Origin: Candidatus Latescibacterota bacterium
GTDB taxonomy: Bacteria; Latescibacterota; UBA2968
Length of the DNA: 64,000 nt
Assembly: GCA_965116885.1 (NCBI GenBank)
Contig: OZ220741.1
Span: 608,001 to 672,000 of the forward strand
Reading direction: 5' to 3'
Shown: in pieces, positions 1 to 64,000 of the stretch
Layout: the number at the start of each line of letters is the position of its first letter
Position numbering within the stretch: position 1 is the first letter of the stretch
Program-made: the position numbers and the translations under genes
The notes under the pieces: generated by a model
Told to the model about the DNA's origin: nothing
Seen by the model: only the letters and a program-made list of their open reading frames with translations
The model's database searches: none

Positions 1-645
1 CTCCTCGGCTGCGATGCGATTCAACTGCACCATAGAATCCACCGCAATCTGCAACGCATCTTCATCGATCTCACCATTTTGATAGGCATCCGACATCAAA
101 CCCGTACCCAGCGGCTTGGTCAGAATCAGACGATCTCCCACCCGGGCGCCCGCATTGGTCTTCACATCGTCTGGATGCACAACCCCCGTCACAGACAACC
201 CGAACTTGGGTTCCACATCCTCCACAGAATGCCCGCCGACCAAAACCGCGCCAGACTCCGCCACCTTCTCCTGCGCCCCTCTTAAAACCTCGGCAATCAC
301 CTCTGGCTCGACGTCATCACTCGGAAACCCGCAAATATTCAGCGCAGTAATCGGGCGCCCCCCCATCGCATACACATCGCTCAGTGAATTGGCTGCGGCA
401 ATCTGCCCATACGCATGCGGATCATCGACAATAGGCGTAAAAAAATCCACCGTCTGAATAAGCGCCACATCCTCAGAAATCCGAAACACCCCGGCATCAT
501 CAGCCGTATTCATCCCCACCATCAAATCGGGATGCGCCACAGGCGTCAACTTTTTTAGAATCACATCCAGCACCGCTGGATCGAGTTTCGATGCTCAACC
601 ACCGCAACTGACGAGCTGAGTCAATCTTCTACCGCGATACTTCAT
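1..645 (-). CDS. selD: Selenide, water dikinase (selenophosphate synthetase), selenocysteine-containing; 3' part runs off the window
   Basis: ATG at 645 reads MKYRGRRLTQLVSCGG-TGA(597-595)-ASKLDP...TADDAGVFRISEDVALIQTVDFFTPIVDDPHAYGQIAAANSLSDVYAMGG, which are SelD motifs, with UGA at the catalytic Cys/Sec17 position. Missed by the ORF track. Confidence 0.95.
565..581 (-). promoter_or_regulatory. Candidate bacterial SECIS hairpin of selD
   Basis: ATCCAGC-GGT-GCTGGAT, a perfect 7-bp stem with G in the loop, starting 13 nt after the UGA. Confidence 0.65.
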
Positions 646-1469
646 TTTTTCAACTCCTCATTTTCTCTCGCCATCTGTTCCTTTTGCCAGCGATAATCGA
701 CCTTGCCATCGTAAAACATCCCGGGATTCTCTATCGCCCACAACTGCTTTCGAATCAACCAATTCTTGGGATCCAGAACATACGCGCGCTTTAATTCAGC
801 AATAGCGTTTTCCTTCTTCCCCTGTTTTAGCAACACAATAGCGCGCTGAAATATTGCATCGGCCTCCTGCTCATCCGCAGTCAGCGCGCGGGGTTTCGCA
901 CCCTTATCCCCATCGCGCCATGCCCCGGGAATAGCCCCCGTTGTTATCCACTCGACCAGTTCTCCGCGCAACGTCTCATTGTCAATATTGACGCTACCAA
1001 CACTGCGAACAAGTCGCCCTTCTTCATCCACAAAAATCCCAACCGGAACAAATTTGACATTATACGCCTTGCCAACCGCGTTGTGCTGATCCAGCAATGC
1101 GCGATATGTACCACCGGCCTTTTCAACCCAGGGTCTGGCAACCTCGGCCCCCTGTGCATCCTGAGCAATAACCACCACCTCAACCTGTTCACCGTACTCC
1201 TGATAAAACGCTTGCCATCCAGGCAACTGAGCGCGGCACCCTCACCAGGACGCCCACATAAAAAACGCCGTCTTCTTCCCGCGAAAATCACTCGAAGAAA
1301 TCATCTCCCCAGAGTACAAATCCGGCAGTGTAAACGCAGGCGGCGCATGCCCAATGCTCAGGCCAACATCACTCAGTTCAGGCTCCAAAGTCTTCACAGA
1401 TTCCTCCCCTGAAAGGGTATGAACCGACCCATTTATCAACAAGAGCAACACAAATACTATTTTTTTCAT
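642..1469 (-). CDS. ResA/TlpA-like thioredoxin-fold selenoprotein (WASW-U-GC motif) with signal peptide and C-terminal TPR-like helix pair
   Basis: ORFs 1242..1469 and 642..1226 are in one frame, joined across TGA 1244-1242: APPAFTLPDL...FFMWASW-U-GCRAQLPGWQAFY. Hairpin TTGCC-TGGAT-GGCAA (1226-1212) follows. The stop overlaps the selD start (ATGA). Confidence 0.88.
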
Positions 1470-1548
1470 CTCGTATCCAATCTAACAGAATTTGAACAAT
1501 GTGCAACACACAAGCTCGTTTTCATCTCGTATTCGAACCCGTGAACAC

Positions 1549-1583
1549 CAAACCGCTCGGCAATCATCTCACCGAGCGGTTTG
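1549..1583 (-). terminator. Hairpin downstream of msrP
   Basis: CAAACCGCTCGG...CCGAGCGGTTTG 12-bp inverted repeat. Confidence 0.5.
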
Positions 1584-1607
1584 ACATACAATGGACATTT
1601 CTTTTAA

Positions 1608-2567
1608 CTAACCGTACAGATGCGCCACATAATCGCCATACCCATTGTACATTTGGGTAGGCACGCGATCCATCGTCCCGATCAACCGCTCCGTAGCCTG
1701 AGACCAGCGCGGGTGTGGCACATTGGGATTTACATTAGACCAAAAATCGTACTCAGCAGGTGCCACCTTGTTCCAGAACGTCGGCGGTTGCCGTTTGGTG
1801 AACTCGATCTTCACAATGGACTTAATACTCTTATACCCGTATTTCCACGGCGTAACCAACCGAATGGGCGCCCCGTGCTGTTTGGGCAACGCATGACCGT
1901 AAATACCCGTCGTGAGCAACGTCAGTTCATTCGTCGCCTCTTCCATAGTCAGCCCCTCAAAATAAGGCCACGGATACCAGGACTGCGCCTTGATGCCCGG
2001 CGCCTGATCCGGACGATTGAACGTCACCATACGCACGTATTTTGCCGATGACTGGGGCTGCACATAATCGATCAACGCCTTCATCGGAAACCCCGTCCAC
2101 GGCACCGTCATCGCCCATGCTTCCACGCACCGAAACCGATACACGCGCTCTTCCAGCGCAAATCGCTTGAGCAAATCATCCAGATCATACGTCCCGGGCT
2201 TCTCCACATAACCCGAAATCTCGATCTCCCAGGGGCGCACCTCAAACTTATCTGTCAACTCGTGAACCTTGCCCTTATTCGTGGTAAACTCGTAAAAATT
2301 ATTGTACCGCGCGGCAACCTTCTCCTCTGTCAATTCCCGCTCCACCGTGTAATTTTCATTGCGCTTTGTAGGATACAAACCCGGCAGCGATGGAGGCACC
2401 TCCACCTCAAACTCATCTTCTGCCACCGCACAGCCCGCGCCAATCACCGCGCTCGCGCCCGCAACACCTATAGCCTGCATAAAGCGCCGACGATTCAGGT
2501 AAATGTCTTCAGGCGTAACCTCGCCTTCGGGCAACTGCCAGCCTTTGGGAATATGAATAAAAGCCAT
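1608..2567 (-). CDS. msrP: Protein-methionine-sulfoxide reductase catalytic subunit (molybdoenzyme, Tat-exported)
   Basis: EVTPEDIYLNRRRF Tat leader, YNNFYEF, RFRCVEAWAM, HGAPIRLVTPWKYGYKSIKSIVKI, NVNPNVPHPRWSQATER. Confidence 0.95.
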   Translation of the reverse strand: MAFIHIPKGWQLPEGEVTPEDIYLNRRRFMQAIGVAGASAVIGAGCAVAEDEFEVEVPPSLPGLYPTKRNENYTVERELTEEKVAARYNNFYEFTTNKGKVHELTDKFEVRPWEIEISGYVEKPGTYDLDDLLKRFALEERVYRFRCVEAWAMTVPWTGFPMKALIDYVQPQSSAKYVRMVTFNRPDQAPGIKAQSWYPWPYFEGLTMEEATNELTLLTTGIYGHALPKQHGAPIRLVTPWKYGYKSIKSIVKIEFTKRQPPTFWNKVAPAEYDFWSNVNPNVPHPRWSQATERLIGTMDRVPTQMYNGYGDYVAHLYG

Positions 2568-2710
2568 CGCATGCCTCCAATTAAATGCAAAAGCGAATCA
2601 ACGAATCAACGACGGAGTTCGCACTGACTTTGGGAGATAGGGTGGGGTTCGTCTATTCGTCTATTCGTCTATGAATTGGCCTGAGAGGCGGCCAATTGTA
2701 CCCCGCTCCG

Positions 2711-4018
2711 TCACCGCTGACCCATCGCCACGTAATCGCGTATATCTGCTCCGGTATAAATCTGGCGCGGACGGGCGATTTTCTGTTCGCTATCCCCCAG
2801 CATCTCTTTCCACTGCGCCAGCCAGCCACAAGACCGTCCCACCGCGAATAACACCGTCATCATCCGCGTGGGCAACCCAATAGCCTGATAGATAATACCC
2901 GAATAAAAATCCACATTGGGATACAACTGACGCGAAATAAAATACTCCTCTTGAAGGGCAATCCGCTCCAACTCCAGCGCAATATCAATCAGGGGATTCT
3001 TACCCGTCACCTCAAACACACTATACGCGGTCTCTTTGACAATCGCCGCCCTCGGATCATAATTCTTGTAAACCCGATGCCCAAACCCCTGCAACACCAC
3101 CTCTTTGTTCTCCACCCGCTCGATATAAGCCGGCACCTTATCCACCGAGCCGATCTCATTGAGCATATTCAGCACCGCCTCATTCGCGCCCCCGTGTGCC
3201 GGACCGTAAAGCGCCGCTGCTGCGCCGGCCATAGATGAATACGGATCTGCCCCTCCACTGGCAATACCCCGCATGATACTGGTAGATAAATTCTGGCCGT
3301 GATCTGCGTGCAAAATAAGCAACACTTCCAACGCGCGCTCGAGCACAGGATCAGCCCGATAGGCCTCGCCCTCTGTCCCAAACAGCATATTCAAAAAATT
3401 GCCGTAAAATCCCAACCCGGGATCTGAAGACACATAAGGCAGACCTGCACTGCGGCGATGCACCGCAGCACCTATGGTCGCAATATTGCCAACCAACCGA
3501 CAAATATGACGAAGTTGTGCCTCTTCGGTTCCAAAATCTCCCTCATCATCGTAAAAAACCGACAGCCCCCCCAGCGCACCCACCAGCATACCCATCGTAT
3601 GAGACCCTTTGGGAAAACCATCGATAAAAGACAAAATATCGTCTGAGATCACCGTTTGAGAATTTACCTGCTCGGAAAATCCATCCAATTGATCGCGGCT
3701 GGGCAACTCGCCATAAACCAGCAAATAAGCCACTTCGAGATACGAAGACTCCGCCACCAACTGCTCAATGGGATATCCGCGATAGCGCAAAATTCCCTTT
3801 GCACCATCGATATACGTAACCGCACTGCTGCAAGACGCCGTATTGACATACGACGGGTCGTATCCCAACAGACCAAAATCATTATCCGAACCCTTGATCT
3901 GGTTCAAATCTGTCGAACGCACATGAGCGCCATCCTCAAAATACGTGCCATAAGTAATAGATAAATCATACGTTTCATCTGTCCGATTATCAATAACTTT
4001 AAGTGAATCCTTGCTCAT
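2711..4018 (-). CDS. gltA: Citrate synthase
   Basis: TYIDGAKGILRYRGYPIEQL, LHADHGQN, GPAHGGANEAV, GFGHRVYKNYDPRA, LYPNVDFYSG. Confidence 0.95.
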   Translation of the reverse strand: MSKDSLKVIDNRTDETYDLSITYGTYFEDGAHVRSTDLNQIKGSDNDFGLLGYDPSYVNTASCSSAVTYIDGAKGILRYRGYPIEQLVAESSYLEVAYLLVYGELPSRDQLDGFSEQVNSQTVISDDILSFIDGFPKGSHTMGMLVGALGGLSVFYDDEGDFGTEEAQLRHICRLVGNIATIGAAVHRRSAGLPYVSSDPGLGFYGNFLNMLFGTEGEAYRADPVLERALEVLLILHADHGQNLSTSIMRGIASGGADPYSSMAGAAAALYGPAHGGANEAVLNMLNEIGSVDKVPAYIERVENKEVVLQGFGHRVYKNYDPRAAIVKETAYSVFEVTGKNPLIDIALELERIALQEEYFISRQLYPNVDFYSGIIYQAIGLPTRMMTVLFAVGRSCGWLAQWKEMLGDSEQKIARPRQIYTGADIRDYVAMGQR

Positions 4019-4068
4019 CACAAGCCCCTTTCTCATAATCCGCCCATTTTTGGAGGAGATTTGTTCTA

Positions 4069-4734
4069 CTACTGTGCTATTACCTGATAAACTCTACGCG
4101 ATCTGAATTGATCTACAGGATCGGACTGCATAGAAACCGCATCAAAAACGCGCCGCAGTGCCCGTTCGTAAGATGACCCACCCGCACAAATCGCAAGTGC
4201 CCCGCCCGCCCGAAGTCGCATTTGCAACACGCGCAACATCGACAAACTGTAAGCCTGGCGATTCTCTGCTCGCGCCACCTGATCTGGCCCAACATCAATG
4301 TGCATCGCAATACCGTGATAATTGCGCGGTGTACCCTGCACATAAGAACAAAAATCGCCCACAATAAGCTCGACCCGTGCGTCATTCAGCAAATCGGCAT
4401 TGGTCAAATACGTGCGATTCCATTCTACAATTTGCGGCTCAATTTCCACCACACAAACGGACTGCACAGCCCTGTGCTTCAGCACCTGCCTCAGCGTCAC
4501 ACCCAGTCCAAGCCCACCGACCAACACATCGGCATATCTCTGACCTGGAGAAATGCCAGATAGTGCGAGATCGGCAAGTGCAATCTCCAAATCGGAACTG
4601 CTACTCGCAATCGCATGCCCATTTATAGAAAGCACATGATGCACCTGCTCGTCAACCGTCACCGCGTCAAGCCGAAAATTTCCATTTTGCGTCTCGACCG
4701 ATGCCACGTGACCTGACGTGCTATCGCTCTGCAT
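4069..4734 (-). CDS. Spermidine-synthase-like SAM-dependent transferase
   Basis: VLVGGLGLGVTL and VVEIEPQIVEWNR SAM-binding motifs. Confidence 0.7.
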   Translation of the reverse strand: MQSDSTSGHVASVETQNGNFRLDAVTVDEQVHHVLSINGHAIASSSSDLEIALADLALSGISPGQRYADVLVGGLGLGVTLRQVLKHRAVQSVCVVEIEPQIVEWNRTYLTNADLLNDARVELIVGDFCSYVQGTPRNYHGIAMHIDVGPDQVARAENRQAYSLSMLRVLQMRLRAGGALAICAGGSSYERALRRVFDAVSMQSDPVDQFRSRRVYQVIAQ

Positions 4735-4896
4735 TCATCGCGCCTTTTTTTTAAAAAATCCGATTTGGACAAGTATTACAATATAACGGAGATTCCAAAA
4801 TTTTCAAACACATTTGGTCGAGAACAGGATAATTACCCACTTGATTTTTAAAGCGCGAATCCCTTTATTGACGCACCGTCTAACAGGAATAAATTT

Positions 4897-5718
4897 ATGA
4901 GTCAACACATCGGCAACATCGAAATCATTGCAACACACATCACCCGGGGGCATTATCGTTCAGTGCTCTTTGATTTTGACGGCACATTGTCGCTCATTCG
5001 CCAGGGCTGGCGTGAAATCATGATCCCCATGATGGTCGAGATACTCTCCGAACTCAACACCGGCGAAACCGAAGCGGAACATCGCGTCCTGGTCACCGAA
5101 TTTATCGACCGCCTCACCGGCAAACAAACCATTTACCAGATGATTCAGCTCTGTCGAGAAATCCAAAAACGCGGCGGCACACCAGATGATCCTCTCACCT
5201 ACAAACAGCGTTTTCACGACCTGCTCGACGCCCACATAGCCCATCGCATTCGCGGCCTCGAAACCGGCGCAATGGACCCCGACGACCTCATGCTCCCCCA
5301 TACCCGCGCCCTGCTCGACAACCTGTCCAACCGCGGCCTGGTACTTTATTTAGCCAGCGGCACCGACCACGTCTTTGTCCGCCGCGAAGTCGAATTACTC
5401 GGCCTTACAACCTACTTTGAAGACCGCGTCTTTGGCGCCTTGGACCAGCACGAAAACTTTTCCAAAGCCATGGTCATACAAAATATGCTCAAAACCCACG
5501 CCATAGACGGCTCTGAACTCCTCGGTTTTGGCGATGGATACGTCGAAATCGAAAACGTAAAAGCCGTGGGCGGCACCGCCATCGGTGTCGCATCAGACGA
5601 AGTCAAACGCGAAGGCATCAATGCCTGGAAGCGAAATCGCCTCATCGAAGTCGGTGCAGACATCATCGTCCCGGAATACCGCGAACAAGAAACTCTCATC
5701 GCATATTTGTGTGACTGA
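4897..5718 (+). CDS. HAD-family hydrolase
   Basis: FDFDGTLS, LASGTD, FGDGYVEI. Confidence 0.85.
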   Translation: MSQHIGNIEIIATHITRGHYRSVLFDFDGTLSLIRQGWREIMIPMMVEILSELNTGETEAEHRVLVTEFIDRLTGKQTIYQMIQLCREIQKRGGTPDDPLTYKQRFHDLLDAHIAHRIRGLETGAMDPDDLMLPHTRALLDNLSNRGLVLYLASGTDHVFVRREVELLGLTTYFEDRVFGALDQHENFSKAMVIQNMLKTHAIDGSELLGFGDGYVEIENVKAVGGTAIGVASDEVKREGINAWKRNRLIEVGADIIVPEYREQETLIAYLCD

Positions 5719-5760
5719 CCCCTCTCCCGGCCCCTCCCCGAGACGGGGAGAGGAGACCTA
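5717..5760. repeat. CCCCTCCCC...GGGGAG palindromic intergenic repeat family (also 6923-6991 and 60471-60556)
   Basis: 5717-5760 matches 60471-60513; 6923-6991 is a near reverse complement of 60485-60556. Confidence 0.75.
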
Positions 5761-5781
5761 ACTCACCCCAAAGGAGTTGAC

Positions 5782-6906
5782 ATGAAAATCACCAAACTCG
5801 AAACCTTTCTCGTCAAACCCCGCTGGCTCTTTCTCAAAATGCACACAGACGAGGGCCTCATTGGCCTTGGCGAACCCATCCTCGAAGGACGCGCCCGTAC
5901 ATGCGCTCAAGCCGTAGCAGAACTCGAACCCTATCTCATCGGCAAAGACCCCCGTCGCGTGGTGCATCACTGGCAGGCCATGTATCGCCATGCATTCTAT
6001 CGCGGCGGACCCATTCTCACCAGCGCCCTATCCGGTGTTGAACAAGCACTTTGGGACCTCGCCGGAAAAGCCGCAAACATGCCCGTCTATGAAATGCTCG
6101 GCGGACCCCTGCGCGACCGCATCAAAATGTACAAAGGCACGGGAGGGGGCGGCACACCCGAACAGGCTGCTGCCGCAGTAAAAGAACGCAAAGAACAGGG
6201 ATTTATCGCCATAAAGACCGGACCGGCCAAAATTCGCCCGGCGCGCATCGTCGAATCCCCGGCCTTTATCGATCACGCAGTCGAAACATTTGCCGCCATG
6301 CGCGAAGCTGGCGGACCGGACTTTGACATCGCCATCGACTTTCACGGCGCCATATCACCACAAACCGCCGCCATACTCATCAAAGCACTCGAACCCTACC
6401 AGCCGATGTTTGTCGAAGAACCCATCCAGTGTCAAGACATAGAAGGCATGGCAGAACTCGCGCGCAAAACCCACTTGCCCATCGCAACAGGCGAACGCAT
6501 CTTCACCAAATGGGGCTTCCGCGACCTCCTCGAAAAACGCGCCTGTTCCATCATCCAACCCGACCTGTCACACGCTGGCGGCATCTTCGAAACCCGCCTG
6601 ATCGCGGGCATGGCCGAATCCTATTACGCAGCCGTTGCCCCGCACTGTCCGCTCGGCCCCATTTCATTAGCCGCCTGCATCCAGCTCGACGCCAGCATAC
6701 CCAACTTCCTCGCACAAGAACACACCATGTTTGGCGAAGACTACCTCAAAGAACCGTTCCAATTCAAAGACGGCTACGTCGAATTGCCCAAAGGTCCCGG
6801 CCTTGGCATTGAACTGGACGACGACAAAATGGAAGACAAAATAGGCCACGACTGGACCAATCAAAGATCCCTTCACCCCGACGATGGATCGGTCGTTGAT
6901 TGGTAA
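5782..6906 (+). CDS. dgoD: Galactonate dehydratase (enolase superfamily)
   Basis: KPRWLFLK, GEPILEGRA, FYRGGPILTSALSGVEQALWD, IDFHG, IATGER, APHCPLGPI. Confidence 0.85.
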   Translation: MKITKLETFLVKPRWLFLKMHTDEGLIGLGEPILEGRARTCAQAVAELEPYLIGKDPRRVVHHWQAMYRHAFYRGGPILTSALSGVEQALWDLAGKAANMPVYEMLGGPLRDRIKMYKGTGGGGTPEQAAAAVKERKEQGFIAIKTGPAKIRPARIVESPAFIDHAVETFAAMREAGGPDFDIAIDFHGAISPQTAAILIKALEPYQPMFVEEPIQCQDIEGMAELARKTHLPIATGERIFTKWGFRDLLEKRACSIIQPDLSHAGGIFETRLIAGMAESYYAAVAPHCPLGPISLAACIQLDASIPNFLAQEHTMFGEDYLKEPFQFKDGYVELPKGPGLGIELDDDKMEDKIGHDWTNQRSLHPDDGSVVDW

Positions 6907-7027
6907 AATAGTTTCTCATTGGGACCTACCCCCCTAACCCCCCTTCCTACGAGGAAGGGGGGAATTAGGTCTCCCCGTCTCGGGGAGGGGTCATTATGCG
7001 TTTTTAACAATTCCTCAAGGAGACCGC

Positions 7028-7765
7028 ATGTCACAACTCACCGGAAAAATCGCACTCGTCACCGGCAGTGGGCGGGGTATTGGTCGCGCCATCGCCATCG
7101 CCTTTGCCGCAGAAGGAGCCGACCTCATACTCGCCGCACGCACGGCCGAACAACTCGACGCCGTTGCCGAAGAAATTCGCGCCCTCGGTCGCAAAGTTCT
7201 GTCCGTGCCCACCGATGTCACCGATCGCCAGAGCGTAGATGCATTGGCAGAAAAAGTCCGCGGAGAATTTGACCGCCTGGACATCCTCGTCAACAACGCG
7301 GGCGGTGGCATAGAGCGCAACAGCATCCTCGACAGCGATCCCGATGTCTGGATCGAAGACGTCACGGTAAACTGCATCAGCGCCTACCTCGTCTCGCACG
7401 CCCTGCTCCCCCTCATGATTGACTCCGGCGGTGGCAGAGTCATCAACGTGGGATCGGGCATGGGCCACCGCCCCACAGCGAGCAGTTCTGCGTATCACGT
7501 TGGCAAAGCCGGCATGTGGATGTTCACCCAATGCCTATCAGAAGAAGTCTGGGAACACAACATCACAGTCAACGAACTCATCCCCGGGCCGGTAGCCACA
7601 CATCTTACCGGCGGTCGCATGAGAGTGGGTGGCCCACCGCCCTTCGCACCCAGCGAAGTCGTCAAAGCACCCGAAGATGTCGTCCCCCTCGCGCTCTTCT
7701 TAGCCACCCAACCCGACGGGGGACCGACCGCTCAAACCTTCAGCCTGACCCGTCGCCCAATTTAG
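7028..7765 (+). CDS. SDR family oxidoreductase
   Basis: TGSGRGIG, NNAG, YHVGK. Confidence 0.9.
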   Translation: MSQLTGKIALVTGSGRGIGRAIAIAFAAEGADLILAARTAEQLDAVAEEIRALGRKVLSVPTDVTDRQSVDALAEKVRGEFDRLDILVNNAGGGIERNSILDSDPDVWIEDVTVNCISAYLVSHALLPLMIDSGGGRVINVGSGMGHRPTASSSAYHVGKAGMWMFTQCLSEEVWEHNITVNELIPGPVATHLTGGRMRVGGPPPFAPSEVVKAPEDVVPLALFLATQPDGGPTAQTFSLTRRPI

Positions 7766-7879
7766 AACGCGGATTACGCGGATTACGCAGAGGACACGGA
7801 TTGAAGCTAAACCAAAAATCAGTTCAAATAGCCATCGGATTACAGTATTGATCTTATCCATTTCAAAAAAGGAACAGCT

Positions 7880-9832
7880 ATGTCAAAAAAAATCATCGCC
7901 TATGGCATGGACGGATTCATCACCCCTATGATGAAATACTTTGCCGACGAAGGCGTTATCCCAACTTTTAAACGCCTGCTCGACGAGGGCGCAGTCAACG
8001 AAACCTTCCCCTCCTTCCCCGTCTGGACACCCACCAACTGGGCAACCCTCTCCACTGGCGCGCACACCGGCACGCACAGCGTCACGCGCTGGCGCGTCGA
8101 AGTAGGTCCCGGCGAACGCATCAACTCGTTTCACGGTCGCGCCAACAATGCCCAGCGCCTGTGGAACGCCCTCGAACGCGAAGGACTCAAAGGCGTTGCC
8201 CTGCACTATCCGGCAGCGCATCCATCAGGCGTTGAAAAAGGGTACGTAATCGACGGATTTGGTCACCCCGGACACGCCAGCACCGACTATGAAATCGCCG
8301 CAGCACAGGCTTATACCACCGCCGAACACGTCGAAGAAATCGTGCAAATGGACCACGACGGCACAGCCGTGCGCCGGAGACAGCGAAGCATCGAACCCAT
8401 CCCCGCACTATCGCCCGCGGATGGCTGGACCAATCTTCCACAAAGCGCTGCCCCGCCCCTCGCTTCCACCATTGCAATCCACGCGCGCCTCGGCGGCGAC
8501 ATCAACCGCTTTCACCTGCTCGTCTTCGCCAGTGCCAACAGCGGATACGACACCCTGCGCGTCTGCCGCTCCCAAAATGGCAGCGACCACATCGCCGAAA
8601 CCAGCACGGGTGCGTGGAGCAACTGGGCCATCGAACCCTTCTGCATCGAAAGCCGCGAACAACGCGCCTCTGTGCGCTTCAAACTCCTCGAACTCGAACC
8701 CGATGGCTCCCATCTCAAGCTCTACCGCTCTCAAATCACATATAGCGACGGCTTCACATATCCAGATGACCTCGCCGACGAACTCATCCAGCGATTTGGC
8801 CCCTATCAAGAACACGCCTCAATGACCCCCTACACCTCCGGCATGACCGACTTTGACACCGCCCTTGAAGAATGCGAATACCAGGGTCTCTGGTTTGCCG
8901 ATGTCGCCAATTACATGCTCCACGAAAAAGATGCCAATTTCTTCATCTGCCACTGGCACCTCTATGACTACATCAACCACATCCACCTCGACGGCGTCGA
9001 TCCGGTTTGTCCGGCTTACGATCCCGACAAAGCCGACGACATCATGCACCTCTTCCGCAAAGCCTACATTGTGGGCGACAAAATCCTGAAACGCATGTGG
9101 GACGCCGCCGATGACACCACATACGTCGGCGTGCTTTCCGATCACGGCGCATCGCCGGATGTACGCATCGCCAATATCCGAAAATTCCTGCACGACGAAG
9201 GATTCACCGTCCTGAAAGAAGACGCCAGCGACGGCGTCGAGCGCGATGAAGTCCTGGAAAGAGAAATCGACTTTGAAAAAACCCGCGCCTACCTCAAAGA
9301 CGACAAGGGATTCGACATCTGGATCAACGCCGAACCCGGTCCCAAATTCGACGAAATCGAACGCGATGTCCTCCTCGCCCTTCGCACCTGGGTCGATGAA
9401 GACATCGGTCGCAATGTCGTCGCCATCGCCCTGCCCAGACGCGACGCGTACATACTCGGACAATGGGGCGATCAGTGCGGCGACGTCATCTTCGCATGGG
9501 ATCACGGATTCGTCAGCGGGTACTACGGCCAGTGGAAAGGCATTGTGGGCGGCGGCTGCGTAGGCGCACCCGAAGTCTTCGGCGCACACCACGGCGGCTT
9601 CATCCCCACGCGCAGCGATATCTCATCGAGCTTTGGTTCTTTCTTCCTCTCAGGTCCCGGCATCAAAAAAGGCTACGAACGCCCCACCGACAAACTCGGC
9701 TACATCCACGCCGCAGACGTCGTCCCCACGCTTTGTCACATCTTCGGCATTGCGCCACCGGACCAGAGCCAGGGCGCGGTTGCCTATGACATTCTCGAAG
9801 GTCATGAGATGGTGCGGGAACGCCCTGAATAA
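7880..9832 (+). CDS. Alkaline phosphatase superfamily (nucleotide pyrophosphatase/phosphodiesterase-like) protein
   Basis: YGMDG, TPTNWATLSTG (Thr nucleophile), LSDHG, GAHHG. Confidence 0.8.
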   Translation: MSKKIIAYGMDGFITPMMKYFADEGVIPTFKRLLDEGAVNETFPSFPVWTPTNWATLSTGAHTGTHSVTRWRVEVGPGERINSFHGRANNAQRLWNALEREGLKGVALHYPAAHPSGVEKGYVIDGFGHPGHASTDYEIAAAQAYTTAEHVEEIVQMDHDGTAVRRRQRSIEPIPALSPADGWTNLPQSAAPPLASTIAIHARLGGDINRFHLLVFASANSGYDTLRVCRSQNGSDHIAETSTGAWSNWAIEPFCIESREQRASVRFKLLELEPDGSHLKLYRSQITYSDGFTYPDDLADELIQRFGPYQEHASMTPYTSGMTDFDTALEECEYQGLWFADVANYMLHEKDANFFICHWHLYDYINHIHLDGVDPVCPAYDPDKADDIMHLFRKAYIVGDKILKRMWDAADDTTYVGVLSDHGASPDVRIANIRKFLHDEGFTVLKEDASDGVERDEVLEREIDFEKTRAYLKDDKGFDIWINAEPGPKFDEIERDVLLALRTWVDEDIGRNVVAIALPRRDAYILGQWGDQCGDVIFAWDHGFVSGYYGQWKGIVGGGCVGAPEVFGAHHGGFIPTRSDISSSFGSFFLSGPGIKKGYERPTDKLGYIHAADVVPTLCHIFGIAPPDQSQGAVAYDILEGHEMVRERPE

Positions 9833-9839
9833 AAAAAAT

Positions 9840-10583
9840 ATGACACGCCAATTTGCTCTTATTCTTATCACTTGCCTGACGATTACATCCTGTACCGCTA
9901 CGAAGGGTGCAACCGAGGCTGAGTTCAGTTTTACTTTTCAAAGTGATGCCGAAGGCTGGATGGCCGGATTTGCCGATCTTCCCGCCAACTTCGAGCCATC
10001 AATCTACGAACTCGACTCCGGTTATCGCCCTCTTCCATCAGGTCTCGAAGGCAATGGTCTCTACATCCAGGGACATAATCGCAGCGATGACCTCTTCATG
10101 TTTTTCAAGAGGCGGATTGACGGGCTTAAGGCAGATGCGACCTACGCGGTATTCGCGTCCCTCGACCTGGCGACCAATGTTCCGACCAACACCTTTGGCA
10201 TCGGTGGCTCTCCCGGTGAGAGCGTGTACGTAAAAGCGGGAGCCTCTACTGTTGAACCCGTAGCAGAGGGGGCAAACCTCAGACTGAACATCGACAAGGG
10301 AAATCAGTCCAACGGCGGCGCGTCAATGGTCGTGATAGGAAATGTCGCTCATCCCGAAGTTATAGGCAGAGAGTTCCGGCTCAAGTCTCTTGACAATGCC
10401 GACAATCCAGTGAATGTCACGACTAACAGCAAGGGCGAACTCTGGCTGATCGTCGGTACCGACTCTGGCTTTGAGGGACTGAGCACATTCTACTACGCCC
10501 GCATTGCCTACACACTCAAAATAGTGGAATCCCCTAACTCGGAGGCTTCACTCCTCGGGCCGAGTAACCGGAGTGTGGATTAG
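9840..10583 (+). CDS. Hypothetical lipoprotein
   Basis: MTRQFALILITCLTITSC lipobox-like leader; 247-aa open frame; codon usage unlike flanking genes. Confidence 0.65.
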   Translation: MTRQFALILITCLTITSCTATKGATEAEFSFTFQSDAEGWMAGFADLPANFEPSIYELDSGYRPLPSGLEGNGLYIQGHNRSDDLFMFFKRRIDGLKADATYAVFASLDLATNVPTNTFGIGGSPGESVYVKAGASTVEPVAEGANLRLNIDKGNQSNGGASMVVIGNVAHPEVIGREFRLKSLDNADNPVNVTTNSKGELWLIVGTDSGFEGLSTFYYARIAYTLKIVESPNSEASLLGPSNRSVD

Positions 10584-10671
10584 GTTTGCGCGGCATTCAA
10601 TACCAAAATTCACAACCCTTTATGAACGAGGTTCAGGATGAAAACAGGGTGTGCTTTCAGAAAATGCCCAG

Positions 10672-10703
10672 ATCGCTCCCTACGTGGGAGCGTGGATTGA
10701 AAC
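10672..10703 (+). CRISPR. Solitary type I-C-like CRISPR repeat (no array)
   Basis: ATCGCTCCCTACGTGGGAGCGTGGATTGAAAC: 32 bp, CGCTCCC/GGGAGCG stem, ATTGAAAC end. Confidence 0.7.
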
Positions 10704-10795
10704 TCTTTTTGGAAATCGCCCCCGACCAGAGTTAGGGTGTGATTGCCTATGACATTCTCGAAGGGCATGAGATGGTGCGCGAACTACAGGTATAG
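10704..10795 (+). pseudogene. Degenerate duplicate of the 3' end of the 7880..9832 gene
   Basis: 10724-10783 matches 9761-9820 at 53/60 and reads DQS*GVIAYDILEGHEMVRE. Confidence 0.85.
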
Positions 10796-10828
10796 ATCAC
10801 AGTTTTTGATAGCTAACAGCGATAGATG

Positions 10829-10857
10829 TTGACACAAGTTCGGCAGAATGCGATACT
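10829..10857 (+). promoter_or_regulatory. Sigma-70-type promoter for hicBA
   Basis: TTGACA-17 bp-GATACT with an extended TG. Confidence 0.5.
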
Positions 10858-10899
10858 TTCCACGCATTGCACCAAAAGCAAACTGGAAAGGAGTACAAG

Positions 10900-11145
10900 A
10901 TGGTAGAAGGATATCGATTACATCTTCAGATCAGGCGAGTAGAAAACGGTCAACACCTCGCTACCTCTGATGACTTTCCCGGTCTCGTGGCACAAGGAAG
11001 AACTGTGTCTGAAGCGATTGAAATTGCTCAAGACGTTGCAAGAAAACTAATTGAATCCTATCGGGAACATGGCGACATTCTGCCAAAGGGTTTGCAGGCT
11101 ATAAATACAGAGAGCGTTGAATTGGACGTTCTCGTAGGTGTGTGA
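10900..11145 (+). CDS. hicB: HicB-family antitoxin (short form)
   Basis: ATSDDFPGLVAQGRTVSEAIEIAQDVARKLIESY; overlaps hicA. Confidence 0.85.
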   Translation: MVEGYRLHLQIRRVENGQHLATSDDFPGLVAQGRTVSEAIEIAQDVARKLIESYREHGDILPKGLQAINTESVELDVLVGV

Positions 11146-11369
11146 TGGGTCGGCTGGCAGGTTTTACATATCGACAAGTGACCCGCAAATTGCGGCGGTT
11201 GGGATTCGAATTTGATCGACAAGCACGGGGAAGTCATGAGATCTGGTGGAACCCTGATACGCGACATCGAACCACTATTCCCAATCATCCAAGAGATTTA
11301 CCAGAAGGAACTTTATCCGCAGTTCTTAAGCAAGCGGGTATAACCGCGGAAGAATTCCTTGGAGCGTAG
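11145..11369 (+). CDS. hicA: HicA-family mRNA interferase toxin
   Basis: LRRLGFEFDRQARGSHEIW...TTIPNHPRDLPEGTLSAVLKQAG. Confidence 0.92.
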   Translation: MGRLAGFTYRQVTRKLRRLGFEFDRQARGSHEIWWNPDTRHRTTIPNHPRDLPEGTLSAVLKQAGITAEEFLGA

Positions 11370-11411
11370 GATGTGCGTATATCTCGCTATCTCCGTTAAA
11401 TGAGGCCCATC

Positions 11412-11672
11412 ATGAAAACAGAATGTGCTTTCTGTGGCCATAAAGAACTCCGGTCTTGCCAAACGCAATATATTTACCGGTACGATGGCAAATTCCTTAT
11501 TGTGGATGATGTGCCATGTCTCCAGTGTGCATATTGCGGCGAGCAATATTTTGAAGGTACGGTATTGCGGGATATTGAAAAACGATTCAATGAACTTCAT
11601 GTCCAGGGACAGAAAGCGAGCAAGGAAGTTCAGATTCCCGTAGAACACTTCACGGACCTTTGCCAAGCCTAA
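11412..11672 (+). CDS. YgiT-type zinc finger (MqsA-like antitoxin) protein
   Basis: CAFCG...VDDVPCLQCAYCGEQYF. Confidence 0.85.
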   Translation: MKTECAFCGHKELRSCQTQYIYRYDGKFLIVDDVPCLQCAYCGEQYFEGTVLRDIEKRFNELHVQGQKASKEVQIPVEHFTDLCQA

Positions 11673-11692
11673 ATGACAGTAAAAAAGAGAAC

Positions 11693-11917
11693 ATGACAAA
11701 ACCATTTGCCATCTGCATCAATAATGAGGGATACGAGGCTTCTCTCGAAGTAGGTAAGGTTTATTGCATCATACCCGATGAAGAAGCCTCCGCCCATGGC
11801 TATATTCGCATCATTGATGAAAGCGGTGAAGATTATGCTTTTGGCGACCACCGCTTTCATCGCGTTGACCTGCCCGATGCTGTTGGTGAGATGTTGGTAT
11901 CTGCACAGCAGGTATAG
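11693..11917 (+). CDS. Small conserved hypothetical protein
   Basis: FAICINNEGYEASLEVGKVY...YIRIIDESGEDYAF; plausible RBS. Confidence 0.7.
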   Translation: MTKPFAICINNEGYEASLEVGKVYCIIPDEEASAHGYIRIIDESGEDYAFGDHRFHRVDLPDAVGEMLVSAQQV

Positions 11918-11943
11918 CTCATAAACACAATGGTACAAACAAC

Positions 11944-11970
11944 GGGCGTGCGGGATCGAATCGCACGCCC
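11944..11970. terminator. Hairpin between convergent genes
   Basis: GGGCGTGCG...CGCACGCCC. Confidence 0.55.
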
Positions 11971-12001
11971 TTGTGTATTGAAAGAAGACTATCTTTTTAT
12001 C

Positions 12002-12208
12002 TCATGACACCCTCTTGGGCTTTTTCTTTTTATGGACGCAATCCTGGAGATACAGATTGATCAAACTCTGGTATGGAATACCTGTTTCGTCCGCCAAATC
12101 CTTAAAATACGCAATCACATCCGTCCCCAAACGAAGCGTGACCTGCTTTGTAAGATGTTTTGCATAGGGATTCTTGACGGATTTTGAGAAATCGTATTCT
12201 TTTCTCAT
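12002..12208 (-). CDS. BrnA/CopG-like RHH antitoxin
   Basis: MRKEYDFSKSVKNPYAK...VTLRLGTDVIAYFK...GIPYQSLINLYL. Confidence 0.85.
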   Translation of the reverse strand: MRKEYDFSKSVKNPYAKHLTKQVTLRLGTDVIAYFKDLADETGIPYQSLINLYLQDCVHKKKKPKRVS

Positions 12209-12292
12209 TACATATACCTCACACAGCCTCATACCAAAAATCCTGGCAATAAGCGAAAAACTCGCCTCCTTCGACGAGAGAATGGAAACTAT

Positions 12293-12337
12293 TTGACATT
12301 TTATCTTAAAGTGCACACATTATGTGTACACTTTAAG
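12293..12337 (+). promoter_or_regulatory. vapBC promoter with palindromic operator
   Basis: TTGACA at 12293; CTTAAAGTGCACACAT-T-ATGTGTACACTTTAAG 16-bp inverted repeat (1 mismatch) abutting the RBS. Confidence 0.65.
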
Positions 12338-12345
12338 GAGGAATT

Positions 12346-12591
12346 ATGAAAGCATCTATTCTCGACTTAAGACGACGCATGAAAGATGTCTTACTCGCAC
12401 TTGACCGCAACGAAACGGTCACCATTTTTTATCGCGGCAAAGAAAAAGCCATCCTCACTCCCAGCCAACAGCGAACAAACAAATCTGTAAAAGACCACGA
12501 AGCTTTTGGGATGTGGCGAGACAGAAAAGATATGACAGATGTCGATGCTTACGTCCGCAATTTGAGAAAAGGCCGCTTGAATGATTTTTGA
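12346..12591 (+). CDS. Phd/YefM-like antitoxin (VapB role)
   Basis: DLRRRMKDVLLALDRNETVTIFYRGKEKAIL...AFGMWRDR; overlaps the PIN toxin gene. Confidence 0.8.
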   Translation: MKASILDLRRRMKDVLLALDRNETVTIFYRGKEKAILTPSQQRTNKSVKDHEAFGMWRDRKDMTDVDAYVRNLRKGRLNDF

Positions 12592-12958
12592 TACCGATGT
12601 TATAATATGGGTTTTCAGAGGTCATGAAGAGGCTGCAAAACTCGTTGAAAGTATCGATGAGCGTCAGATATCAATTGTTACGTATATGGAATTTATCCAG
12701 GGAGCGAGAAATCGGCAGGAATTAAAAAAGATCAAAGATTTTCTCACTGACCACGCCTTTCAGACCCTACCTCTCACTGAAAATATCGGACATAGAGCAT
12801 CTGTATATATGGAAGAATATACCCTTAAGACAGCACTGTATATGGCAGATGCTTTAATTGCAGCAACAGCTATTGAACACCATTTAACCCTTTGTACAGC
12901 CAACAGAAAACACTACCACCAAATCAACGAACTCAATCTAAAAATCTTTCGTCCTTGA
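12581..12958 (+). CDS. vapC: VapC PIN-domain toxin
   Basis: IFDTDVII, TYMEFIQG, ADALIAATA, TANRKHY. Confidence 0.92.
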   Translation: MIFDTDVIIWVFRGHEEAAKLVESIDERQISIVTYMEFIQGARNRQELKKIKDFLTDHAFQTLPLTENIGHRASVYMEEYTLKTALYMADALIAATAIEHHLTLCTANRKHYHQINELNLKIFRP

Positions 12959-12982
12959 CCTCTGACGACCATCTTTAAATTG

Positions 12983-13744
12983 CTACCGACAACAGCGGAA
13001 CCCGATATCCTTCCCCTGCCATCTGGGACTGAGACGTCCGCGCTCTTGCACCCGCACGGCTGGTGCGCCATTTACCCAACTGCCGCCGCGCATCACGCGC
13101 AAGCTCCCGCTCTCTGGTCCCTGGGGATTTTCCCGCGGACTATTGCGATAATAATCCACGCGGTGCCAATCCGCCACCCACTCCCACACATTGCCCGACA
13201 AATCCGCCACCTCAAAAGGACTCATACCATTGGGAAAACTGCCCACAGTCGAGGGCTTGCCCACATGCCCATTAAAATTCAACCGCGTCGGATCGGGATC
13301 CTCATTGCCCCAGGGATAAATACGCCCATCGCCACCCGCAGCCTTTTCCCACTCCGCCTCGGAACACAACCGCTTGCCTGCCCACGCGCAAAAATCCTGT
13401 GCATCAAACCAGGTCACACCAACCACCGGTTGCCGCGCGGCATTAAACCCCACAGAATCGGCACAAGCCGAAGGATCGCGCCCTGTAGTCGCAACAAATA
13501 ATCTGTAATCCGCGTTCACCACCTCAAAGCGATCAATCCAGAAAGCATCCAAAAACACCACATGCTCGGGACCTTCGTCCCGCCCATATTCATTGGTCCC
13601 CATCACAAATTCGCCCGCTGGAATTTCGACCATCTCCTCAATCAACTCGCCCTCTGATTCTGGCTGAACGGGATAATCATCACCGCAACCAGCCAGCAAC
13701 CCCATCCCAATGAGCACGCACAAAAATTTCAAAATATCGCCCAT
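12983..13744 (-). CDS. FGE-sulfatase (SUMF1/PvdO-like) domain lipoprotein
   Basis: LLAGC lipobox, IPAGEFVMG, PVVGVTWFDA, RLCSEAEWEKAA, GNVWEW, RGGSW, IGFRC. Confidence 0.88.
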   Translation of the reverse strand: MGDILKFLCVLIGMGLLAGCGDDYPVQPESEGELIEEMVEIPAGEFVMGTNEYGRDEGPEHVVFLDAFWIDRFEVVNADYRLFVATTGRDPSACADSVGFNAARQPVVGVTWFDAQDFCAWAGKRLCSEAEWEKAAGGDGRIYPWGNEDPDPTRLNFNGHVGKPSTVGSFPNGMSPFEVADLSGNVWEWVADWHRVDYYRNSPRENPQGPESGSLRVMRGGSWVNGAPAVRVQERGRLSPRWQGKDIGFRCCR

Positions 13745-13826
13745 CGCAGCATCCTGAATGACATCGCCAAAACAGCGGCATCCGAAAGAGGTTGTTTGTT
13801 CTCGAAATCGCGTTTATTTTTCCGTC

Positions 13827-13859
13827 CTGGATCGCGGCTCAAAATCATGCCGCGATGAC
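13827..13859. repeat. CTGGATCGCGGCT...CCGCGATGAC palindromic repeat family (also 17448-17480, 25545-25577, 51085-51145, 52488-52519)
   Basis: Five intergenic copies with a conserved ATCGCGG/CCGCGAT stem and a variable loop. Confidence 0.85.
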
Positions 13860-13899
13860 ATGGGGAGATTGCAGTCCTGTGAATTACGCCGGAGAAATC

Positions 13900-14403
13900 A
13901 TGAACAAAGTCACCACATATTACCTCGAAATGAAATCGCCTTCATCGCTCAACGAAAAAACGGAATCAAATGGACTGCAAGTACACGAATGCGAAATCAA
14001 ACAATATCAATTTAACAAATTCCTATATCAATTCATAGGCGGACCCTATGATTGGACAAATAAACTCTCCTGGTCAGATGAACAATGGAAAGCACATGTA
14101 GAGAACGACAACCTGAGAACATGGCTTGCGCAGTACAAAGGCGCGCCCGCAGGATACTACGAACTCCACAAGCAAGATGATGGCAACGTCGAAATCCTCT
14201 ATTTTGGTCTGACCACCAAATTCATCGGACAGGGCTTTGGGGGTTATCTCTTATCCCATGCAATAAAATCCGCCTGGCAGTGGGGACAAACAAAAAGAGT
14301 ATGGGTACACACCTGCACCCTTGACCATCCACATGCACTGCAAAATTACAAAGCACGAGGCATGGAAGTCTATCGCGTGGAGACTGGTGACCATGAGCCG
14401 TAA
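13900..14403 (+). CDS. GNAT acetyltransferase
   Basis: EILYFGL...FIGQGFGGYLL...VWVHTCTLDHPHALQNYKARG. Confidence 0.88.
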   Translation: MNKVTTYYLEMKSPSSLNEKTESNGLQVHECEIKQYQFNKFLYQFIGGPYDWTNKLSWSDEQWKAHVENDNLRTWLAQYKGAPAGYYELHKQDDGNVEILYFGLTTKFIGQGFGGYLLSHAIKSAWQWGQTKRVWVHTCTLDHPHALQNYKARGMEVYRVETGDHEP

Positions 14404-14468
14404 ATAATGACAAACGGGACGGCACGGGGGCCGTTCCCTACAACACGCGAACAAACCAAGGAGAACCC

Positions 14469-15203
14469 ATGAGACTTGAAAACAAAAACATCGTCGTAAC
14501 GGGCGGTGCATCGGGCATAGGACAGGCGGCAGCGCGATGCTGTGCCCGGGAGGGCGCACGCGTAGCCGTAGTAGATCTGGACGGAGCGGGCGTGGAACGC
14601 ACCGTTCGAGAAATCGAAAACGCGGGAGGCAATGCAGCGGGATATCACGCAGACATAAAAGAAGAAACTCAGGTACGCGCGCTCTTTGAAAACATCGGCA
14701 ACGCCTTCGGGCATATCGATGGCTTAATCAACGCCGCTGGCATCCTCGAAGGCGCGCTCGTCCCGATCGATGAATTTGATGAATTCACCTGGGACAGAGT
14801 CATAGACATCAATCTAAAAGGAAGCTTTCTCGTCTCAAAATACACCGTGCCACTAATGGAAAAAGCCGGCAAAGGCGTCATCGTACTCATCGCCTCTGGC
14901 GCGGGCGTCAAAGGTGGCAGTTCATCCGTCGCCTATGGCTCCAGCAAAGGCGGCGCCCACGGCCTCTCCCTCGTATTGGCAGCCCAACTGTCCAACCGCA
15001 ACATCCGCGTCCACGGCGTATGTCCGGGCGGTATTGAAACACCACTCAAAATGCGCGTCGTACAAAAACAAGCCGACGTTTCAGGGCGCGACGTCTCAAA
15101 AATGGCAGCCGGACTCGGCGACCCCGAAGGCGTGGGCAAAATACTATCCTTCCTCGTATCTGACGAAGCCGATTATCTTCGCGGCAGCATCTTCACGCGA
15201 TAG
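14469..15203 (+). CDS. SDR family oxidoreductase
   Basis: TGGASGIG, NAAG, YGSSKGG. Confidence 0.9.
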   Translation: MRLENKNIVVTGGASGIGQAAARCCAREGARVAVVDLDGAGVERTVREIENAGGNAAGYHADIKEETQVRALFENIGNAFGHIDGLINAAGILEGALVPIDEFDEFTWDRVIDINLKGSFLVSKYTVPLMEKAGKGVIVLIASGAGVKGGSSSVAYGSSKGGAHGLSLVLAAQLSNRNIRVHGVCPGGIETPLKMRVVQKQADVSGRDVSKMAAGLGDPEGVGKILSFLVSDEADYLRGSIFTR

Positions 15204-15214
15204 GAGACCAGACC

Positions 15215-16111
15215 ATGCGCTTAGGTATTGTTGGCCTTTTACCCCGAGATTTTCGCACCCTGCAATCGCCACATCTTCAGACCGTCCAGAACCTCGGATT
15301 CACAGGCGGAGCCTTTCACTTCCCCGCAGAACTCTGCGAAGAAATCACAACCGCCGACACGGACCGGTGTCGCGCACTTTTTGCCGAACACAACCTGGAC
15401 CTCGCACAATTCTCCATCACATATCCCGAATGCCTCTTTGATCCCGACCCCGAAATCCGAACCGCAATCATCCGCAAAATCAAAAAAGGCACAGAAATCG
15501 CCGCGGGCCTATCTGCACAAACCTATCTCCTGCGCCCGGGCAGCCGCAACCCCTCTGGAAGCTGGACGCCCCATCGCCACAATCACACGCCAGAAGCATG
15601 GGATCGCCTCATTGAAACCCTGCGAGAAATCACCCCCACCCTCGAACAACACGGCGTCACAGTCGTCATGGAAACCCACCTCGTCTCCATCCTCAAAAAC
15701 CCGGAAACCTGCCGCCAAATGGTCGAAAGCGTCGGATCGCCCAACCTGCGCCTGGTCATGGACTACGTCAACCACTTTGAAACCTTAAGCCAGGTCTATG
15801 CCAGCACTGACCGCCTGGACCACATCTTTTCCCAAATGGGCGCTTATTCCCCGGTCATGCACATCAAAGACATCGCCATTGGCAAAGGGCTTGTGGTCCA
15901 CCTCGACGAAACCGTACCCGGCAACGGCGAACTCGACCTCGCCCACTGCTTCCGGCATTTCCAGAACCACCACCCCAACAACTACGGCCTCATCGAACAC
16001 CTCAAACCCGACCTCATACCCGAAGCCGCAGCCAACACCCACGCCATCGCCACCCGCGCCGGTGTTCCGATAGACGAACAAACGAAAAAATATGACCCCT
16101 TCCCGCGTTAA
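15215..16111 (+). CDS. Sugar phosphate isomerase/epimerase (xylose isomerase-like TIM barrel)
   Basis: VVMETH, LVMDYVN, MHIKD, PGNGELD, LIEH. Confidence 0.85.
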   Translation: MRLGIVGLLPRDFRTLQSPHLQTVQNLGFTGGAFHFPAELCEEITTADTDRCRALFAEHNLDLAQFSITYPECLFDPDPEIRTAIIRKIKKGTEIAAGLSAQTYLLRPGSRNPSGSWTPHRHNHTPEAWDRLIETLREITPTLEQHGVTVVMETHLVSILKNPETCRQMVESVGSPNLRLVMDYVNHFETLSQVYASTDRLDHIFSQMGAYSPVMHIKDIAIGKGLVVHLDETVPGNGELDLAHCFRHFQNHHPNNYGLIEHLKPDLIPEAAANTHAIATRAGVPIDEQTKKYDPFPR

Positions 16112-17246
16112 AATTTTCCCTCACGCACTCGGCACTGTTAGTGTGCTGAGCCTCCTGCTTTTGATTTCTCCGCGACCTCTTTTTTCCCAGAATAGTAGCC
16201 CAGCTTCTTCGGACTTTAGCGGCAATGGGGTTGTGGATATTCCCGACTTTTTGCTCTTTGTCGATGTGTTCGGGTCAAAGGAAGGCCAGGAGAAGTATGA
16301 TGCAAAATACGATCTGGATGGGAATGGCGAGATAGGGATTCCCGATTTTCTGATCTTTGTCGATAACTTTGGCCAAACAGTGACCCGCGAACCGACTGCT
16401 CCCGTATTGGTCGCAGATAACTTTATGGAAACCGTGCGAGGCGATAATGGCGTCAACGTTTCGGTTGTTGACGCGCAAGGATTCGCGGCTGGCACACATG
16501 GACAACGGGTTACCGACATCTTTCTAACAAATACCAATCGGGCGCGACTCGTACAAATAGATGGTTGGGGTACCTATCGAATCAATGACCTGACCCTGTT
16601 TGGAATTAATTCGACCGGCTACATCAGGCATGTATTGGAACATGATGGAGGCATTTTCTGGACCGCCAGCGATCAGTCGCCTTCGTATAAGTCAAATAAT
16701 ACCAGTCAGTGGTTCATTGAAAACAATCGACCATTCACTTATAAAGCTAGAGCATTCGCAACTTGGATGCAGCACCAGAATACCCTTTTTATTTCGTCCT
16801 TAGAAAACCCCACCGTTAAGAATCGTTCCCCTGTTTACTGTGACGACTACGACCAAGATGCAGAGTCTTGGGTCCCTCTTTGCGGAGCGCTTGATGACTA
16901 TATCGCCCATTCGGGCACAGGATTGGCAAACACGGTTTTTGTCGGTGCCATTGACACAAGATCAAGATTTGATGATCGAGCTCTGGGTGCTATTCGCGCC
17001 GATGGCGTCTTCGCGCCGCACGCCATTTATGTCGAATCTCCAAATGGCTCAACTTCCCAAGCCACGCCGGTTCTGGCCGCCTATGCCACCAACCTCGCTT
17101 ATGCCAATCCCACCTGGGGTGCGGCAAGGCTCAAGCAGGAACTGATGAAACTCGCCCGCGATGAGACCATTAAATATTATAATGGGATCACCGAGACGCG
17201 TACCATCAAATCCATTCGCCCTGCATTTGCGCCAGGGGGCAATTAG
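16092..17246 (+). CDS. Secreted protein with dockerin-like double EF-hand and divergent subtilase (S8)-like domain
   Basis: Signal peptide; DFSGNGVVDIPDF and DLDGNGEIGIPDF; VSVVD, GTHG, LEN, GSTSQATPVLAA. Confidence 0.65.
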   Translation: MTPSRVKIFPHALGTVSVLSLLLLISPRPLFSQNSSPASSDFSGNGVVDIPDFLLFVDVFGSKEGQEKYDAKYDLDGNGEIGIPDFLIFVDNFGQTVTREPTAPVLVADNFMETVRGDNGVNVSVVDAQGFAAGTHGQRVTDIFLTNTNRARLVQIDGWGTYRINDLTLFGINSTGYIRHVLEHDGGIFWTASDQSPSYKSNNTSQWFIENNRPFTYKARAFATWMQHQNTLFISSLENPTVKNRSPVYCDDYDQDAESWVPLCGALDDYIAHSGTGLANTVFVGAIDTRSRFDDRALGAIRADGVFAPHAIYVESPNGSTSQATPVLAAYATNLAYANPTWGAARLKQELMKLARDETIKYYNGITETRTIKSIRPAFAPGGN

Positions 17247-17508
17247 ATACAATGACGTTGTTGTACACCATTCAATTCGGAGAAATCCAGCGCTTTTTCC
17301 ACTCCCGCATAACGTGAAAATGCTGTTGTACCTTGCTATAGCGGCGCAAAATCTCGATCAACTTCAACCGCAAAACATACTTTTCCTGTTCCATAACGCC
17401 TCTCCCCCTTGTGATAGCTGAGCGATTGCCCATTCTCCCAGCCCCCTCTGGATCGCGGCTCAACACCCTGCCGCGATGACGGGTTTCATTCTTTTCACTT
17501 CACACTTC

Positions 17509-18909
17509 CTACTTCACACTTCTATCTCCTTCCCGATACCGATTCAAAATCCCCAACAATTCCTCTACAACCTCTTGCTTCTCACTGAATAAATTATTCT
17601 GCTCCTCCGGATCGGAAGCCATATCGTAAAGCTGCATCGGCGGTGCATCTTCTGGCACATCTGCCTCTCTCAAACTCCAGCCACCCGAACCGCGACAAGT
17701 CACCAACTTCCACTGATCTTTACGAATCGCAAACTCCCCGCTAATCGAATGATGCACCGTCGCCTCCCGAATCGTATCCTCCTGATCGCCCTGCATATAC
17801 GGCAAAATATCATAACTATCCTCCCCCGCATCCCTCGGCAAATCCACATCGCAAATCCCGGCTACCGTCGCCAGCAAATCCGTCAAACACACCGTCTTAT
17901 CACAACGCGACCCCGGTTCAATCACCCCCGGCCACGAAGCGATAAACGGAATGCGATGCCCGCCATCCCACGCATCGGACTTCTGCCCCCGATAAATATA
18001 ATTCCCCAAATGATCGTACTTCTTCTTCAACCCTATCGGCTCTTCGTGACAGCCATTATCACTCGTCACAATAATCAGCGTATCATCCGCCAACCCATTG
18101 CGCTTCACCGCCGACAAAATGCGCCCAACACTCCAATCGTGCTCCGTCACATAATCCCCGTATTCCCCAGCCTGACTTCGCCCTGCAAATCTCCCCCGTG
18201 CAAAATGCGGCGTATGCGGCGACGGCGCGGGAAAATACAAAAAGAACGGCTTATCCCCATTCTCCTTCGCGTGCTGATTGATAAACCCCTCGGCGCGAAT
18301 CGTCAACTCCAGCAAACACGTATCATGCATAAACCCGGGCGCACACGCACCCCCGCGCCAAAATTCTGGCCTCGGCGAATCCGCAGTCTCCTCAAGCGGC
18401 TGCTCCACCACCACCCCATCTTCAATATAACAATACGGAGCCATATCCAGCGACGCCGGAATAATAAACGAATAATCAAAACCCACCGTATGGGGACCAT
18501 CTGACAACGGCGCAGAAAAAACCACCGACTCCCCATTCGCCCGCTCCGCCCCATCACTCACCTGCCAGCCCAACCCCAAATGCCACTTGCCCACACAAGC
18601 CGTCGTATAACCCTCATCGCGCAAAAGCGATGGCACAGTCATCCGCCCCTCTTCAATCAACGGCTCAGAATACCCATTCAAAACCCCGCGCTTCAACCGC
18701 GAGCGCCAGCAATAGCGCCCCGTCATCACCCCATACCGCGTGGGCGTACACACCGCAGAATTGCTATGTGCATCCGCAAAAATCATCCCCTCAGACGCGA
18801 GTTGATCCGTATGCGGCGTAGGAATCTTCGAATCGGGATTCAAACAACTCACATCTCCGTATCCCCAATCATCTGCCAAAAGGTAGATAATATTTGGCTT
18901 GCGCATCAT
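17509..18909 (-). CDS. Arylsulfatase
   Basis: PNIIYLLADDWGYGD, CTPTR, GKWHLG, TSDNG. Confidence 0.93.
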   Translation of the reverse strand: MMRKPNIIYLLADDWGYGDVSCLNPDSKIPTPHTDQLASEGMIFADAHSNSAVCTPTRYGVMTGRYCWRSRLKRGVLNGYSEPLIEEGRMTVPSLLRDEGYTTACVGKWHLGLGWQVSDGAERANGESVVFSAPLSDGPHTVGFDYSFIIPASLDMAPYCYIEDGVVVEQPLEETADSPRPEFWRGGACAPGFMHDTCLLELTIRAEGFINQHAKENGDKPFFLYFPAPSPHTPHFARGRFAGRSQAGEYGDYVTEHDWSVGRILSAVKRNGLADDTLIIVTSDNGCHEEPIGLKKKYDHLGNYIYRGQKSDAWDGGHRIPFIASWPGVIEPGSRCDKTVCLTDLLATVAGICDVDLPRDAGEDSYDILPYMQGDQEDTIREATVHHSISGEFAIRKDQWKLVTCRGSGGWSLREADVPEDAPPMQLYDMASDPEEQNNLFSEKQEVVEELLGILNRYREGDRSVK

Positions 18910-18988
18910 ACAAACTCCCTTCATTATATCTATTCAAAAGCTACAAAAATCATGATCATCAACCACTATAATACACCCATCCAATACC

Positions 18989-20026
18989 ATGACACAACCT
19001 CATTTTCTCCAAACACTCCAGCGCTCCAAATCCAACCCCCTCTTAACCATTGACGACATCACCTGGGACTACAAAAAAAGGCGATCCATCATGTTTCCCA
19101 GCGTCATCGACATGAGTGACAAACTGGACAACCCCATTGATCGCTACTACATGTATCTCGCCTCACACGGCGGCAGAGAAATCGGCTTTGCAACCGCGCC
19201 AACGCTCGAAGGCCCCTGGACAATGCAAAAAGAAGCCGTCCTCCACCTCGACAATTGCCCCGCCGTCAAGGGCCACCTCAGCTCGCCCGAAATCATTTAT
19301 TACAACAACCGCTTCATCCTCTACTACCACGGCGGCTGTCCGCCAGAAGTCCTCGAAGAACAAAACCGCCGAATGCCCACCCACTATTATCAACGCATTC
19401 AAAACTCAGGCGCAGCCACCTCAACCGATGGCATCCACTTTGATGTACATCCCAACAACCTCCTCTTGCCCATCACCACACCCGATCATTGGCGTGTGGC
19501 CACCAACATGTATCTGCGCGTCGTGCCCACAGAAAACGGATGCCACGGCTTCTTCATGACCATGAGCCGCGAAGAAGCGGATTACAATAATGAAACCAAA
19601 AAACTACCCAAAGAACAACGGAGAGGTCGCCCCCATCCCACAAGCATCGGCCATGCCTATTCACCCGACGGATTAGATTGGACCCTCGACGAAACCGGTG
19701 CCATCCTCACCGCCGAAGAAATATATGGAGAACACCAGCGCATTCGCCACATTGGATGCACGCTCATCGACGACACACACATCCTGGCGACCTATTCTTG
19801 CTTTGCCAACATCAATGCAACCTTTGAAAGCATCTTCGCTGCCACATTACAAATCAACGGCCCTGCGGCACGCCTTGTTCAAAAACACGGTACAATCTTA
19901 ACACCTCAAGGAGAATGGGAAAAGCGAAATGTGCGCGACCCCTTTCCCATATTTCACGATAAAAAACTCTATCTCTATTACGCCGGTGGTGGAGAAAAAG
20001 GCATTGGACTGGCCATCAGCGCGTAA
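18989..20026 (+). CDS. Five-bladed beta-propeller glycoside hydrolase-like protein
   Basis: YYMYLASHG, HLSSPEI, FILYYHG, ATSTDG, AYSPDGLDW, VRDP, LYLYYAG. Confidence 0.65.
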   Translation: MTQPHFLQTLQRSKSNPLLTIDDITWDYKKRRSIMFPSVIDMSDKLDNPIDRYYMYLASHGGREIGFATAPTLEGPWTMQKEAVLHLDNCPAVKGHLSSPEIIYYNNRFILYYHGGCPPEVLEEQNRRMPTHYYQRIQNSGAATSTDGIHFDVHPNNLLLPITTPDHWRVATNMYLRVVPTENGCHGFFMTMSREEADYNNETKKLPKEQRRGRPHPTSIGHAYSPDGLDWTLDETGAILTAEEIYGEHQRIRHIGCTLIDDTHILATYSCFANINATFESIFAATLQINGPAARLVQKHGTILTPQGEWEKRNVRDPFPIFHDKKLYLYYAGGGEKGIGLAISA

Positions 20027-20077
20027 TTGAACTCAAAAACATCATTTCTTTTCTTGATTGTATAACACGAGGTATTC

Positions 20078-21523
20078 ATGCCCAACAAACCAAACATCCT
20101 CTGGATCTGCACCGACCAGCAGCGCTTTGACACCCTCGGCTGTTATGGCAACCCATTCGTACACACCCCCAACCTGGACCGCCTTGCCGAACAAAGCATC
20201 CTCTTTGAAACCGCCTTCTCACAAAGCCCCGTCTGCACGCCCAGCCGATCCAGCTTCCTCACCGGACGCTATCCGCGCACCACGCGCTGCCGGCAAAACG
20301 GACAATCCATACCCGGCGATGAAATCCCCGTCACCAAACTGCTTCACGACGCCGGATACGTATGTGGCCTATCCGGCAAACTCCACCTCTCGGTCTGCAA
20401 CCCCAGCGCGTGTCACGGCACAGAACGCCGCATAGACGACGGCTATGACCAGTTCTTCTGGTCGCACGATCCCGCCCCCAGATGGCCCACCAACGACTAT
20501 CACCAGTGGTTGCGCGACAAGAGCCTGAAGCGCGACGTCCAGCCCTTCCCGGATTCTCAATACGTACAGACACTCCCCTCTGAAGAACACAGCCAGACCA
20601 CCTATTGCATCCAGCGCGCCATCACCTTCATCCGCCGATGCGCTGAAGAAAACATGCCCTGGACCTTCTCTCTCAACCCCTTTGACCCCCATCACGCCTT
20701 TGATCCCCCGCGCGAAGACCTCGAACGCTACCGCGATATAATCGACGACATCCCCTTGCCCAACTACACCGAAGGCGAACTCGACGACAAACCCATCTGG
20801 CAACGCATCGATCACAGCGGCTCTTACGGCGGCAAAGGCATGTATGCCTACGACCAGATGACAGACACCGATCACCGCTGGATCACTGCGGCGTACTGGG
20901 CCATGGTCGATGTCATCGACCGGCAGATCGGCCACCTGCTCGACTGCCTCGAAGAAACCGGTCAACGCGACAACACCTATATCATCTTCACCTCTGACCA
21001 CGGCGAAATGCTCGGCGACCACGGCATCTACCTCAAAGGACCCTTCTTCTACGAACCCGCTGTGCGCGTCCCCCTCCTCATCTCAGGACCCGGCCTTCGC
21101 AACGACGGCTCGCGATCATCCGCACTCGTCGAACTCGTTGACCTCGCACCCACCATCCTCGAATGGGTCGGCCTCGACCGCCATCCCGCCATGCAGGGCC
21201 GCACGCTCCAACCCCTCCTGAAAGGCGACGCGCCCCTCAACCAGCACCGCGACGACATCTACTGCGAATATTACAACGCCATGCAGGGCCACAAAAATCC
21301 GCCCGCCCATGCCACCATGGTACGCACCGACCGCTACAAACTCGTCGCCGCACACGGCACTGGCGGTGGCGAACTCTACGACCTCGAAACCGACCCCACT
21401 GAAACGCACAACCAGTGGAACAACCCCGACTACACCACCGTAAGACTCGACCTCATGACCCGCCTTGCCGACCGCATGGCCTGGACCGTAGATCCTCTAC
21501 CTCCAAGAGAAGCCGGATTTTAG
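20078..21523 (+). CDS. Sulfatase
   Basis: PNILWICTDQQR, CTPSR, GKLH, FTSDHG. Confidence 0.93.
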   Translation: MPNKPNILWICTDQQRFDTLGCYGNPFVHTPNLDRLAEQSILFETAFSQSPVCTPSRSSFLTGRYPRTTRCRQNGQSIPGDEIPVTKLLHDAGYVCGLSGKLHLSVCNPSACHGTERRIDDGYDQFFWSHDPAPRWPTNDYHQWLRDKSLKRDVQPFPDSQYVQTLPSEEHSQTTYCIQRAITFIRRCAEENMPWTFSLNPFDPHHAFDPPREDLERYRDIIDDIPLPNYTEGELDDKPIWQRIDHSGSYGGKGMYAYDQMTDTDHRWITAAYWAMVDVIDRQIGHLLDCLEETGQRDNTYIIFTSDHGEMLGDHGIYLKGPFFYEPAVRVPLLISGPGLRNDGSRSSALVELVDLAPTILEWVGLDRHPAMQGRTLQPLLKGDAPLNQHRDDIYCEYYNAMQGHKNPPAHATMVRTDRYKLVAAHGTGGGELYDLETDPTETHNQWNNPDYTTVRLDLMTRLADRMAWTVDPLPPREAGF

Positions 21524-21533
21524 GGAGCAATCA

Positions 21534-21598
21534 GTAGGGGACGGCCCCTGTGCCGTCCCGAACGACAGCAACGGGCGACCACAGGGGGTCGCCCCTAC
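21534..21598. repeat. GTAG-type REP-like palindromes, here as an inverted pair (other copies 14415-14441, 23457-23484, 52450-52476, 57589-57612, 61782-61888)
   Basis: GTAGGGGACGGCCCCTGTGCCGTCCC and GGGCGACCACAGGGGGTCGCCCCTAC recur nearly identically at several gene ends. Confidence 0.85.
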
Positions 21599-21640
21599 CC
21601 ACAACCACATGAATACCACCGATTAATTCAGGAGCATTTC

Positions 21641-23425
21641 ATGCCCGAAACACAGCCGCGCCCCGAACACCCCCGTCCGCAATTTCAGCGCACCACCTGG
21701 CTAAACCTCAACGGCACCTATAACTTCGCCATAGACTCTGGAAAATCCGGCGAAGCCAAAGGCTGGCCCCAAAATCCCGCTGAATTAGACCGCACCATCA
21801 CCGTCCCCTTCTGCCCGGAATCCAGCCTCTCGGGCATTCAACACACGGACTTCATGCCCTCGGTCTGGTATCACAGAACCCTCGACATCCCCGACGAATG
21901 GACGGACAAGCGCGTACTCCTGCACTTCGGCGCGGTCGATTACCACTGCAAAGCCTGGGTCAACGGTCAGCTCATCGGACAGCATTACGGCGGCAGTTCA
22001 TCCTTCACTTATGACATCACAGACGCACTCACGTCTGGCGCGAACCACCTCGTCGTCTGCGCCAATGACGACACGCGCTCAGGCGACCAGCCCTCGGGCA
22101 AACAATGCCCCGACCTCTATTCCCGCGGCTGCCACTACACGCGCGTCACGGGAATCTGGCAAACCGTCTGGCTCGAAGCCGTACCCGAATCGCGCATCGA
22201 AACGGTGCGCATCGTACCCGACCTCGACAGCAGCCGCTTTGTACTCACCCCCACATTCAAAAACGCGCATCGCGGACACACCTTCCGCGCCGTCCTCCTC
22301 AACGGCAAAGAAGAAGTCGCAGTCTCCACCATGCCCGCCACGAGCGGCGCTGCCATGTCCTTGCGCATCAAAAACCCGCAACCCTGGTCGCCAGACAACC
22401 CCCACCTCTACGACCTCCGCTTTGAACTCTGCGATGGCGACACCACCATCGACACCGTCAACAGCTATGCCGGCCTGCGAAAATTTCACATCGAAGGCCA
22501 CAAATTCTACCTCAACAACACCCCCATCTTCCTGCGCCTTGTACTGGACCAGGGATTCTATCCCGACGGAATATGGACCGCTCCATCCGACGACATGCTC
22601 AAAGGCGACATCGAAAAATCGCTCGCCGTCGGCTTCAACGGCGCGCGCCTGCACCAGAAAGTATTCGAAGAACGCTTTCACTACTGGGCCGACAAACTCG
22701 GATACCTCACCTGGGGCGAATACTGCGACTGGGGCATGAACTTCGGCTCACCCCAATCAATACACAACCAGCAACGCGAATGGCGAGAAATCGTCCAGCG
22801 CGACCTCAACCACCCCTCTATCCTCGCCTGGACCCCATACAACGAAACCCGGGGCGGCGCGACCAACCACTTTGAAGCGCATCGCCGTGCCGTACAGGAA
22901 ACCTACGACCTCACCAGAGCACTCGACCCCTCTCGCCCCTGCCACGACACCAGCGGCTACGTACACGTCTGCACGGACATCTACACCGTACACGACTACG
23001 AACAGGACCCCGTCAAATTCAAATCAACTTATGCACCCGTATCCCCCGAAGACTGGGAAAACACCCCCATACGCTTCCCCGAATTGAATGTGCCCTATCA
23101 GGGCCAACCCTACGTCGTCGATGAATACGGCGGCACATGGTGGGATCCCAATGCCGTCGAAACAGAACAGGACGCAGACCGCAAAAGCAGCTGGGGCTAT
23201 GGCAAGCGCCCCACCGACATTGAAGAAGTGTATCACCGCATCGAAAAACTCACAGCCATACTCCTCAACCACCCCAACATCGCGGGGTATTGCTACACCC
23301 AACTCACCGACATCGAACAAGAACAAAACGGCATCTACACCTACGACCGCCGGGAAAAATTCGACGCAAAACGCCTGAAAAAATATTTCGGCGCCCCCGC
23401 GGCGATTGAACGAATAGACGAATAG
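21641..23425 (+). CDS. Glycoside hydrolase family 2 (beta-galactosidase/glucuronidase-like)
   Basis: HPRPQFQR, LHFGAVDY, GIWQTVWLE, LDQGFYPDG, NHPSILAWTPYNE, VVDEYGG, YTQLTDIEQEQNG. Confidence 0.92.
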   Translation: MPETQPRPEHPRPQFQRTTWLNLNGTYNFAIDSGKSGEAKGWPQNPAELDRTITVPFCPESSLSGIQHTDFMPSVWYHRTLDIPDEWTDKRVLLHFGAVDYHCKAWVNGQLIGQHYGGSSSFTYDITDALTSGANHLVVCANDDTRSGDQPSGKQCPDLYSRGCHYTRVTGIWQTVWLEAVPESRIETVRIVPDLDSSRFVLTPTFKNAHRGHTFRAVLLNGKEEVAVSTMPATSGAAMSLRIKNPQPWSPDNPHLYDLRFELCDGDTTIDTVNSYAGLRKFHIEGHKFYLNNTPIFLRLVLDQGFYPDGIWTAPSDDMLKGDIEKSLAVGFNGARLHQKVFEERFHYWADKLGYLTWGEYCDWGMNFGSPQSIHNQQREWREIVQRDLNHPSILAWTPYNETRGGATNHFEAHRRAVQETYDLTRALDPSRPCHDTSGYVHVCTDIYTVHDYEQDPVKFKSTYAPVSPEDWENTPIRFPELNVPYQGQPYVVDEYGGTWWDPNAVETEQDADRKSSWGYGKRPTDIEEVYHRIEKLTAILLNHPNIAGYCYTQLTDIEQEQNGIYTYDRREKFDAKRLKKYFGAPAAIERIDE

Positions 23426-23600
23426 ACGAATAGACGAACCCCGCCCCACCACCCAACGGGCGGGCACAGGGGCACCGCCCCTACATTGATGAATTGTCCC
23501 GAACCAGTTGTACCCCGTTCCGTTGATTCGCTGATGAACTGGCCTGAGAGGCGGCCAGTTGTACCCCGGTCCGTTGATTCGCCGATTCGCTGATTCGCGC
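23408..23600. repeat. Composite of short tandem repeats and hairpin, shared with 2590-2712
   Basis: (CGAATAGA)n, (GATTCGCC/T)n and GAA(C/T)TGGCCTGAGAGGCGGCCA(G/A)TTGTACCCCG present at both loci. Confidence 0.7.
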
Positions 23601-23616
23601 TTTTACAGGAGACCCC

Positions 23617-25536
23617 ATGGACCCCCGATGGCAAAACCTCCCGCACACCAACACCGAATTCACGCCCGCAACATATCCCGACCGCGAAACCTGGGAACGG
23701 GAACGGGCGAGACTCAAAAAGCAAATCCTCTTTGCCGCTGGACTCTGGCCAATGCCCGAAAAGCTCCCGCTCGACATCCACATCTACGACCGCATTGAAC
23801 GAGACGGGTACACCATCGAAAAAGCCTACTTCCAGAGCTTGCCCAACTTCTACGTAGGCGGCAGCCTCTTTCGCTCCCTCGACCCACAACCCAAAAGCCA
23901 CCCCGGCGTCTTAAGCCCACATGGACATGCACAACTGGGCCGCATACAACACGGGGACACATCCTACCCAGGCCGAGGCATCACCTTTGCTCGAATGGGC
24001 TGCACGGCCTTCATGTGGGACATGGTCGATTACAACGACAGCGCCCGGCACCTCTCCGGCGCATACCAGGAAGAAACCTACAGTATTGTACACCGCGCAC
24101 CCTGGCCCCACAAACAGGACGACCGCATGCTCTGGAACATCGGCATCCTCGGCTTTCAACTCTGGAACAGCATCCGCGCGCTCGACTTCCTCTGCGAACT
24201 CCCCGAAGTCGATACCAACCGCCTGGGCTGCACCGGCGAATCGGGCGGCGGCACCCAAACCTATAACCTCTATGCCGTTGACGACCGCCTGCACGTCGCC
24301 GCACCCGTCTGCATGGTCTCCGCCTACATGCAAGGCGGCTGTGTCTGTGAAAACGCCCCTCTGTTGCGCATCGACACCAACAACGTCGATATCGGCGCCA
24401 CCTTCTCGCCCAAACCCCTCATTCTCGTCAGCTCTTCACAGGACTGGACACAACACACTCCCGACGTCGAATACCCCGCCATCAAACGCATCTACGACCT
24501 CTACGACGCCGACGACCGCATCTCTCAAATCCAGATTGACGCGCCCCACGGCTACAACCTCGAAATGCGAGAAGCCGTGTACCGCTGGTTCGCCCGCTGG
24601 CTCGACCTGCCCATTGGCGACGACTTTCGCGAACCCCCTTTTGAAGTCGAAGAACACAAAAACATGCTCGCCTTCTTCAATGGCCTGCCCGACGGCGCAA
24701 TCACCCAACACGAAGACCTCATCCGCCAGTGCATCGCCGCATCCAAAACCGCACTGGAAACATATCGCCCAAACACCCCCGACGCGCTCGCCGCAAATCG
24801 ACGCATCCTGGGCGAAGCACTGCGCATCACCGTCGGCTACGACAACAGCACCGTCACATATCAACACAACTCTGAAGAAAACGGGACACTCATCGGCAAC
24901 CGTCGCAATGTGCGCGTCCCCATCCGCACCTTCGCACCCGAAACCCCGTCCGGCACATCCACCCTCTTAATCCACCCGCATGGCATGGACGCCCTGTACT
25001 TCCCCATCATCCATGCCCTCCTCGACAAAGGTCAAACCGTCTATGCCATAGATCCCTTCGGCACGGGCCAAAACATCGGCGCAGAAAACCCCGAAGAACC
25101 GCGCGGGGGCGAGAGATTCTTCAACACCTTTAACCGCACCGACGACGCCGAGCGCATATACGACATCACACTCACATTGCGCCACATCCCCGATGGCCCG
25201 GTAAACATCGTCGGCTTTGGCAATGCCGGACTCTGGGCCCTCATCGCAGGTGCAATCACAGAACGCACCGACCTGCAAATCGCATCCGATATCAACGCAT
25301 TCAACACCGCAACCGAGAACGACTACCTCAACCGCCTGCCCATCCCCGGCATACTCAAAGCGGGAGGCTTGCCCAACGCCGCCGCCCTCATCGCCCCGAA
25401 CAACTTGCTCTTGCACAACACGGACGACACCTTCGACACCTCATGGGCAGAAGCGGCCTACGCGCTTTATCCCGAAGCGACCCTGACAGTAAAAAATGAC
25501 CTTGCAAAAAACGAGGACCTGATCGATTTTTTGTAA
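23617..25536 (+). CDS. Alpha/beta hydrolase (acetyl-xylan-esterase-like, two domains)
   Basis: VLSPHGH, WNSIRALDFL, GCTGESGGGTQT, GGCVCEN, HGYN. Confidence 0.8.
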   Translation: MDPRWQNLPHTNTEFTPATYPDRETWERERARLKKQILFAAGLWPMPEKLPLDIHIYDRIERDGYTIEKAYFQSLPNFYVGGSLFRSLDPQPKSHPGVLSPHGHAQLGRIQHGDTSYPGRGITFARMGCTAFMWDMVDYNDSARHLSGAYQEETYSIVHRAPWPHKQDDRMLWNIGILGFQLWNSIRALDFLCELPEVDTNRLGCTGESGGGTQTYNLYAVDDRLHVAAPVCMVSAYMQGGCVCENAPLLRIDTNNVDIGATFSPKPLILVSSSQDWTQHTPDVEYPAIKRIYDLYDADDRISQIQIDAPHGYNLEMREAVYRWFARWLDLPIGDDFREPPFEVEEHKNMLAFFNGLPDGAITQHEDLIRQCIAASKTALETYRPNTPDALAANRRILGEALRITVGYDNSTVTYQHNSEENGTLIGNRRNVRVPIRTFAPETPSGTSTLLIHPHGMDALYFPIIHALLDKGQTVYAIDPFGTGQNIGAENPEEPRGGERFFNTFNRTDDAERIYDITLTLRHIPDGPVNIVGFGNAGLWALIAGAITERTDLQIASDINAFNTATENDYLNRLPIPGILKAGGLPNAAALIAPNNLLLHNTDDTFDTSWAEAAYALYPEATLTVKNDLAKNEDLIDFL

Positions 25537-25628
25537 AAAACCTTCTGGATCGCGGCTCAAAAGCATACCGCGATGACGGCTCTATAACGCCTGAAAGCTG
25601 ACCGCTGAACACAAACAGGAAAACAACC

Positions 25629-26864
25629 ATGAACGACCAAATGCAACACGCTCGCGACGTAGCACTCGACATCCTCAAACCATCAAAGCGCGACCTGGAA
25701 CACGGTCTGGAACTTCACGAACACGCCCTCGTCATCGAATCCTACGGCATAGGCCTGCGCTCACCCATCGATCCCGACCCCGTCAACGCTGCCATCGAAG
25801 CAGGCGCGTCTGACCGCGAACTGCAAGACCTCACCGAAGACATGGGCATGACCCGCTGGGCACTCACCCCCGAACTCCGTCGAGAATACCGGGAAATCTG
25901 GCGTGCCTCTGGCGTCACCTGCACCTTTCAAAACGCAGGCGAAGAATGCAACGACCCCCTGCGCCTCATCAAACGCCTTGCCCGACACACGTACAACACC
26001 GACGCCATGTCCGACTTCCTCCAGCGCGCCACCACACCCGACGCCATCGTCGCAGCGCACAAAGCGGGCAAACGCTGCACCTATCTCACCTGCAACGGCA
26101 TTCCACTCGCTGGCGACCAGACCAACCCGGAAGAAGAACTGCGCTTCATCCGCGTCTTTGCACAACTCGGCGCGCGCATGATGCACCTCACGTACAACCG
26201 CCGCAATCCCATCGGAGACGGCTGTGGCGAACCCAACGACGCGGGCTTGAGCGACTTTGGACATGCCACAGTCGCCGAAATGAACCGCCTCGGCATCATC
26301 ATTGACCTCGCCCACACCGGCTGGCAAACCTGCCTCGACACAGCAAAAGCATCCGCACAACCCGTCGTTGTCAGCCACTCCGTCGCCTGCACAGTAAACG
26401 AACACATCCGAAGCAAACCCGACAACATCATCCGCGCGGTACTCGACACCGGGGGCACCATGGGCATCACCAATGTACCCGCATTCCTCGGCGGCAGCGG
26501 CGACATCAGTGCCTTCCTCGACCACATCGACTACGTCGCCAAAACCTTTGGCACCGACGCCGTCACCATCGGCACGGATCGAGGCTACCCCTCTCAATAC
26601 ACCGCCGAAGCCAACCGCAAACTCAACCCCCGTCCCAGACAGCGCAACCGCTGGGAGGCACTCTGGCCGCCCGGAGACCCGCTCCATTCCCCCGAATGGC
26701 GACAACCCCACCAGGGACAAAGCCTCACCTGGACCAACTGGCCCCTCTTCACCGTCGGCCTTGTGCAACGGGGCTACAGCGACGACGACATCGCAAAAAT
26801 CATCGGCGGCAACATCCTCCGCGTAGCTCAGGACGTCTGGAAAAACTCAGCTTACGCGGTCTAA
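25629..26864 (+). CDS. Membrane dipeptidase (peptidase M19) family protein
   Basis: HLTYNRRN, EMNRLGIIIDLAH, VVSHS, DHIDYV, IGTD, KIIGGNILRV. Confidence 0.88.
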   Translation: MNDQMQHARDVALDILKPSKRDLEHGLELHEHALVIESYGIGLRSPIDPDPVNAAIEAGASDRELQDLTEDMGMTRWALTPELRREYREIWRASGVTCTFQNAGEECNDPLRLIKRLARHTYNTDAMSDFLQRATTPDAIVAAHKAGKRCTYLTCNGIPLAGDQTNPEEELRFIRVFAQLGARMMHLTYNRRNPIGDGCGEPNDAGLSDFGHATVAEMNRLGIIIDLAHTGWQTCLDTAKASAQPVVVSHSVACTVNEHIRSKPDNIIRAVLDTGGTMGITNVPAFLGGSGDISAFLDHIDYVAKTFGTDAVTIGTDRGYPSQYTAEANRKLNPRPRQRNRWEALWPPGDPLHSPEWRQPHQGQSLTWTNWPLFTVGLVQRGYSDDDIAKIIGGNILRVAQDVWKNSAYAV

Positions 26865-26886
26865 TAAATAAAAAGGGAGAAAAATC

Positions 26887-28014
26887 ATGAGCAAAGCGCG
26901 TCAAATCTACGAAGACCTGGGCGTTGTGCCTGTAATCAACGCATCGGGATATCAGACAGTTATCGGCGGGTCGCGTGTGGGCACAGAAGTGCAAGCCGCA
27001 ATGGACATAGCGAATCGCTACTTTGCGGACATGGAAGCACTACTCAAAAAAACCGGCGCACTCATCGCCGACACCCTCGGCGCAGAAGCGGCAATGGTCA
27101 CACCCGGATGCGCGGCGGCCTTAGCCCTCAGCTCAGCCGCCTGCATGTCGGGCAGCGACCCCGAAAAAATGGAACAATTGCCCGATACAACGGGTATGAA
27201 ACACCACATTCTAATCCAAAAAAAACAGCGGTATCACTACGACCCGGTACTCACTGTTTTCGGCGCTAAACTCATCGAAGTAGGCGATGAAAACGGAACG
27301 ACCGAAGCCCAACTCGAAGCCGCCATATCAGACCAGACCGCAGCCATCCACTATTTTGCCCCGGGAGGCCAGGAAGGCGTCCTATCCCCTGAAGACGTCG
27401 TCCGCATCGCCCACGCCAATGGGATCCCCGTCATCGTCGATGCAGCGAGCCAGGTCTATCCCCTCGAAACCATGCTAAAATATCCCGACATGGGCGCAGA
27501 CCTGATCGGCTACGGCGCCAAATACATCGGCTCGTGTCACTCCACAGGCATCCTGTGCGGGCGCAAAGACCTGATCGACGCCGCCTATCTCCACTCCTTC
27601 ATCGGTTATGAAACCAGCCCCTACGACACCATAGGCCGCCCGCTAAAAGTAGATCGACAAGAAGTCATCGCCGTCGTCGTTGCCCTGCGCGAATGGTTCA
27701 GCATGGACCACGAAGTGCGCCTATCCGGCTACAAACGCAAATCCGAAGCGCTACTCTCAAACCTGAAGGACATCCCCCACATCACAGCCAAATTCTCAGC
27801 CGACGCACGAAGCCTGAGCAATGGCGTACACATCACAGTCGATGAAACCGCACTGGGCAAAACCGCAGCGCAAATCATCGAAGAACTTCGACAGGGCAAT
27901 CCATCTGTATGGACACGCGGCAGTGCAAATACCTTCCGCGTTGCCGTAACAAATTTCATTGAAGACGACCAGGAAATCGTCACCTCACGCCTGCGCGAAG
28001 TATTGACAAAATAA
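26887..28014 (+). CDS. SelA-like PLP-dependent enzyme (DgaE-type ammonia-lyase family)
   Basis: PVINASG, IVDAASQ, DLIGYGAKYIG, IGRPLKVDRQE; 375 aa. Confidence 0.75.
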   Translation: MSKARQIYEDLGVVPVINASGYQTVIGGSRVGTEVQAAMDIANRYFADMEALLKKTGALIADTLGAEAAMVTPGCAAALALSSAACMSGSDPEKMEQLPDTTGMKHHILIQKKQRYHYDPVLTVFGAKLIEVGDENGTTEAQLEAAISDQTAAIHYFAPGGQEGVLSPEDVVRIAHANGIPVIVDAASQVYPLETMLKYPDMGADLIGYGAKYIGSCHSTGILCGRKDLIDAAYLHSFIGYETSPYDTIGRPLKVDRQEVIAVVVALREWFSMDHEVRLSGYKRKSEALLSNLKDIPHITAKFSADARSLSNGVHITVDETALGKTAAQIIEELRQGNPSVWTRGSANTFRVAVTNFIEDDQEIVTSRLREVLTK

Positions 28015-28042
28015 CCTTGCGACACACAATCCCAACACAAAA

Positions 28043-28072
28043 AACGCCATCAGCAAAATAGCTGATGGCGTT
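28043..28072. terminator. Bidirectional terminator-like hairpin
   Basis: AACGCCATCAGC-AAAATA-GCTGATGGCGTT between convergent genes. Confidence 0.65.
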
Positions 28073-28089
28073 CGTGCTTATAACCTCTC

Positions 28090-28875
28090 TCATCCCCGCG
28101 CGAGATCGCGATACGCTCTGAACAGATCTGAATAATAAGCCACAAACATCCACAGATCGCCCACTCCCTTATCGGGGCGTCGCTCGGTCTCTGCCGACAT
28201 GTAGCCCTCATATCCCTTCTCGTGCAACAGCCGGAACAACTCGCGATACGGATAGCCCTGTCCCGCCAGATCGTGCATATGCACATGATCCAACCAGGGC
28301 CATACCGTATCCAGCGCCTGTTTCACAGACCCATCAACCACATCTTGCGGCACCGAATTCCAGACCAACCCAAAATTCTCGTGATCCACCAGCTCAGCCA
28401 CTGCCCTGCACGCCTGCCAATCGAACTCACCGTGCAACTCCAGGCACGGCTTCACCCCCCTCTCAGCACCGTAATCACACAGCGGCTTCAGCGCCTCTGC
28501 CACCTGATCAATCGTCTGTTCTCTGGACACTTCCGTTGGGAAATTATTCCCAAACACGCGCACGCGAGGCGCGCCCAGATCCGATGCCAGATCCATCCGA
28601 ACCATCGTCTGCTCAATATGATCCCGAAGCTCATCCGGATCCGTATCGTGATACCGGTTACCCGTCGCAACACTCATAATATCGATCCCCATCGCCGCGC
28701 AATCTGCCACCACCTGCTCTCGCTCTGCCGCGTCAATCGACGCCTCCACCCCGTGACCGTGCCCCGCATCCGTCCGAAACTCCACCCCTTCAAACCCGTG
28801 ATCCTTCAACATCTGCAACAAATCCCGTCGGGAAAGCGCCTTCAAAACACCATAAGTCATCCACGAAAGTTTCAT
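28090..28875 (-). CDS. Sugar phosphate isomerase/epimerase
   Basis: GFEGVEFR, CLELHG, HVHMHD, GYEGYMSAE. Confidence 0.85.
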   Translation of the reverse strand: MKLSWMTYGVLKALSRRDLLQMLKDHGFEGVEFRTDAGHGHGVEASIDAAEREQVVADCAAMGIDIMSVATGNRYHDTDPDELRDHIEQTMVRMDLASDLGAPRVRVFGNNFPTEVSREQTIDQVAEALKPLCDYGAERGVKPCLELHGEFDWQACRAVAELVDHENFGLVWNSVPQDVVDGSVKQALDTVWPWLDHVHMHDLAGQGYPYRELFRLLHEKGYEGYMSAETERRPDKGVGDLWMFVAYYSDLFRAYRDLARG

Positions 28876-28914
28876 TCTTTTTCTCCTATCTGGTTAAAAC
28901 TAAAAATCCAGAAC

Positions 28915-30024
28915 CTACAACCTATCCACCTGAGTCTCTCCGCTCTTCAACTCTTCCATAAGCTCATCGTATCGATCCCGATCAACTGGCATAGCGACCT
29001 CTTCTTTTCGCAGAGCCGAAAGCACAATCGCGTTAATCAGCTCCAGCGTTCGCCGCGCCGTCACCCCATCTGTAATCGCCTCCCCCCCATCCAGAATCGC
29101 CGAAACAAAACTCTCCACCAATGTTGGACCGCCCTCATCGGACGGCACATCCTCCCAGTTAATATTTGGCTGATGCCCCTTTGCCCCCTTTATAAACGCC
29201 CGCATAGGCGCTTCGTACCGCCCCAATCGAAACACATCTGGCACCTTTGAATTGGCATTCTTCTCATCCCGAAACTCAATCGTACCCAGATCCCCTGAAA
29301 TCTGCCTGTAATTCAACCGCCTATCGCACGTACTCAACTGCACATTCGCATGGGCACCACAGGCAAAACGGATATTGGCAACAACTGTATCCTCAATCTC
29401 CACCCGATGACCCCAATTGCACATCATCGCAGAAACCGCAACCGGATCGCCCACCATCCAGCACAGCAAATCCAGATCGTGACTCGTCTGATTCATCAGC
29501 ACCCCACCCCCTGCGTGCGCCCAGGTACACCGCCATATATCCCGGTCGTAATATACCTCTGGCCGCGTCTCAATCCACATCCACAGCACCCGGTAAATCT
29601 CTCCCAACGCCCCCTCATCAATCAGTCGCTTCAGCGCGCGATTGCCCGGAAACGTGCGATAATTGTGCCCCACCGCCAGCTTCAAATCCCGCGCCTGTGC
29701 CGCCTCGATCATCCTATCCGCTTCGGAAACCGTATTCGCAATCGGCTTCTCCACAAAAGTATGCAACCCCGCCTCCAAACAATCCAACCCCATCGGCGCG
29801 TGCAGATGGTGCGGCGTAGCAATCACCACCGCATCCAGATCCTCGGCCTCGACCATCTCCCGATAATCGCCCCAGGCGCGCGCACCCCGTTCTTCTCCAA
29901 CCTGCCGCGCATAATCCAGATCCAAATCCGCCACCGCCACCAACTCCGCCCGATCCAGCCCTGAAATCTCCCGCACATGTTGCCCGCCCATACCCTTCAA
30001 ACCGACCACACCGAACCTGACCAT
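28915..30024 (-). CDS. Gfo/Idh/MocA oxidoreductase
   Basis: DAVVIATPHHLH, VEKPIA, GGGVLMNQTSHDLD. Confidence 0.92.
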   Translation of the reverse strand: MVRFGVVGLKGMGGQHVREISGLDRAELVAVADLDLDYARQVGEERGARAWGDYREMVEAEDLDAVVIATPHHLHAPMGLDCLEAGLHTFVEKPIANTVSEADRMIEAAQARDLKLAVGHNYRTFPGNRALKRLIDEGALGEIYRVLWMWIETRPEVYYDRDIWRCTWAHAGGGVLMNQTSHDLDLLCWMVGDPVAVSAMMCNWGHRVEIEDTVVANIRFACGAHANVQLSTCDRRLNYRQISGDLGTIEFRDEKNANSKVPDVFRLGRYEAPMRAFIKGAKGHQPNINWEDVPSDEGGPTLVESFVSAILDGGEAITDGVTARRTLELINAIVLSALRKEEVAMPVDRDRYDELMEELKSGETQVDRL

Positions 30025-30105
30025 AACGCTCTCCTTTTTACTTTCCTATATTGACAAACAACATATCAATCCATAATATATTCAAAAAAACCCGGAGGAC
30101 TCCCC

Positions 30106-30669
30106 ATGTCCAAAACCTTCCAAAATCGCGCCGAAGCCTTTGCCTGGCTCCACCAGCATGACCCCCGTGCGCCCAAAGCCGGGGACCTCGCACCGAACTT
30201 TGAACTATCGGACATCAACGGCGAAAACCCCGTGCGCCTCTCGCAACTATGCAAAGACAAACCCGTTGCACTCATCTTCGGCAGCTTCACATGACCGCCC
30301 TTTGTCCGCGAGGCAGTTAGCTTCCGCGACCTCTATGCAACATATCACAAACAGATCCACTTTCTCGTCATCTACATCCGCGAAGCCCATCCAGAAGACG
30401 GCTGGAAACTCAAAGACACGGGCATCTACGACCCAAAAACCCTTGCGGAACGCCGAAAAGTTGCAAAAACGTGCGAAGATGCCATGCAATACGGCATACG
30501 CACCTACGTTGACGACATAGACGACACCGTCATGAACGACTACGTCGCCTGGCCCGAACGCCTCTACCTGATCGGCACGAACAACCGCATCGCCTATGCG
30601 GGCAAACACGGCCCTTATGGATTCAGCCCCAAAGAACTCAAAGCGGCAATAGATCACATCACCCGTTGA
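30106..30669 (+). CDS. Iodothyronine deiodinase-like selenoprotein
   Basis: ORFs 30106..30294 and 30484..30669 are in one frame across TGA 30292-30294: KPVALIFGSFT-U-PPF...IYIREAHPEDGW...VDDIDD...YVAWPERLY...GPYGF. Confidence 0.92.
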
Positions 30670-32126
30670 AAATTCTCAAACGCCTCGTCCCAGGCATCCG
30701 TATCCGTCGGGCTATACGTCTTAATCGCAGTAGAAGCGCGCACAACATCCCGCAGTTCATCCAGAGAACCAATCTGCCCCTTGCCCATCGCCTGCATCAA
30801 AAGATTGCCCATTGCAGTCGCCTCAGCCGGCCCCGACAGCACCGCGCGCCCTGTTGCAGAAGCGATAAACTGGCACAAAAGCGTATTGTGTATCCCCCCA
30901 CCCACAATGTGAATATCCCCCAGCGTCTTGCCCAATACATCTTCGAGCTGCCCCAGAACATAGCGACATTTGAGCGCCAGGCTCTCCAGCGCCGTGCGAA
31001 TAATATCCCCCTCACTATCGGGCAACCGTTGACCAGTGCGCCTGCAAAAATCCCGAATGCGGGACGGCATATCCCCTGGCGTACCAAAATCGGCGTGATC
31101 CGGATCGATAAACGACGCGAGCCGATCCGATTCCATCGCCAGCCCCATCAACGCCTCCCACGAATAATCCTTCCCCGCCAACGCCCACACGCGGCGGCAC
31201 TCCTGCACAATCCACAGCCCCGAAATATTCTTCAAAAACCGGATCATATTGTCAACACCGCCCTCATTGGTAAAATTGTGTGCGAGCGCGCGTTTATTAA
31301 TCGCGGGCGCGGGCAGTTCCGCACCCATCAACGCCCACGTGCCACAACTGATATAAACCGCATCGGGTGAAGAAAGGGGCACAGCCGCAACCGCCGACCC
31401 CGTATCGTGACAAGCCGGTGCAATCACATCAATCGGTGCAACACCCATCTCATCTGCAATGCTCCTGCGAACAGGCCCGAGCACCGTACCTGGCGACACC
31501 ACATCCGGAAGCATATCCGTGGGAATATCCAGCGCATTGAGCATTGATTTTGCCCAGGCATTCTCGCGCGGATTGAAGAACTGCGTGGTAGTTGCATTGG
31601 AATACTCACACACCTTCATACCGGTGAACCAGAAATTGAACAAATCGGGCATCGTGAGAAACGTGCGCGCAATATCGAGCTGGGGCGACTGCGCGAGCCG
31701 TTGCGCGAGCAACTGATACAGCGTGTTAAGCTCCATAAACTGAATACCCGTCTGCTCGAAAATCTCCTCGCGAGAAACCCGCTCAAACGCGACATCCATC
31801 ATCCCCTGAGTGCGCGCATCGCGGTAACAAAAGGGATTGCCGAGCAAATTGTCCTGCGCGTCGAGCAAGCCATAATCAACACCCCACGTATCACAGCCCA
31901 TACCATTGAGTGGTTCCCCAGACCGAACCGCGAGACGCAACCCCGTACACATCTCGTCAAACAGCCGCAGCGCGTCCCAATAATAATGATTGCCAACAGG
32001 TATTCCCTGATTGGGAAACCGGTGAATCTCTTCAATATCCAGACGCGCGCCATCAAAACGCCCCAAAACAGCCCGACCGCTGGACGCACCCAAATCATAA
32101 GCGAGATAATTGGTTGTCGATGCCAT
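30654..32126 (-). CDS. rhaB: Rhamnulokinase/FGGY-family sugar kinase
   Basis: YDLGASSGR, DTWGVDY, PACHDTGSA, ISCGTW, FTNEGG, KNISGLW, EATAMGN. Confidence 0.85.
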   Translation of the reverse strand: MASTTNYLAYDLGASSGRAVLGRFDGARLDIEEIHRFPNQGIPVGNHYYWDALRLFDEMCTGLRLAVRSGEPLNGMGCDTWGVDYGLLDAQDNLLGNPFCYRDARTQGMMDVAFERVSREEIFEQTGIQFMELNTLYQLLAQRLAQSPQLDIARTFLTMPDLFNFWFTGMKVCEYSNATTTQFFNPRENAWAKSMLNALDIPTDMLPDVVSPGTVLGPVRRSIADEMGVAPIDVIAPACHDTGSAVAAVPLSSPDAVYISCGTWALMGAELPAPAINKRALAHNFTNEGGVDNMIRFLKNISGLWIVQECRRVWALAGKDYSWEALMGLAMESDRLASFIDPDHADFGTPGDMPSRIRDFCRRTGQRLPDSEGDIIRTALESLALKCRYVLGQLEDVLGKTLGDIHIVGGGIHNTLLCQFIASATGRAVLSGPAEATAMGNLLMQAMGKGQIGSLDELRDVVRASTAIKTYSPTDTDAWDEAFENFQRVM

Positions 32127-32139
32127 AAAAAAACTCCAT

Positions 32140-32233
32140 CAGGATGTGCAAGATTAAAGGATGAACAGGATAAAAGGCAAAAAAGCAACCACAGTCTGAA
32201 GCAGGATGTGCAAGATTAAAGGATGAACAGGAT
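32140..32233 (+). repeat. Duplicated CAGGATGTGCAAGATTAAAGGATGAACAGGAT element (related copy at 37892-37925)
   Basis: Two identical 32-bp copies at 32140 and 32202. Confidence 0.75.
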
Positions 32234-32406
32234 GAAAGGCAAATGCAACTACAGACAAGCAACCACAGATAAAAGGCACCCCTGCTGTAAAAATAAATAC
32301 GAGAGCAACAGCACTGGTGCAATTCGCATTGTGTTTACACAATTCAGTGGCTATTATAGGACGCGGTTGGGAAGTGTCAAGTATTTCGTTATCAGGAGTG
32401 TGTATT

Positions 32407-34041
32407 ATGAGCAAAGATTTGAAAGCCGTTTTTCATTTTTGGAAGCGTTTTGCACGTCAAAATGGCCTGAATCGCCGCGATTTAATCAAAGGTGTCGCCA
32501 CCGCAAGTCTCGGTCTCGCAGCCGGAACCTTCGGCGCGCCACAGATCTATGGAAATTCAAACGTAGCGAAATCAAAACGACGCAATCGCATCCAACTCGA
32601 AAACGCCAGGCGTGGAACGCGCGACTGGTTGCTCACTAAGACCGACATCAACGACATCGAACCGGTGGAATTGTGGCGTTCCCCGCGAATCGAAGGCTAC
32701 TGCTCTGAGACGAGCGTGAGTGCTGGCGACACGATCAAGATCATGGTGAGCACGAATCCAGTGTCCCAGTTTGATCTGGAGATCTTCCGCACGGGTTACT
32801 ACGGCGGCACCGGCGGTCGTTTCATGAAGCGCTTTGATTCTATACAGGGCAAAACCCAGGCCGATCCGCCGATAGGCGAAAACCGTCTGCGCGAATGCCA
32901 ATGGGATCCGTCGGTCGAATTCGAGATTCCAGACGATTGGCTCAGCGGCGTCTATCTGGGCAAACTCACTGCCAAGGAGGGCGGCGTGCAAAGCTACGTC
33001 ATCTTTATTGTGCGCGATGATCGCCCCTGCGATTTGCTCTTCCAGTGCAGCGACATGACCTGGCAAGCCTACAACAGTTGGCCTACCAACGAGTGGTCTC
33101 TTTATCACAACGACGAGAATGGCTACACGGGATATAAGAAAAGGAAAAAGTGGAGCACCAACGCGAACGATACCGGGTGGGTGAGTTTTGACCGTCCCTA
33201 CGCCCAGTTCTGCATGGATCATCTGGTCAAGAATCCCAAGTCCCAGGGTTCGGGCGAGTTTCTTCTTTGGGAATTCCCCCTCTCCTACTGGATAGAGCAG
33301 CAGGGGTACGATGTATCGTATACCTCAAATGTGGATACGCACAGGCACGGTCCGCGATTGCAGCGCACGAAAGGCTTCATCTCCGTGGGCCATGACGAGT
33401 ATTGGACCCGGGAGATGTACGACAACGTCAGCGCGGCTCGGGATGCCGGTGTCAACCTTGCGTTCCTGAGTGGCAATTCGGTTTGGGGTGTGGTGCCTTT
33501 GCTGCCCTCTGCCGAGGGGCAGTCCCACCGGATCATGCGCAGGGAAGGCGTGTTCCTTGGCGAGGAACTCAGCAAGATGTTGAACAAGAGACGCGGCACC
33601 CCCGCCAAGTATCCAGCGGGGCCGGACGGGGCACTGCTTATGGGTGGACGTACGGCCGGTATCGGCGGCGGCGGAGACTGGGTCTGCGTCAAGCCCGATC
33701 ACTGGCTGTATGAAGGCACGGGCATGAAAGAAGGCGACACGATCAAAGGTCTGGTGGGATGGGAATGGCACGGTTCTCCCCCTTACGATCAGCCCGGGAT
33801 GGAAATCCTGGCGAAAGGCGCCACGAAAAATAACCAGGGAAAAGTCAAACCGCCCCATGTCGCGACGATCTACGACGGGCCCAGGAACAACTTTGTGTTC
33901 AACGCCGGGACGATCTGGTGGGCGCAAGGTTTGTCATCGCCTCCAGGCCACGTACTACCCGCGCGAGTTGCCGAGCCGCAAGGCCCGGACCCGCGCGTGC
34001 AGCGCATGATGGAGAATGTGTTCCAACAGTTTATCCAATGA
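32407..34041 (+). CDS. Tat-exported N,N-dimethylformamidase beta-subunit-like protein
   Basis: NRRDLIKG Tat leader, IEGYCS, RTGYYGG, TWQAYN, VSFDRPY, SVGHDEYW, NLAFLSGN, VFNAGTIWW. Confidence 0.8.
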   Translation: MSKDLKAVFHFWKRFARQNGLNRRDLIKGVATASLGLAAGTFGAPQIYGNSNVAKSKRRNRIQLENARRGTRDWLLTKTDINDIEPVELWRSPRIEGYCSETSVSAGDTIKIMVSTNPVSQFDLEIFRTGYYGGTGGRFMKRFDSIQGKTQADPPIGENRLRECQWDPSVEFEIPDDWLSGVYLGKLTAKEGGVQSYVIFIVRDDRPCDLLFQCSDMTWQAYNSWPTNEWSLYHNDENGYTGYKKRKKWSTNANDTGWVSFDRPYAQFCMDHLVKNPKSQGSGEFLLWEFPLSYWIEQQGYDVSYTSNVDTHRHGPRLQRTKGFISVGHDEYWTREMYDNVSAARDAGVNLAFLSGNSVWGVVPLLPSAEGQSHRIMRREGVFLGEELSKMLNKRRGTPAKYPAGPDGALLMGGRTAGIGGGGDWVCVKPDHWLYEGTGMKEGDTIKGLVGWEWHGSPPYDQPGMEILAKGATKNNQGKVKPPHVATIYDGPRNNFVFNAGTIWWAQGLSSPPGHVLPARVAEPQGPDPRVQRMMENVFQQFIQ

Positions 34042-34058
34042 TGATTAAGGAGGAGAAC

Positions 34059-35399
34059 TTGAATCTAAATACCCAGAGACCAAATATCCTGTTCATCATG
34101 ACAGATCAACAGCACGCAGACATGATGAGCTGCACAGGTAATAAGTGGTTGAAGACGCCGGCCATGGATAGCCTGGCACGAGATGGTATCCGTTTTGAGA
34201 TGGCATACGCGACAAATCCCGTATGTGTCGCAAGCCGAACCAGCATGGCCACAGGCGTCATGTCCTGTCGCCTTGGTGCGGGCAACAATGGCCCTGGCAT
34301 GGCGATCAAGCAACTCCCGCCTGAAGTGCACGATCATTCGATGGGCAAGATCATGAAGCGTGCCGGCTACGACACGTTCTATGGCGGAAAAGTGCATATG
34401 TGCCCCCCGCTGGCCCCAGAGAATGCAGGTTATGACGAATATTTCCGAAATGATCGCGAAGCACTGCCTGCGGCCTGTCTCCAATTCATGGAGAAGAAGA
34501 GAGGCAACCCCTTTTTTGCCGTAGCATCATTCATCAATCCCCACGATATCTGCTTTGCTCACATTGCCCGCAATGGCGAAGATAGGCACGGCGTGTTGGC
34601 GTTACATAAGGAGGCGTCCTCCCTTGAGATGGATGAACTTCCGCCACTTCCAGACAACTACGCGATACAGCAGAATGAGCCTGCAGCGATCGAAGCACAC
34701 CTGAATCCCAATGCGCCAACGCCCGCTATCACGATGCGGAAGGAATATGACGAGAAGGCATGGCGAATCAATCGGTGGATCTATCATCGACTTACCGAAA
34801 AAGTCGATCGCCACATCGGCGACATTCTCGACGGTTTGAAAAAAGCCGGACTCGAAGAAGACACCATTGTGATTTTCACCAGCGACCACGGCAATATGGA
34901 TGCGAGCCACAGGCTGGCATCCAAGGGTGTCTTCTATGAAGAATCGGTAGGTGTTCCGTTTATCCTCAAACACATAGGAGGCACTCCAGGTGGCCGTACG
35001 AACAGGACGCATCTGGTCTCCACAGGGCTCGATATCCTGCCCACAATTTGTGACTACGCAGGCATCAAGCAGCCTGACCATCTTCTTGGTATGAGCCTTC
35101 GCCCGCTGGCAGAGGATAGGCGTGTGGACGACTGGCGTACCTATGTGGCGTCTGAAAACCACTGGACCCGAATGATCCGAAGTCAGAGATACAAGTATTG
35201 CGCCTACGATCACGCGTTCGGGAATGAGTCACTGGTTGATATGGAGAATGACCCTGGTGAAATGCAAAACCTTGTTGATGATCCCAAATTCCAGGACGTA
35301 ATGACTGAGCATCGCAGACTCCTTGCGGATTGGAGCAACCTTTCCGAAGACAAAGACGCCTCGAAATACCTTAAGACAGGTCCAGGACCTGAAAGATAG
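34059..35399 (+). CDS. Sulfatase
   Basis: AGGAGG RBS with TTG start; PNILFIMTDQQ, CVASR variant motif, FTSDHG. Confidence 0.9.
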   Translation: MNLNTQRPNILFIMTDQQHADMMSCTGNKWLKTPAMDSLARDGIRFEMAYATNPVCVASRTSMATGVMSCRLGAGNNGPGMAIKQLPPEVHDHSMGKIMKRAGYDTFYGGKVHMCPPLAPENAGYDEYFRNDREALPAACLQFMEKKRGNPFFAVASFINPHDICFAHIARNGEDRHGVLALHKEASSLEMDELPPLPDNYAIQQNEPAAIEAHLNPNAPTPAITMRKEYDEKAWRINRWIYHRLTEKVDRHIGDILDGLKKAGLEEDTIVIFTSDHGNMDASHRLASKGVFYEESVGVPFILKHIGGTPGGRTNRTHLVSTGLDILPTICDYAGIKQPDHLLGMSLRPLAEDRRVDDWRTYVASENHWTRMIRSQRYKYCAYDHAFGNESLVDMENDPGEMQNLVDDPKFQDVMTEHRRLLADWSNLSEDKDASKYLKTGPGPER

Positions 35400-35494
35400 G
35401 CTTATACAACAAGTCTATGAGATGTTTCCAGCGCCTATAGGAATATCTAATTGAGGATAACGACTGATGTCCTCAACATAACATTAGAAAATTT

Positions 35495-35528
35495 TAAACC
35501 CCTGGAGAGATATGCTCTTCAGGGGTTT
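35495..35528 (+). terminator. Rho-independent terminator-like hairpin
   Basis: AAACCCCTGGAGAG-ATATG-CTCTTCAGGGGTTT. Confidence 0.55.
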
Positions 35529-35658
35529 CATTTGGATGGATTTGGGTTGCAATCTGAACGCGAACATCCCGTGCCAAAACGCGAGGACTATGTATGTGTG
35601 ATCAGATGGTATGCGCATCGCCTTTTTCCGCATTCAGGAAGTACGACTGTTGTACAGC

Positions 35659-35704
35659 ATAAAGGTCTATATATAAACCAATAAGATTATATATAGACCT
35701 TTAT
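35659..35704. promoter_or_regulatory. Perfect 18-bp inverted repeat upstream of the CARF regulator
   Basis: ATAAAGGTCTATATATAA-10 nt-TTATATATAGACCTTTAT. Confidence 0.55.
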
Positions 35705-35996
35705 TGTAGCTCTATAACATAGATTAGAGACGATCTAATTATTGTTGGACTATATATCGCCCAATTTTTTGAAAAATTGTTTGGTAATGTTTATGGTGAC
35801 ATATATATTGTGAACTCTCTCAAAAATAATTGATGATTTATACATACTCCTCCAAAATTTTGTGAATCATACATCAACCACTCAGACCTGTCCCATTAGA
35901 TGCTACGGAGTCTATTACAAACAGTCAGAGATTAAAATTTTAAAAATACTGTTTTAGACTACAAAATTCAATGAAATGACTCAAGAGGATAAAGAT

Positions 35997-37640
35997 ATGC
36001 AACACAAATTGGTCGCTGTAGTCGGCAACACACCACAAGTTATGACAGAAATCTTCTGGGCATTGCGTGTCCAGCACAAAGTGCCCATCGATGAAGTATT
36101 TTTGATAACGACAACAGAAGGACAAAAAACCTGCCAAGAACGCCTTTTGGATGAAGGTCGCTTTGACAAGATGTTGTCGGATTACAAGATCGATCCCAAT
36201 ACTGTCGCGTTCAAGCCCGATCATATCCATGTATTTGAAGATGCTGAAGGCAATTTTTTAGACGACATCCGCACCTCAGAAGATAATCGTCTGGCTCGGG
36301 ACCAACTTTTCCGATGGATTGAAAATTGGACGAAGAATGCCCATGTCGCTTTACACTGCTCGCTCGCAGGTGGACGTAAGTCAATGGGATACTTACTCGG
36401 AGCTGCTATCCAATTTTTTGGTCGGTCACAAGATCGCCTGTATCATGTGCTGGTCACGCCACAAGCAATTGAAACAAATCCCGATTTTTTCTTTCCACCC
36501 GTGCACGAAGCGCAAATCCCCACATCAGACGGACAAAAAATTTCTACTGCTGATGTACGTATTGAATTGGCTGAATTGCCTTATGTATCCGTAAGAGATA
36601 TATCCGCATTTGACGATGAAAACTATGACCTAATTCTACAGAAAACGCAAGCAGAAGTGAGACGTGTTCCACGTCTAAGAGCAGAAAACAAACGGCTGAG
36701 AGAAACATCGGGCAATGCTGGCGGCTTGATCGGAAATAGCTTTGCAATGCAAAAAACCAAAGACCGGATTCGACAAGTTGCTGGTGCAGATGATGCAACC
36801 GTGTTGATTTTGGGTGAAACGGGAACGGGTAAAGAGCGCGCAGTTGCAGCACTACATGAACAGAGTACGAGAAAAAATAAACCATTCATAGCAGTTAACT
36901 GCGGTGCATTTCCAGGTGAACTTTTGGATGTAGAGCTATTCGGTGCGGTTCCAGGTGCTTATACCGGACAAGCCGGACCGCGTGAGGGTGCTTTTCGCGC
37001 AGCTAATGGCGGGACCCTTTATCTTGATGAAATCGGAGAATTATCACATGAAGGGCAGGCGAAGCTGTTGCGCGTATTACAAGAAAAGAAAGTGCGCCCG
37101 GTTGGCAGTGATAAACAAGAGGAAGATGTTGATGTACGCATTGTTGCGGCGACCAATCGCGACTTGAAGGCCAGAGTTCAAGAAAAAGCTTTCCGAGAAG
37201 ACCTGCTGTACCGCCTCAATGTTTGGACCATTGAAATGCCACCGTTGCGAGAACGACGCGAAGATATACCGGAGTTAATCGACCTGTTTTGTGAACAATT
37301 TAATGAAAAATACAAACGCAATGTTGTGGGCTTTGATGCCCCAGCCATAGAAGCTATGTGTCGCTACACCTGGCCGGGCAATGTGCGCGAGCTTGAACAT
37401 GAAGTTGAGCGCATCGTCATTGCTGCCCCACAGAGTGCATTTCGCGTACATAAGGAAGACATAGCCAGGCATATTATTGAATCATCAGATTTAGACACGG
37501 GTAGTGGGACACTCAAAGAGCAAGTGGCGCAGTTTAAGAAGCAGAAGATTCAGGAAATACTGGCGCAAACTCAGGGCAGTGTTAAACGCGCCGCGAATAT
37601 ATTGGGTATTAATGAATCAACGGTGAGCCGAAATCGGTAA
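35997..37640 (+). CDS. NE0113-family CARF domain fused to sigma-54 enhancer-binding AAA+ domain and Fis-type HTH
   Basis: N-terminus: VVGNTPQVMTEIFWAL, LITT, LDDIRT, LHCSLAGGRKSM, FGRSQDRLYHVLV, FFFP. AAA+: GETGTGKE, VNCGAF, ELFGAVPGAYTGQ, LYLDEIGE, QAKLLRVLQE, AATNRDL, FREDLLYRLN, WPGNVRELE. HTH: GSVKRAANILGINESTV. Confidence 0.92.
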   Translation: MQHKLVAVVGNTPQVMTEIFWALRVQHKVPIDEVFLITTTEGQKTCQERLLDEGRFDKMLSDYKIDPNTVAFKPDHIHVFEDAEGNFLDDIRTSEDNRLARDQLFRWIENWTKNAHVALHCSLAGGRKSMGYLLGAAIQFFGRSQDRLYHVLVTPQAIETNPDFFFPPVHEAQIPTSDGQKISTADVRIELAELPYVSVRDISAFDDENYDLILQKTQAEVRRVPRLRAENKRLRETSGNAGGLIGNSFAMQKTKDRIRQVAGADDATVLILGETGTGKERAVAALHEQSTRKNKPFIAVNCGAFPGELLDVELFGAVPGAYTGQAGPREGAFRAANGGTLYLDEIGELSHEGQAKLLRVLQEKKVRPVGSDKQEEDVDVRIVAATNRDLKARVQEKAFREDLLYRLNVWTIEMPPLRERREDIPELIDLFCEQFNEKYKRNVVGFDAPAIEAMCRYTWPGNVRELEHEVERIVIAAPQSAFRVHKEDIARHIIESSDLDTGSGTLKEQVAQFKKQKIQEILAQTQGSVKRAANILGINESTVSRNR

Positions 37641-37726
37641 AGAGTAAAGGATAGAGTGAGGGATCGCGGTCATCTCGCCTGCATGGATTTACAGAGAAAA
37701 TCCCAAAAATATGAGTTATAAAAGGC

Positions 37727-37761
37727 GTGCATTTTTGCCTATCGCACAGGCAAAAATGCCT
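37727..37761. promoter_or_regulatory. Candidate upstream activator sequence 1 (two 14-bp palindromic boxes)
   Basis: GTGCATTTTTGCCT-7 nt-AGGCAAAAATGCCT. Confidence 0.7.
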
Positions 37762-37858
37762 GTTTGAACATCTCATCGTTCATTTCCTGTTTCAAAAAAA
37801 TATCACACAACCTGTTGTTTTTTTTGATCTCTGAGGAAATTCGGAGATTTTTTTGTGT

Positions 37859-37875
37859 TTGGCACGCGATTTGCA
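37859..37875 (+). promoter_or_regulatory. Sigma-54 (-24/-12) promoter upstream of cas6
   Basis: TTGGCACGCGATTTGCA, GG-N10-GC, matching the YTGGCACG-N4-TTGCW consensus. Confidence 0.9.
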
Positions 37876-38053
37876 AATAGAAACTGTCAGAATCAGGATG
37901 GGCAGGATGCAAGGATGATCAGGATACCCCCGACCCCACCCAGGGGGTTAGATACCGCAACACATCCGTCGAGATGACCGGAAGATCCCATTTAGTCATG
38001 CATTTGGGCCTATAGATGGGCGCAGAGATTATCCACTATTCAAGGAGATATTG

Positions 38054-39013
38054 ATGTTTGACCTGAAACTCGCGTATATGCGCCTCCATTTCAAAGCGCG
38101 GGGCCATCTGCGCCTGCCTCCTTATAAAGGCTCCACATTTCGCGGGGCTTTTGGCGTGTCATTTAAGCGCGCGGTCTGTATTGTGCAACACGGCGAATGC
38201 GAGCGGTGTCTGATTCGGGCGCAATGCGTGTATCCATACGTATTTGACACACCAGTAGATAATGCACAGGGCATATTTCGAGGGTATCAAGAGGCACCGC
38301 ATCCCTATCTGATCGAACCCCCACTGGAAACAAAAACCGATTACGCGCCAGGCGACGAATTTGCCATTGGTCTGACCTTGATAGGCCGCGCACTGAATTA
38401 TATGCCCTACTTCATCTATACATTCCAGCGAATGGGAGACACAGGTCTTGGACGCGGACGCGGCAAATGCGATCTCATATCGGGCGAAGCACTACACCCG
38501 GATGGGACGTGGCAGAAGGTTTACGACGGAGCGAGCGAAATGTTGCAACAAGACGTACCCCATTTGACCGCACAGGATCTGATGCACAACGATATAGGAT
38601 CTCGGATTCGCCTCTCATTTGTAACACCTACCCAACTCAAAGCAGACCAAATATTGCAGCGCGGATTGGATTTCCCCGTACTCGTACGCGGGTTATTGCG
38701 GCGGTATTCGGCACTGGCCGCATTTCACGCAGACGGACCGCCAGATATAAATTATGCCGACTATATCTCGGCGGCAGAGAATATTCAAACCACATCCCAC
38801 AATTTGACCTGGCGCACCTGGGAGCGGTATTCAAACCGCAAGAACCGACGCATGAGCGTGAGCGGTTTTACAGGAGATGTGGTCTTTGAAGGCGACATGA
38901 CACAATTTCACCCCCTGCTGGCCCTGGGCGTGCCGATACACGTTGGCAAGTTGACCAGCTTTGGGATGGGGCAATACGCTATAAAAGGAAGAAGGGTGAA
39001 GGGTGAAGGGTGA
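38054..39013 (+). CDS. cas6: CRISPR precursor RNA processing endoribonuclease Cas6
   Basis: LPPYKGSTFRGAFG, C-x5-CxxC-x5-C, APHPY, FVTPT, RYSNR, Gly-rich loop HVGKLTSFGMGQY. Confidence 0.92.
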   Translation: MFDLKLAYMRLHFKARGHLRLPPYKGSTFRGAFGVSFKRAVCIVQHGECERCLIRAQCVYPYVFDTPVDNAQGIFRGYQEAPHPYLIEPPLETKTDYAPGDEFAIGLTLIGRALNYMPYFIYTFQRMGDTGLGRGRGKCDLISGEALHPDGTWQKVYDGASEMLQQDVPHLTAQDLMHNDIGSRIRLSFVTPTQLKADQILQRGLDFPVLVRGLLRRYSALAAFHADGPPDINYADYISAAENIQTTSHNLTWRTWERYSNRKNRRMSVSGFTGDVVFEGDMTQFHPLLALGVPIHVGKLTSFGMGQYAIKGRRVKGEG

Positions 39014-39060
39014 AGGCAATAGCATGACCTGTTTTATTCCCAGCAGAAATTGTCAAACAA

Positions 39061-39095
39061 GTGCAAAATTGCACAGAGAACGTGCAGAAATGTAC
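39061..39095. promoter_or_regulatory. Candidate upstream activator sequence 2
   Basis: GTGCAAAATTGCAC-7 nt-GTGCAGAAATGTAC. Confidence 0.7.
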
Positions 39096-39192
39096 GCTTG
39101 AACATGTTGGTGTCAATTTGATTTCAGAAAAAATATCGTATAACATATTGTTTTCTCATAAATTAAAAAATAAATTCAAATTTTCCTCCATT

Positions 39193-39209
39193 TTGGCACG
39201 CGGATTGCA
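39193..39209 (+). promoter_or_regulatory. Sigma-54 (-24/-12) promoter upstream of the DUF1232-cmr operon
   Basis: TTGGCACGCGGATTGCA, GG-N10-GC. Confidence 0.9.
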
Positions 39210-39271
39210 TAAACAAGAGGTGCTCGCAAAAAAGTTTTTAATCCGCAGTAAAAACCAAATGGAGGAATACC

Positions 39272-39622
39272 ATGAAGAATCGAAACAATCAAGGGTATAG
39301 GAAATATTATTCTCAGGACAGCTTCTGGAAAAAGTTGCTCAAATTCGCACGTACCGCGGGCCGGGAAGTCGTTGAGCATGCCCTATCACTCTACTACACC
39401 GCGCAAGCTCCCGACACACCTGCCTGGGCCAAAACGGTCATCACCGGGGCACTGGGGTACTTTATTCTTCCAGCCGATGCAATTCCCGACCTGATCCCGG
39501 CCGTCGGTTACGGCGATGACCTGGGTGCGCTGGCCGCAGCACTCGCAGCCGTGGCGGCTCATGTCACGCCTGAAATCAAAGCCCGCGCGAAAGAAAAAGC
39601 CGCTGAGTGGTTTGGTGAGTGA
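39272..39622 (+). CDS. YkvA/DUF1232 family small membrane protein
   Basis: TPAWAKTVITGALGYFILPADAIPDLIPAVGYGDDL. Confidence 0.9.
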   Translation: MKNRNNQGYRKYYSQDSFWKKLLKFARTAGREVVEHALSLYYTAQAPDTPAWAKTVITGALGYFILPADAIPDLIPAVGYGDDLGALAAALAAVAAHVTPEIKARAKEKAAEWFGE

Positions 39623-39882
39623 AGTGTAATCCGCAGATGACGCAAATAAATAAAGAGGGGCTGGATAGACTGGCTGCTGACCGCTAAGAGTGGGAAGGAG
39701 ATGAACCACGTACTCTATTGCGCTATTTTCACAGGGATTGTATCCTGTGCAATTCAGGACATCAAGACCGCGTCCTTTGTTCGGTTTCAGAAAGTGGAGC
39801 GACCCACTGCGGTTATAAGAAACGACGTATAAAGAAATCTATGCAAGGAGACAATACGATTTAGTTCCAAAGGAGAAGCGTA

Positions 39883-40722
39883 ATGAATAGGACAGTGTTG
39901 AATCTTGAAACTGTAACACCAATGTTTTTACATGGTGAGAATAGTCGAAATCTCGAACTTCGACCACCGCCGTTCAAATCACTGATGCGTTATTGGTGGC
40001 GAACTGTGCAGGATTGCGAATGGAAATCGCTTCAGAAGGACGAAGCAAAATTATTTGGTAGCACAGATCGTAAAGCACCATTCTCAATTCGTATTTTAGG
40101 AGAAACGGAACTGGACCGTAGGCGCTATAAACCGTTGCCACATCGAACTGATAATCGTGGTTTTCAGACAGATGCGTATAAAGAGGGACAGTCATTTGAC
40201 CTGTATCTGATTACAAAAAACGGATCAAATACTTCGACTTATGAACAGATTGCAAAACTCGGCTTTTTGCTCGGCGGCGTTGGGAATCGATCACGACGTG
40301 GATTCGGTTCGATTCGTGAAACAAACTGGAATTTCACAGACGTTTCTGATCTACGGCAGGAAGTTTTGAATACTCTAAACGCTGTCGCAGGCACTAATCA
40401 TTTTCAGATGATGGGCCAGATCATTGAATCTAAACTCACTCGTTTTCCAGATTATCCTGTTATTATGTCTATCTATTTTGGCAATCCAACGCCCCAGATT
40501 GACACCCTATTAAGGAAAATCGGACAGGCGACTCATACTCATAAAGATGATGCTTTGGGTTATGCAAAAGGAAGACAACGGCTGGCTTCACCTATTCATG
40601 TTCGTATCCAGAAGATGGGATGGAAATATATTCCAATTGTGACCCAACTTTACTTTCCGAAATTCAAACCAGAGAATTTTGAACAAAAGCAAAAGGATTT
40701 TATTGACGCCATCATCACTTAG
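39883..40722 (+). CDS. cmr1: Type III-B RAMP protein Cmr1
   Basis: LETVTPMFLHG, ELRPPPFKSLMRYWWR, LFGS, LGGVGNRSRRGFGS, RLASP. Confidence 0.92.
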   Translation: MNRTVLNLETVTPMFLHGENSRNLELRPPPFKSLMRYWWRTVQDCEWKSLQKDEAKLFGSTDRKAPFSIRILGETELDRRRYKPLPHRTDNRGFQTDAYKEGQSFDLYLITKNGSNTSTYEQIAKLGFLLGGVGNRSRRGFGSIRETNWNFTDVSDLRQEVLNTLNAVAGTNHFQMMGQIIESKLTRFPDYPVIMSIYFGNPTPQIDTLLRKIGQATHTHKDDALGYAKGRQRLASPIHVRIQKMGWKYIPIVTQLYFPKFKPENFEQKQKDFIDAIIT

Positions 40723-40732
40723 GAGGCTTTCT

Positions 40733-42619
40733 ATGAGTGGCAACCGGACGAAACGTCTCATGCTCATGTTTACAATTGGTCCTGTGCAATCGTTTATTGA
40801 AGCAGCTCGGAAGACAGAGGACTTGTGGATGGGGAGTTATATTCTGTCTTATCTTATCGCTAAAGCAATGGACAAAGTTCGTGGCGACGATATTGAGCTG
40901 ATATATCCCGCTATTGGAAACCAATCGCCATTTGAATTTTGGAAACAACAAGATTTCGCAACCCCATCTTTTCCAAATCTTTTTTTAGCAATTGGCAACG
41001 GTATTGAGGTTTCTCAGAATGCATTGATTGAACTCGCAAAAGATGCTGAACGTACTATAAAAACCGAATTTGAGCGAATGGCGGAATGTGTGATTGATAA
41101 GGCATTCAGCAACAAGTGGCGTGGTACTTATGTAGAGGAAGTGTTCAAGCGACAAATCTCGGATTTTTTTGATGTCTATTGGGTGATTACCCAAGAAGCA
41201 GAGCAAAATTACGGGGATTGGTACGATCACACCGCAAGCAATCTCGCAGCTATCAAAAATTGCCGAACATTCGCACAGATCCGTGAGTTTGGACGGAAGT
41301 GTTCACTTGATGGAACACGCGAAATTCTCCATTTGAGACAAGACGAAACTGTGCGAGAAGCAATGAAATGGTGGCAGGGCTTTGCTGAACGCGAACCGAA
41401 GTATTGCCGCAGGGAAGAGGCTCTGTGTGCCGTTTCATTAACCAAACGGATGGGAAGGCATTTTCTGGAGACCCAATCGGAATTTTCAGATCATTTTTCT
41501 ATTCAATCTCTGAACTTTCCATCTACATCGGAGATAGCTACAGCGGACTTCAAAGAACAATTCCAACTCAATATTGGGGCCTTAGGCATTTATGGAGATT
41601 TCGTTAAAGAAGTCAAAAAGTTGAGGACATTGGACAACAAACCAGCAGATATTCCAATTATTCAACCGTTACCAAAAATCGGGATGCTCCAGGGGAATAT
41701 TGATGGCGAGTGGCTGTACGAAGAGACTTGGAACGAGTCCTATCTAAGGCGTTACTACAACATTGATGCAAAAAACCAGAATAAACAGATTCAGACTTGT
41801 AAGAGATTGCACCATAAACTTGTCCAATGTCTTGGTGAACCGGGGCGATATTATGCTGCCATTGCACTTGATGGCGATAACATGGGCGAGAAGATTCGGG
41901 AAGCTAAATGCAAGGAAGACCATGAAAAACGCAGCAATGATCTGATTCAATATACGAAAGATGCTCGTCGGATTACTGAACAAGAGCATCTCGGAAAACT
42001 GACCTATGCGGGTGGTGACGACATCCTTGCACTCGCAAACCTCAAAGACCTCTTACCTATACTGAAAGGCTTGCGCGAAACATTTCCCAATTTCACGACT
42101 GCTTCGGTAGGTGTATGTATTGCCCACAATAAAGTTCCACTGGGAGAGGTGCTTCAGCAAGCGCGTCAAATGGAGAAAGTAGCGAAAAATGAAGGTGAAC
42201 GGAATGCTCTTGGAATCACGCTGTTTAAGCACTCCGGAAATATCAGCCAGACAGTAACAAAGTGGACGCCCGGCGATTTGGATGTGCTCAATATTAGTGA
42301 GGAGTTACTCAAATTATTGAGCGATAATGAAATTTCTAAGCGTTTTTTGTACGCTTTCCGTGAGACATTTGCCAAATTAATTGAAGACGAAGATGATTTC
42401 GGGGAACTGGGCCGTCACCTTATTCAAGCTGAGTTTGAACGGATTATGGAACGGGCACATTCGAACAAAAAAACAGAACTCAAAGAAAGTCAACAAACCA
42501 TCCATACACTTACTCAACTCATCTATCATATCCAGCCTTTCTCTCACTTTCTCGGATATTTAGAAATTATCAATTTCATTGCGAGGATAAAAAATGAAAC
42601 TGTTTCTCCAACCCAATGA
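40733..42619 (+). CDS. cas10: Cas10/Cmr2 without HD domain, with intact GGDD cyclase motif
   Basis: Begins directly at FTIGPVQSFIEAARKTEDLWMGSYILS; YYAAIALDGDNMG; YAGGDDILA; TASVGVCIAH. Confidence 0.95.
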   Translation: MSGNRTKRLMLMFTIGPVQSFIEAARKTEDLWMGSYILSYLIAKAMDKVRGDDIELIYPAIGNQSPFEFWKQQDFATPSFPNLFLAIGNGIEVSQNALIELAKDAERTIKTEFERMAECVIDKAFSNKWRGTYVEEVFKRQISDFFDVYWVITQEAEQNYGDWYDHTASNLAAIKNCRTFAQIREFGRKCSLDGTREILHLRQDETVREAMKWWQGFAEREPKYCRREEALCAVSLTKRMGRHFLETQSEFSDHFSIQSLNFPSTSEIATADFKEQFQLNIGALGIYGDFVKEVKKLRTLDNKPADIPIIQPLPKIGMLQGNIDGEWLYEETWNESYLRRYYNIDAKNQNKQIQTCKRLHHKLVQCLGEPGRYYAAIALDGDNMGEKIREAKCKEDHEKRSNDLIQYTKDARRITEQEHLGKLTYAGGDDILALANLKDLLPILKGLRETFPNFTTASVGVCIAHNKVPLGEVLQQARQMEKVAKNEGERNALGITLFKHSGNISQTVTKWTPGDLDVLNISEELLKLLSDNEISKRFLYAFRETFAKLIEDEDDFGELGRHLIQAEFERIMERAHSNKKTELKESQQTIHTLTQLIYHIQPFSHFLGYLEIINFIARIKNETVSPTQ

Positions 42620-43763
42620 TACCTTCTTTTTTCGCGACGGGCGTCCTTTTACAAAAGGCGAACAGTCTGAAGGTCATTCAATTTTTCCACCCCTTCCCTC
42701 GACAGTTCTCGGTGCGTTGCGTACTGCATACATCGCTGAATTTGGTGATCTATCGCTTTTCTATTCCGGCGGGATGCGAGAGACGATTGGTACGCCAGAA
42801 TCACTGGACAATGCTATTCAAGTGCGCGGTGTTTTTCTTGCAAATAGGCGAAGCAATCAGATGGGTCGAATGGAAATATTTTTTCCAGTGCCACTTGATC
42901 TGGTATATAAAAAAATAGAAAAGAGAGATGATCATACCCTGCTTCATTTACTGACGCCGCAATCTAAAAATTTTGCGTCGAACGGGATAATCAGCACGCC
43001 TCTTACATGGCTAAATTCCGAGTCCATTGATTTCGATGCAGATGGATTGTTACGACTGGGGGCAATCACACGATACTTACAAGGAAACAGTCAGAACCTG
43101 CTTCTTACAAACCGAGCAACATTGGTTGAGCGCGAAACCAAAACGGGTATCGCGCGGGATAGACACACTTTGTCGTCCGAAGAACACATGTTGTATCGTA
43201 TTGATATGTCGAGATTTAAAAATAGAGATGGCAATTACGGCTTTGTGGTAGAATATGAATGCCCTATGAATTTGCCACAAAAAGGACTTTTGAAATTAGG
43301 TGGAGAAGGCAAAGGTTTTGTCTATCAGCACAGCAACTATGATATTGATCCACTGTCCAGCCGTCTTGAGGCAGTCAAACGAGCCATCCAATCAACAAAC
43401 AGATTCAAGCTATATTTTGCAACGCCGACCATATTCCGGAACGGATGGTTACCTTCATGGTTGAATAGCGATACGCTTTCGGGTGAATACCCACTGGAGA
43501 ATACAGCACCAATTTCACTCAAATTAATCACCGCCGCGGTTGGTAAACCTGTTCCTGTTGGCGGATGGGACATGGCAAAAGGTGAGGCAAAACCCAACTA
43601 TCGCGCAGTGCCTGCTGGCAGCGTCTATTACTTTGAATTGATGGATAAAAATCGAATTGATGATTTAATCGCCGCTTTTCACTACCAAAACATTAGCGAG
43701 GAGCGTTCTGAGGAGGGATTTGGACTTACTCTTATCGGTGTCGCACAGGAGGGAAATGCATGA
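42594..43763 (+). CDS. cmr3: Cmr3
   Basis: PNDTFFFRDGRPF, FPPLPSTVLGALRT, LGGEGK, VGGWD, AVPAGSVYYFE, EGFG. Confidence 0.93.
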   Translation: MKLFLQPNDTFFFRDGRPFTKGEQSEGHSIFPPLPSTVLGALRTAYIAEFGDLSLFYSGGMRETIGTPESLDNAIQVRGVFLANRRSNQMGRMEIFFPVPLDLVYKKIEKRDDHTLLHLLTPQSKNFASNGIISTPLTWLNSESIDFDADGLLRLGAITRYLQGNSQNLLLTNRATLVERETKTGIARDRHTLSSEEHMLYRIDMSRFKNRDGNYGFVVEYECPMNLPQKGLLKLGGEGKGFVYQHSNYDIDPLSSRLEAVKRAIQSTNRFKLYFATPTIFRNGWLPSWLNSDTLSGEYPLENTAPISLKLITAAVGKPVPVGGWDMAKGEAKPNYRAVPAGSVYYFELMDKNRIDDLIAAFHYQNISEERSEEGFGLTLIGVAQEGNA

Positions 43764-45010
43764 AGACGCTTATAACACCAGTCGGCACATCGCTCTTTAC
43801 AAACTATCTTGATGAGAATGGGGACAGTGCCTTTAGACACAATTATGAAACAATCAGAAGATCTCCCGCTTCGGAATGGGATGAGTATGATTATGAAATT
43901 GAGGATCTAAAAACGTCCAGTCTTGAATTTATTAAAAAAGAAAAGGAATCCGCGTCTGCGGAACTTCAGAGTATCGCTAAAATTCAAGAAAAATTCAAAG
44001 AGGACCTCGAAGTTCGTCTATTTGCCTCAGACACGATTGCTTCGCGATTGGCTGCGAAGATTTTAGCGGATGATAAAGTGGCTTCAGTTTTAGGCGATAA
44101 TATCTCTGTCACATTCGATACACAAACAGATGTGATCAAGGGGCTTCAGGTTGAAGATCCCAAAGTCTTTTCGCAGGAAGGCCTGTCCAACTTGATTCAA
44201 AAGATCAATTCGGCCAGCAATAATGCCGGGGGCTATCAGGAACTTGCTATCAATATCACCGGAGGGTTCAAAGCCACCTTGCCATATCTGACGATTTTGG
44301 CACAACTCAATCGTGTTCCACTTTACTACACATTTGAAGATACTGAAGCACTCATCTCGATTCCACAAGCACCGTTAGTTATTGATTGGGGTTTGATTGA
44401 ACGCTATTCCGACGTTCTCAGAAAAATTGATGAGGGAATAGGAAATTGGTCGGCATTCAGAAACCAACATTACCAGGCTGTTCAAGATTTGGAGGCATTC
44501 ATTGAAGTTGTTGACGAAATGGCATTTCTTTCCCCTATTGGCCAAATTTTCTGGAATCACTATCAAAGATACTTTATCGTCGAATTGCCAAGAGGAAGTT
44601 ATTTCAAATATGACTTCAGAGAACGCGGCTTGATTGATCAATCCATTGAAGAGCTTTATAGACGGTTAGACACCGTTCTAAGACCAGATCTTCTCGATCT
44701 GGTGAAGTGCTATAAACGCATTCGCGATTTGGGACATAATGATGACTTAAATCATACTGGACAAATCCCAAATCCTACGAGAAGTCCGAATCGAGAAATG
44801 TTCATTTTCAAATCGACAAATGAAGAGCAGATACGGTTGCTATACACCTTTAAGGTGAATGAACGAGAGATCACTCGGCTTACAATATTTGATCTTCTTT
44901 GTCGAGATTTTAACCACAGTACTTATTTTGATACATGGAAACGCAAATTTGGTCGTCAAAATTTTCCTGATATTGACTTTGTCACACGCACATTTGAAAT
45001 TCCTTCATAG
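43760..45010 (+). CDS. APE2256-family CARF effector with a possible C-terminal RelE-like domain (Cami1-like)
   Basis: LITPVGTSL, SAELQS, ASDT, INITGGFKA, LYYTFE, LSPIGQIF, then a ~130-aa tail with IRLLYTF and a terminal H..Y. Confidence 0.75.
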   Translation: MKTLITPVGTSLFTNYLDENGDSAFRHNYETIRRSPASEWDEYDYEIEDLKTSSLEFIKKEKESASAELQSIAKIQEKFKEDLEVRLFASDTIASRLAAKILADDKVASVLGDNISVTFDTQTDVIKGLQVEDPKVFSQEGLSNLIQKINSASNNAGGYQELAINITGGFKATLPYLTILAQLNRVPLYYTFEDTEALISIPQAPLVIDWGLIERYSDVLRKIDEGIGNWSAFRNQHYQAVQDLEAFIEVVDEMAFLSPIGQIFWNHYQRYFIVELPRGSYFKYDFRERGLIDQSIEELYRRLDTVLRPDLLDLVKCYKRIRDLGHNDDLNHTGQIPNPTRSPNREMFIFKSTNEEQIRLLYTFKVNEREITRLTIFDLLCRDFNHSTYFDTWKRKFGRQNFPDIDFVTRTFEIPS

Positions 45011-45032
45011 GTTTTAACAAGGAGAAACCAAA

Positions 45033-45995
45033 ATGTTCAAACAAGCTAAACCCCTCTTTCTTATCGTCGAAACCCCACTCCACGCTGGTAGCGGTAATGA
45101 CTTGGGCATTGTTGATCTCCCGATCCAGCGGGAAAAGCATACGGATTATCCAAAAATCGAAGCATCTGGACTAAAGGGCAGCATACGTGAAATTTTTGAT
45201 GCTCAAGGAAATAAATCTGAAATCGATCTTGTATTCGGCCCCGAACAAGGCGACTTACACGCTGGTGCTTTGGGATTTACGGATGCACGTCTCTTGCTTT
45301 TCCCAGTCAAGTCGGTCAAAAACGTGTTTGCCTGGGTAACCTGTCCCGCAGTTTTAGAGCGTTTCAAACATGACCTTGCCATCTGTCAGCCGAATATTGA
45401 GTTTATTGATGATCTCCCCGATAGTGAGGCGGTGACGACAGAGAGCGAACTAATTATTAAGGATAATAAAATCGTGCTGGAAGAATACACATTCGCGGTT
45501 AGCCAAAACAAAGAATGTGATGCTATTGCAGATTGGATTATCGAAAACGTTCTGCCAAAGGATCCGGGCTACAATTATTGGCGCGATAAGATGAAACGAG
45601 ATATGGTCGTGTTGACCGATGATGATTTCCGTGATTTCGTAACGCTTTCGACAGAAGTCATTGCCCGCACCAAAATCGACAGTGAAACCGGTACCGTTGC
45701 AAAAGGTGCGCTGTGGTACGAGGAATACTTGCCGACTGACTCTATTCTCTATTCGCTTGCCTTGACCACACCCATCTTTAAGGAAAATGACGCCGATAAA
45801 GGTATTTTCCAATTGACCGATCAGGATAAAGAAGAGAAACGCGATGAGTCGGAAAAGGTAATGGACTTCTTTGTGGATGGATTGCCGAATGTCATTCAGA
45901 TCGGCGGCAATGCAACCGTGGGCAAGGGTATAGTTCGTACACACGTTTATCAAAATGGAGGAGAAAACCATGCCACAAACTCCGACAATGCGTAA
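45033..45995 (+). CDS. cmr4: Cmr4
   Basis: TPLHAGSG, IVDLPIQRE (catalytic Asp), FTDARLLLFPVKS, GALWYEEYLP, QIGGNATVGKG. Confidence 0.96.
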   Translation: MFKQAKPLFLIVETPLHAGSGNDLGIVDLPIQREKHTDYPKIEASGLKGSIREIFDAQGNKSEIDLVFGPEQGDLHAGALGFTDARLLLFPVKSVKNVFAWVTCPAVLERFKHDLAICQPNIEFIDDLPDSEAVTTESELIIKDNKIVLEEYTFAVSQNKECDAIADWIIENVLPKDPGYNYWRDKMKRDMVVLTDDDFRDFVTLSTEVIARTKIDSETGTVAKGALWYEEYLPTDSILYSLALTTPIFKENDADKGIFQLTDQDKEEKRDESEKVMDFFVDGLPNVIQIGGNATVGKGIVRTHVYQNGGENHATNSDNA

Positions 45996-46368
45996 GGGAA
46001 TTGAACAAGGGCGTGCCAAGTACGCTTTTGAGGCAGTGAGCAGTGTTAATGGTGACAGATTGAAGAAAGAGTATAAATCCGCGGCAAAGAAACTCCCCGT
46101 CTTAATAAAAACGAATGGACTTGGGCAGTCTTTGGCATTCATTAAGAAAAGGAATAACGGGCACGACAGGCTATACGAACAAGTTGGAAACTGGCTCCAA
46201 GCCGTAGATACCAAACAGTTGGTTTCGACTGGCGAACTTGTGGAACAAGTCATCGAACTCAAATCACCCGACTATCGGCAAGTTACTGTCGAAACGCTCG
46301 CACTACTCAATTGGATTCGCCGATTTGTCGATGGACTCATGGATGATGTGGAGGAGAATGATGCTTAA
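45970..46368 (+). CDS. cmr5: Cmr5 small subunit
   Basis: EQGRAKYA, YKSAAKKLPVLIKTNGLGQSLAF, WIRRF. Confidence 0.94.
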   Translation: MPQTPTMRKGIEQGRAKYAFEAVSSVNGDRLKKEYKSAAKKLPVLIKTNGLGQSLAFIKKRNNGHDRLYEQVGNWLQAVDTKQLVSTGELVEQVIELKSPDYRQVTVETLALLNWIRRFVDGLMDDVEENDA

Positions 46369-47443
46369 TTTCCATCCATTGGATACGAGGGAACTGGTTC
46401 GCTCAAATAATCAGATTGATAATTTCGCGTTGCGTTACCGACATTCCTTGCAGGTTACTCGCGATGGTGAGAAATACAAATTTCAACTTTCCGATCCGAC
46501 GTTTAGTAAATCTTATGATGAATTGATTGAGCAGTTGCGAGAACGTCAAACAGAGCAATTTCTCCAATTTGTTATGCAGGATATCAGGCTTTACTGCGTT
46601 GATGCAACAGTTGATTGGCGACTAATTGTTGGCCTCGGCAGTGAGCATGTTCAAGAGACAAACATGACACTTCATCATATCTACGGCATTCCGTACATTC
46701 CCGGAAGTGCCGTGAAAGGCGTGTTGCGGCATTGGTGGGTGCAAGAGGATTTCGACAACAACGAAGACAAAGCACTGAAAGATAAAAATTTTCTCGCTCT
46801 CTTTGGAAGTCAAAAACGGCGCGGAGAAGTGCAATTTCTTGACGCCTATCCTGAGCAAGTCCATTTTGCGAAAGATATTATGAATCCACACTATCCCGAA
46901 TATTACAGTGGTAGCGCACCACCAACAGATTCTCAAAATCCAAGACCTATCAATTTTTTAACTGTTGAGAAGACCGCCTTTCGGTTCGCTTTCTTAGCGA
47001 AGAAGCAGAAACTTCTCGATAAACTCAAGGCACGATTTGAAGATGTATTAGAGCTGAAGGGCATCGGTGCGAAAACAGCGGTTGGCTATGGGTATTTCCG
47101 AAATTTTGAAGATCAGACCGACAAAATTATTGACACATTCAAGCGTCAACAACAAGCTGAACGGGAAGAAGCGGAAAGACAGCAAGAAGCCGAGAGATTG
47201 GCAAGTCTTTCTCCTGTCGAACAAATTGTCGAAGAATTGAATGGTCTCGCTGACAATTCTGTGGATGAAGCGCGTGTTACCGATATCTACAACATAGAAC
47301 TCCTATCTCTTGAAGGAGATGATCAACAGATGGTCGCACAGGCATTGAAAGCTTATTGGGAACGTATCAATAAGTGGAGTGGCGGTTCGAGGAAACAGAG
47401 AACAAAGGTGCAAAAGGTTAAGTCAATTTTGGGAGAGAGTTGA
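46358..47443 (+). CDS. cmr6: Cmr6
   Basis: WRLIVGLG, LHHIYGIPYIPGSAVKG, FLDAYP, DIMNPHY, PINFLTV, GIGAKTAVGYG. Confidence 0.95.
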   Translation: MMLNFHPLDTRELVRSNNQIDNFALRYRHSLQVTRDGEKYKFQLSDPTFSKSYDELIEQLRERQTEQFLQFVMQDIRLYCVDATVDWRLIVGLGSEHVQETNMTLHHIYGIPYIPGSAVKGVLRHWWVQEDFDNNEDKALKDKNFLALFGSQKRRGEVQFLDAYPEQVHFAKDIMNPHYPEYYSGSAPPTDSQNPRPINFLTVEKTAFRFAFLAKKQKLLDKLKARFEDVLELKGIGAKTAVGYGYFRNFEDQTDKIIDTFKRQQQAEREEAERQQEAERLASLSPVEQIVEELNGLADNSVDEARVTDIYNIELLSLEGDDQQMVAQALKAYWERINKWSGGSRKQRTKVQKVKSILGES

Positions 47444-47449
47444 CTATAG

Positions 47450-48179
47450 TAATCTGGCAAAAATCTTTGGTGAACGGGTGGGTGAAACAGGAGCAGACTT
47501 TTGTGCGATCAACGCCACAGGTGGCTATAAAGCCCAGATCGCCATTGCCGTTCTGATGGGCCAGGCACTCGACATTCCAGTGTATTACAAACATGAACGC
47601 TTTGATGCCATTATCCCGTTTCCACCTATGCCAGTGGCACTCGATTTTTCAATCTGGCAGCGGGCCAGTGGCATGTTTATGGTACTCGGCAAAGGCGACA
47701 TTATTCCGTGGGAGCAGTATCGTGAGGATTGGGATGAACGATTTGAGCCACTGGTCAATCGCGAGGAAATTGATGGCGAGGACTATCTGGAACTCTCGGC
47801 GACGGGACAGATCTTTCACGAGACCTTCCGAACCCGTTTTCAGCAGATAAAGGCCCACAGTCTTCCGCGACCAGCAACAGATAATGAGAAGTAAGCCCCC
47901 AATCTGGGCAATCACGGATACGGACAAGCTCAGACTCCCATTTTGCGGTTCCTGCAAAAGCTTACTGATGAGGTCCCTTACATCCGCTTTTGCCACTCAA
48001 CGTATTGGAACCCGGACCTGCCTGAATCAACCCGGTTTCGGTCATCGGGCGGAGAAGTCCAGGGCATATACTCCAATGGAACCTGGTGCGTGAAGTTTAA
48101 GGTGCATACAACATCAGATGATCAGGAGGTATTACCCGGCATTGTGGCCGATCTCAACGACTGGATAGAGAAAGGTTAA
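47450..48179 (+). pseudogene. 5'-truncated, nonsense-interrupted second APE2256-type CARF gene
   Basis: AINATGGYKAQIAIAVLMGQALDIPVYYKHERF...LSATGQIF; no start codon or N-terminal half; in-frame TAA at 47892-47894, with the frame continuing to 48179. Confidence 0.8.
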
Positions 48180-48460
48180 AAGAGAGTTTTCAGTTTGATT
48201 GAAGCCAGTGGATGCGACCCAGAGGCGTCGATCAATGTCATGCTGGCAGCTTGAGCGTGTAGCGAACAACGCGCGTGAGGATTATAGGCATTTCCTCAAG
48301 TTCTGGTGGGTCGCAAATTTCTAACTTTTTGCAGGAGTGTGTATTATGAACAAAGAATCGAAAGCAATTTTTCATTTTTGGGAGGATTTTGTATGTCAAA
48401 ATGGCCTGAGTCGCAAACCGCCTTGTAACTATCTGTAACAGAGGGAATAACACAGACGGT
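48180..48460 (+). promoter_or_regulatory. CRISPR leader region
   Basis: Non-coding, partly AT-rich, adjacent to the most uniform repeats; the degenerate terminal repeat is at the far end. Confidence 0.65.
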
Positions 48461-50877
48461 ATCAGGAAGGATTACCCGACTACTGGGGTATTGAAACTTC
48501 TTTGACAAACTGCTTGCCATAGGCATCCACATTGTCATCAGGAAGGATTACCCGACTACTGGGGTATTGAAACATAACCCTTACCTTTCCTGTCTTGTGC
48601 TCCGTGGATATATCATCAGGAAGGATTACCCGACTACTGGGGTATTGAAACTTGGTCGCGCGCACGTATCCCTAAGGGCTTATTAAACACATCAGGAAGG
48701 ATTACCCGACTACTGGGGTATTGAAACTTGTTTGTGATGATCATATAGATGCGCTTGGCCTCTTCAAAATCAGGAAGGATTACCCGACTACTGGGGTATT
48801 GAAACAGGTCTGAGTTGACTTCTTTGAGCTGGTTTGTCATGTTTCGATCAGGAAGGATTACCCGACTACTGGGGTATTGAAACTCATACGTCTCAAGGAT
48901 ACCATGGTCACAGAAATATTCTGCCCATCAGGAAGGATTACCCGACTACTGGGGTATTGAAACTTTACTTGCGAAGTAGCCATTGCCAAATCTCCTTATG
49001 TGATCAGGAAGGATTACCCGACTACTGGGGTATTGAAACCGTTCAATCGAAACCTCATCATCATATCCGTACATTACCATCAGGAAGGATTACCTGACTA
49101 CTGGGGTATTGAAACAATTTTGCGTCTTGCAAGGTCTTGTATGTGCCTATCAATTCATCAGGAAGGATTACCCGACTACTGGGGTATTGAAACCAACGTC
49201 CCAAATTCGGTTTCTGATTTCCAGGCATCAGGAAGGATTACCCGACTACTGGGGTATTGAAACTAATTGGGAAAGTAATGACGATCTGGTGCATAGAAAC
49301 AATCAGGAAGGATTACCCGACTACTGGGGTATTGAAACTTAACGCGGCGTGTAAAAGGATTGTTCTTTTTTCGATTAGCCATTTTTATCAGGAAGGATTA
49401 CCCGACTAATGGGGTATTGAAACACAATAGCGATTGCCGCTTGCAACTCCTGTGCCGTGTATATCAGGAAGGATTACCCGACTAATGGGGTATTGAAACT
49501 CGTTATGGTTGGGCTGCTCCCGAATAGAGGCTTCCGCATCATGAAGGATTACCTGACTATTGGGGTATTGAAACATCATATGAGCGTACATCATCGGAAC
49601 CTGGGGCGGCGGATTGATCATGAAGGGTTACCCAACTACTGGGGTATTGAAACTTGTAGATTTTATCAAACCAGTTGCGCTGAGGATCCATCAATCAGGC
49701 AGGACTACCCGATTATTGAGGTATTGAAACCCGATTCACAGGTTCTTCCAATACGCTTCCGCACCGTGAACCAGGAAGGGTTACCTGCTTACTGGGGTAT
49801 TGAAACACATATGGACCACGGTCATTGACACGAACAATCACCGCTTATCAGGAAGAATTACTCGCCTATTGGGGTATTGAAACATCGCGTGAAGCGTGCC
49901 AAGGCCCACGCATCCGTCCATCAGGCAGGAGTACCCGATTACTGGGGTATTGAAACTCATTTTCTGTTTTCTCTTGAATGAAGTTACCATCGGACGTAAT
50001 CAGGAAGGACTATCTGCTTATTGGGATATTGAAACGTGCCGGTCATGACCATGCCTGCCAAGCAGACATGACATTCAGGAAGGATTACTCGCTTACTGGG
50101 GTATTGAAACTTATCAAGTGCGCTATCACAATCGTCGAACACAATCAAGATCAGGCAGGACTACCCGACTAATGGGGTATTGAAACGTGTACGACATCTC
50201 GCCAATCAGGTCGGGACCGATCAGCCGTCAGGCAGGACTACCCGATTACTGGGGTATTGAAACCCGTCAACACTCTTCTTGGCATACAGCGTTGCCATAC
50301 CTTGAATCAGGAAGGATTACCCGACTAATGGGGGATTGAAATCCAGGGTAGTTTTTGTGTTTCTCGATGTCCACACCAAATCAGGAAGGATTACCTGCTT
50401 ACTGGGGTATTGAAACGCCATTTCAATTGGGTACGTGTCAAACTTGATAAAACCCATCAGGAAGGATTACCCGACTAATGGGGTATTGAAACTTACCTCC
50501 GTGTGAAATTGGTATCGGTCTGTCTCGTCCCATCAGGAAGGATTACCCGACTAATGGGGTATTGAAACGCCTGTTGCGCTATGATTGCGTTCAGGGATTC
50601 GATCTTGTCAATCAGGAAGGATTACCCGACTAATGGGGTATTGAAACCGATCTACGCCGGGGCGAGAATTGATATTTGTCTGGATGAATCAGGAAGGATT
50701 ACCCGACTAATGGGGTATTGAAACTTGTCAAGTGCACGTTTCACGGTCATGTGTGAACATTGTATCAGGAAGGATTACCCGACTAATGGGGTATTGAAAC
50801 TTGACGGCATCGTACAACGCCTTCTGGATTGTGTCCAGATATCAGGAAGGATTACCCGACTAATGGGGTATTGGAAC
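48461..50877 (+). CRISPR. CRISPR array, 32 repeats and 31 spacers; 37-bp repeat ATCAGGAAGGATTACCCGACTA(C/A)TGGGGTATTGAAAC
   Basis: Counted by hand; spacers about 33-48 bp; 3' ATTGAAAC handle; last repeat ends ATTGGAAC. Confidence 0.98.
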
Positions 50878-51329
50878 GCGTGATATGACGGGGAAGCGGA
50901 GATATATGTTGAGGAGACAGAATGTTAACTCTAATACTAATCGGTTTTGCTATTGTCTGCTTTTATGCGTTGTTCTGGACGAGAGACAACAACGCAAAAG
51001 ATAATGATGACTTTATGGTTATACCAGAAAGGGAAAGAGACGACGATGATGAAATTCAAGATGACGGATACTGAGCAAAACCTTCTGGATCGCGGCTCAA
51101 CCATGTCCCTGCATGGTGTTGAGCAGGGAACCATGCCGCGATGACAACGCCCAACCAGCCCCCAATTATACCATTGTCGCATGGATAACAGGACCGAGAT
51201 GGAGATAAGTTGACGACAGACCAAAAAATCGCTTTTTTTCACGCTTGATTGCGCCTCCGTGGAATAGAGCCAGAATTTAACAACCCGTTGATGGAGCGTA
51301 TCAGCGGGGAATTTTTTATGAGAAATCGC

Positions 51330-52445
51330 ATGAAATCTATCGTCGCGCACAGTGCCAACCCCTATTTGCCAGCCACTGCCACCTGGATATACGACCAGAT
51401 TCGCGCACTGAAACGGTATCGCCCCATCGTCCTCACACAAACGCGCCAGAACCTGGACCGCTTTCCCACAGAAACCGTCTTATCCGCCGAAGATATCTCG
51501 TCCATTCGCAGAACAACCCTGCGCCTCATTCGCAAAATGCGCGGCACGTACGCCGGCTATGAAAACTGGCTGCGCGAACACAACGCCGCCCTCATCCACG
51601 CGCACTTTGGACAAGAGGGATACCGATGTCTCTCCGCAAAACAGCGCGCGGGCATCCCCCTCATCACCACCTTTTACGGCCTGGACATATCGGCACTTCC
51701 CCGGCAAAAAAAATGGCAAAAACGATACAAACGACTCTTTGCCGAAGGCGACCTCTTCCTGGTTGAAGGACCCTTCATGGGCGAACAACTCATCGCACTG
51801 GGATGTCCGGCCAACCGGGTAATCGTACAACACCTGGGCGTAGATCTCGACAAAATACCCTTCAGAACAGACCCCACACCCAAACAACCCATCGTATTGA
51901 CATACAGCGTATTTCGAGAAAAAAAGGGATTGAAATACGCAATCCAGGCTTATGCAAAAATAGCGAAAAAATACCCGGACGCCCAACTGCGGATGATCGG
52001 CGACGGACCTTTGCGTCCACACCTACAAGCCGAAATACGAAATCTACACCTTGAAAACCGCGTCAAAATGCTCGGCCTGCTTCCCCATCCCACCGCACTT
52101 GAAGAACTAAAACGCGCGACAATCCTCCTCTATCCCAGCGTCACAGCATCAGATGGCGACACCGAAGGCGGCGCACCCGTCGCGCTCATCGAAGCCATGG
52201 CAATGGGCGTCCCCATTGTATCGTCCCTACACGCCGACATTCCCGAAGTCGTAATCGACAAAACCTGTGGCCTATTATATCCCGAACGAGATGTCGCGGG
52301 CCTCGCTGAGGGACTGGACACCCTCCTCAGTTCCCCCGAACAATTTGGCCGCGCTGGCCGTGCCCATGTCGAAAAACAGCACAACCTGGAGAGACAAGCC
52401 GAAAAATTAGAGGTGATTTATGATAGGGTCCTGAAAAAAACATAA
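51330..52445 (+). CDS. Glycosyltransferase family 4
   Basis: IHAHFG, TTFYGLD, HLGVD, EKKG, DGDTEGGAPVALIEAMAMG. Confidence 0.9.
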   Translation: MKSIVAHSANPYLPATATWIYDQIRALKRYRPIVLTQTRQNLDRFPTETVLSAEDISSIRRTTLRLIRKMRGTYAGYENWLREHNAALIHAHFGQEGYRCLSAKQRAGIPLITTFYGLDISALPRQKKWQKRYKRLFAEGDLFLVEGPFMGEQLIALGCPANRVIVQHLGVDLDKIPFRTDPTPKQPIVLTYSVFREKKGLKYAIQAYAKIAKKYPDAQLRMIGDGPLRPHLQAEIRNLHLENRVKMLGLLPHPTALEELKRATILLYPSVTASDGDTEGGAPVALIEAMAMGVPIVSSLHADIPEVVIDKTCGLLYPERDVAGLAEGLDTLLSSPEQFGRAGRAHVEKQHNLERQAEKLEVIYDRVLKKT

Positions 52446-52645
52446 AGAGCGGGACGGCACAGGGGCCGTCCCCTACAACAACACCTTCTGGATCGCGGCT
52501 TTAAGCATGCCGCGATGACGATTACGACCCTATATAGACTCGCTCAGTAATGGATAACCTGCACCAATGGTTATCCTTGACATCCGTGACTATTGACACA
52601 ATTTATGGCAGTGTCATTTCCCGCGTACTTAAACCGGAGACAAAA

Positions 52646-54019
52646 ATGCCTGAACACCCCAACCTCGTATTTATATTCCCCGATGAATATCGCAGACAGG
52701 CCATGGGATTCATGAACGAAGACCCCGTCATAACGCCCAACATCGACCGATTTGCGTCTGAAAGCCTCGTATTAACCGACGCCGTAAGCACCAGACCCGT
52801 ATGCAGCCCATATCGGGCAATGCTCTTCACCGGACAATATCCCCACGCCAATGGCGTACTCAGCAACGTCAACTCCACCACGGTACAATACGAAAACTAC
52901 CTGCGAGAAAACGCACGGTGCTTCTCAGACGTATTGCACGACGCTGGCTACAACCAGGCGTACCTGGGCAAACTACACCTCGATCCCCCCAACGAGCAAT
53001 ACGAATACACCGAAGGACCGAGAGGAAATGGCGTCATCTGGGACTCATACACCCCACCGGGACCGCGCAGACACGGATATGACTTCTGGTATTCCTACGG
53101 CTGTTGCGACTGGCACTTCAACCCCCACTATTGGACCGGCAATGACCCCATTGAAAAGCGCATTGAACCGCGGGAATGGTCTCCCAAACACGAAACCGAC
53201 ATCGCAATAAACTACATCCGCAACAAAGGTGGCAAATACAGAGATCCCAAAAAACCATTCTCACTCGTCATATCCCACAACCCACCGCACATGCCATTCA
53301 AACAAGTACCGGAAAAATACGTCGCCCAATACGGCGACGTCACCCATGAAGACCTCTTGACGCGCCCCAACGTACCCACAGATGAACGCGGCGACAGCGC
53401 CCGCGAAAACGCGAAACACTACTTCGCCATGGTAACCGGCGTCGATGAAAACTTCGGACGCATCCTGGACTGTTTAAAAACAGAGGGCCTGGAAGAAAAC
53501 ACCATCGTAGTCTTCACCTCTGACCACGGTGAAATGATGGGCAGCCACGGCCGCATAGGCAAAACCGTACACTACGAAGAATCCTTCACCGTCCCATTTA
53601 TCATCCGCTGGCCCGGAAAAATCACACCCGGCACAGATGACCTGTTAATCGGCACACCCGACTTGATGCCCACATTGCTCAACCTCATGGGCGTGGGACA
53701 GGTCCCCGACAGCGTCCAGGGAACGGATTACTCCGACATCCTCCTCGGCAAAGAAAGCACGCGCCCGACCTCTGCACTCTACCTCAACGTAATGCCCAAC
53801 GACCCTGCGGGCGGATCGCGCGGCGTGCGCACACACCGACACACGTATGTGATCACGCGAACGCCCGAAGGCGAAGAAATAATCCTCCACGACAACATCG
53901 CGGACCCCTATCAACTCCAAAACATCGCTGGCGATCATCCCGGCCTTGAAGCAGAACTTGAAAAAGAAATGAACAACTGGTTGGCAAAAACCGGCGACCC
54001 ATGGTTAATCCAACAATAA
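52646..54019 (+). CDS. Sulfatase
   Basis: PNLVFIFPDEYR, CSPYR, GKLHLD, FTSDHG. Confidence 0.93.
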   Translation: MPEHPNLVFIFPDEYRRQAMGFMNEDPVITPNIDRFASESLVLTDAVSTRPVCSPYRAMLFTGQYPHANGVLSNVNSTTVQYENYLRENARCFSDVLHDAGYNQAYLGKLHLDPPNEQYEYTEGPRGNGVIWDSYTPPGPRRHGYDFWYSYGCCDWHFNPHYWTGNDPIEKRIEPREWSPKHETDIAINYIRNKGGKYRDPKKPFSLVISHNPPHMPFKQVPEKYVAQYGDVTHEDLLTRPNVPTDERGDSARENAKHYFAMVTGVDENFGRILDCLKTEGLEENTIVVFTSDHGEMMGSHGRIGKTVHYEESFTVPFIIRWPGKITPGTDDLLIGTPDLMPTLLNLMGVGQVPDSVQGTDYSDILLGKESTRPTSALYLNVMPNDPAGGSRGVRTHRHTYVITRTPEGEEIILHDNIADPYQLQNIAGDHPGLEAELEKEMNNWLAKTGDPWLIQQ

Positions 54020-54029
54020 GGAGCAATAA

Positions 54030-55340
54030 ATGCCAGACACCCCAAACCTCCTCGTCATACACACCGACGAACAAAGCTGCTGGACATTGAGCGCATACAA
54101 CGGAACACTCGTCGAAACGCCCCACATCGACTCCCTTGCAAACGAAGGCGCGATCTTGACCAACTTCATGGTCAACGTCGCCGTATGCACCCCATCCCGG
54201 GGCGTATTCCTCACCGGACGCTACGAACATGTACACGGCGCGTACCGCAACAACATCCCTCTCAACCGCGATGAAATCACATTTGCTCAAGCACTAAAAG
54301 ACCGCGGATACGACACCGGATACGCGGGCAAATGGCACCTGGACGGCCCCCCGCGCCCCGGCTGGGTACACCCCGAACGCACAATGGGCTTTGACGACGC
54401 CCAATACATGTTCAACCGCGGACACTGGAAAAAAATCGAAGACGTCAATATGGGCGATGTACAACCCACAGTGTTTAACTACAGAACCATGGGCGACGAA
54501 AAAACGTATCCAACCGACTGGCTAACCGAAAAAACCAACGAATTTATGACGCGAGATCGAGAAAACCCATTTTGTTTCATGCTCAGCATACCCGATCCCC
54601 ATCCGCCATTTACCGTGCGCCCACCCTACGACACCATGTACAACCCCGCAGACATGCCATTGCCCGACACGCGCAACGAAGAAAATCAGCCCAGTTGGGT
54701 ACCCAAAAAACAGGCTCCAAAAGACGAAATCCTGCGCAAACACATGGCCCAATACTGCGGCATGGTCAAAGTCATCGACGACTGCGTGGGCAGAATGCTC
54801 GATGCGCTACGCGAAAAAGGGATCTTAGACAACACAATAGTCGTATTCACCTCCGACCACGGCGAATACCTCGGCGAACACGGATTAATGGGCAAAAATC
54901 AACTCTATGAAACGGCTTATCGCGTCCCCATGTTAATCCGCTGGCCCGAAAAAATCGCTGCAGGAACGCGAATAGATCGCCTGGTCGGATCCGTCGATTT
55001 TATGCCCACCATCTTGACCCTCATGGGATTTGAACCCTGTGGCCGAGAACACGGGCGAGATGCATCTGCACTCTTATGCGGCGAAGAAATCGAATGGGAC
55101 GACATCTGTTATATCCACCACGACCCAAACAGAGCCGGCGTATTCACCCCCAATTACGAACTGGCTTATGTAAAGGACCACGACGCCATACTCTTTGATC
55201 GCCAAAACGATCCCGACCAGGTGAACAACCTGTTTGATGCCCCCGAACACCGGGAAATGATCGCAACCATGACCGCCGACCTCGCTGCGCATCACGCATC
55301 GGTCAACTCGCCATCAGCAGAATGGTTGCGGGAGCTATAA
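54030..55340 (+). CDS. Sulfatase
   Basis: PNLLVIHTDEQ, CTPSR, GKWHLD, FTSDHG. Confidence 0.93.
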   Translation: MPDTPNLLVIHTDEQSCWTLSAYNGTLVETPHIDSLANEGAILTNFMVNVAVCTPSRGVFLTGRYEHVHGAYRNNIPLNRDEITFAQALKDRGYDTGYAGKWHLDGPPRPGWVHPERTMGFDDAQYMFNRGHWKKIEDVNMGDVQPTVFNYRTMGDEKTYPTDWLTEKTNEFMTRDRENPFCFMLSIPDPHPPFTVRPPYDTMYNPADMPLPDTRNEENQPSWVPKKQAPKDEILRKHMAQYCGMVKVIDDCVGRMLDALREKGILDNTIVVFTSDHGEYLGEHGLMGKNQLYETAYRVPMLIRWPEKIAAGTRIDRLVGSVDFMPTILTLMGFEPCGREHGRDASALLCGEEIEWDDICYIHHDPNRAGVFTPNYELAYVKDHDAILFDRQNDPDQVNNLFDAPEHREMIATMTADLAAHHASVNSPSAEWLREL

Positions 55341-55351
55341 TAGGAGGATCT

Positions 55352-55831
55352 ATGGCATTTGATTCACGGCTACAACGAGATATAATGGGGCGGTTTGCAA
55401 CCGGCGTAACCGTCGTCACCACGCGATACAAAAACGGCGACATAACCGGCATGACAGCCAATGCCGTCATGTCTTTGTCGCTGGACCCACCGCTCGTCGT
55501 GGTATCGGTCGATAAATCGGCGACCATGCACAGCGCCTTATCGGATGGACAGTGCTATGCAATCAACATCCTCACCCGAGAGCAAGAGCATCTTTCCAAC
55601 CGATTTGCCATGCCGGGACCAAAGGACTTTTCCGATCTAACATTGCGCGAAAGCAAAACAGGTGCGCCGATTTTGGAGGGAACACTGGGATATCTCGACT
55701 GCAAGATAGTGAACATCTTGCCAGCAGGCGACCACGACATGTTTGTAGGAGAAATACTGGCGGGAGAATTGGGAGAGGGGAACCCGTTGCTCTATTATGG
55801 AGGGAAGTATCGAAGTCTGGCAGAAGAATAA
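55352..55831 (+). CDS. Flavin reductase family protein
   Basis: MGRFATGVTVVTT, SLSLDPPLV, AGDH. Confidence 0.92.
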   Translation: MAFDSRLQRDIMGRFATGVTVVTTRYKNGDITGMTANAVMSLSLDPPLVVVSVDKSATMHSALSDGQCYAINILTREQEHLSNRFAMPGPKDFSDLTLRESKTGAPILEGTLGYLDCKIVNILPAGDHDMFVGEILAGELGEGNPLLYYGGKYRSLAEE

Positions 55832-55833
55832 GC

Positions 55834-57549
55834 TCAGGTATGAACATACATATCCAAAAACCGCTTTTCCCCTTCTGAACTGCCAATAAGGAGAATCTCC
55901 GCTGCTCTTGGCAGAGGTTCATTGGGATCGGGATTGAGCTGCATTTCGTGGTTATCATTAAGTGCGATAATCGTGCATCCCGTATTCCTGCGAATAGCTG
56001 AATTTGCAATCGTCTTTCCAACAAGTGAAGAGGGCATTTTCATTCTAAACACACTGATATCCTCACTAAACACGCTCAGACTCTCTGCCACCATCAGAGT
56101 ATCACTGCGCTTTAAGAAATTGAAAATCGCATCTGCGCCCATCGACGCATAAGACATGACAAAATCCGCGCCCGCGCGGTGCAGAGTCGCGATATTTCTC
56201 TCTTGCGTAACGCGGCTGATAATCTGAATTTCCGGATTTAATCGCCGGCAATAAACCGTGAGATAAACATTGATATCATCATCGTGCGTCGTAATAATAA
56301 CCGTCAACGCATCCAGAATCTCGGCGCTTTTCAAAACCTCAAAATCCGCGGCATTACCCACAATGCAATTATCGAGCCTCTGAGCTTGCTCGGGATCTTT
56401 TTCCACAATCCGATAGTCAATACCCTGTTCCACAAGCGTGCGCGCAGCCTCCATGCCAACACCACCACCACCAATAATCACAACGGGAGCATTTGAAACT
56501 TTGTAGATACAGAACAACTCGTTAAATCTATCCAACTGACTCTGCGTCCCCGTCATCACCAGCACCGTGTGGGGACCGATACGGGTATCGGGCAATGCCG
56601 ATTGAAAAATACCGCGTTCCCAAACGCCGACCGCCGTCAGACCCAGTTCTCTACGCAGGCCAATCTCCTCGAGCGTTTTACCCACAAGAGGCGTATGGGC
56701 CGCCGTGGTCTCGGCAATAAACAAATCGTCGTACTGGCCAATCACATGCGCTGCGGTCTCTCCGCTCTGGGTGCGTCGCGCAAGAGATGCGCCCAGCATT
56801 TTTTCGAGTTGAAGCACATGGTCGCATCCCGCTAATTCGAGAATATCCACGGAATCGGAATCATCCACCTTGGCGATAATCGGCACAGTGGGATTGAGAT
56901 CGCGCACAGTAAATGCAATATGGGTATTAATCGGATCGGTATCTGTTGCCGCAACAAGCGCCGCTTGTTCAATCTGCATTTTTTTGTATGTTTCAGGATT
57001 GTCCAAATCCCCAACCACAACATTGATACCCTGATCGTAAAGTTGCTGTGCGTGCGCCAAATCTGGCGTGATGAGATAGTAGGAATATTGGTAGCGATCC
57101 AGCTTATGGATAAGCGCTTGTGCAATGGGGTCATAGTTGGTCAACAAAACATGCTCTCGCGTACTGCGGGGCAACTGACGCGGCGCGCGGGCTTCGGATT
57201 GGGCTTGAATCCACGGCGCATAAAAAAACTGAATAAAAGTAAACGGCAAAACAATGAGCAAAAAAACCATACCCGTCAGCAAAACCACCATAGAGAATAA
57301 ACGCCCCAAATCTCCCTGGAAAGTAATATCGCCAAAACCCAATGTTGACATAACCGTAAGCGTCCAATAAAAACCCGTAAACCAGCTAAACTCCTGGCCC
57401 TCTCTCAGCATAATCAGATGAAAAAGAACGCTAAAAATTGTGACAATCACAGAAAAGGCCAGCAGCAATTTGAACAGCACACCGAGATTTCGCCGAGCTG
57501 TGCGCTTTCCCAATAAAAAGGCGAGTTGTGGGGCAAGGCCTTTGAGCAT
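55834..57549 (-). CDS. Potassium channel with tandem TrkA-N/TrkA-C (RCK) domains
   Basis: YWTLTVMSTLGFGDI selectivity filter, two TM helices, GGGGVG, repeated RCK domains. Confidence 0.9.
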   Translation of the reverse strand: MLKGLAPQLAFLLGKRTARRNLGVLFKLLLAFSVIVTIFSVLFHLIMLREGQEFSWFTGFYWTLTVMSTLGFGDITFQGDLGRLFSMVVLLTGMVFLLIVLPFTFIQFFYAPWIQAQSEARAPRQLPRSTREHVLLTNYDPIAQALIHKLDRYQYSYYLITPDLAHAQQLYDQGINVVVGDLDNPETYKKMQIEQAALVAATDTDPINTHIAFTVRDLNPTVPIIAKVDDSDSVDILELAGCDHVLQLEKMLGASLARRTQSGETAAHVIGQYDDLFIAETTAAHTPLVGKTLEEIGLRRELGLTAVGVWERGIFQSALPDTRIGPHTVLVMTGTQSQLDRFNELFCIYKVSNAPVVIIGGGGVGMEAARTLVEQGIDYRIVEKDPEQAQRLDNCIVGNAADFEVLKSAEILDALTVIITTHDDDINVYLTVYCRRLNPEIQIISRVTQERNIATLHRAGADFVMSYASMGADAIFNFLKRSDTLMVAESLSVFSEDISVFRMKMPSSLVGKTIANSAIRRNTGCTIIALNDNHEMQLNPDPNEPLPRAAEILLIGSSEGEKRFLDMYVHT

Positions 57550-57703
57550 ATCGGTTATTCCTGAAAAAGGGACTGGGATCTGACCGCTGGGCGAGGCAGG
57601 CCTCGCCCCTACATCCACACCAACCACTAACTATTTGTTTTTCAAAAATAGGCTATCGCAACAGTTGTGTCAATTTGGTTCTCAGAACAGAAAGGAACTC
57701 GAA

Positions 57704-59131
57704 ATGCCATCCAGATGCAATATCCTGCTCATAATCTCAGAAGACAACGGGCAGCATATCGGTTGTTATGGCGACCCTTATGCACAAACGCCGCACATAG
57801 ATAAACTCGCCTCTGAAGGCGTGCGATTTGAAAACATGTATGCGACACAGGCCGTATGCAGCCCTGGCCGGGCGAGTATTCTAACCGGATTATATCCACA
57901 CCAGAATGGTCAGTTCGGATTGGCAACCCATAAGTATGCATTGTACGATGCATTTCCCAACATGCCTCGCCTATTAAAAAACGAAGGATACAGAACCGGG
58001 CTAATCGGCAAATTGCACATCAATCCCGAAGACGCCTTTCCCTACGACCTGCGGTGGAATCCGAAAGAATTTATCAGCTTTGCCAACCGCGACGTACGCA
58101 AAATGGCCGAAGTAGCAGGTGAATTCATGAAATCATCGGACGAGCCGTTCTTTTTGCAAATCAGTTTTCCCGACGCACACCTGCCATTCCACCGCCAACA
58201 ATTCGGCGTACCAGAACAACCACAGGAAGGCAAAGACGTCGAAACGCTCCCATTTGTCGGCATTGATACCCCTCGCCTCCGAGAAGAAACCGCAGACTAC
58301 TACAACTGCATGTCCAGATTGGATACCGGCATAGGACTGGTTCTACAACAACTGAACGCCCTGGGAAAAACCGAAAATACACTCGTAATTTTTACCACCG
58401 ATCACGGCGCCCAGTTTTCACGGGGAAAAACATCGATCTACGAGGGCGGATTGCGCATACCGCTAATCGTGCGATGCCCCGGCATCGGTCTTGAAGGTCA
58501 CACACGCGATGAATTGGTATCACAAATCGACATCTTGCCAACTGTAACAGATATTTTGGGAATAGCGTGCCCCGCTGTAGCAGGCGCATCCTTTGCCCCC
58601 CTGTTAAAAGGACAAAAAACTGAATGGCGGACTCATTTATACGCCGAATGGGGAAGCGGTGGCGTCGTCACGTATTTCCCACAGCGCTGTGTGCGAGATG
58701 GCCGATACAAACTCATCGCCAACCTCCTCCAGGACCGCCCAAGCCCGAGCGCACAGGGATATTCGGACAGAAACCAAAAATGGACATCTGGCGCAACACA
58801 AGAAGAAATTGCCGATTCCGACAAGCGCATTCGGGCAGCTTACGAACTCTACGAACAACCACCCGAATACGAAGTCTATGACCTGCAAAACGACCCCTGG
58901 GAATTTGAAAATCTATCCCATAATCCGGCATACCGCGACGTATTACAGGCATTAAAAAATCGCCTTGAGACCTGGCAAAAAGAAACCGACGACGCCCTGA
59001 GACATCCCGAAAACCTGCATCGCCTCACTCAAAAACACGACGAAATCCTGGAAAAATACTACGCGGAAAGCATATGGGGCAGTTCTCGAGATTACGAATG
59101 GGACTACACCGAATACCTCTACGAACGTTAA
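57704..59131 (+). CDS. Sulfatase (sulfamidase-like)
   Basis: NILLIISEDNG, CSPGR, GKLH, DAHLPF, FTTDHG. Confidence 0.9.
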   Translation: MPSRCNILLIISEDNGQHIGCYGDPYAQTPHIDKLASEGVRFENMYATQAVCSPGRASILTGLYPHQNGQFGLATHKYALYDAFPNMPRLLKNEGYRTGLIGKLHINPEDAFPYDLRWNPKEFISFANRDVRKMAEVAGEFMKSSDEPFFLQISFPDAHLPFHRQQFGVPEQPQEGKDVETLPFVGIDTPRLREETADYYNCMSRLDTGIGLVLQQLNALGKTENTLVIFTTDHGAQFSRGKTSIYEGGLRIPLIVRCPGIGLEGHTRDELVSQIDILPTVTDILGIACPAVAGASFAPLLKGQKTEWRTHLYAEWGSGGVVTYFPQRCVRDGRYKLIANLLQDRPSPSAQGYSDRNQKWTSGATQEEIADSDKRIRAAYELYEQPPEYEVYDLQNDPWEFENLSHNPAYRDVLQALKNRLETWQKETDDALRHPENLHRLTQKHDEILEKYYAESIWGSSRDYEWDYTEYLYER

Positions 59132-59213
59132 GGAGAAAACATGGCAAAAACCTATCCGCAGATGGACGCAGATGGACGCAGATAAAAAATTCTATGAATA
59201 TTAAGGGGAAATC

Positions 59214-60464
59214 ATGGCAAAAACACACCTGACAATAGAAAACGAAAAATTCCTGATAAACGAGAAGGAGACCTACTCAGACATTGACGGGACGAATCCC
59301 GATGCCCATGGACTGCTCATGAATGCCCGATTTATCCAGGGTATTTTTGACGACGCGATGGAACCCGAACGCTTTGCGCGGTGGGGCCACAGCGAATGGG
59401 ATCCCATGGCCAACACCGACCGCCTCATAGCTGCACTGCCCGAATGGTATCGCTATGGACTGCGCGCATTCACAACCGGATTCCAGGGCGGAGGTCCGTG
59501 TTTCACAACCCCAAATCACACCATCCAGAACAACCCCTTTGGCGAAGACGGCCTGAACCTCGACGCCGACTACGCCGAGCGGATGGACAAACTGATCCGG
59601 GGAGCAGATGCAGTTGGAATGATCGTCATCGTCAGTTTCTTTTACGGCTCGCAAACCCGCTGGATAGAAAATGAAAAAGCCATCCGCAACGCCGTAACAA
59701 CCGCCTCGCGTTTTGTAAAAGAATATCCCAACGTCATCATCGAAGTCGCAAACGAAATGAATATTGGATCCTTTGCAAACCATCCCATCATACAAGAACC
59801 CGAAGGAATGGTAACACTATTGGATATCGCGAGAAAAGAATCGGGCGGCTTGCCCTGTGGGTGCAGTGGCGGGGGTGGATATCGCAACCGGGAAGTCGCC
59901 GAAGCCAGCGACGTCATACTCATACACGGAAACGGCTGCACGAGGCAGCGATATCACAACATGATCCAGGAAGTGCGAAACTGGAACCTGAACCGCCCCA
60001 TCGTGTGCAACGAAGATTCCCAGGCCATAGGACAACTCCAGGTCGCCTATAAAACGCAAACCTCGTGGGGATATTACAACAACATGACCAAACAAGAGCC
60101 ACCCGCCGACTGGGGAATCACCACCGGAGAAGACACCTTCTTTGCACATCGGATGGCAGAAGGCATAGGAATCGACACAGACCCGATTGATGACCAGTAC
60201 TACCTCCAGGGCCTGGAACCCGATTGGGAATACCGGGGCCAGCGCTGGCTTCGACTCGCCAGCTTATACCCCGAAACAATTAGCTATGTCGATTTTTATC
60301 GGAATGGCAAATACTACGACACCGCATACGACGAACCCTTTTCCCTGCACTTTCAGACCAACTGGCGGCAAGGCGGTATCGACGTGCGAGACAATGACCG
60401 GGAATGGAAAGCCGTTATCCACCTCGGCGATGGGGAAGTGATAGAAAAAACGGTTCAATGTTGA
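59214..60464 (+). CDS. Putative clan-A-like glycoside hydrolase (TIM barrel), uncharacterised
   Basis: NVIIEVANE and PIVCNED candidate acid/base and nucleophile motifs. Confidence 0.55.
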   Translation: MAKTHLTIENEKFLINEKETYSDIDGTNPDAHGLLMNARFIQGIFDDAMEPERFARWGHSEWDPMANTDRLIAALPEWYRYGLRAFTTGFQGGGPCFTTPNHTIQNNPFGEDGLNLDADYAERMDKLIRGADAVGMIVIVSFFYGSQTRWIENEKAIRNAVTTASRFVKEYPNVIIEVANEMNIGSFANHPIIQEPEGMVTLLDIARKESGGLPCGCSGGGGYRNREVAEASDVILIHGNGCTRQRYHNMIQEVRNWNLNRPIVCNEDSQAIGQLQVAYKTQTSWGYYNNMTKQEPPADWGITTGEDTFFAHRMAEGIGIDTDPIDDQYYLQGLEPDWEYRGQRWLRLASLYPETISYVDFYRNGKYYDTAYDEPFSLHFQTNWRQGGIDVRDNDREWKAVIHLGDGEVIEKTVQC

Positions 60465-60556
60465 AAATCTGACCCCTCCCCCGGCCCCTCCCCGATGCGG
60501 GGAGGGGAGACCTAATACCCCCCTTCCTCTCAGGAAGGGGGGTAGGGGGGTAGGTC

Positions 60557-61756
60557 CTAATTATTTAAAAACTCATCCAGCGCATTTACCGCCTCGTCAA
60601 TATGTTCTTTCTCAATCACCAGCGGCGGCAAAAAGCGCACCACATCTGGCCCCGCAACACATACCAGAATATCGTTATTTTCTCGAATCGCATTCATCGC
60701 ATCCGCCGCTGGTATCTCCTTTAGTACTGCGCCCGCGATCAATCCGCTGCCGCGAATTTCCGTCACCTTCTCGGCGTGTTTGTCTTTCAGTACACTCAGC
60801 TTCCCAAACAAATACGCACTCTTCTCCTGGATACCCGCAATAAATGCGGGATCAGATATCGTCTTAAACACCTCAATCGCCACCGCACACGACACGGGAT
60901 GTGCCCCAAAAGTCGCGGCGTGATCCCCCGGCTCCACGGCATCGGCCACATCTTGCGTCACAAGCGTCGCCCCAATCGGCAACCCGCCAGCCAGAGGTTT
61001 CGCAAGCGTCATAATATCTGGCGCCACGCCGTACTGCTCATAACAAAACAGCGAACCAGCCCGCCCCAAACCGCACTGAATCTCATCGAAAATCAACAAC
61101 ATCTTCATCTCATCGCACAAAGCGCGCACACCCTCCAAAAATACCAGATCTGCCGAATGAATACCCCCTTCTGCCTGCAACGGCTCCAGCAACACAGCCA
61201 CCGTCTGGCCATCTGCTATCTTCTCCACCGACTCCAAATCGTTCAAATCGGCAAACTCAATACCCGGCAGCATCGGTCCAAAACCCTGGTGATATCTGGG
61301 TTGCCCCGTTGCAGAAATCCCGCCATAGGTTCGCCCGTGGAAAGAATTATTCATCGCAATAATTTTATTCTTGGGCGCATCTTCAAAATTCTTATACCCC
61401 CACTTGCGCGCAAACTTCAGCGCAGCCTCAATGGACTCTGTTCCGCTATTGCAGAAAAACACGCGATCGGCAAACGAATGCTCGCACAACAACTGCGCCA
61501 ACTGAGGTGCCGGAATCGTGTGATACAAATTTGAAACATGGATCAACTTGCCCAACTGCGCGTTGGCAGCCTCTTGAATCATCGAATTGTTATATCCCAG
61601 GGCATTGACAGACAGGCCACTTACGAAATCGAGATAATGCTTCCCGTCCGTATCCACAATATGGACCCCATCCCCCTTTTCCAGCACAAACTCGGGCCGT
61701 CCATAGGTCTGCAAAATGTACTTCTGTTCTAAGTCAATAATTTCTCGAGTCGTCAT
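60557..61756 (-). CDS. argD: Acetylornithine aminotransferase
   Basis: FFCNSGTE, SFHGRT, FDEIQCGLGR, TLAKPLAGGLPIG; follows argB. Confidence 0.93.
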   Translation of the reverse strand: MTTREIIDLEQKYILQTYGRPEFVLEKGDGVHIVDTDGKHYLDFVSGLSVNALGYNNSMIQEAANAQLGKLIHVSNLYHTIPAPQLAQLLCEHSFADRVFFCNSGTESIEAALKFARKWGYKNFEDAPKNKIIAMNNSFHGRTYGGISATGQPRYHQGFGPMLPGIEFADLNDLESVEKIADGQTVAVLLEPLQAEGGIHSADLVFLEGVRALCDEMKMLLIFDEIQCGLGRAGSLFCYEQYGVAPDIMTLAKPLAGGLPIGATLVTQDVADAVEPGDHAATFGAHPVSCAVAIEVFKTISDPAFIAGIQEKSAYLFGKLSVLKDKHAEKVTEIRGSGLIAGAVLKEIPAADAMNAIRENNDILVCVAGPDVVRFLPPLVIEKEHIDEAVNALDEFLNN

Positions 61757-61885
61757 GCTAAATCCTTATGGTTAAAAAGCTGGGGACGGCACAGGGGCCG
61801 TCCCCTACGATAATATTGTCAATCCGGTTTTGTAGGGGCGACCCCCTGTGGTCGCCCGCTGACGGGGCAGGTATTGAAACCCGCC

Positions 61886-62776
61886 CTACTGCACAATTTG
61901 CGTTCCAATACCCTCGCGGGTAAAAATCTCCAGCAAAAGCGCGTGCGGAACACTGCCATCAATAATATGCGTCTTGTGAACACCGCCCTTCACAGAACGT
62001 TCACAGGCGCGCAACTTGGGAATCATCCCCCCGCTGGCAATACCTCTCTCAATCAGCACCTCCACATCATTGACATGCAGTGTTGAAATCTGCGAATCCG
62101 GATCATCTGGAAACCGTCGGATACCATTCACATCCGTCAAAAACACCAGCTTCTCCGCTTGCAGTGCCCGCGCAATCTCGCCGGCTGCCGTATCGGCATT
62201 CACATTATAACTCTCGCCCTCTGGCCCCAAACCAAGAGGCGAAATAACGGGAATCATGCCTTCTTCACAAGCCAGACGGATGGGTTCGGGATCAATTCGG
62301 GCGACATCGCCAACATAGCCGATATCGACCCTCTTCGTCTTCCCGTCTTCCTCCTCTACCGTCGCAAAATGCTTTGTCACATACATCACGCCAGCGTCTT
62401 TTGCCGACATACTGCGCGCGCGTCCATCGAGTATCTCCAGACCATCGACAATACGCCTGTTCACCTCGCCAAACAACGTATCCTCCACCACCTGCATCGA
62501 CGCCTTATCGGTCACCCGCAAGCCATTGACCCATTCCGATTCAATACCCGACTCCTCCAGACGCCTGCTAATATCCTTCCCCCCACCGTGGACAACCACG
62601 GGACGCATACCCACGGTCTCCATAAACACCAGATCGGCCATTATCGTGGGAGAACCGCCCTCCTCGGGCTGTGTGCTACCGCCGTATTTCACCACAATAA
62701 TTTTGTCGCGAAACTCGCGAATATAGGGAAATGCCTCAATTAAAATCGCAGCCTTTTCAATAATCTTGTAATCCAT
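61886..62776 (-). CDS. argB: Acetylglutamate kinase
   Basis: VVKYGGS, VVHGGG, GLRVTD, YNVNADT, GGMIPK. Confidence 0.95.
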   Translation of the reverse strand: MDYKIIEKAAILIEAFPYIREFRDKIIVVKYGGSTQPEEGGSPTIMADLVFMETVGMRPVVVHGGGKDISRRLEESGIESEWVNGLRVTDKASMQVVEDTLFGEVNRRIVDGLEILDGRARSMSAKDAGVMYVTKHFATVEEEDGKTKRVDIGYVGDVARIDPEPIRLACEEGMIPVISPLGLGPEGESYNVNADTAAGEIARALQAEKLVFLTDVNGIRRFPDDPDSQISTLHVNDVEVLIERGIASGGMIPKLRACERSVKGGVHKTHIIDGSVPHALLLEIFTREGIGTQIVQ

Positions 62777-63523
62777 TTAACTCTCCAACGTGCGATACCA
62801 GTAGCGATAAACCTCGCAGAATCCCATAGATTCATATATATGACGCGCGGGTGAGTTATCCTCCTCAACTTGCAAATAAGCCATATTTGCGCCCGCCTTG
62901 CGAACGCGTTCCAAAAGCGTCCAGGTCAACAAACGACCAAATCCGCGATTGCGTTTCTCTACATCCGTCACCAGACCAAACAAACCCGCTATTTTACCCT
63001 CGTGAATAGCAAAGCCACCTGCAACTGGCGCATTGCCGTCCATCAGCAAAACAAACCGCGCGGGCACAGCCAGATTGTCGAGAATATTCTTAAAAGCACC
63101 AATCTCATAATCCGACAGATCTTTCAATTGTGCATAAATATCAAACCACGCCTTTTCTGGGCGCGCCCACACTTTGACCGATCCACTCTCGGGAAGCACG
63201 ACTTGATAAAGATCCAGGGATGCTACAATCGTCATCGCTTCAAACGCATAACCACGCGCAGCAAGCATTGCATCGAGTTGAGGCGGCTGATTTAACGGTG
63301 TCATCTTAAACACAGGACGCAAACCACGCGCGCGATATAGACCCTCGCACACCGCGATTTTTGTTTCGGAATCGGCGTGGCCCGGGTAAATTGGACTAAC
63401 CGAATTTGCCCGCCGCGTATATCCATCGGCCAATCGAACCACCCACCCATCGCAGAGCACTTGTTGCATTGGCGGGCAAGCGTTTAAGCATCTTTCTTCT
63501 ATATCTCGGATCACATCGATCAT
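62777..63523 (-). CDS. GNAT acetyltransferase within the arg operon
   Basis: GYTRRANSV, RNRGFG, AYLQVEEDNSPARHIYESMGF. Confidence 0.88.
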   Translation of the reverse strand: MIDVIRDIEERCLNACPPMQQVLCDGWVVRLADGYTRRANSVSPIYPGHADSETKIAVCEGLYRARGLRPVFKMTPLNQPPQLDAMLAARGYAFEAMTIVASLDLYQVVLPESGSVKVWARPEKAWFDIYAQLKDLSDYEIGAFKNILDNLAVPARFVLLMDGNAPVAGGFAIHEGKIAGLFGLVTDVEKRNRGFGRLLTWTLLERVRKAGANMAYLQVEEDNSPARHIYESMGFCEVYRYWYRTLES

Positions 63524-63529
63524 GCGGAC

Positions 63530-64000
63530 TCACCCCGTCTCAATCCCATAAAGCCGCGGAAAGCCCTGCATCAAATTCATATTCTCCACAGCCTGAGTCG
63601 CTGCGCCTTTTTGCAAATTGTCTTCCAGAGCATTGATATAAGCAAAACCGTCATCAACCCCCAGCTTAATGATCAAAGCGTGTGTCCCCACCACATCGCG
63701 CGTACCCCACCAATGCGCGTCGGAATCTTCAACCACCTGCACCAGATCGTCAGCACCATAAGCACTTGCAATCGCCTCGCGCAACTGCACAGCGGCATCT
63801 TCAGTCCCCAGTGCCTTCAACTCATCAGCCAGTTCAACTCGGATATTTGCATTAATACCCGCAAACACCGACCGCAGCACAACAGGCGTAAAATTCACTT
63901 CAAAACCCGAATACAAAACCATTTCGGGCACGTGTTTGTGTCGCTTGCCATAGCTATACGCAATCTCGTTTGACACATCCTCCACCTCGGCTCGCGCACC
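63530..64000 (-). CDS. argC: N-acetyl-gamma-glutamyl-phosphate reductase, C-terminal part (start outside the window)
   Basis: HKHVPEM, FTP, DNLQKGAATQAVENMNLM; upstream of argB and argD. Confidence 0.85.
   Translation of the reverse strand, partial: GARAEVEDVSNEIAYSYGKRHKHVPEMVLYSGFEVNFTPVVLRSVFAGINANIRVELADELKALGTEDAAVQLREAIASAYGADDLVQVVEDSDAHWWGTRDVVGTHALIIKLGVDDGFAYINALEDNLQKGAATQAVENMNLMQGFPRLYGIETG

Follow-up and report, generated by a model that had tools for sequence, protein, structure and literature searches.

Little is understood about how type III CRISPR-Cas systems regulate the expression of their genes, or about how CRISPR types that share a cell are coordinated with each other. 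A locus from the Latescibacterota raises this question, as a gene at the head of its CRISPR-Cas genes joins a CARF domain to an activator of the sigma-54 type. In this study, we analyzed this gene, its surroundings in a stretch of 64 kb (the window, to which all positions refer) and its homologues, and asked which genes the activator serves and which signal the sensor receives.

The regulator gene and its family

The regulator gene (35997..37640, + strand) encodes 547 amino acids; it starts with an ATG at 35997 (alternative ATG at 35976) and its stop codon ends at 37640. Pfam, NCBIfam and PADLOC profiles, an AF2 model and Foldseek were used for its analysis. The single ORF contains, in this order, a Cas_NE0113 CARF domain (about residues 1-195), a long linker helix (210-237), a Sigma54_activat AAA+ domain for sigma-54 interaction (245-495) and an HTH_8 domain (506-546). 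Such a fusion had been proposed in a first-pass annotation on the basis of the motifs GNTPQVMTE, DDIRTS, SLAGGRKSM, SQDRLYHVLV, GETGTGKE (Walker A), LDEIGE (Walker B), GAYTGQ and WPGNVREL, all of which are present in the translation, and the profile searches suggested there agreed with it. Cas_NE0113 (PF09623) matched with 2.7e-37 (129 bits, threshold 23) and TIGR02584 with 174.1 bits (cutoff 80.65), while Sigma54_activat (PF00158) was matched over profile positions 1-168 of 168 (1.1e-62), followed by AAA_lid_14 (1.5e-21) and, as C-terminal Fis-type HTH, HTH_8 (4.6e-06; profile positions 3-37 of 42). In PADLOC, the CARF part matched CARF5--CARF (2.3e-72) and the AAA+-HTH part had RtcR_PspF2 as best match (2.1e-103). 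The AAA+ model superposes on those of FleQ, ZraR and NtrC1 with target-normalised TM scores of 0.92-0.95, an rmsd of 1.3-1.7 Å and 44-48% identity (Foldseek; TM 0.94 and 1.3 Å for the FleQ AAA+ domain).

The loop predicted to contact sigma-54 reads GAYTGQ as compared to the canonical GAFTGA. In an alignment of 89 family members, GAYTGQ was found 27 times, GTYTGQ 17 times, GAFTGA 9 times, GAYTGL and GAFTDA 8 times each, GAYSGQ, NAFTGA and GAFSGA 4 times each, GAFTNA and NAFTNA 3 times each, and other forms twice. Thereby, the aromatic residue is kept in all 89 members and the threonine in most, with serine in 8 of them (GAYSGQ, GAFSGA). Eight of the ten closest relatives (P0001-P0010) also have a short C-terminal ending, ...ESTV(S/R)RNR, in common; P0005 and P0008 differ. 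In our best reading, which as a whole we consider somewhat probable, the protein would be a sigma-54-dependent activator (bEBP) in which a CRISPR-type CARF nucleotide sensor replaces the usual receiver domain.

A misassembly, which could have produced the fusion, was ruled out because the architecture recurs across homologue clusters and genome loci. Both PF09623 and PF00158 were found in 99 of 120 homologue clusters among those listed, some of them with records from contigs of 4-7 Mb. Of the 150 best representatives from 1.84 billion searched, 11 carry both domains. Among the 30 genome loci examined, 15 have the full-length fusion, and these 15 belong to Latescibacterota, Kryptonia and Bacteroidota. 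Homologues are linked to cas loci, in line with the earlier annotation: cas genes adjoin the fusion in all 15 loci with a full-length copy, and in 11 of them Cas10 is located inside the examined flanks, with the subtypes III-B, III-A and III-D represented. The Pfam scan of neighboring ORFs covered 182 of 197 in one locus set and 50 of 87 in the other, leaving out far-flank ORFs and those of locus L001. Non-fused NE0113 proteins of 350-410 amino acids are found at the equivalent place in the type III loci L013, L015, L017 and L019.

The type III-B locus and its sigma-54 promoters

The regulator is followed on the same strand by cas6, a DUF1232 gene, cmr1, cas10/cmr2, cmr3, a CARF-RelE gene, cmr4-6 and a CRISPR array, and the regulated locus is a type III-B locus, as had been annotated. 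On the + strand, cas6 (38051..39013; Pfam CRISPR_Cas6 1.3e-18, PADLOC Cas6 2.6e-99), cmr1 (39883..40722; TIGR01894 1.1e-13), cas10/cmr2 (40679..42619; Pfam, NCBIfam), cmr3 (42594..43763; Cas_Cmr3 4.4e-63), cmr4 (45033-45995), cmr5 (45955-46368) and cmr6 (46238-47443; cmr4-6 by Pfam and NCBIfam) were assigned by profile. The cas10/cmr2 product keeps the cyclase motif GGDD at residue 445, in line with the earlier description, and no HD domain was detected in it. The array (48461..50877, + strand) has a 37-nt repeat that ends in ATTGAAAC and occurs in 26 copies when up to 3 mismatches are allowed. A small DUF1232 protein is encoded between cas6 and cmr1 (39272..39622, + strand; Pfam DUF1232 3.2e-12); this gene was absent from the first-pass account of the locus.

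For the effector of 416 amino acids (43760..45010, + strand), the earlier description was sharpened to a CARF-RelE protein of the Cami1 type. PADLOC CARF7--CARF_RelE matched with 1.3e-102, aligning residues 1-395 to profile positions 1-340 of 356, and Pfam gave Cas_APE2256. One RxxxxxH motif is present, yet the identity as HEPN-type Csx1 was dropped because the CARF_RelE match spans the full length. A second, degraded Cas_APE2256 CARF gene (47379..48179, + strand) retains only the C-terminal half of the CARF; it has an in-frame TAA at 47892-47894, after which the frame is open to 48179.

Two sigma-54 promoters named previously were recovered as exact -24/-12 matches on the + strand. P1, TGGCACGCGATTTGC (37860..37874), is located 220 bp 3' of the regulator stop and faces cas6, while P2, TGGCACGCGGATTGC (39194..39208), faces the DUF1232 gene and cmr1-6. 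They are the only exact matches of TGGCAC-N5-TTGC in the 64 kb, where 0.12 would be expected, and at least two matches occurred in 1 of 100 shuffles. Across 546,556 bases, 18 exact sites were found versus about 0.84 expected from base composition, and 17 of these are located 137-280 bp after a regulator stop (12) or before a DUF1232 gene (5), all on the regulator's strand. All three Kryptonia loci carry TGGCAT-N5-TTGC 88-89 bp past the regulator stop. In L012, no sigma-54 site was found at up to one mismatch, only a degenerate TGGTAT-N5-TTGA.

Palindromes shared upstream of these promoters recur across loci as well. At P2, a putative enhancer (39061..39095, + strand) consists of the tandem palindromes GTGCAAAATTGCAC (exact) and GTGCAGAAATGTAC (one mismatch), with the -24 element following about 100-130 bp downstream. 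Exact GTGCA-N4-TGCAC has 17 matches in 7 loci, all inside promoter-bearing intergenic regions. The P1 and P2 regions align colinearly; canonical GTGCA-N4-TGCAC sites are absent from the P1 region of the window, and a variant element, GTGCATTTTTGCC followed by the palindrome GGCAAAAATGCC (37727..37760, + strand), occupies the colinear position of the GTGCA-N4-TGCAC pairs found in other loci and has the same form in L002. Between enhancer and promoter, a conserved A/T-rich tract was compared by eye with the IHF consensus, which it did not fit.

A terminator-like hairpin followed by a T-run (37826..37849, + strand) ends some 10 bp upstream of the P1 -24 element, and its sequence is also found at P1 of L001, L002, L006, L007, L009, L010 and L027. 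Upstream of the regulator gene, two sigma-70-like promoter matches overlap (35769..35809, + strand); together with an internal match at 36259, they are the only ones on the + strand in 35300-40000, and none is located on this strand between 37640 and 39883. As the total of 7 such matches is not above that in shuffles (mean 8.0), the pair may at best hint at a sigma-54-independent promoter of the regulator itself. Autoregulation was not supported, as neither GTGCA-N4-TGCAC nor a sigma-54 site occurs upstream of the regulator gene; a sigma-54 site was likewise absent before the leader of the array. The source genome is expected to contain rpoN, which is not among the ORFs of the 64-kb window.

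As judged from sequence, the output half, in which a CARF-bEBP would act on sigma-54 promoters of neighboring genes, is well supported. With a sensor-activator fusion and matching promoters ahead of the neighboring CRISPR genes, infection sensing probably switches on these genes directly. The positive feedback on its own genes that had been proposed fits the window, where the promoters face cas6 and cmr, but it is not general. In Kryptonia, the sigma-54 promoter points at type I-B and adaptation genes, and type III-A genes are located upstream of and outside the sigma-54 unit; in L004, it points at non-cas genes. In other loci, cas6 and DUF1232 accompany the regulator while the effector module varies between III-A, III-B and III-D, with DUF1232 at the matching position in L003, L006-L010, L025 and L027. 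If our reading is correct, one regulator-promoter cassette would have moved among these effector modules.

Ligand and mode of activation

The AF2 model of the CARF domain is of moderate quality (pLDDT 73, TM about 0.5), with a pLDDT of about 80-90 for residues 1-155. All top Foldseek matches are CARF proteins, led by the cA4 (cyclic tetra-adenylate) ring nucleases Sis0455 and Sso2081 (E 9e-7 to 3e-6) and followed by the CARF of Cad1, which has the best target-normalised TM score (0.67-0.70). A PDB sequence search with the regulator gave non-significant CARF matches only (E 0.06-0.12). In a weak profile alignment (E 0.12), which leaves the equivalent of D75 unplaced, T12, E18, T39 and R127-K128 of the regulator pair with S11, E17, T37 and R105-K106 of Sis0455. 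R105 and K106 are described as essential for cA4 binding and cleavage in the relevant part of PMC9638899. Crn1-type ring nucleases have a catalytic Lys at the floor of the pocket, joined by an Arg in the short type. For the conserved pocket, which follows strands 1 and 4 of the Rossmann-like CARF fold, AGGRKSMG was counted in 88 of the 89 aligned members and GNTPQ or GSTPQ in 86. The Crn1-like grouping given in the first-pass annotation stands only in part: the nearest solved folds are of the Crn1 type, but PADLOC places the domain in CARF5 with the Cad1-type CARF_ADA (4e-09) and only weakly with the Crn1-type CARF_m13.

A model of the CARF homodimer reached an ipSAE of 0.79 (best control 0.00). 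The mark was attained for 20 of 30 solved homomers and for 1 of 23 single chains; since CARF dimers have already been solved, the score of the regulator may reflect likeness to them rather than independent evidence. The three runs have at least 80% of their contacts in common, the partner pLDDT is 88, and K128 contacts K128' at the dimer axis. Between two Latescibacterota subfamilies, the CARF core is 72-79% identical and the AAA+ domain just 41-43%, which suggests one conserved ligand.

Judged from these features, this ligand is probably cA4, made by the Cas10 of the locus. The Cami1 family, to which the effector belongs, is cA4-activated according to the section of PMC11229360 dealing with it. 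The same activator and promoters could also serve a CARF that senses something other than a Cas10-made cyclic oligoadenylate (cOA), following the RtcR/CoCoNuT model. RtcR, the only characterised CARF-bEBP, is reported to respond to tRNA fragments with cyclic-phosphate ends (PMC7790460, PMC10159003), RtcR-like CARF-ATPase-HTH proteins heading defence superoperons are predicted in a passage of PMC11090510 to sense such RNAs, and RtcR_PspF2 was the best PADLOC match of the AAA+-HTH part here. However, RtcR models align to residues 227-545 only and the CARF is without an RtcR-type CARF match; it matches NE0113/CARF5, folds like the cA4-binding Crn1 and Cad1 and keeps the Arg-Lys pocket, and the family is located in type III loci that encode a cyclase-competent Cas10 and effectors of the cA4 type. 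Sensing of a different ligand is regarded as unlikely for our regulator.

Gating mainly by a protein partner would be another way to control the activator, be it Cas6, the DUF1232 protein or the Cmr complex. It would follow RtcR, whose CARF is bound by RtcA and RtcB, needed for activation according to the pertinent part of PMC9650030, and it would fit the constant company of cas6 and DUF1232 across III-A, III-B and III-D modules. The almost invariant residues of the pocket, however, point to a small nucleotide ligand and argue against such gating, as do members in Kryptonia and Bacteroidota without DUF1232 and without the Cas6 type of the window, which makes it very improbable.

With cA4 as ligand, the regulator would be made from its own sigma-54-independent promoter, with the terminator blocking read-through into cas6, and the CARF dimer would keep the AAA+ domains inactive, like the N-terminal domains of NtrC1, DctD and RtcR. 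A few basal Cmr complexes would meet target RNA, upon which the GGDD cyclase of Cas10 would form cA4. Binding of cA4 in the Arg-Lys pocket at the CARF dimer axis would release the AAA+ domains, which would assemble on GTGCA-N4-TGCAC enhancer sites and, using ATP, open the sigma-54 holoenzyme at P1 for cas6 and at P2 for the DUF1232 gene, cmr1-6, the Cami1-like RNase and possibly the array, these being the predicted operons downstream of both promoters. As the pocket keeps Crn1-type ring-nuclease residues, the sensor may also cut cA4 and thereby reset itself. That Cas10-made cA4 releases the activator, which then fires sigma-54 promoters, appears to us a reasonably likely account.

Strict sigma-54 dependence of both cas6 and cmr would mean that leaky expression, which we assume, is needed to start the loop. 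A constitutive activator would solve this start-up problem. Binding of cOA could have the reversed sign and switch the activator off, a negative feedback limiting expression of the toxic RelE-type effector, or the CARF could act mainly as a ring nuclease while transcription is constitutive. Conservation of the Sis0455-essential residues as R127-K128 would suit such roles, and signal removal would suit a locus in which profile searches recognised no other ring nuclease. However, an activator that is always on would have no need of a costly AAA+/sigma-54 arrangement or of insulation by a terminator. Against a reversed sign, the N-terminal sensor domains of known bEBPs mostly repress until their signal arrives, and the position of the Kryptonia III-A genes, upstream of and outside the sigma-54 unit, fits an order of sensing followed by induction. 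Both variants taken together seem improbable to us, and ligand binding is expected to activate rather than inhibit.

For the Latescibacterota, activation by cA4 would mean that cas6, the effector complex, a membrane protein and an RNase that blocks translation are amplified in a self-timed manner upon infection. In Kryptonia, and possibly in Bacteroidota, a III-A sentinel would switch on a I-B interference and spacer-acquisition module, which would be a messenger-mediated relay between two CRISPR types. We see an even chance that a type III messenger is coupled directly to sigma-54 transcription by a bEBP that is gated by its CARF and may destroy its ligand, including the III-A to I-B relay in Kryptonia. 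The system offers one protein, an enhancer palindrome of 14 bp and a -24/-12 promoter as defined parts that can be transferred to E. coli; this makes the question directly testable, and the parts could serve as a cA4-responsive transcriptional switch.

Comparison with known systems

The first-pass annotation knew of no characterised example, and no published description of a CRISPR-linked CARF-bEBP fusion was found in a literature search that did not extend to the 2020 CARF classification (NAR) and paper supplements. The search also gave no work joining sigma-54 with cyclic oligoadenylate or Latescibacter with sigma-54 and, among the papers listed, nothing relevant on RpoN with type III or cas6; the listed work on CARF and sigma54 concerns RtcR or CoCoNuT, and that on NtrC, CARF and Cas10 does not describe the fusion. 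By the selection rules stated in parts of two recent surveys, such proteins were passed over, as PMC11229360 excluded regulators and PMC12409355 kept ring-nuclease candidates of up to 250 amino acids.

RtcR, the closest characterised analogue, shares the CARF-AAA+-HTH plan and the logic predicted here, in which the CARF gates a bEBP and the bEBP acts at a sigma-54 promoter to drive the genes next to it. RtcR-like regulators of R-M/CoCoNuT loci likewise head a co-directional defence gene set, according to the part of PMC11090510 describing them. Nevertheless, the CARF of the regulator belongs to another family, and membership in RtcR was rejected: NF038308 reached 306.6 (cutoff 650) on residues 229-523 only, and the PADLOC RtcR models align from about residue 227 on, in the AAA+-HTH part. 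No rtcA or rtcB family match was found among the window ORFs scanned. The regulator stands in a type III CRISPR-Cas context with cA4 as likely ligand, whereas RtcR, according to the sources cited above, is gated by RNA fragments and RtcAB binding and not by a cyclic nucleotide.

The Crn1-type proteins Sis0455 and Sso2081 are the nearest solved folds, and their GxT/S loop, Glu, Thr and Arg-Lys align with the regulator CARF. However, NE0113/CARF5 and Crn1 proteins stand alone, and ring nucleases are small (hence the limit of 250 amino acids in the passage cited from the 2025 survey, PMC12409355), unlike the 547-residue fusion to AAA+ and HTH domains. Cad1, a CARF-adenosine deaminase, has its CARF in the same PADLOC group but a deaminase as output instead of a transcription activator; titles of entries among the Foldseek matches indicate Cad1 structures with bound cA4 and cA6.

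CalpL-CalpT-CalpS also leads from a type III cA4 signal to transcription via an alternative sigma factor, as outlined in a section of PMC11229360. In this system, a SAVED-Lon protease cuts an anti-sigma factor and frees an ECF-type sigma factor, so that, unlike in the regulator, no bEBP, no sigma-54 and no CARF are involved. Csa3 resembles the regulator as a CARF transcription factor encoded in a CRISPR locus; PMC11229360 lists it among predicted transcription factors, and PMC4012209 links it mainly to type I-A. It has neither an AAA+ domain nor a connection to sigma-54, and carries a winged helix in place of the Fis-type HTH_8. Known transcriptional outputs are Csa3 and CalpL/T/S, to which a sigma-54 activator gated by cA4 would add a third route of a different kind. 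Such a route would use ATP and stay tightly off in the absence of signal, with large induction possible, and it might reset itself. As a CARF-wHTH factor, Csa3 is presumed to link cOA with the expression of cas genes, and the regulator combines RtcR-like and Csa3-like logic.

Domain architecture and distribution of the regulator

The regulator is encoded by the ORF 35997–37640 (+). An alternative ATG is present at 35976, and the start at 35997 was preferred because the homologues open with MQHKL.... All motifs named in the first-pass annotation were found in the translation, and the HMMs suggested there for verification (Cas_NE0113/TIGR02584, Sigma54_activat and HTH_8) all matched in Pfam and NCBIfam. 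Cas_NE0113 covers residues 19–208 of the 554-aa form (2.7e-37; Pfam), and TIGR02584 (cas_NE0113) scored 174.1 against a cutoff of 80.65 (NCBIfam). Sigma54_activat was matched over its entire 168-position profile (1.1e-62), and AAA_lid_14 and HTH_8 were also matched (Pfam). With PADLOC, CARF5--CARF aligned to residues 1–202 (2.3e-72) and RtcR_PspF2--CARF_AAA_HTH was confined to residues 227–545. Among the PADLOC models that matched, those of the CARF5 group were CARF, CARF_TM and CARF_ADA, and the CARF_AAA_HTH models were all of RtcR type and aligned to the AAA+-HTH part only.

An AlphaFold2 model of the full protein built from 89 family members (mean pLDDT 82) predicts a CARF domain (1–195), a low-confidence linker with a long helix (210–237), the AAA+ domain and the HTH. 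The modelled AAA+ domain superimposes on FleQ, ZraR and NtrC1 with an rmsd of 1.3–1.7 Å and a target-normalised TM of 0.92–0.95. The loop form of the window protein, GAYTGQ, is the most frequent one in the family (27/89), and the second Latescibacterota subfamily (P0074–P0102 in the alignment) has GAFTGA, GAFTDA, GAFTNA and NAFTGA. Since exact sigma-54 promoters lie downstream in both subfamilies, the variant loop is probably competent.

The fusion of CARF and sigma-54 activator is a real family. In the homologue search, 99 of the 120 best clusters listed contained both PF09623 and PF00158 (41–88% identity, window protein counted), several of them from contigs of 4–7 Mb; the others were fragments without CARF (6) and ordinary activators (15). 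The family is rare, since only 11 proteins with both domains were among the best 150 when 1.84 billion 50%-identity representatives were searched by profile. A CARF-only alignment, run against a single genome of each species, gave 30 loci (L001–L030), and tblastn identified full-length fusions in 15 of them: 11 in Candidatus Latescibacterota MAGs (L001–L004, L006–L010, L025, L027), three in Kryptonia (L016, L018, L020) and one in a Bacteroidota MAG (L012). The nearest relatives of the window regulator are all from Latescibacterota. Contig ends cut L005, L011 and L021, only short N-terminal matches were obtained for L026 and L028–L030, and the CARF occurs without an AAA+ domain in L013–L015, L017, L019 and L022–L024. 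The non-fused proteins have 350–410 aa in the six of these loci scanned by Pfam (L013, L015, L017, L019, L023, L024); L014 and L022 were judged from tblastn only.

CRISPR-Cas genes around the regulator

The placement of the regulator upstream of cas6 and cmr1-6 was upheld by Pfam and NCBIfam, the same-strand order downstream being cas6, DUF1232, cmr1, cas10/cmr2, cmr3, a 416-aa CARF protein gene, cmr4, cmr5, cmr6 and a degraded second CARF gene, followed by a CRISPR array of 26 repeats. The cas10/cmr2 product has its GGDD at residue 445; an HD domain was not detected. The 416-aa protein matched CARF7--CARF_RelE over its full length (1.3e-102; PADLOC) and has the architecture of Cami1, a CARF-RelE effector described in a 2024 type III survey as activated by cyclic tetra-adenylate (cA4) (PMC11229360). 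Neither cas1, cas2 nor rpoN was found within the 64-kb window, and the locus is flanked by ordinary chromosomal genes, among which sulfatases are frequent.

Some further features of the window were noted. The degraded CARF gene (47379–48179; Cas_APE2256) encodes just the C-terminal half of the CARF and has an in-frame TAA at 47892–47894, followed by ~94 further open codons in the same frame. The outer parts of the array are regular, and in its middle (49538–50416) the repeats are degenerate, each with 3 mismatches, and unevenly spaced, with gaps up to ~270 bp. There may be two arrays, or one decaying in the middle. At 12002–12958, a CopG/BrnA-like antitoxin ORF (−) lies close to a PIN-domain ORF (+), which may be a toxin-antitoxin remnant. 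The DUF1232 protein (116–150 aa; 39272–39622 in the window) is encoded by the first gene past the sigma-54 promoter in 9 of 12 Latescibacterota loci (window, L003, L006–L010, L025, L027), regardless of the type III subtype downstream; the gene is missing from L002 and L004, and L001 is cut. The protein matched no PADLOC profile.

The gene-neighbourhood survey proposed at first pass showed cas genes adjoining the regulator in 15/15 full-length loci, with Cas10 inside the fetched flanks of 11. The effector module is III-B in L027, like in the window, and III-A with HD-Cas10 and Csm2-5 in L002 and L025. L003, L008 and L010 were assigned to III-D, with PADLOC applied to L003 only; these modules (L003:12346–19479, L008:13088–20653, L010:13968–20652) encode an 845–875-aa fusion of a cold-shock domain to a multi-Cas7 (Csm3/Cas7_IIId) region, a CARF-PD-(D/E)XK protein, a short Cas10 of 531–547 aa and a Csx10-type Cas5. 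L006, L007 and L009 have a short Cas10 and five RAMP genes, and in L016 and L018 a III-A module precedes the regulator. Cas10 was not found in L001 (fetched sequence stops just past cas6), L020 (contig begins just upstream of the regulator), L012 (type I-B genes and cas6) or L004.

In L004 (9033–20387), cas6 is the only cas gene beside the regulator, and the 10 kb to each side contain no Cas10. The exact sigma-54 promoter of this locus (11945) faces genes for FGE-sulfatase, ankyrin-repeat protein, FGE-sulfatase, Ser/Thr kinase (mad6/PD-T4-6-like; PADLOC), DUF4407 and FHA proteins; the regulator cassette may have come to serve another set of genes here, possibly one for defence. In L004, L008 and L025, the three loci with cas6 ahead of the regulator, an AAA-ATPase_like + PDDEXK_9 gene is located immediately upstream of cas6 (L004:7171–9018, L008:6592–8466, L025:7481–9028). 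Small DUF4258-type genes adjoin fused and non-fused NE0113-type CARF genes across unrelated phyla (L012:5192–5485, L016:12083–12418, L017:8352–8669, L023:1625–1906).

In Kryptonia, the regulator gene is the last of a III-A operon, cas6-csm1-5-CARF (L016:9980–19802, L018:8411–10437, L020:1476–11292). Its downstream promoter faces a ~45-codon hydrophobic-peptide ORF, a DUF4258-like gene and a complete type I-B module that includes cas4 and cas1. The arrangement suggests a route by which type III signalling could switch on a type I system together with spacer acquisition.

Sigma-54 promoters and upstream elements

The two promoters, previously placed at 37859 and 39193, were recovered as exact TGGCAC-N5-TTGC sites at 37860 (P1) and 39194 (P2), the sole copies in the window (0.12 expected). 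Both are on the + strand and intergenic, before cas6 and before DUF1232-cmr, respectively. In the window and the 30 loci (546,556 bases), 18 exact sites were found versus ~0.84 expected from base composition: 12 at 137–280 bp past the regulator stop, five before DUF1232 and one within csm1 of L011 on the opposite strand. The site after the regulator stop is present in the window and in 11/11 full-gene Latescibacterota loci. All three Kryptonia loci have TGGCAT-N5-TTGC 88–89 bp past the stop with three AAATATCGGC-like repeats ahead; in L012, similar repeats are accompanied only by a degenerate TGGTAT-N5-TTGA.

The P1 and P2 regions of the window are colinear over ~190 bp, and 17 promoter regions have three elements in common, namely GTGCA-N4-TGCAC palindromes, a TTGAACAT box and an A/T-rich tract. 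The palindromes occur as one or two pairs ~95–200 bp upstream of the −24 element (in the window exact at 39061 and with one mismatch at 39082), and 17/17 exact copies in the loci are inside these promoter regions. P1 of the window and P1 of L002 have the variant GGCAAAAATGCC. A hairpin resembling a terminator, with a T-run, ends ~10 bp short of P1 and is kept in seven other loci. In a simple scan of low specificity, sigma-70-like + strand matches were confined to the regulator gene and the sequence upstream of it, with 37640–39883 devoid of any. Promoters, palindromes, hairpin and sigma-70 gap combined have the layout of a textbook unit dependent on a bacterial enhancer-binding protein (bEBP) and insulated from read-through. 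Upstream of the regulator, a 600-bp A/T-rich intergenic region (35400–35996) contains a long palindrome at ~35660–35720, ataaaggtctatatata...tatatagacctttat.

CARF sensor, proposed mechanism and known systems

The CARF-only model (pLDDT 73 overall, good over residues 1–155) has the cA4 ring nucleases Sis0455 (E 9.2e-7) and Sso2081 as top structural neighbours. The next neighbours are the Cad1 CARF with bound cA4 or cA6 (target-normalised TM 0.67–0.70), followed by Csm6, Can2, Cam1 and Csx1. On the sequence level, matches to solved CARFs are weak (E 0.06–0.12). The weak alignment with Sis0455 pairs N11-T12/T10-S11, E18/E17, T39/T37 and R127-K128/R105-K106; Sis0455 is reported to require R105, K106 and D75, but not S11, to bind and cleave cA4 (PMC9638899). 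AGGRKSMG is present in 88/89 family members and T-E-T in 84/89.

A CARF homodimer was predicted with ipSAE 0.79 versus 0.00 for the best control (partner pLDDT 88). The mark applied was attained by 20 of 30 solved homomers and by one of 23 single chains, and the result may owe to likeness to solved CARF dimers. The runs share at least 80% of contacts, with helix 131–140 and K128-K128' at the predicted axis.

Between the two Latescibacterota subfamilies (window 35997–37640 vs P0074–P0102), identity is 72–79% in the CARF core, 24–27% in the linker and 41–43% in AAA+; therefore, the sensor hardly changes, and it is the output part that diverges or is swapped. This mosaic, together with the cas6 type, gene order and effector subtype shuffled among the loci, points to modular recombination of the cassette.

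We consider the following account most likely. The regulator would be expressed independently of sigma-54, its AAA+ domains being held inactive by the CARF dimer. Cas10 activated by target would supply cA4 to the CARF pocket, whereupon the activator, assembling at the palindromes, would open sigma-54 holoenzyme at P1 and P2 and raise the levels of Cas6, DUF1232 protein, Cmr complex and Cami1-like RNase; the CARF may then reset the switch by hydrolysing cA4. The output half of this mechanism is highly probable in view of the architecture, promoters, enhancers and linkage. For the input half, homology and context moderately favour the proposed ligand and its activating sign. To get under way, a strict positive loop would depend on some leaky expression or on a second type III system free of such regulation. 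Less likely alternatives would be a ligand other than cyclic oligoadenylate (cOA), as for RtcR; inhibition by cOA or a role chiefly as a ring nuclease; and gating by a protein partner.

A search of full-text literature, with supplements and the 2020 CARF classification outside its scope, gave no article in which sigma-54 is connected with cOA signalling. In excerpts of the 2014 CARF paper, NtrC-type fusions appear only for the divergent RtcR-like CARF, and NE0113 is listed with families without effector domains (PMC4012209). As far as the sections consulted extend, a 2024 CoCoNuT paper extended RtcR-like regulators to R-M and CoCoNuT loci (PMC11090510), the 2024 type III survey left transcription factors out of consideration (PMC11229360) and a 2025 survey of ring nucleases admitted candidates of up to 250 aa only (PMC12409355). 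The CARF-bEBP fusion in type III loci is apparently uncharacterised and undescribed. It resembles RtcR, where a CARF gates a bEBP, and Csa3, a CARF transcription factor within a CRISPR locus. Membership in the RtcR family was rejected, as the equivalog scored 306.6 against a cutoff of 650 and aligned to residues 229–523 only, i.e. the AAA+ part (NCBIfam); the regulator belongs to neither the RtcR nor the Csa3 family.

Follow-up and report, generated by a model that had tools for sequence, protein, structure and literature searches.

In promoters of the NtrC/NifA kind (glnAp2, nifH), paired palindromes lie more than 100 bp upstream of a -24/-12 element, with a bend site between. Cyclic oligoadenylate signaling within type III CRISPR-Cas is known to switch on nucleases along with other effectors, and in the CalpL-CalpT-CalpS system a cA4-activated protease frees an ECF sigma factor. 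Nla28 is a response-regulator-type starvation regulator that is not known to have a CARF sensor or to be encoded in the cas locus.

The sigma-54 promoters that depend on Nla28 in Myxococcus xanthus have been reported to include those of CRISPR-associated genes. The RtcR/rtcBA system, as it has been described, shares with the locus considered here the combination of CARF, sigma-54 AAA+ and HTH domains in one activator, the gene of which adjoins its sigma-54 promoter, and RtcR-like proteins have been predicted to control defense operons, for example those of CoCoNuTs and of restriction-modification systems. According to a 2022 review, Csa3, a transcription factor of archaea, is the only CARF effector other than nucleases to have been characterized. 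Csa3b has been reported to regulate Cmr-mediated interference.

Here, a 64-kb stretch of DNA (the window) from an uncultured Latescibacterota lineage was analyzed, in which two near-identical enhancer and sigma-54 promoter regions, P1 and P2, precede type III CRISPR-Cas genes. Judged by sequence comparison, it is highly probable that the adjacent activator, acting via upstream boxes, drives both P1 (before cas6) and P2 (before DUF1232-cmr1-cas10-cmr3-CARF-RelE-cmr4-cmr5-cmr6) as sigma-54 promoters that depend on an enhancer. Literature searches found no publication describing a CARF5-sigma-54 activator with type III CRISPR promoters and no paper on sigma-54 in Latescibacteria.

Results

The first-pass annotation of this DNA had described twin promoters with identically spaced motifs, and these were recovered where it had placed them (Table 1). 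Near-perfect -24/-12 elements are present as TTGGCACGCGATTTGCA from 37859 and TTGGCACGCGGATTGCA from 39193. Each is preceded by paired 14-bp boxes with a 7-bp gap and thus a 21-bp period. In both promoters the leading G of the GG doublet lies 134 bp after the start of the first box, and the midway tract AAAAAATATC..AAC..TTGTTTT occurs in both A-tract blocks. The further claim that the intervening sequence is not conserved also held, given that the P1 and P2 spacers are unrelated, with 9 of 20 and 11 of 33 positions identical.

Table 1. Positions of the promoter elements, genes and array within the window
Feature	Position	Strand	Remarks
Activator gene	35997..37640	+	NE0113/CARF5 sensor, sigma-54 AAA+, C-terminal HTH_8
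P1 enhancer, two 14-bp boxes	37727-37740 and 37748-37761	.	GTGCA-N4-TGCAC variants, 7 bp apart
TTGAACAT element of P1	37764..37771	+	97 bp before GG
P1 block A7..ATATC..CAACCTGTTG..T8	37794..37825	.	Candidate bend site; IHF consensus with 1 mismatch
Hairpin, 10-pair stem and T-run	37826..37856	+	Terminator-like; P1, between A-tract block and -24
P1 -24/-12 element TGGCACGCGATTTGCA	37860..37875	+	Predicted transcription start near 37886
cas6	38055..39013	+	PF10040; ATG at 38055 after AAGGAG
P2 enhancer, GTGCAAAATTGCAC and GTGCAGAAATGTAC	39061-39074 and 39082-39095	.	7 bp apart
TTGAACAT element of P2	39098..39105	+	97 bp before GG, offset as in P1
P2 block A6..ATATC..TAACATATTGTTTT	39128..39154	.	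Phased A/T tracts then run to -24
P2 -24/-12 element TGGCACGCGGATTGCA	39194..39209	+	Predicted transcription start near 39220
Small DUF1232 protein, first gene after P2	39272..39622	+	PF06803
Type III-B operon cmr1, cas10/cmr2, cmr3, CARF-RelE effector, cmr4, cmr5, cmr6	39883..47443	+	
CRISPR array	48461..50800	+	37-nt repeat ending in ATTGAAAC

Exact matches to TGGCAC-N5-TTGCW were confined to P1 and P2 when both strands of the 64 kb were scanned, and both end in TTGCA. The shuffle mean was 0.12, and two matches were reached in none of 100 shuffles. When one mismatch was permitted, a single extra match was obtained in the window, on the minus strand within a CRISPR spacer. The GG and GC doublets are exactly one helical turn apart in both promoters, which also fit the extended form TTGGCACG-N4-TTGCA alike. 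Both are intergenic, and each precedes a gene of the same orientation, with 180 bp from the end of P1 to the cas6 ATG and 63 bp from the end of P2 to the DUF1232 ATG. Sigma-70 promoters were rejected for these regions, given that no sigma-70-like match was found on the plus strand of either one. The genes of the window do not include rpoN.

Paired boxes of the form GCA-N4-TGY-N11-GCA-N4-TGY were likewise restricted to the two enhancers in the window (0.02 expected; 0 of 100 shuffles reached three matches), and a chance origin of the promoters and boxes was ruled out by the shuffles. Across the family the consensus box reads GTGCA-N4-TGCAC, a palindrome, which refines the box form given by the first-pass annotation. 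One exact copy is present in the window, in P2, where 0.055 would be expected. The P2 boxes show zero and one mismatch to this consensus and the P1 boxes two (first box) and four (second box); the two P1 boxes together form a perfect 12-bp inverted repeat. As copies of the consensus the P1 boxes of the window are poor, a point that counts against the core reading of activator-driven promoters. A conserved element that was absent from the first-pass annotation, TTGAACAT, is common to P1 and P2 and could constitute a third degenerate half-site (TGCA-N4-TGCA-N4-TGAA).

The block of A-tracts containing CAA-N4-TTR lies ~53 bp upstream of GG in both promoters. On the minus strand, the IHF consensus WATCAANNNNTTR is matched with one mismatch by AAACAACAGGTTG (37808-37820) and AAACAATATGTTA (39141-39153), each after an A-run; matches of this quality number 62 in the 64 kb against 54 expected, or approximately one per kb. 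The specificity of IHF was defined in Proteobacteria, and the host here belongs to Latescibacterota. Neither IHF nor HU genes were found among the genes of the window.

The hairpin in P1 gave a folding energy of -11.2 kcal/mol (z = -3.08), and in an alignment of 10 sequences one pair was changed on both sides. It probably ends the activator transcript just upstream of -24. Riboswitch, leader and sRNA identities were rejected on the basis of zero Rfam matches in the whole window. A third promoter was found neither at the CRISPR leader nor between DUF1232 and cmr1, and no terminator-like site was found on the plus strand between those two genes. The region preceding the activator gene gave only two weak sigma-70-like matches, no more than expected by chance. 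Autoregulation of the activator was rejected, given the absence of any box or sigma-54-like element in the same region.

The activator matched the Pfam families PF09623, PF00158, PF25601 and PF02954. Its CARF5 sensor occupies approximately residues 1-205 and was assigned by PF09623 (129 bits versus a cutoff of 23), TIGR02584 (174.1 bits versus a cutoff of 80.65) and the PADLOC model CARF5--CARF (residues 8-209, E = 2.3e-72); the PADLOC model RtcR_PspF2 covers the AAA-HTH part only. The profile of PF00158 (Sigma54_activat) is covered in full (E = 1.1e-62), and Walker A (GETGTGKE) and Walker B (LDEIGEL) motifs are both present. The best PDB relatives are FleQ, NtrC and ZraR. PF02954, a Fis-type HTH, was located at residues 518-552; the database form of the activator is 547 aa long. 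The sigma-54 contact loop reads GAYTGQ, not GAFTGA, a difference that tells against the core reading. Relatives fall into group A, with GAYTGQ, GAYSGQ or GTYTGQ, and group B, with GAFTGA, NAFTGA, NAFTNA, GAFTDA or GAFTNA, and the aromatic-Thr core of the loop is kept in all but L003 (Tyr-Ser). In PspF, an F-to-Y exchange in the GAFTGA loop is tolerated.

Profile searches related the CARF domain of the activator to that of the CARF-adenosine deaminase Cad1 (E = 4e-4) and to that of the ring nuclease Sso2081 (E = 1e-3). The similarity is remote, and binding of a cyclic oligoadenylate is predicted. Membership of the RtcR family was rejected: NF038308 scored 306.6 bits versus a cutoff of 650 and aligned with residues 229-523 only. 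The N-terminus is of the PF09623/TIGR02584/CARF5 type rather than an RtcR-type CARF, and RtcR-style rtcB/rtcA neighbors are lacking, with cas6, DUF1232 and cmr1-6 lying downstream instead. A Csa3-type identity was also rejected, given the AAA+ sigma-54 module between CARF and the Fis-type HTH. No other activator gene was found within the window.

Directly downstream of P2, the DUF1232 gene leads the cmr genes, a point added to the first-pass annotation. The CARF-RelE effector lies within the III-B operon at 43760-45010. The GGDD motif of Cas10 is at residue 445, and no HD domain was found in Cas10/Cmr2. As signaling parts, the locus carries the Cas10 GGDD and the CARF-RelE effector. The 3' half of the CRISPR repeat is present in 28 exact copies. 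Neither sigma-54-like nor sigma-70-like matches were obtained in the CRISPR leader, so read-through may account for transcription of the array.

For comparison, 49 loci were fetched, among which the CARF-AAA+ fusion was found only in L001-L012. One of these, L007, ends within the activator gene and was left unscored, which gave 11 fusion loci with downstream DNA. A CARF without an adjoining AAA+ was present in 34 loci (L013-L046; in L031 a separate AAA+ gene lies ~9 kb away), and L047-L049 gave no match in the CARF/AAA+ search. No fusion was found outside Latescibacterota among the 49 loci, and divergent fusions may be missed since the scan patterns were derived from the CARF domain. The fusion is also represented by roughly 100 metagenomic clusters.

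All 11 scorable loci have a -24/-12 element 170-361 bp past the activator stop codon on the strand of the gene (seven exact, four with TTGCG), and the layout is present whichever operon comes after, be it III-A, III-B, III-D-like, CSD-Cas7 or, in one case, non-CRISPR. In 10 of these 11 loci, as in the window, the cassette directly precedes type III genes including Cas10; in L005 it stands before non-CRISPR genes, with no Cas10 within 10 kb. A DUF1232 gene follows P2 or P1 in L003, L006, L008, L010, L011 and L012 and comes right after cas6 in L009. Exact TGGCAC-N5-TTGCW gave 14 matches in 10 of the 49 loci, comprising 12 P1/P2 elements, one L002 CRISPR spacer and one site in L041; only 1 of the 37 loci without the fusion has such a match. 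Exact GTGCA-N4-TGCAC occurs 17 times in L001-L012 (~235 kb), always within P1/P2 enhancers. An nhmmer profile built from 17 promoters was searched against 698,842 bases and recovered nothing beyond those 17 and the pairs of distal boxes that accompany them. The first-pass annotation had taken the boxes to define the regulon of the activator; within the bases searched, no members of this predicted regulon were found outside the known promoter regions.

The spacing of the motifs is nearly constant. Measured back from GG in 15 of the 17 promoters, the proximal box starts at 112-114 bp, TTGAACAT at 96-98 bp and the CAA-N4-TTG core at 52-54 bp. TTGAACAT is recognizable in 16 promoters and was not detected in L012_P2. 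L005 and L010 have lost 10 bp between bend block and -24, which puts the three elements 9-10 bp nearer GG; the loss amounts to one helical turn, so that helical phasing is kept. Natural enhancer variants contain two or three boxes. The type of HTH follows the arrangement of the enhancer and not the AAA+ subgroup: L001 (group A) and L011 (group B) have HTH regions that are 81% identical and share their box arrangement, and L005 (A) and L010 (B) share HTH type and arrangement, with 54% overall identity in the region. Since the HTH coding region adjoins the enhancer, this match could reflect mere physical linkage.

Identity of the promoter core between loci is 0.81-0.90 versus 0.66-0.82 at four-fold sites of the neighboring cas6. 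The excess gave binomial p < 0.05 in six of seven P1 and three of four P2 comparisons, the exceptions being L009 P1 (p = 0.13) and L012 P2 (p = 0.086). Right after -12, identity falls to 4-7 of 15 positions. Cas6 shows 88-93% amino-acid identity across the loci and P1 is closely related too, and recent common descent therefore accounts for some of the conservation. Taken together, the motifs, their geometry and conservation, their exclusive linkage to the activator gene and the domain content of the activator are established, and the comparative evidence backs every computable step of the enhancer-dependent reading put forward in the first-pass annotation, in which the adjacent CARF activator would act at both promoters.

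Discussion

In the mechanism proposed here, dimers of the CARF5-AAA+-HTH_8 activator would bind the GTGCA-N4-TGCAC boxes ~105-135 bp upstream of -24 and form an active ring. Bending of the DNA would be due to the A/T-rich CAA-N4-TTR block that lies ~50 bp upstream of -24, by way of an IHF/HU-like protein or of the block's own A-tracts, and would bring the ring to the closed sigma-54 complex, which ATP hydrolysis would then open. The most likely input would be cyclic oligoadenylate made by the Cas10 of the locus once the Cmr complex meets target RNA, the binding of which to CARF5 would release or assemble the AAA+ module. The outcome would be positive feedback, with higher levels of Cas6, of the Cmr complex and of the CARF-RelE effector, and perhaps also of the CRISPR transcript. 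A strict loop of this kind needs basal expression, which may stem from read-through of the weak P1 terminator.

This explanation as a whole, in which the core promoter claim is blended with the cyclic oligoadenylate loop, is likely to be right. The feedback loop at the type III locus, considered by itself, is close to evenly balanced, if anything slightly below. It is more tentatively suggested, at a little short of even likelihood, that the type III system activates itself from cyclic oligoadenylate through CARF5 to two sigma-54 promoters, and that the HTH-enhancer-promoter cassette is portable, having been joined by recombination in Latescibacterota to two different AAA+ modules and set ahead of one non-CRISPR operon and of type III operons of at least four kinds.

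The identity of the input bears on this loop. CARF5 might not sense cyclic oligoadenylate made by Cas10 and might instead respond to 2',3'-cyclic phosphate RNA ends (a proposal made for RtcR), another nucleotide or a protein partner, or serve mainly in messenger degradation. RtcR, which alone among CARF activators of this type has been studied, reportedly responds both to fragments of tRNA and to the binding of RtcAB, the name given to TIGR02584 by NCBIfam is that of a 'ring nuclease' family, the L005 cassette has no Cas10 within 10 kb, and the CARF-RelE effector would itself be expected to yield cleaved RNA ends. An input other than cyclic oligoadenylate is nevertheless unlikely, given that the CARF of the activator is of the CARF5/NE0113 and not the RtcR type (NF038308 falls below its cutoff, and the PADLOC RtcR models fit the AAA-HTH part only), that its nearest solved relatives bind cyclic oligoadenylate, and that type III genes including Cas10 directly follow the cassette in 10 of 11 scorable loci and in the window. 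How the DNA would be bent is a more even question, and it is quite conceivable, if somewhat less than an even prospect, that the A-tract block is no IHF site and that phased A/T tracts bend by themselves, or that HU or a second regulator is bound. The IHF consensus is matched with one mismatch, as happens about once per kb, no IHF gene was seen in the window, and A7, T8 and T7 runs are present in P1 and repeated A3-A6 tracts between block and -24 in P2. On the other side, the CAA-N4-TTR core with a preceding A-tract holds an invariant position in 17 of 17 promoters, and columns A93, A95, A96, C97, T101, T102 and G103 (first-sequence numbering) are invariant in the promoter alignment A3, making the block more sequence-specific than curvature alone needs.

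The assignment of the boxes to the adjacent activator can be questioned on the ground that NtrC-type proteins also use TGCA-containing palindromes; a different NtrC-like protein encoded elsewhere might bind the boxes, and the adjacent activator might work at other sites. That is very improbable, since the boxes accompany the activator gene in 11 of 11 loci whatever follows, occur nowhere else in L001-L012 and have no other copy in the bases covered by the profile search, HTH type tracks box arrangement, and no second activator gene was found in the window. Still less probable is the suggestion that the promoters resemble one another merely because a cas6-promoter cassette has spread recently, and play no regulatory role, with transcription starting at other promoters. 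Cas6 is indeed 88-93% identical where the activators are only 47-49% identical, so that the cassette has moved or recombined, and the excess over four-fold sites is only moderate in some pairs. Against this, P1 and P2 have the functional motifs alone in common and differ in their spacers, identity collapses directly past -12, helical phase survived the 10-bp deletion in L005 and L010, the more distant promoters (L004, L006, L005, L010) keep every motif, and no sigma-70-like alternative was found on the plus strand.

If regulation by the adjacent activator is as proposed, it would provide an infection-triggered, ATP-driven, tight off/on transcriptional switch with positive feedback for immunity. 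Because the box consensus is clear, the offsets are fixed and variants occur naturally, the idea lends itself to direct tests in vitro or with a surrogate host. Potential uses include a ligand-inducible promoter system and a motif for finding further targets in genomes.

The arrangement resembles that of the RtcR/NtrC kind, and the variant appears to be new. With NtrC/NifA promoters it has in common paired palindromic sites, a bend site midway, TGGCAC-N5-TTGCA and phasing, which here is kept across a 10-bp deletion. By comparison with those promoters, TTGAACAT is an extra element, and in P1 a terminator hairpin is placed between bend site and -24; the half-sites of NtrC sites are in the opposite order to those of GTGCA-N4-TGCAC. 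CalpL-CalpT-CalpS also converts a type III cyclic oligoadenylate signal into a change in transcription, but does so by proteolysis of an anti-sigma factor rather than through a CARF-fused sigma-54 activator. Nla28, as reported, offers a precedent for cas genes under an enhancer-binding protein. Csa3a and Csa3b of the Sulfolobales (CARF-wHTH) are similar in that they have been described as CARF transcription factors encoded next to cas genes, with a proposed response to cA4; Csa3 has no AAA+ module, uses the archaeal basal transcription machinery and is found mainly at type I-A loci, whereas sigma-54 and ATP hydrolysis are proposed here. The activator differs from RtcR in having an NE0113/CARF5 domain in place of the RtcR-type CARF, in facing type III CRISPR-Cas genes where RtcR targets rtcBA, and in its ligand, which is likely to be cyclic oligoadenylate in place of tRNA fragments.

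Twin Predicted -24/-12 Promoters Downstream of the Activator Gene

Two enhancer-promoter regions follow the gene for the CARF5-AAA+-HTH_8 activator (the fusion): P1, before cas6, and P2, before the DUF1232-cmr genes. Their -24/-12 elements are the only exact matches to TGGCAC-N5-TTGCW on either strand of the 64-kb window; matches averaged 0.12 in dinucleotide shuffles (0 of 100 with two), and allowing one mismatch added a single match, on the opposite strand within a CRISPR spacer. Upstream of each element stand two 14-bp imperfect palindromes (boxes) with 7 bp between them; in both regions, the first box starts 134 bp ahead of the leading G of the GG doublet. The pair pattern, GCA-N4-TGY-N11-GCA-N4-TGY, occurs in the window only at these two sites (0.02 expected), and the window holds one exact GTGCA-N4-TGCAC box (0.055 expected). 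A nearly gapless alignment of P1 and P2 revealed a common AAAAAATATC..AAC..TTGTTTT block, together with TTGAACAT, 97 bp before GG in both, an element absent from the first-pass annotation. Between the shared elements the two regions are unrelated (9/20 and 11/33 positions identical). The twin elements, the paired boxes at fixed distance, the shared block and the unconserved stretches between motifs, all described in that annotation, are borne out.

No sigma-70-like match was found on the + strand of either intergenic region, and Rfam gave no family match. A hairpin in P1 (-11.2 kcal/mol, z = -3.08) is conserved across 10 P1 regions, both bases being altered in one of its pairs, and probably ends the activator transcript just before the -24 element.

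Features and their coordinates, by locus (window or scanned locus)
Locus	Feature	Position	Strand	Remarks
Window	CopG/BrnA-like antitoxin ORF	12002-12316	-	
Window	PIN-domain ORF	12581-12958	+	
Window	Tandem arrays of 17-bp unit	32141-32177; 32203-32239		62 bp apart
Window	A/T-rich stretch	35440-35990		~550 bp
Window	Long palindrome	around 35660-35705		
Window	Activator: Cas_NE0113 (CARF), Sigma54_activat, AAA_lid_14, HTH_8	35976/35997-37640	+	domain matches
Window	P1 boxes	37727-37740; 37748-37761		
Window	P1 hairpin	37826-37856		10-pair stem, T-run
Window	P1 -24/-12 element, TTGGCACGCGATTTGCA	from 37859	+	direct sequence reading
Window	GAAGGGT heptamer	38991-39016		x3.7
Window	P2 boxes	39061-39074; 39082-39095		
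Window	P2 -24/-12 element, TTGGCACGCGGATTGCA	from 39193	+	direct sequence reading
Window	DUF1232 gene	39272-39622		
Window	CARF7--CARF_RelE gene	43760-45010		416 aa
Window	ORFs matching CARF7--CARF_DUF2103	47379-47894; 47943-48179		model positions 120-255; 280-352
Window	CRISPR array	48461 to about 50800		
L002	CRISPR repeat	16150-16638		
L003	DUF1232 gene	13071-13421		
L004	Multi-Cas7 set	12346-19479		
L005	Region with cas6, activator and non-CRISPR operon	9033-21620		
L006	DUF1232 gene	11819-12256		
L008	DUF1232 gene	13033-13482		
L009	DUF1232 gene	12844-13284		
L010	DUF1232 gene	12013-12363		
L010	Multi-Cas7 set	13088-20866		
L011	DUF1232 gene	13440-13790		
L012	DUF1232 gene	13287-13739		
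L012	Multi-Cas7 set	13968-19252		

Linkage of the Promoter to the Fusion Gene

The NCBIfam cas_NE0113 model scores the activator above cutoff. By PADLOC, whose model names appear to derive from the CARF classification of 2020, the N terminus is CARF5 and an RtcR_PspF2 match is confined to residues 234-552. Membership in the RtcR family was rejected, since the NCBIfam RtcR model covers the AAA+ part only and scores far below cutoff. The protein carries Walker A GETGTGKE, and GAYTGQ where GAFTGA is expected. A profile of 22 CARF domains gave weak matches to the CARF domains in two proteins, Cad1 (a CARF-adenosine deaminase; E = 4e-4) and Sso2081 (a ring nuclease; E = 1e-3); these matches would fit a cyclic-oligoadenylate sensor but fall short of showing one.

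Relatives with both PF09623 and PF00158 form about 100 clusters in the protein collection. An alignment of 16 of these was used to scan genomes of species representatives and returned 49 loci, 12 of which, all Candidatus Latescibacterota, encode the fusion (L001-L012). In a further 34 (L013-L046) no AAA+ domain adjoins the CARF domain, and the domain search had no match in L047-L049. Locus L007 ends inside the fusion gene, leaving 11 with downstream DNA. In 11/11 of these a -24/-12 element (7 exact, 4 reading TTGCG) lies 170-361 bp after the stop codon on the gene's strand, comparative evidence that supports the earlier assignment of the P1 and P2 sites to the adjacent CARF activator. As in the window, a second element follows 1351-1711 bp after the stop in L003, L008, L011 and L012. 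The 14 exact matches in all 49 loci comprise 12 fusion promoters, one CRISPR spacer in L002 and one match in L041.

Promoter Architecture and Its Conservation

The boxes of 17 promoters have a palindromic consensus, GTGCA-N4-TGCAC, whose center is A/T-rich; all 17 exact copies in the 12 fusion loci lie inside these enhancers. A profile of the 17 promoters found no match beyond them in 698,842 bases. In 15 of 17 the proximal box starts 112-114 bp, TTGAACAT (recognizable in 16) 96-98 bp and a CAA-N4-TTG core 52-54 bp before GG. In L005 and L010 all three lie 9-10 bp closer, the alignment having a 10-bp gap after the bend block and ahead of -24, a single helical turn that keeps the helix face. 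The second box lies 19-21 bp upstream of the first in one arrangement; in the alternative, a distal pair at about -203/-184 or -262/-241 brings the number of boxes to three, as would suit a hexamer built from three dimers.

Identity over the promoter core, which runs from proximal box to -12, is 0.81-0.90, versus 0.66-0.82 at four-fold sites of cas6, a significant excess in 6/7 P1 and 3/4 P2 comparisons. Directly 3' of -12 identity drops to 4-7 of 15 positions, so the footprint ends where a sigma-54 promoter should end. The cas6 protein is 88-93% identical between loci even where the activators share only 47-49%, implying that the cas6-promoter cassette has moved or recombined.

The activators can be divided by their AAA+ domains into two groups, A (window, L001-L006) and B (L008-L012); these domains are only 40-43% identical between groups, versus 62-68% for the CARF domains; the linker is 16-21% identical across the window and L001-L012. 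This pattern suggests either fusion of the CARF5 sensor to two distinct AAA+ modules or an exchange of modules. The C-terminal HTH region departs from this split. That of L001 (A) is 81% identical to that of L011 (B), with a common three-box arrangement; one HTH type and a -262/-241/-104 arrangement recur in both L005 (A) and L010 (B); L004 and L006 share another HTH type, with boxes reading CTGCA-N4-TGCAG. Such tracking of box arrangement by HTH type would fit a cognate HTH-site pair, and could also be the outcome of mere physical linkage. The A-tract block likewise admits two readings. On the - strand, at one and the same offset in P1 and P2, it departs from the IHF consensus by a single mismatch, but matches of this quality are common in the window (62 versus 54 expected), and an equally good explanation is that its A/T tracts bend the DNA intrinsically. 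The 64-kb window contains neither rpoN nor IHF genes.

Gene Content of the Locus and Its Relatives

Downstream of the activator the order is cas6, DUF1232, cmr1, cas10/cmr2, cmr3, CARF-RelE, cmr4, cmr5, cmr6, two pieces of a CARF-DUF2103 gene and a CRISPR array. Cas10 has GGDD at residue 445; a search for an HD domain found none. No promoter-like or terminator-like site was found on the + strand of the DUF1232-cmr1 and cmr6-array gaps. The CARF7--CARF_RelE protein, inserted between cmr3 and cmr4, is likely a cyclic-oligoadenylate-activated RelE-type RNase under P2 control. The two adjacent ORFs matching the 353-position CARF7--CARF_DUF2103 model appear to represent another CARF effector gene that has lost its start and been broken in two. 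A GAAGGGT repeat spans the stop codon at the cas6 3' end, where L003 and L011 have similar purine-rich repeats. The A/T-rich, palindrome-containing stretch between a sulfatase gene and the activator gene may be the edge of a CRISPR-Cas island. The remainder of the window encodes sulfatases and ordinary metabolic genes. It includes neighboring CopG/BrnA-like and PIN-domain ORFs, apparently belonging to toxin-antitoxin pairs, and 17-bp tandem arrays between divergent FGGY kinase and DMFA2_C-like genes.

What follows the cassette varies: cas6 then III-B (window, L003), cas6-III-A (L002), DUF1232-III-A-cas1-cas2 (L006), III-D-like sets (L008, L009, L011), or, in L004, L010 and L012, a III-D-like variant with cold-shock-domain-fused multi-Cas7 (845-875 aa), CARF-nuclease, small Cas10 (531-547 aa) and Cas7-Cas5 fusion. 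A large RAMP protein belongs to the L004 and L010 sets. PADLOC, applied among these three to L004, identified the large RAMP protein there as a Cas7-Cas5 fusion and added a CARF4-PD-(D/E)xK protein to the set. Reverse-complemented, the L002 repeat equals the 37-nt repeat of the window, so the different type III subtypes behind the cassette share one repeat/Cas6 family. In L005, cas6 comes before the activator, the operon behind the sigma-54 promoter is non-CRISPR (FGE-sulfatase, ankyrin, FGE-sulfatase, Ser/Thr kinase, DUF4407, FHA) and no Cas10 was found within 10 kb; here a non-CRISPR system may have co-opted the cassette. A small DUF1232 protein is encoded at the cassette in 8/12 loci examined, window included, across several type III subtypes, as the first gene behind P2 or P1 or, in L009, directly after cas6. 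It has no PADLOC or NCBIfam match and looks like a conserved, unexplained partner.

Comparison with Known Systems

Taken together, the comparative data make it quite probable that P1 and P2 are sigma-54 promoters and that the neighboring activator serves them by way of the boxes. A cyclic-oligoadenylate feedback loop has, at best, an even chance of operating here. The literature searched contained no type III locus in which sigma-54 promoters accompany an NE0113/CARF5 activator, although the 2020 CARF classification may list the architecture; a review of CRISPR regulation has RpoN in its reference list only, and sigma-54 and DUF1232 are both absent from a survey of type III accessory genes. 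In that literature, RtcR is the studied CARF activator, RtcR-like proteins are predicted to control restriction-modification systems and CoCoNuTs, Csa3 is a cOA-responsive transcription factor, and cas genes are among the Nla28 targets of Myxococcus. The logic proposed here is that of RtcR and NtrC, except that the CARF sensor is of another kind and the genes under control are those of type III CRISPR-Cas.
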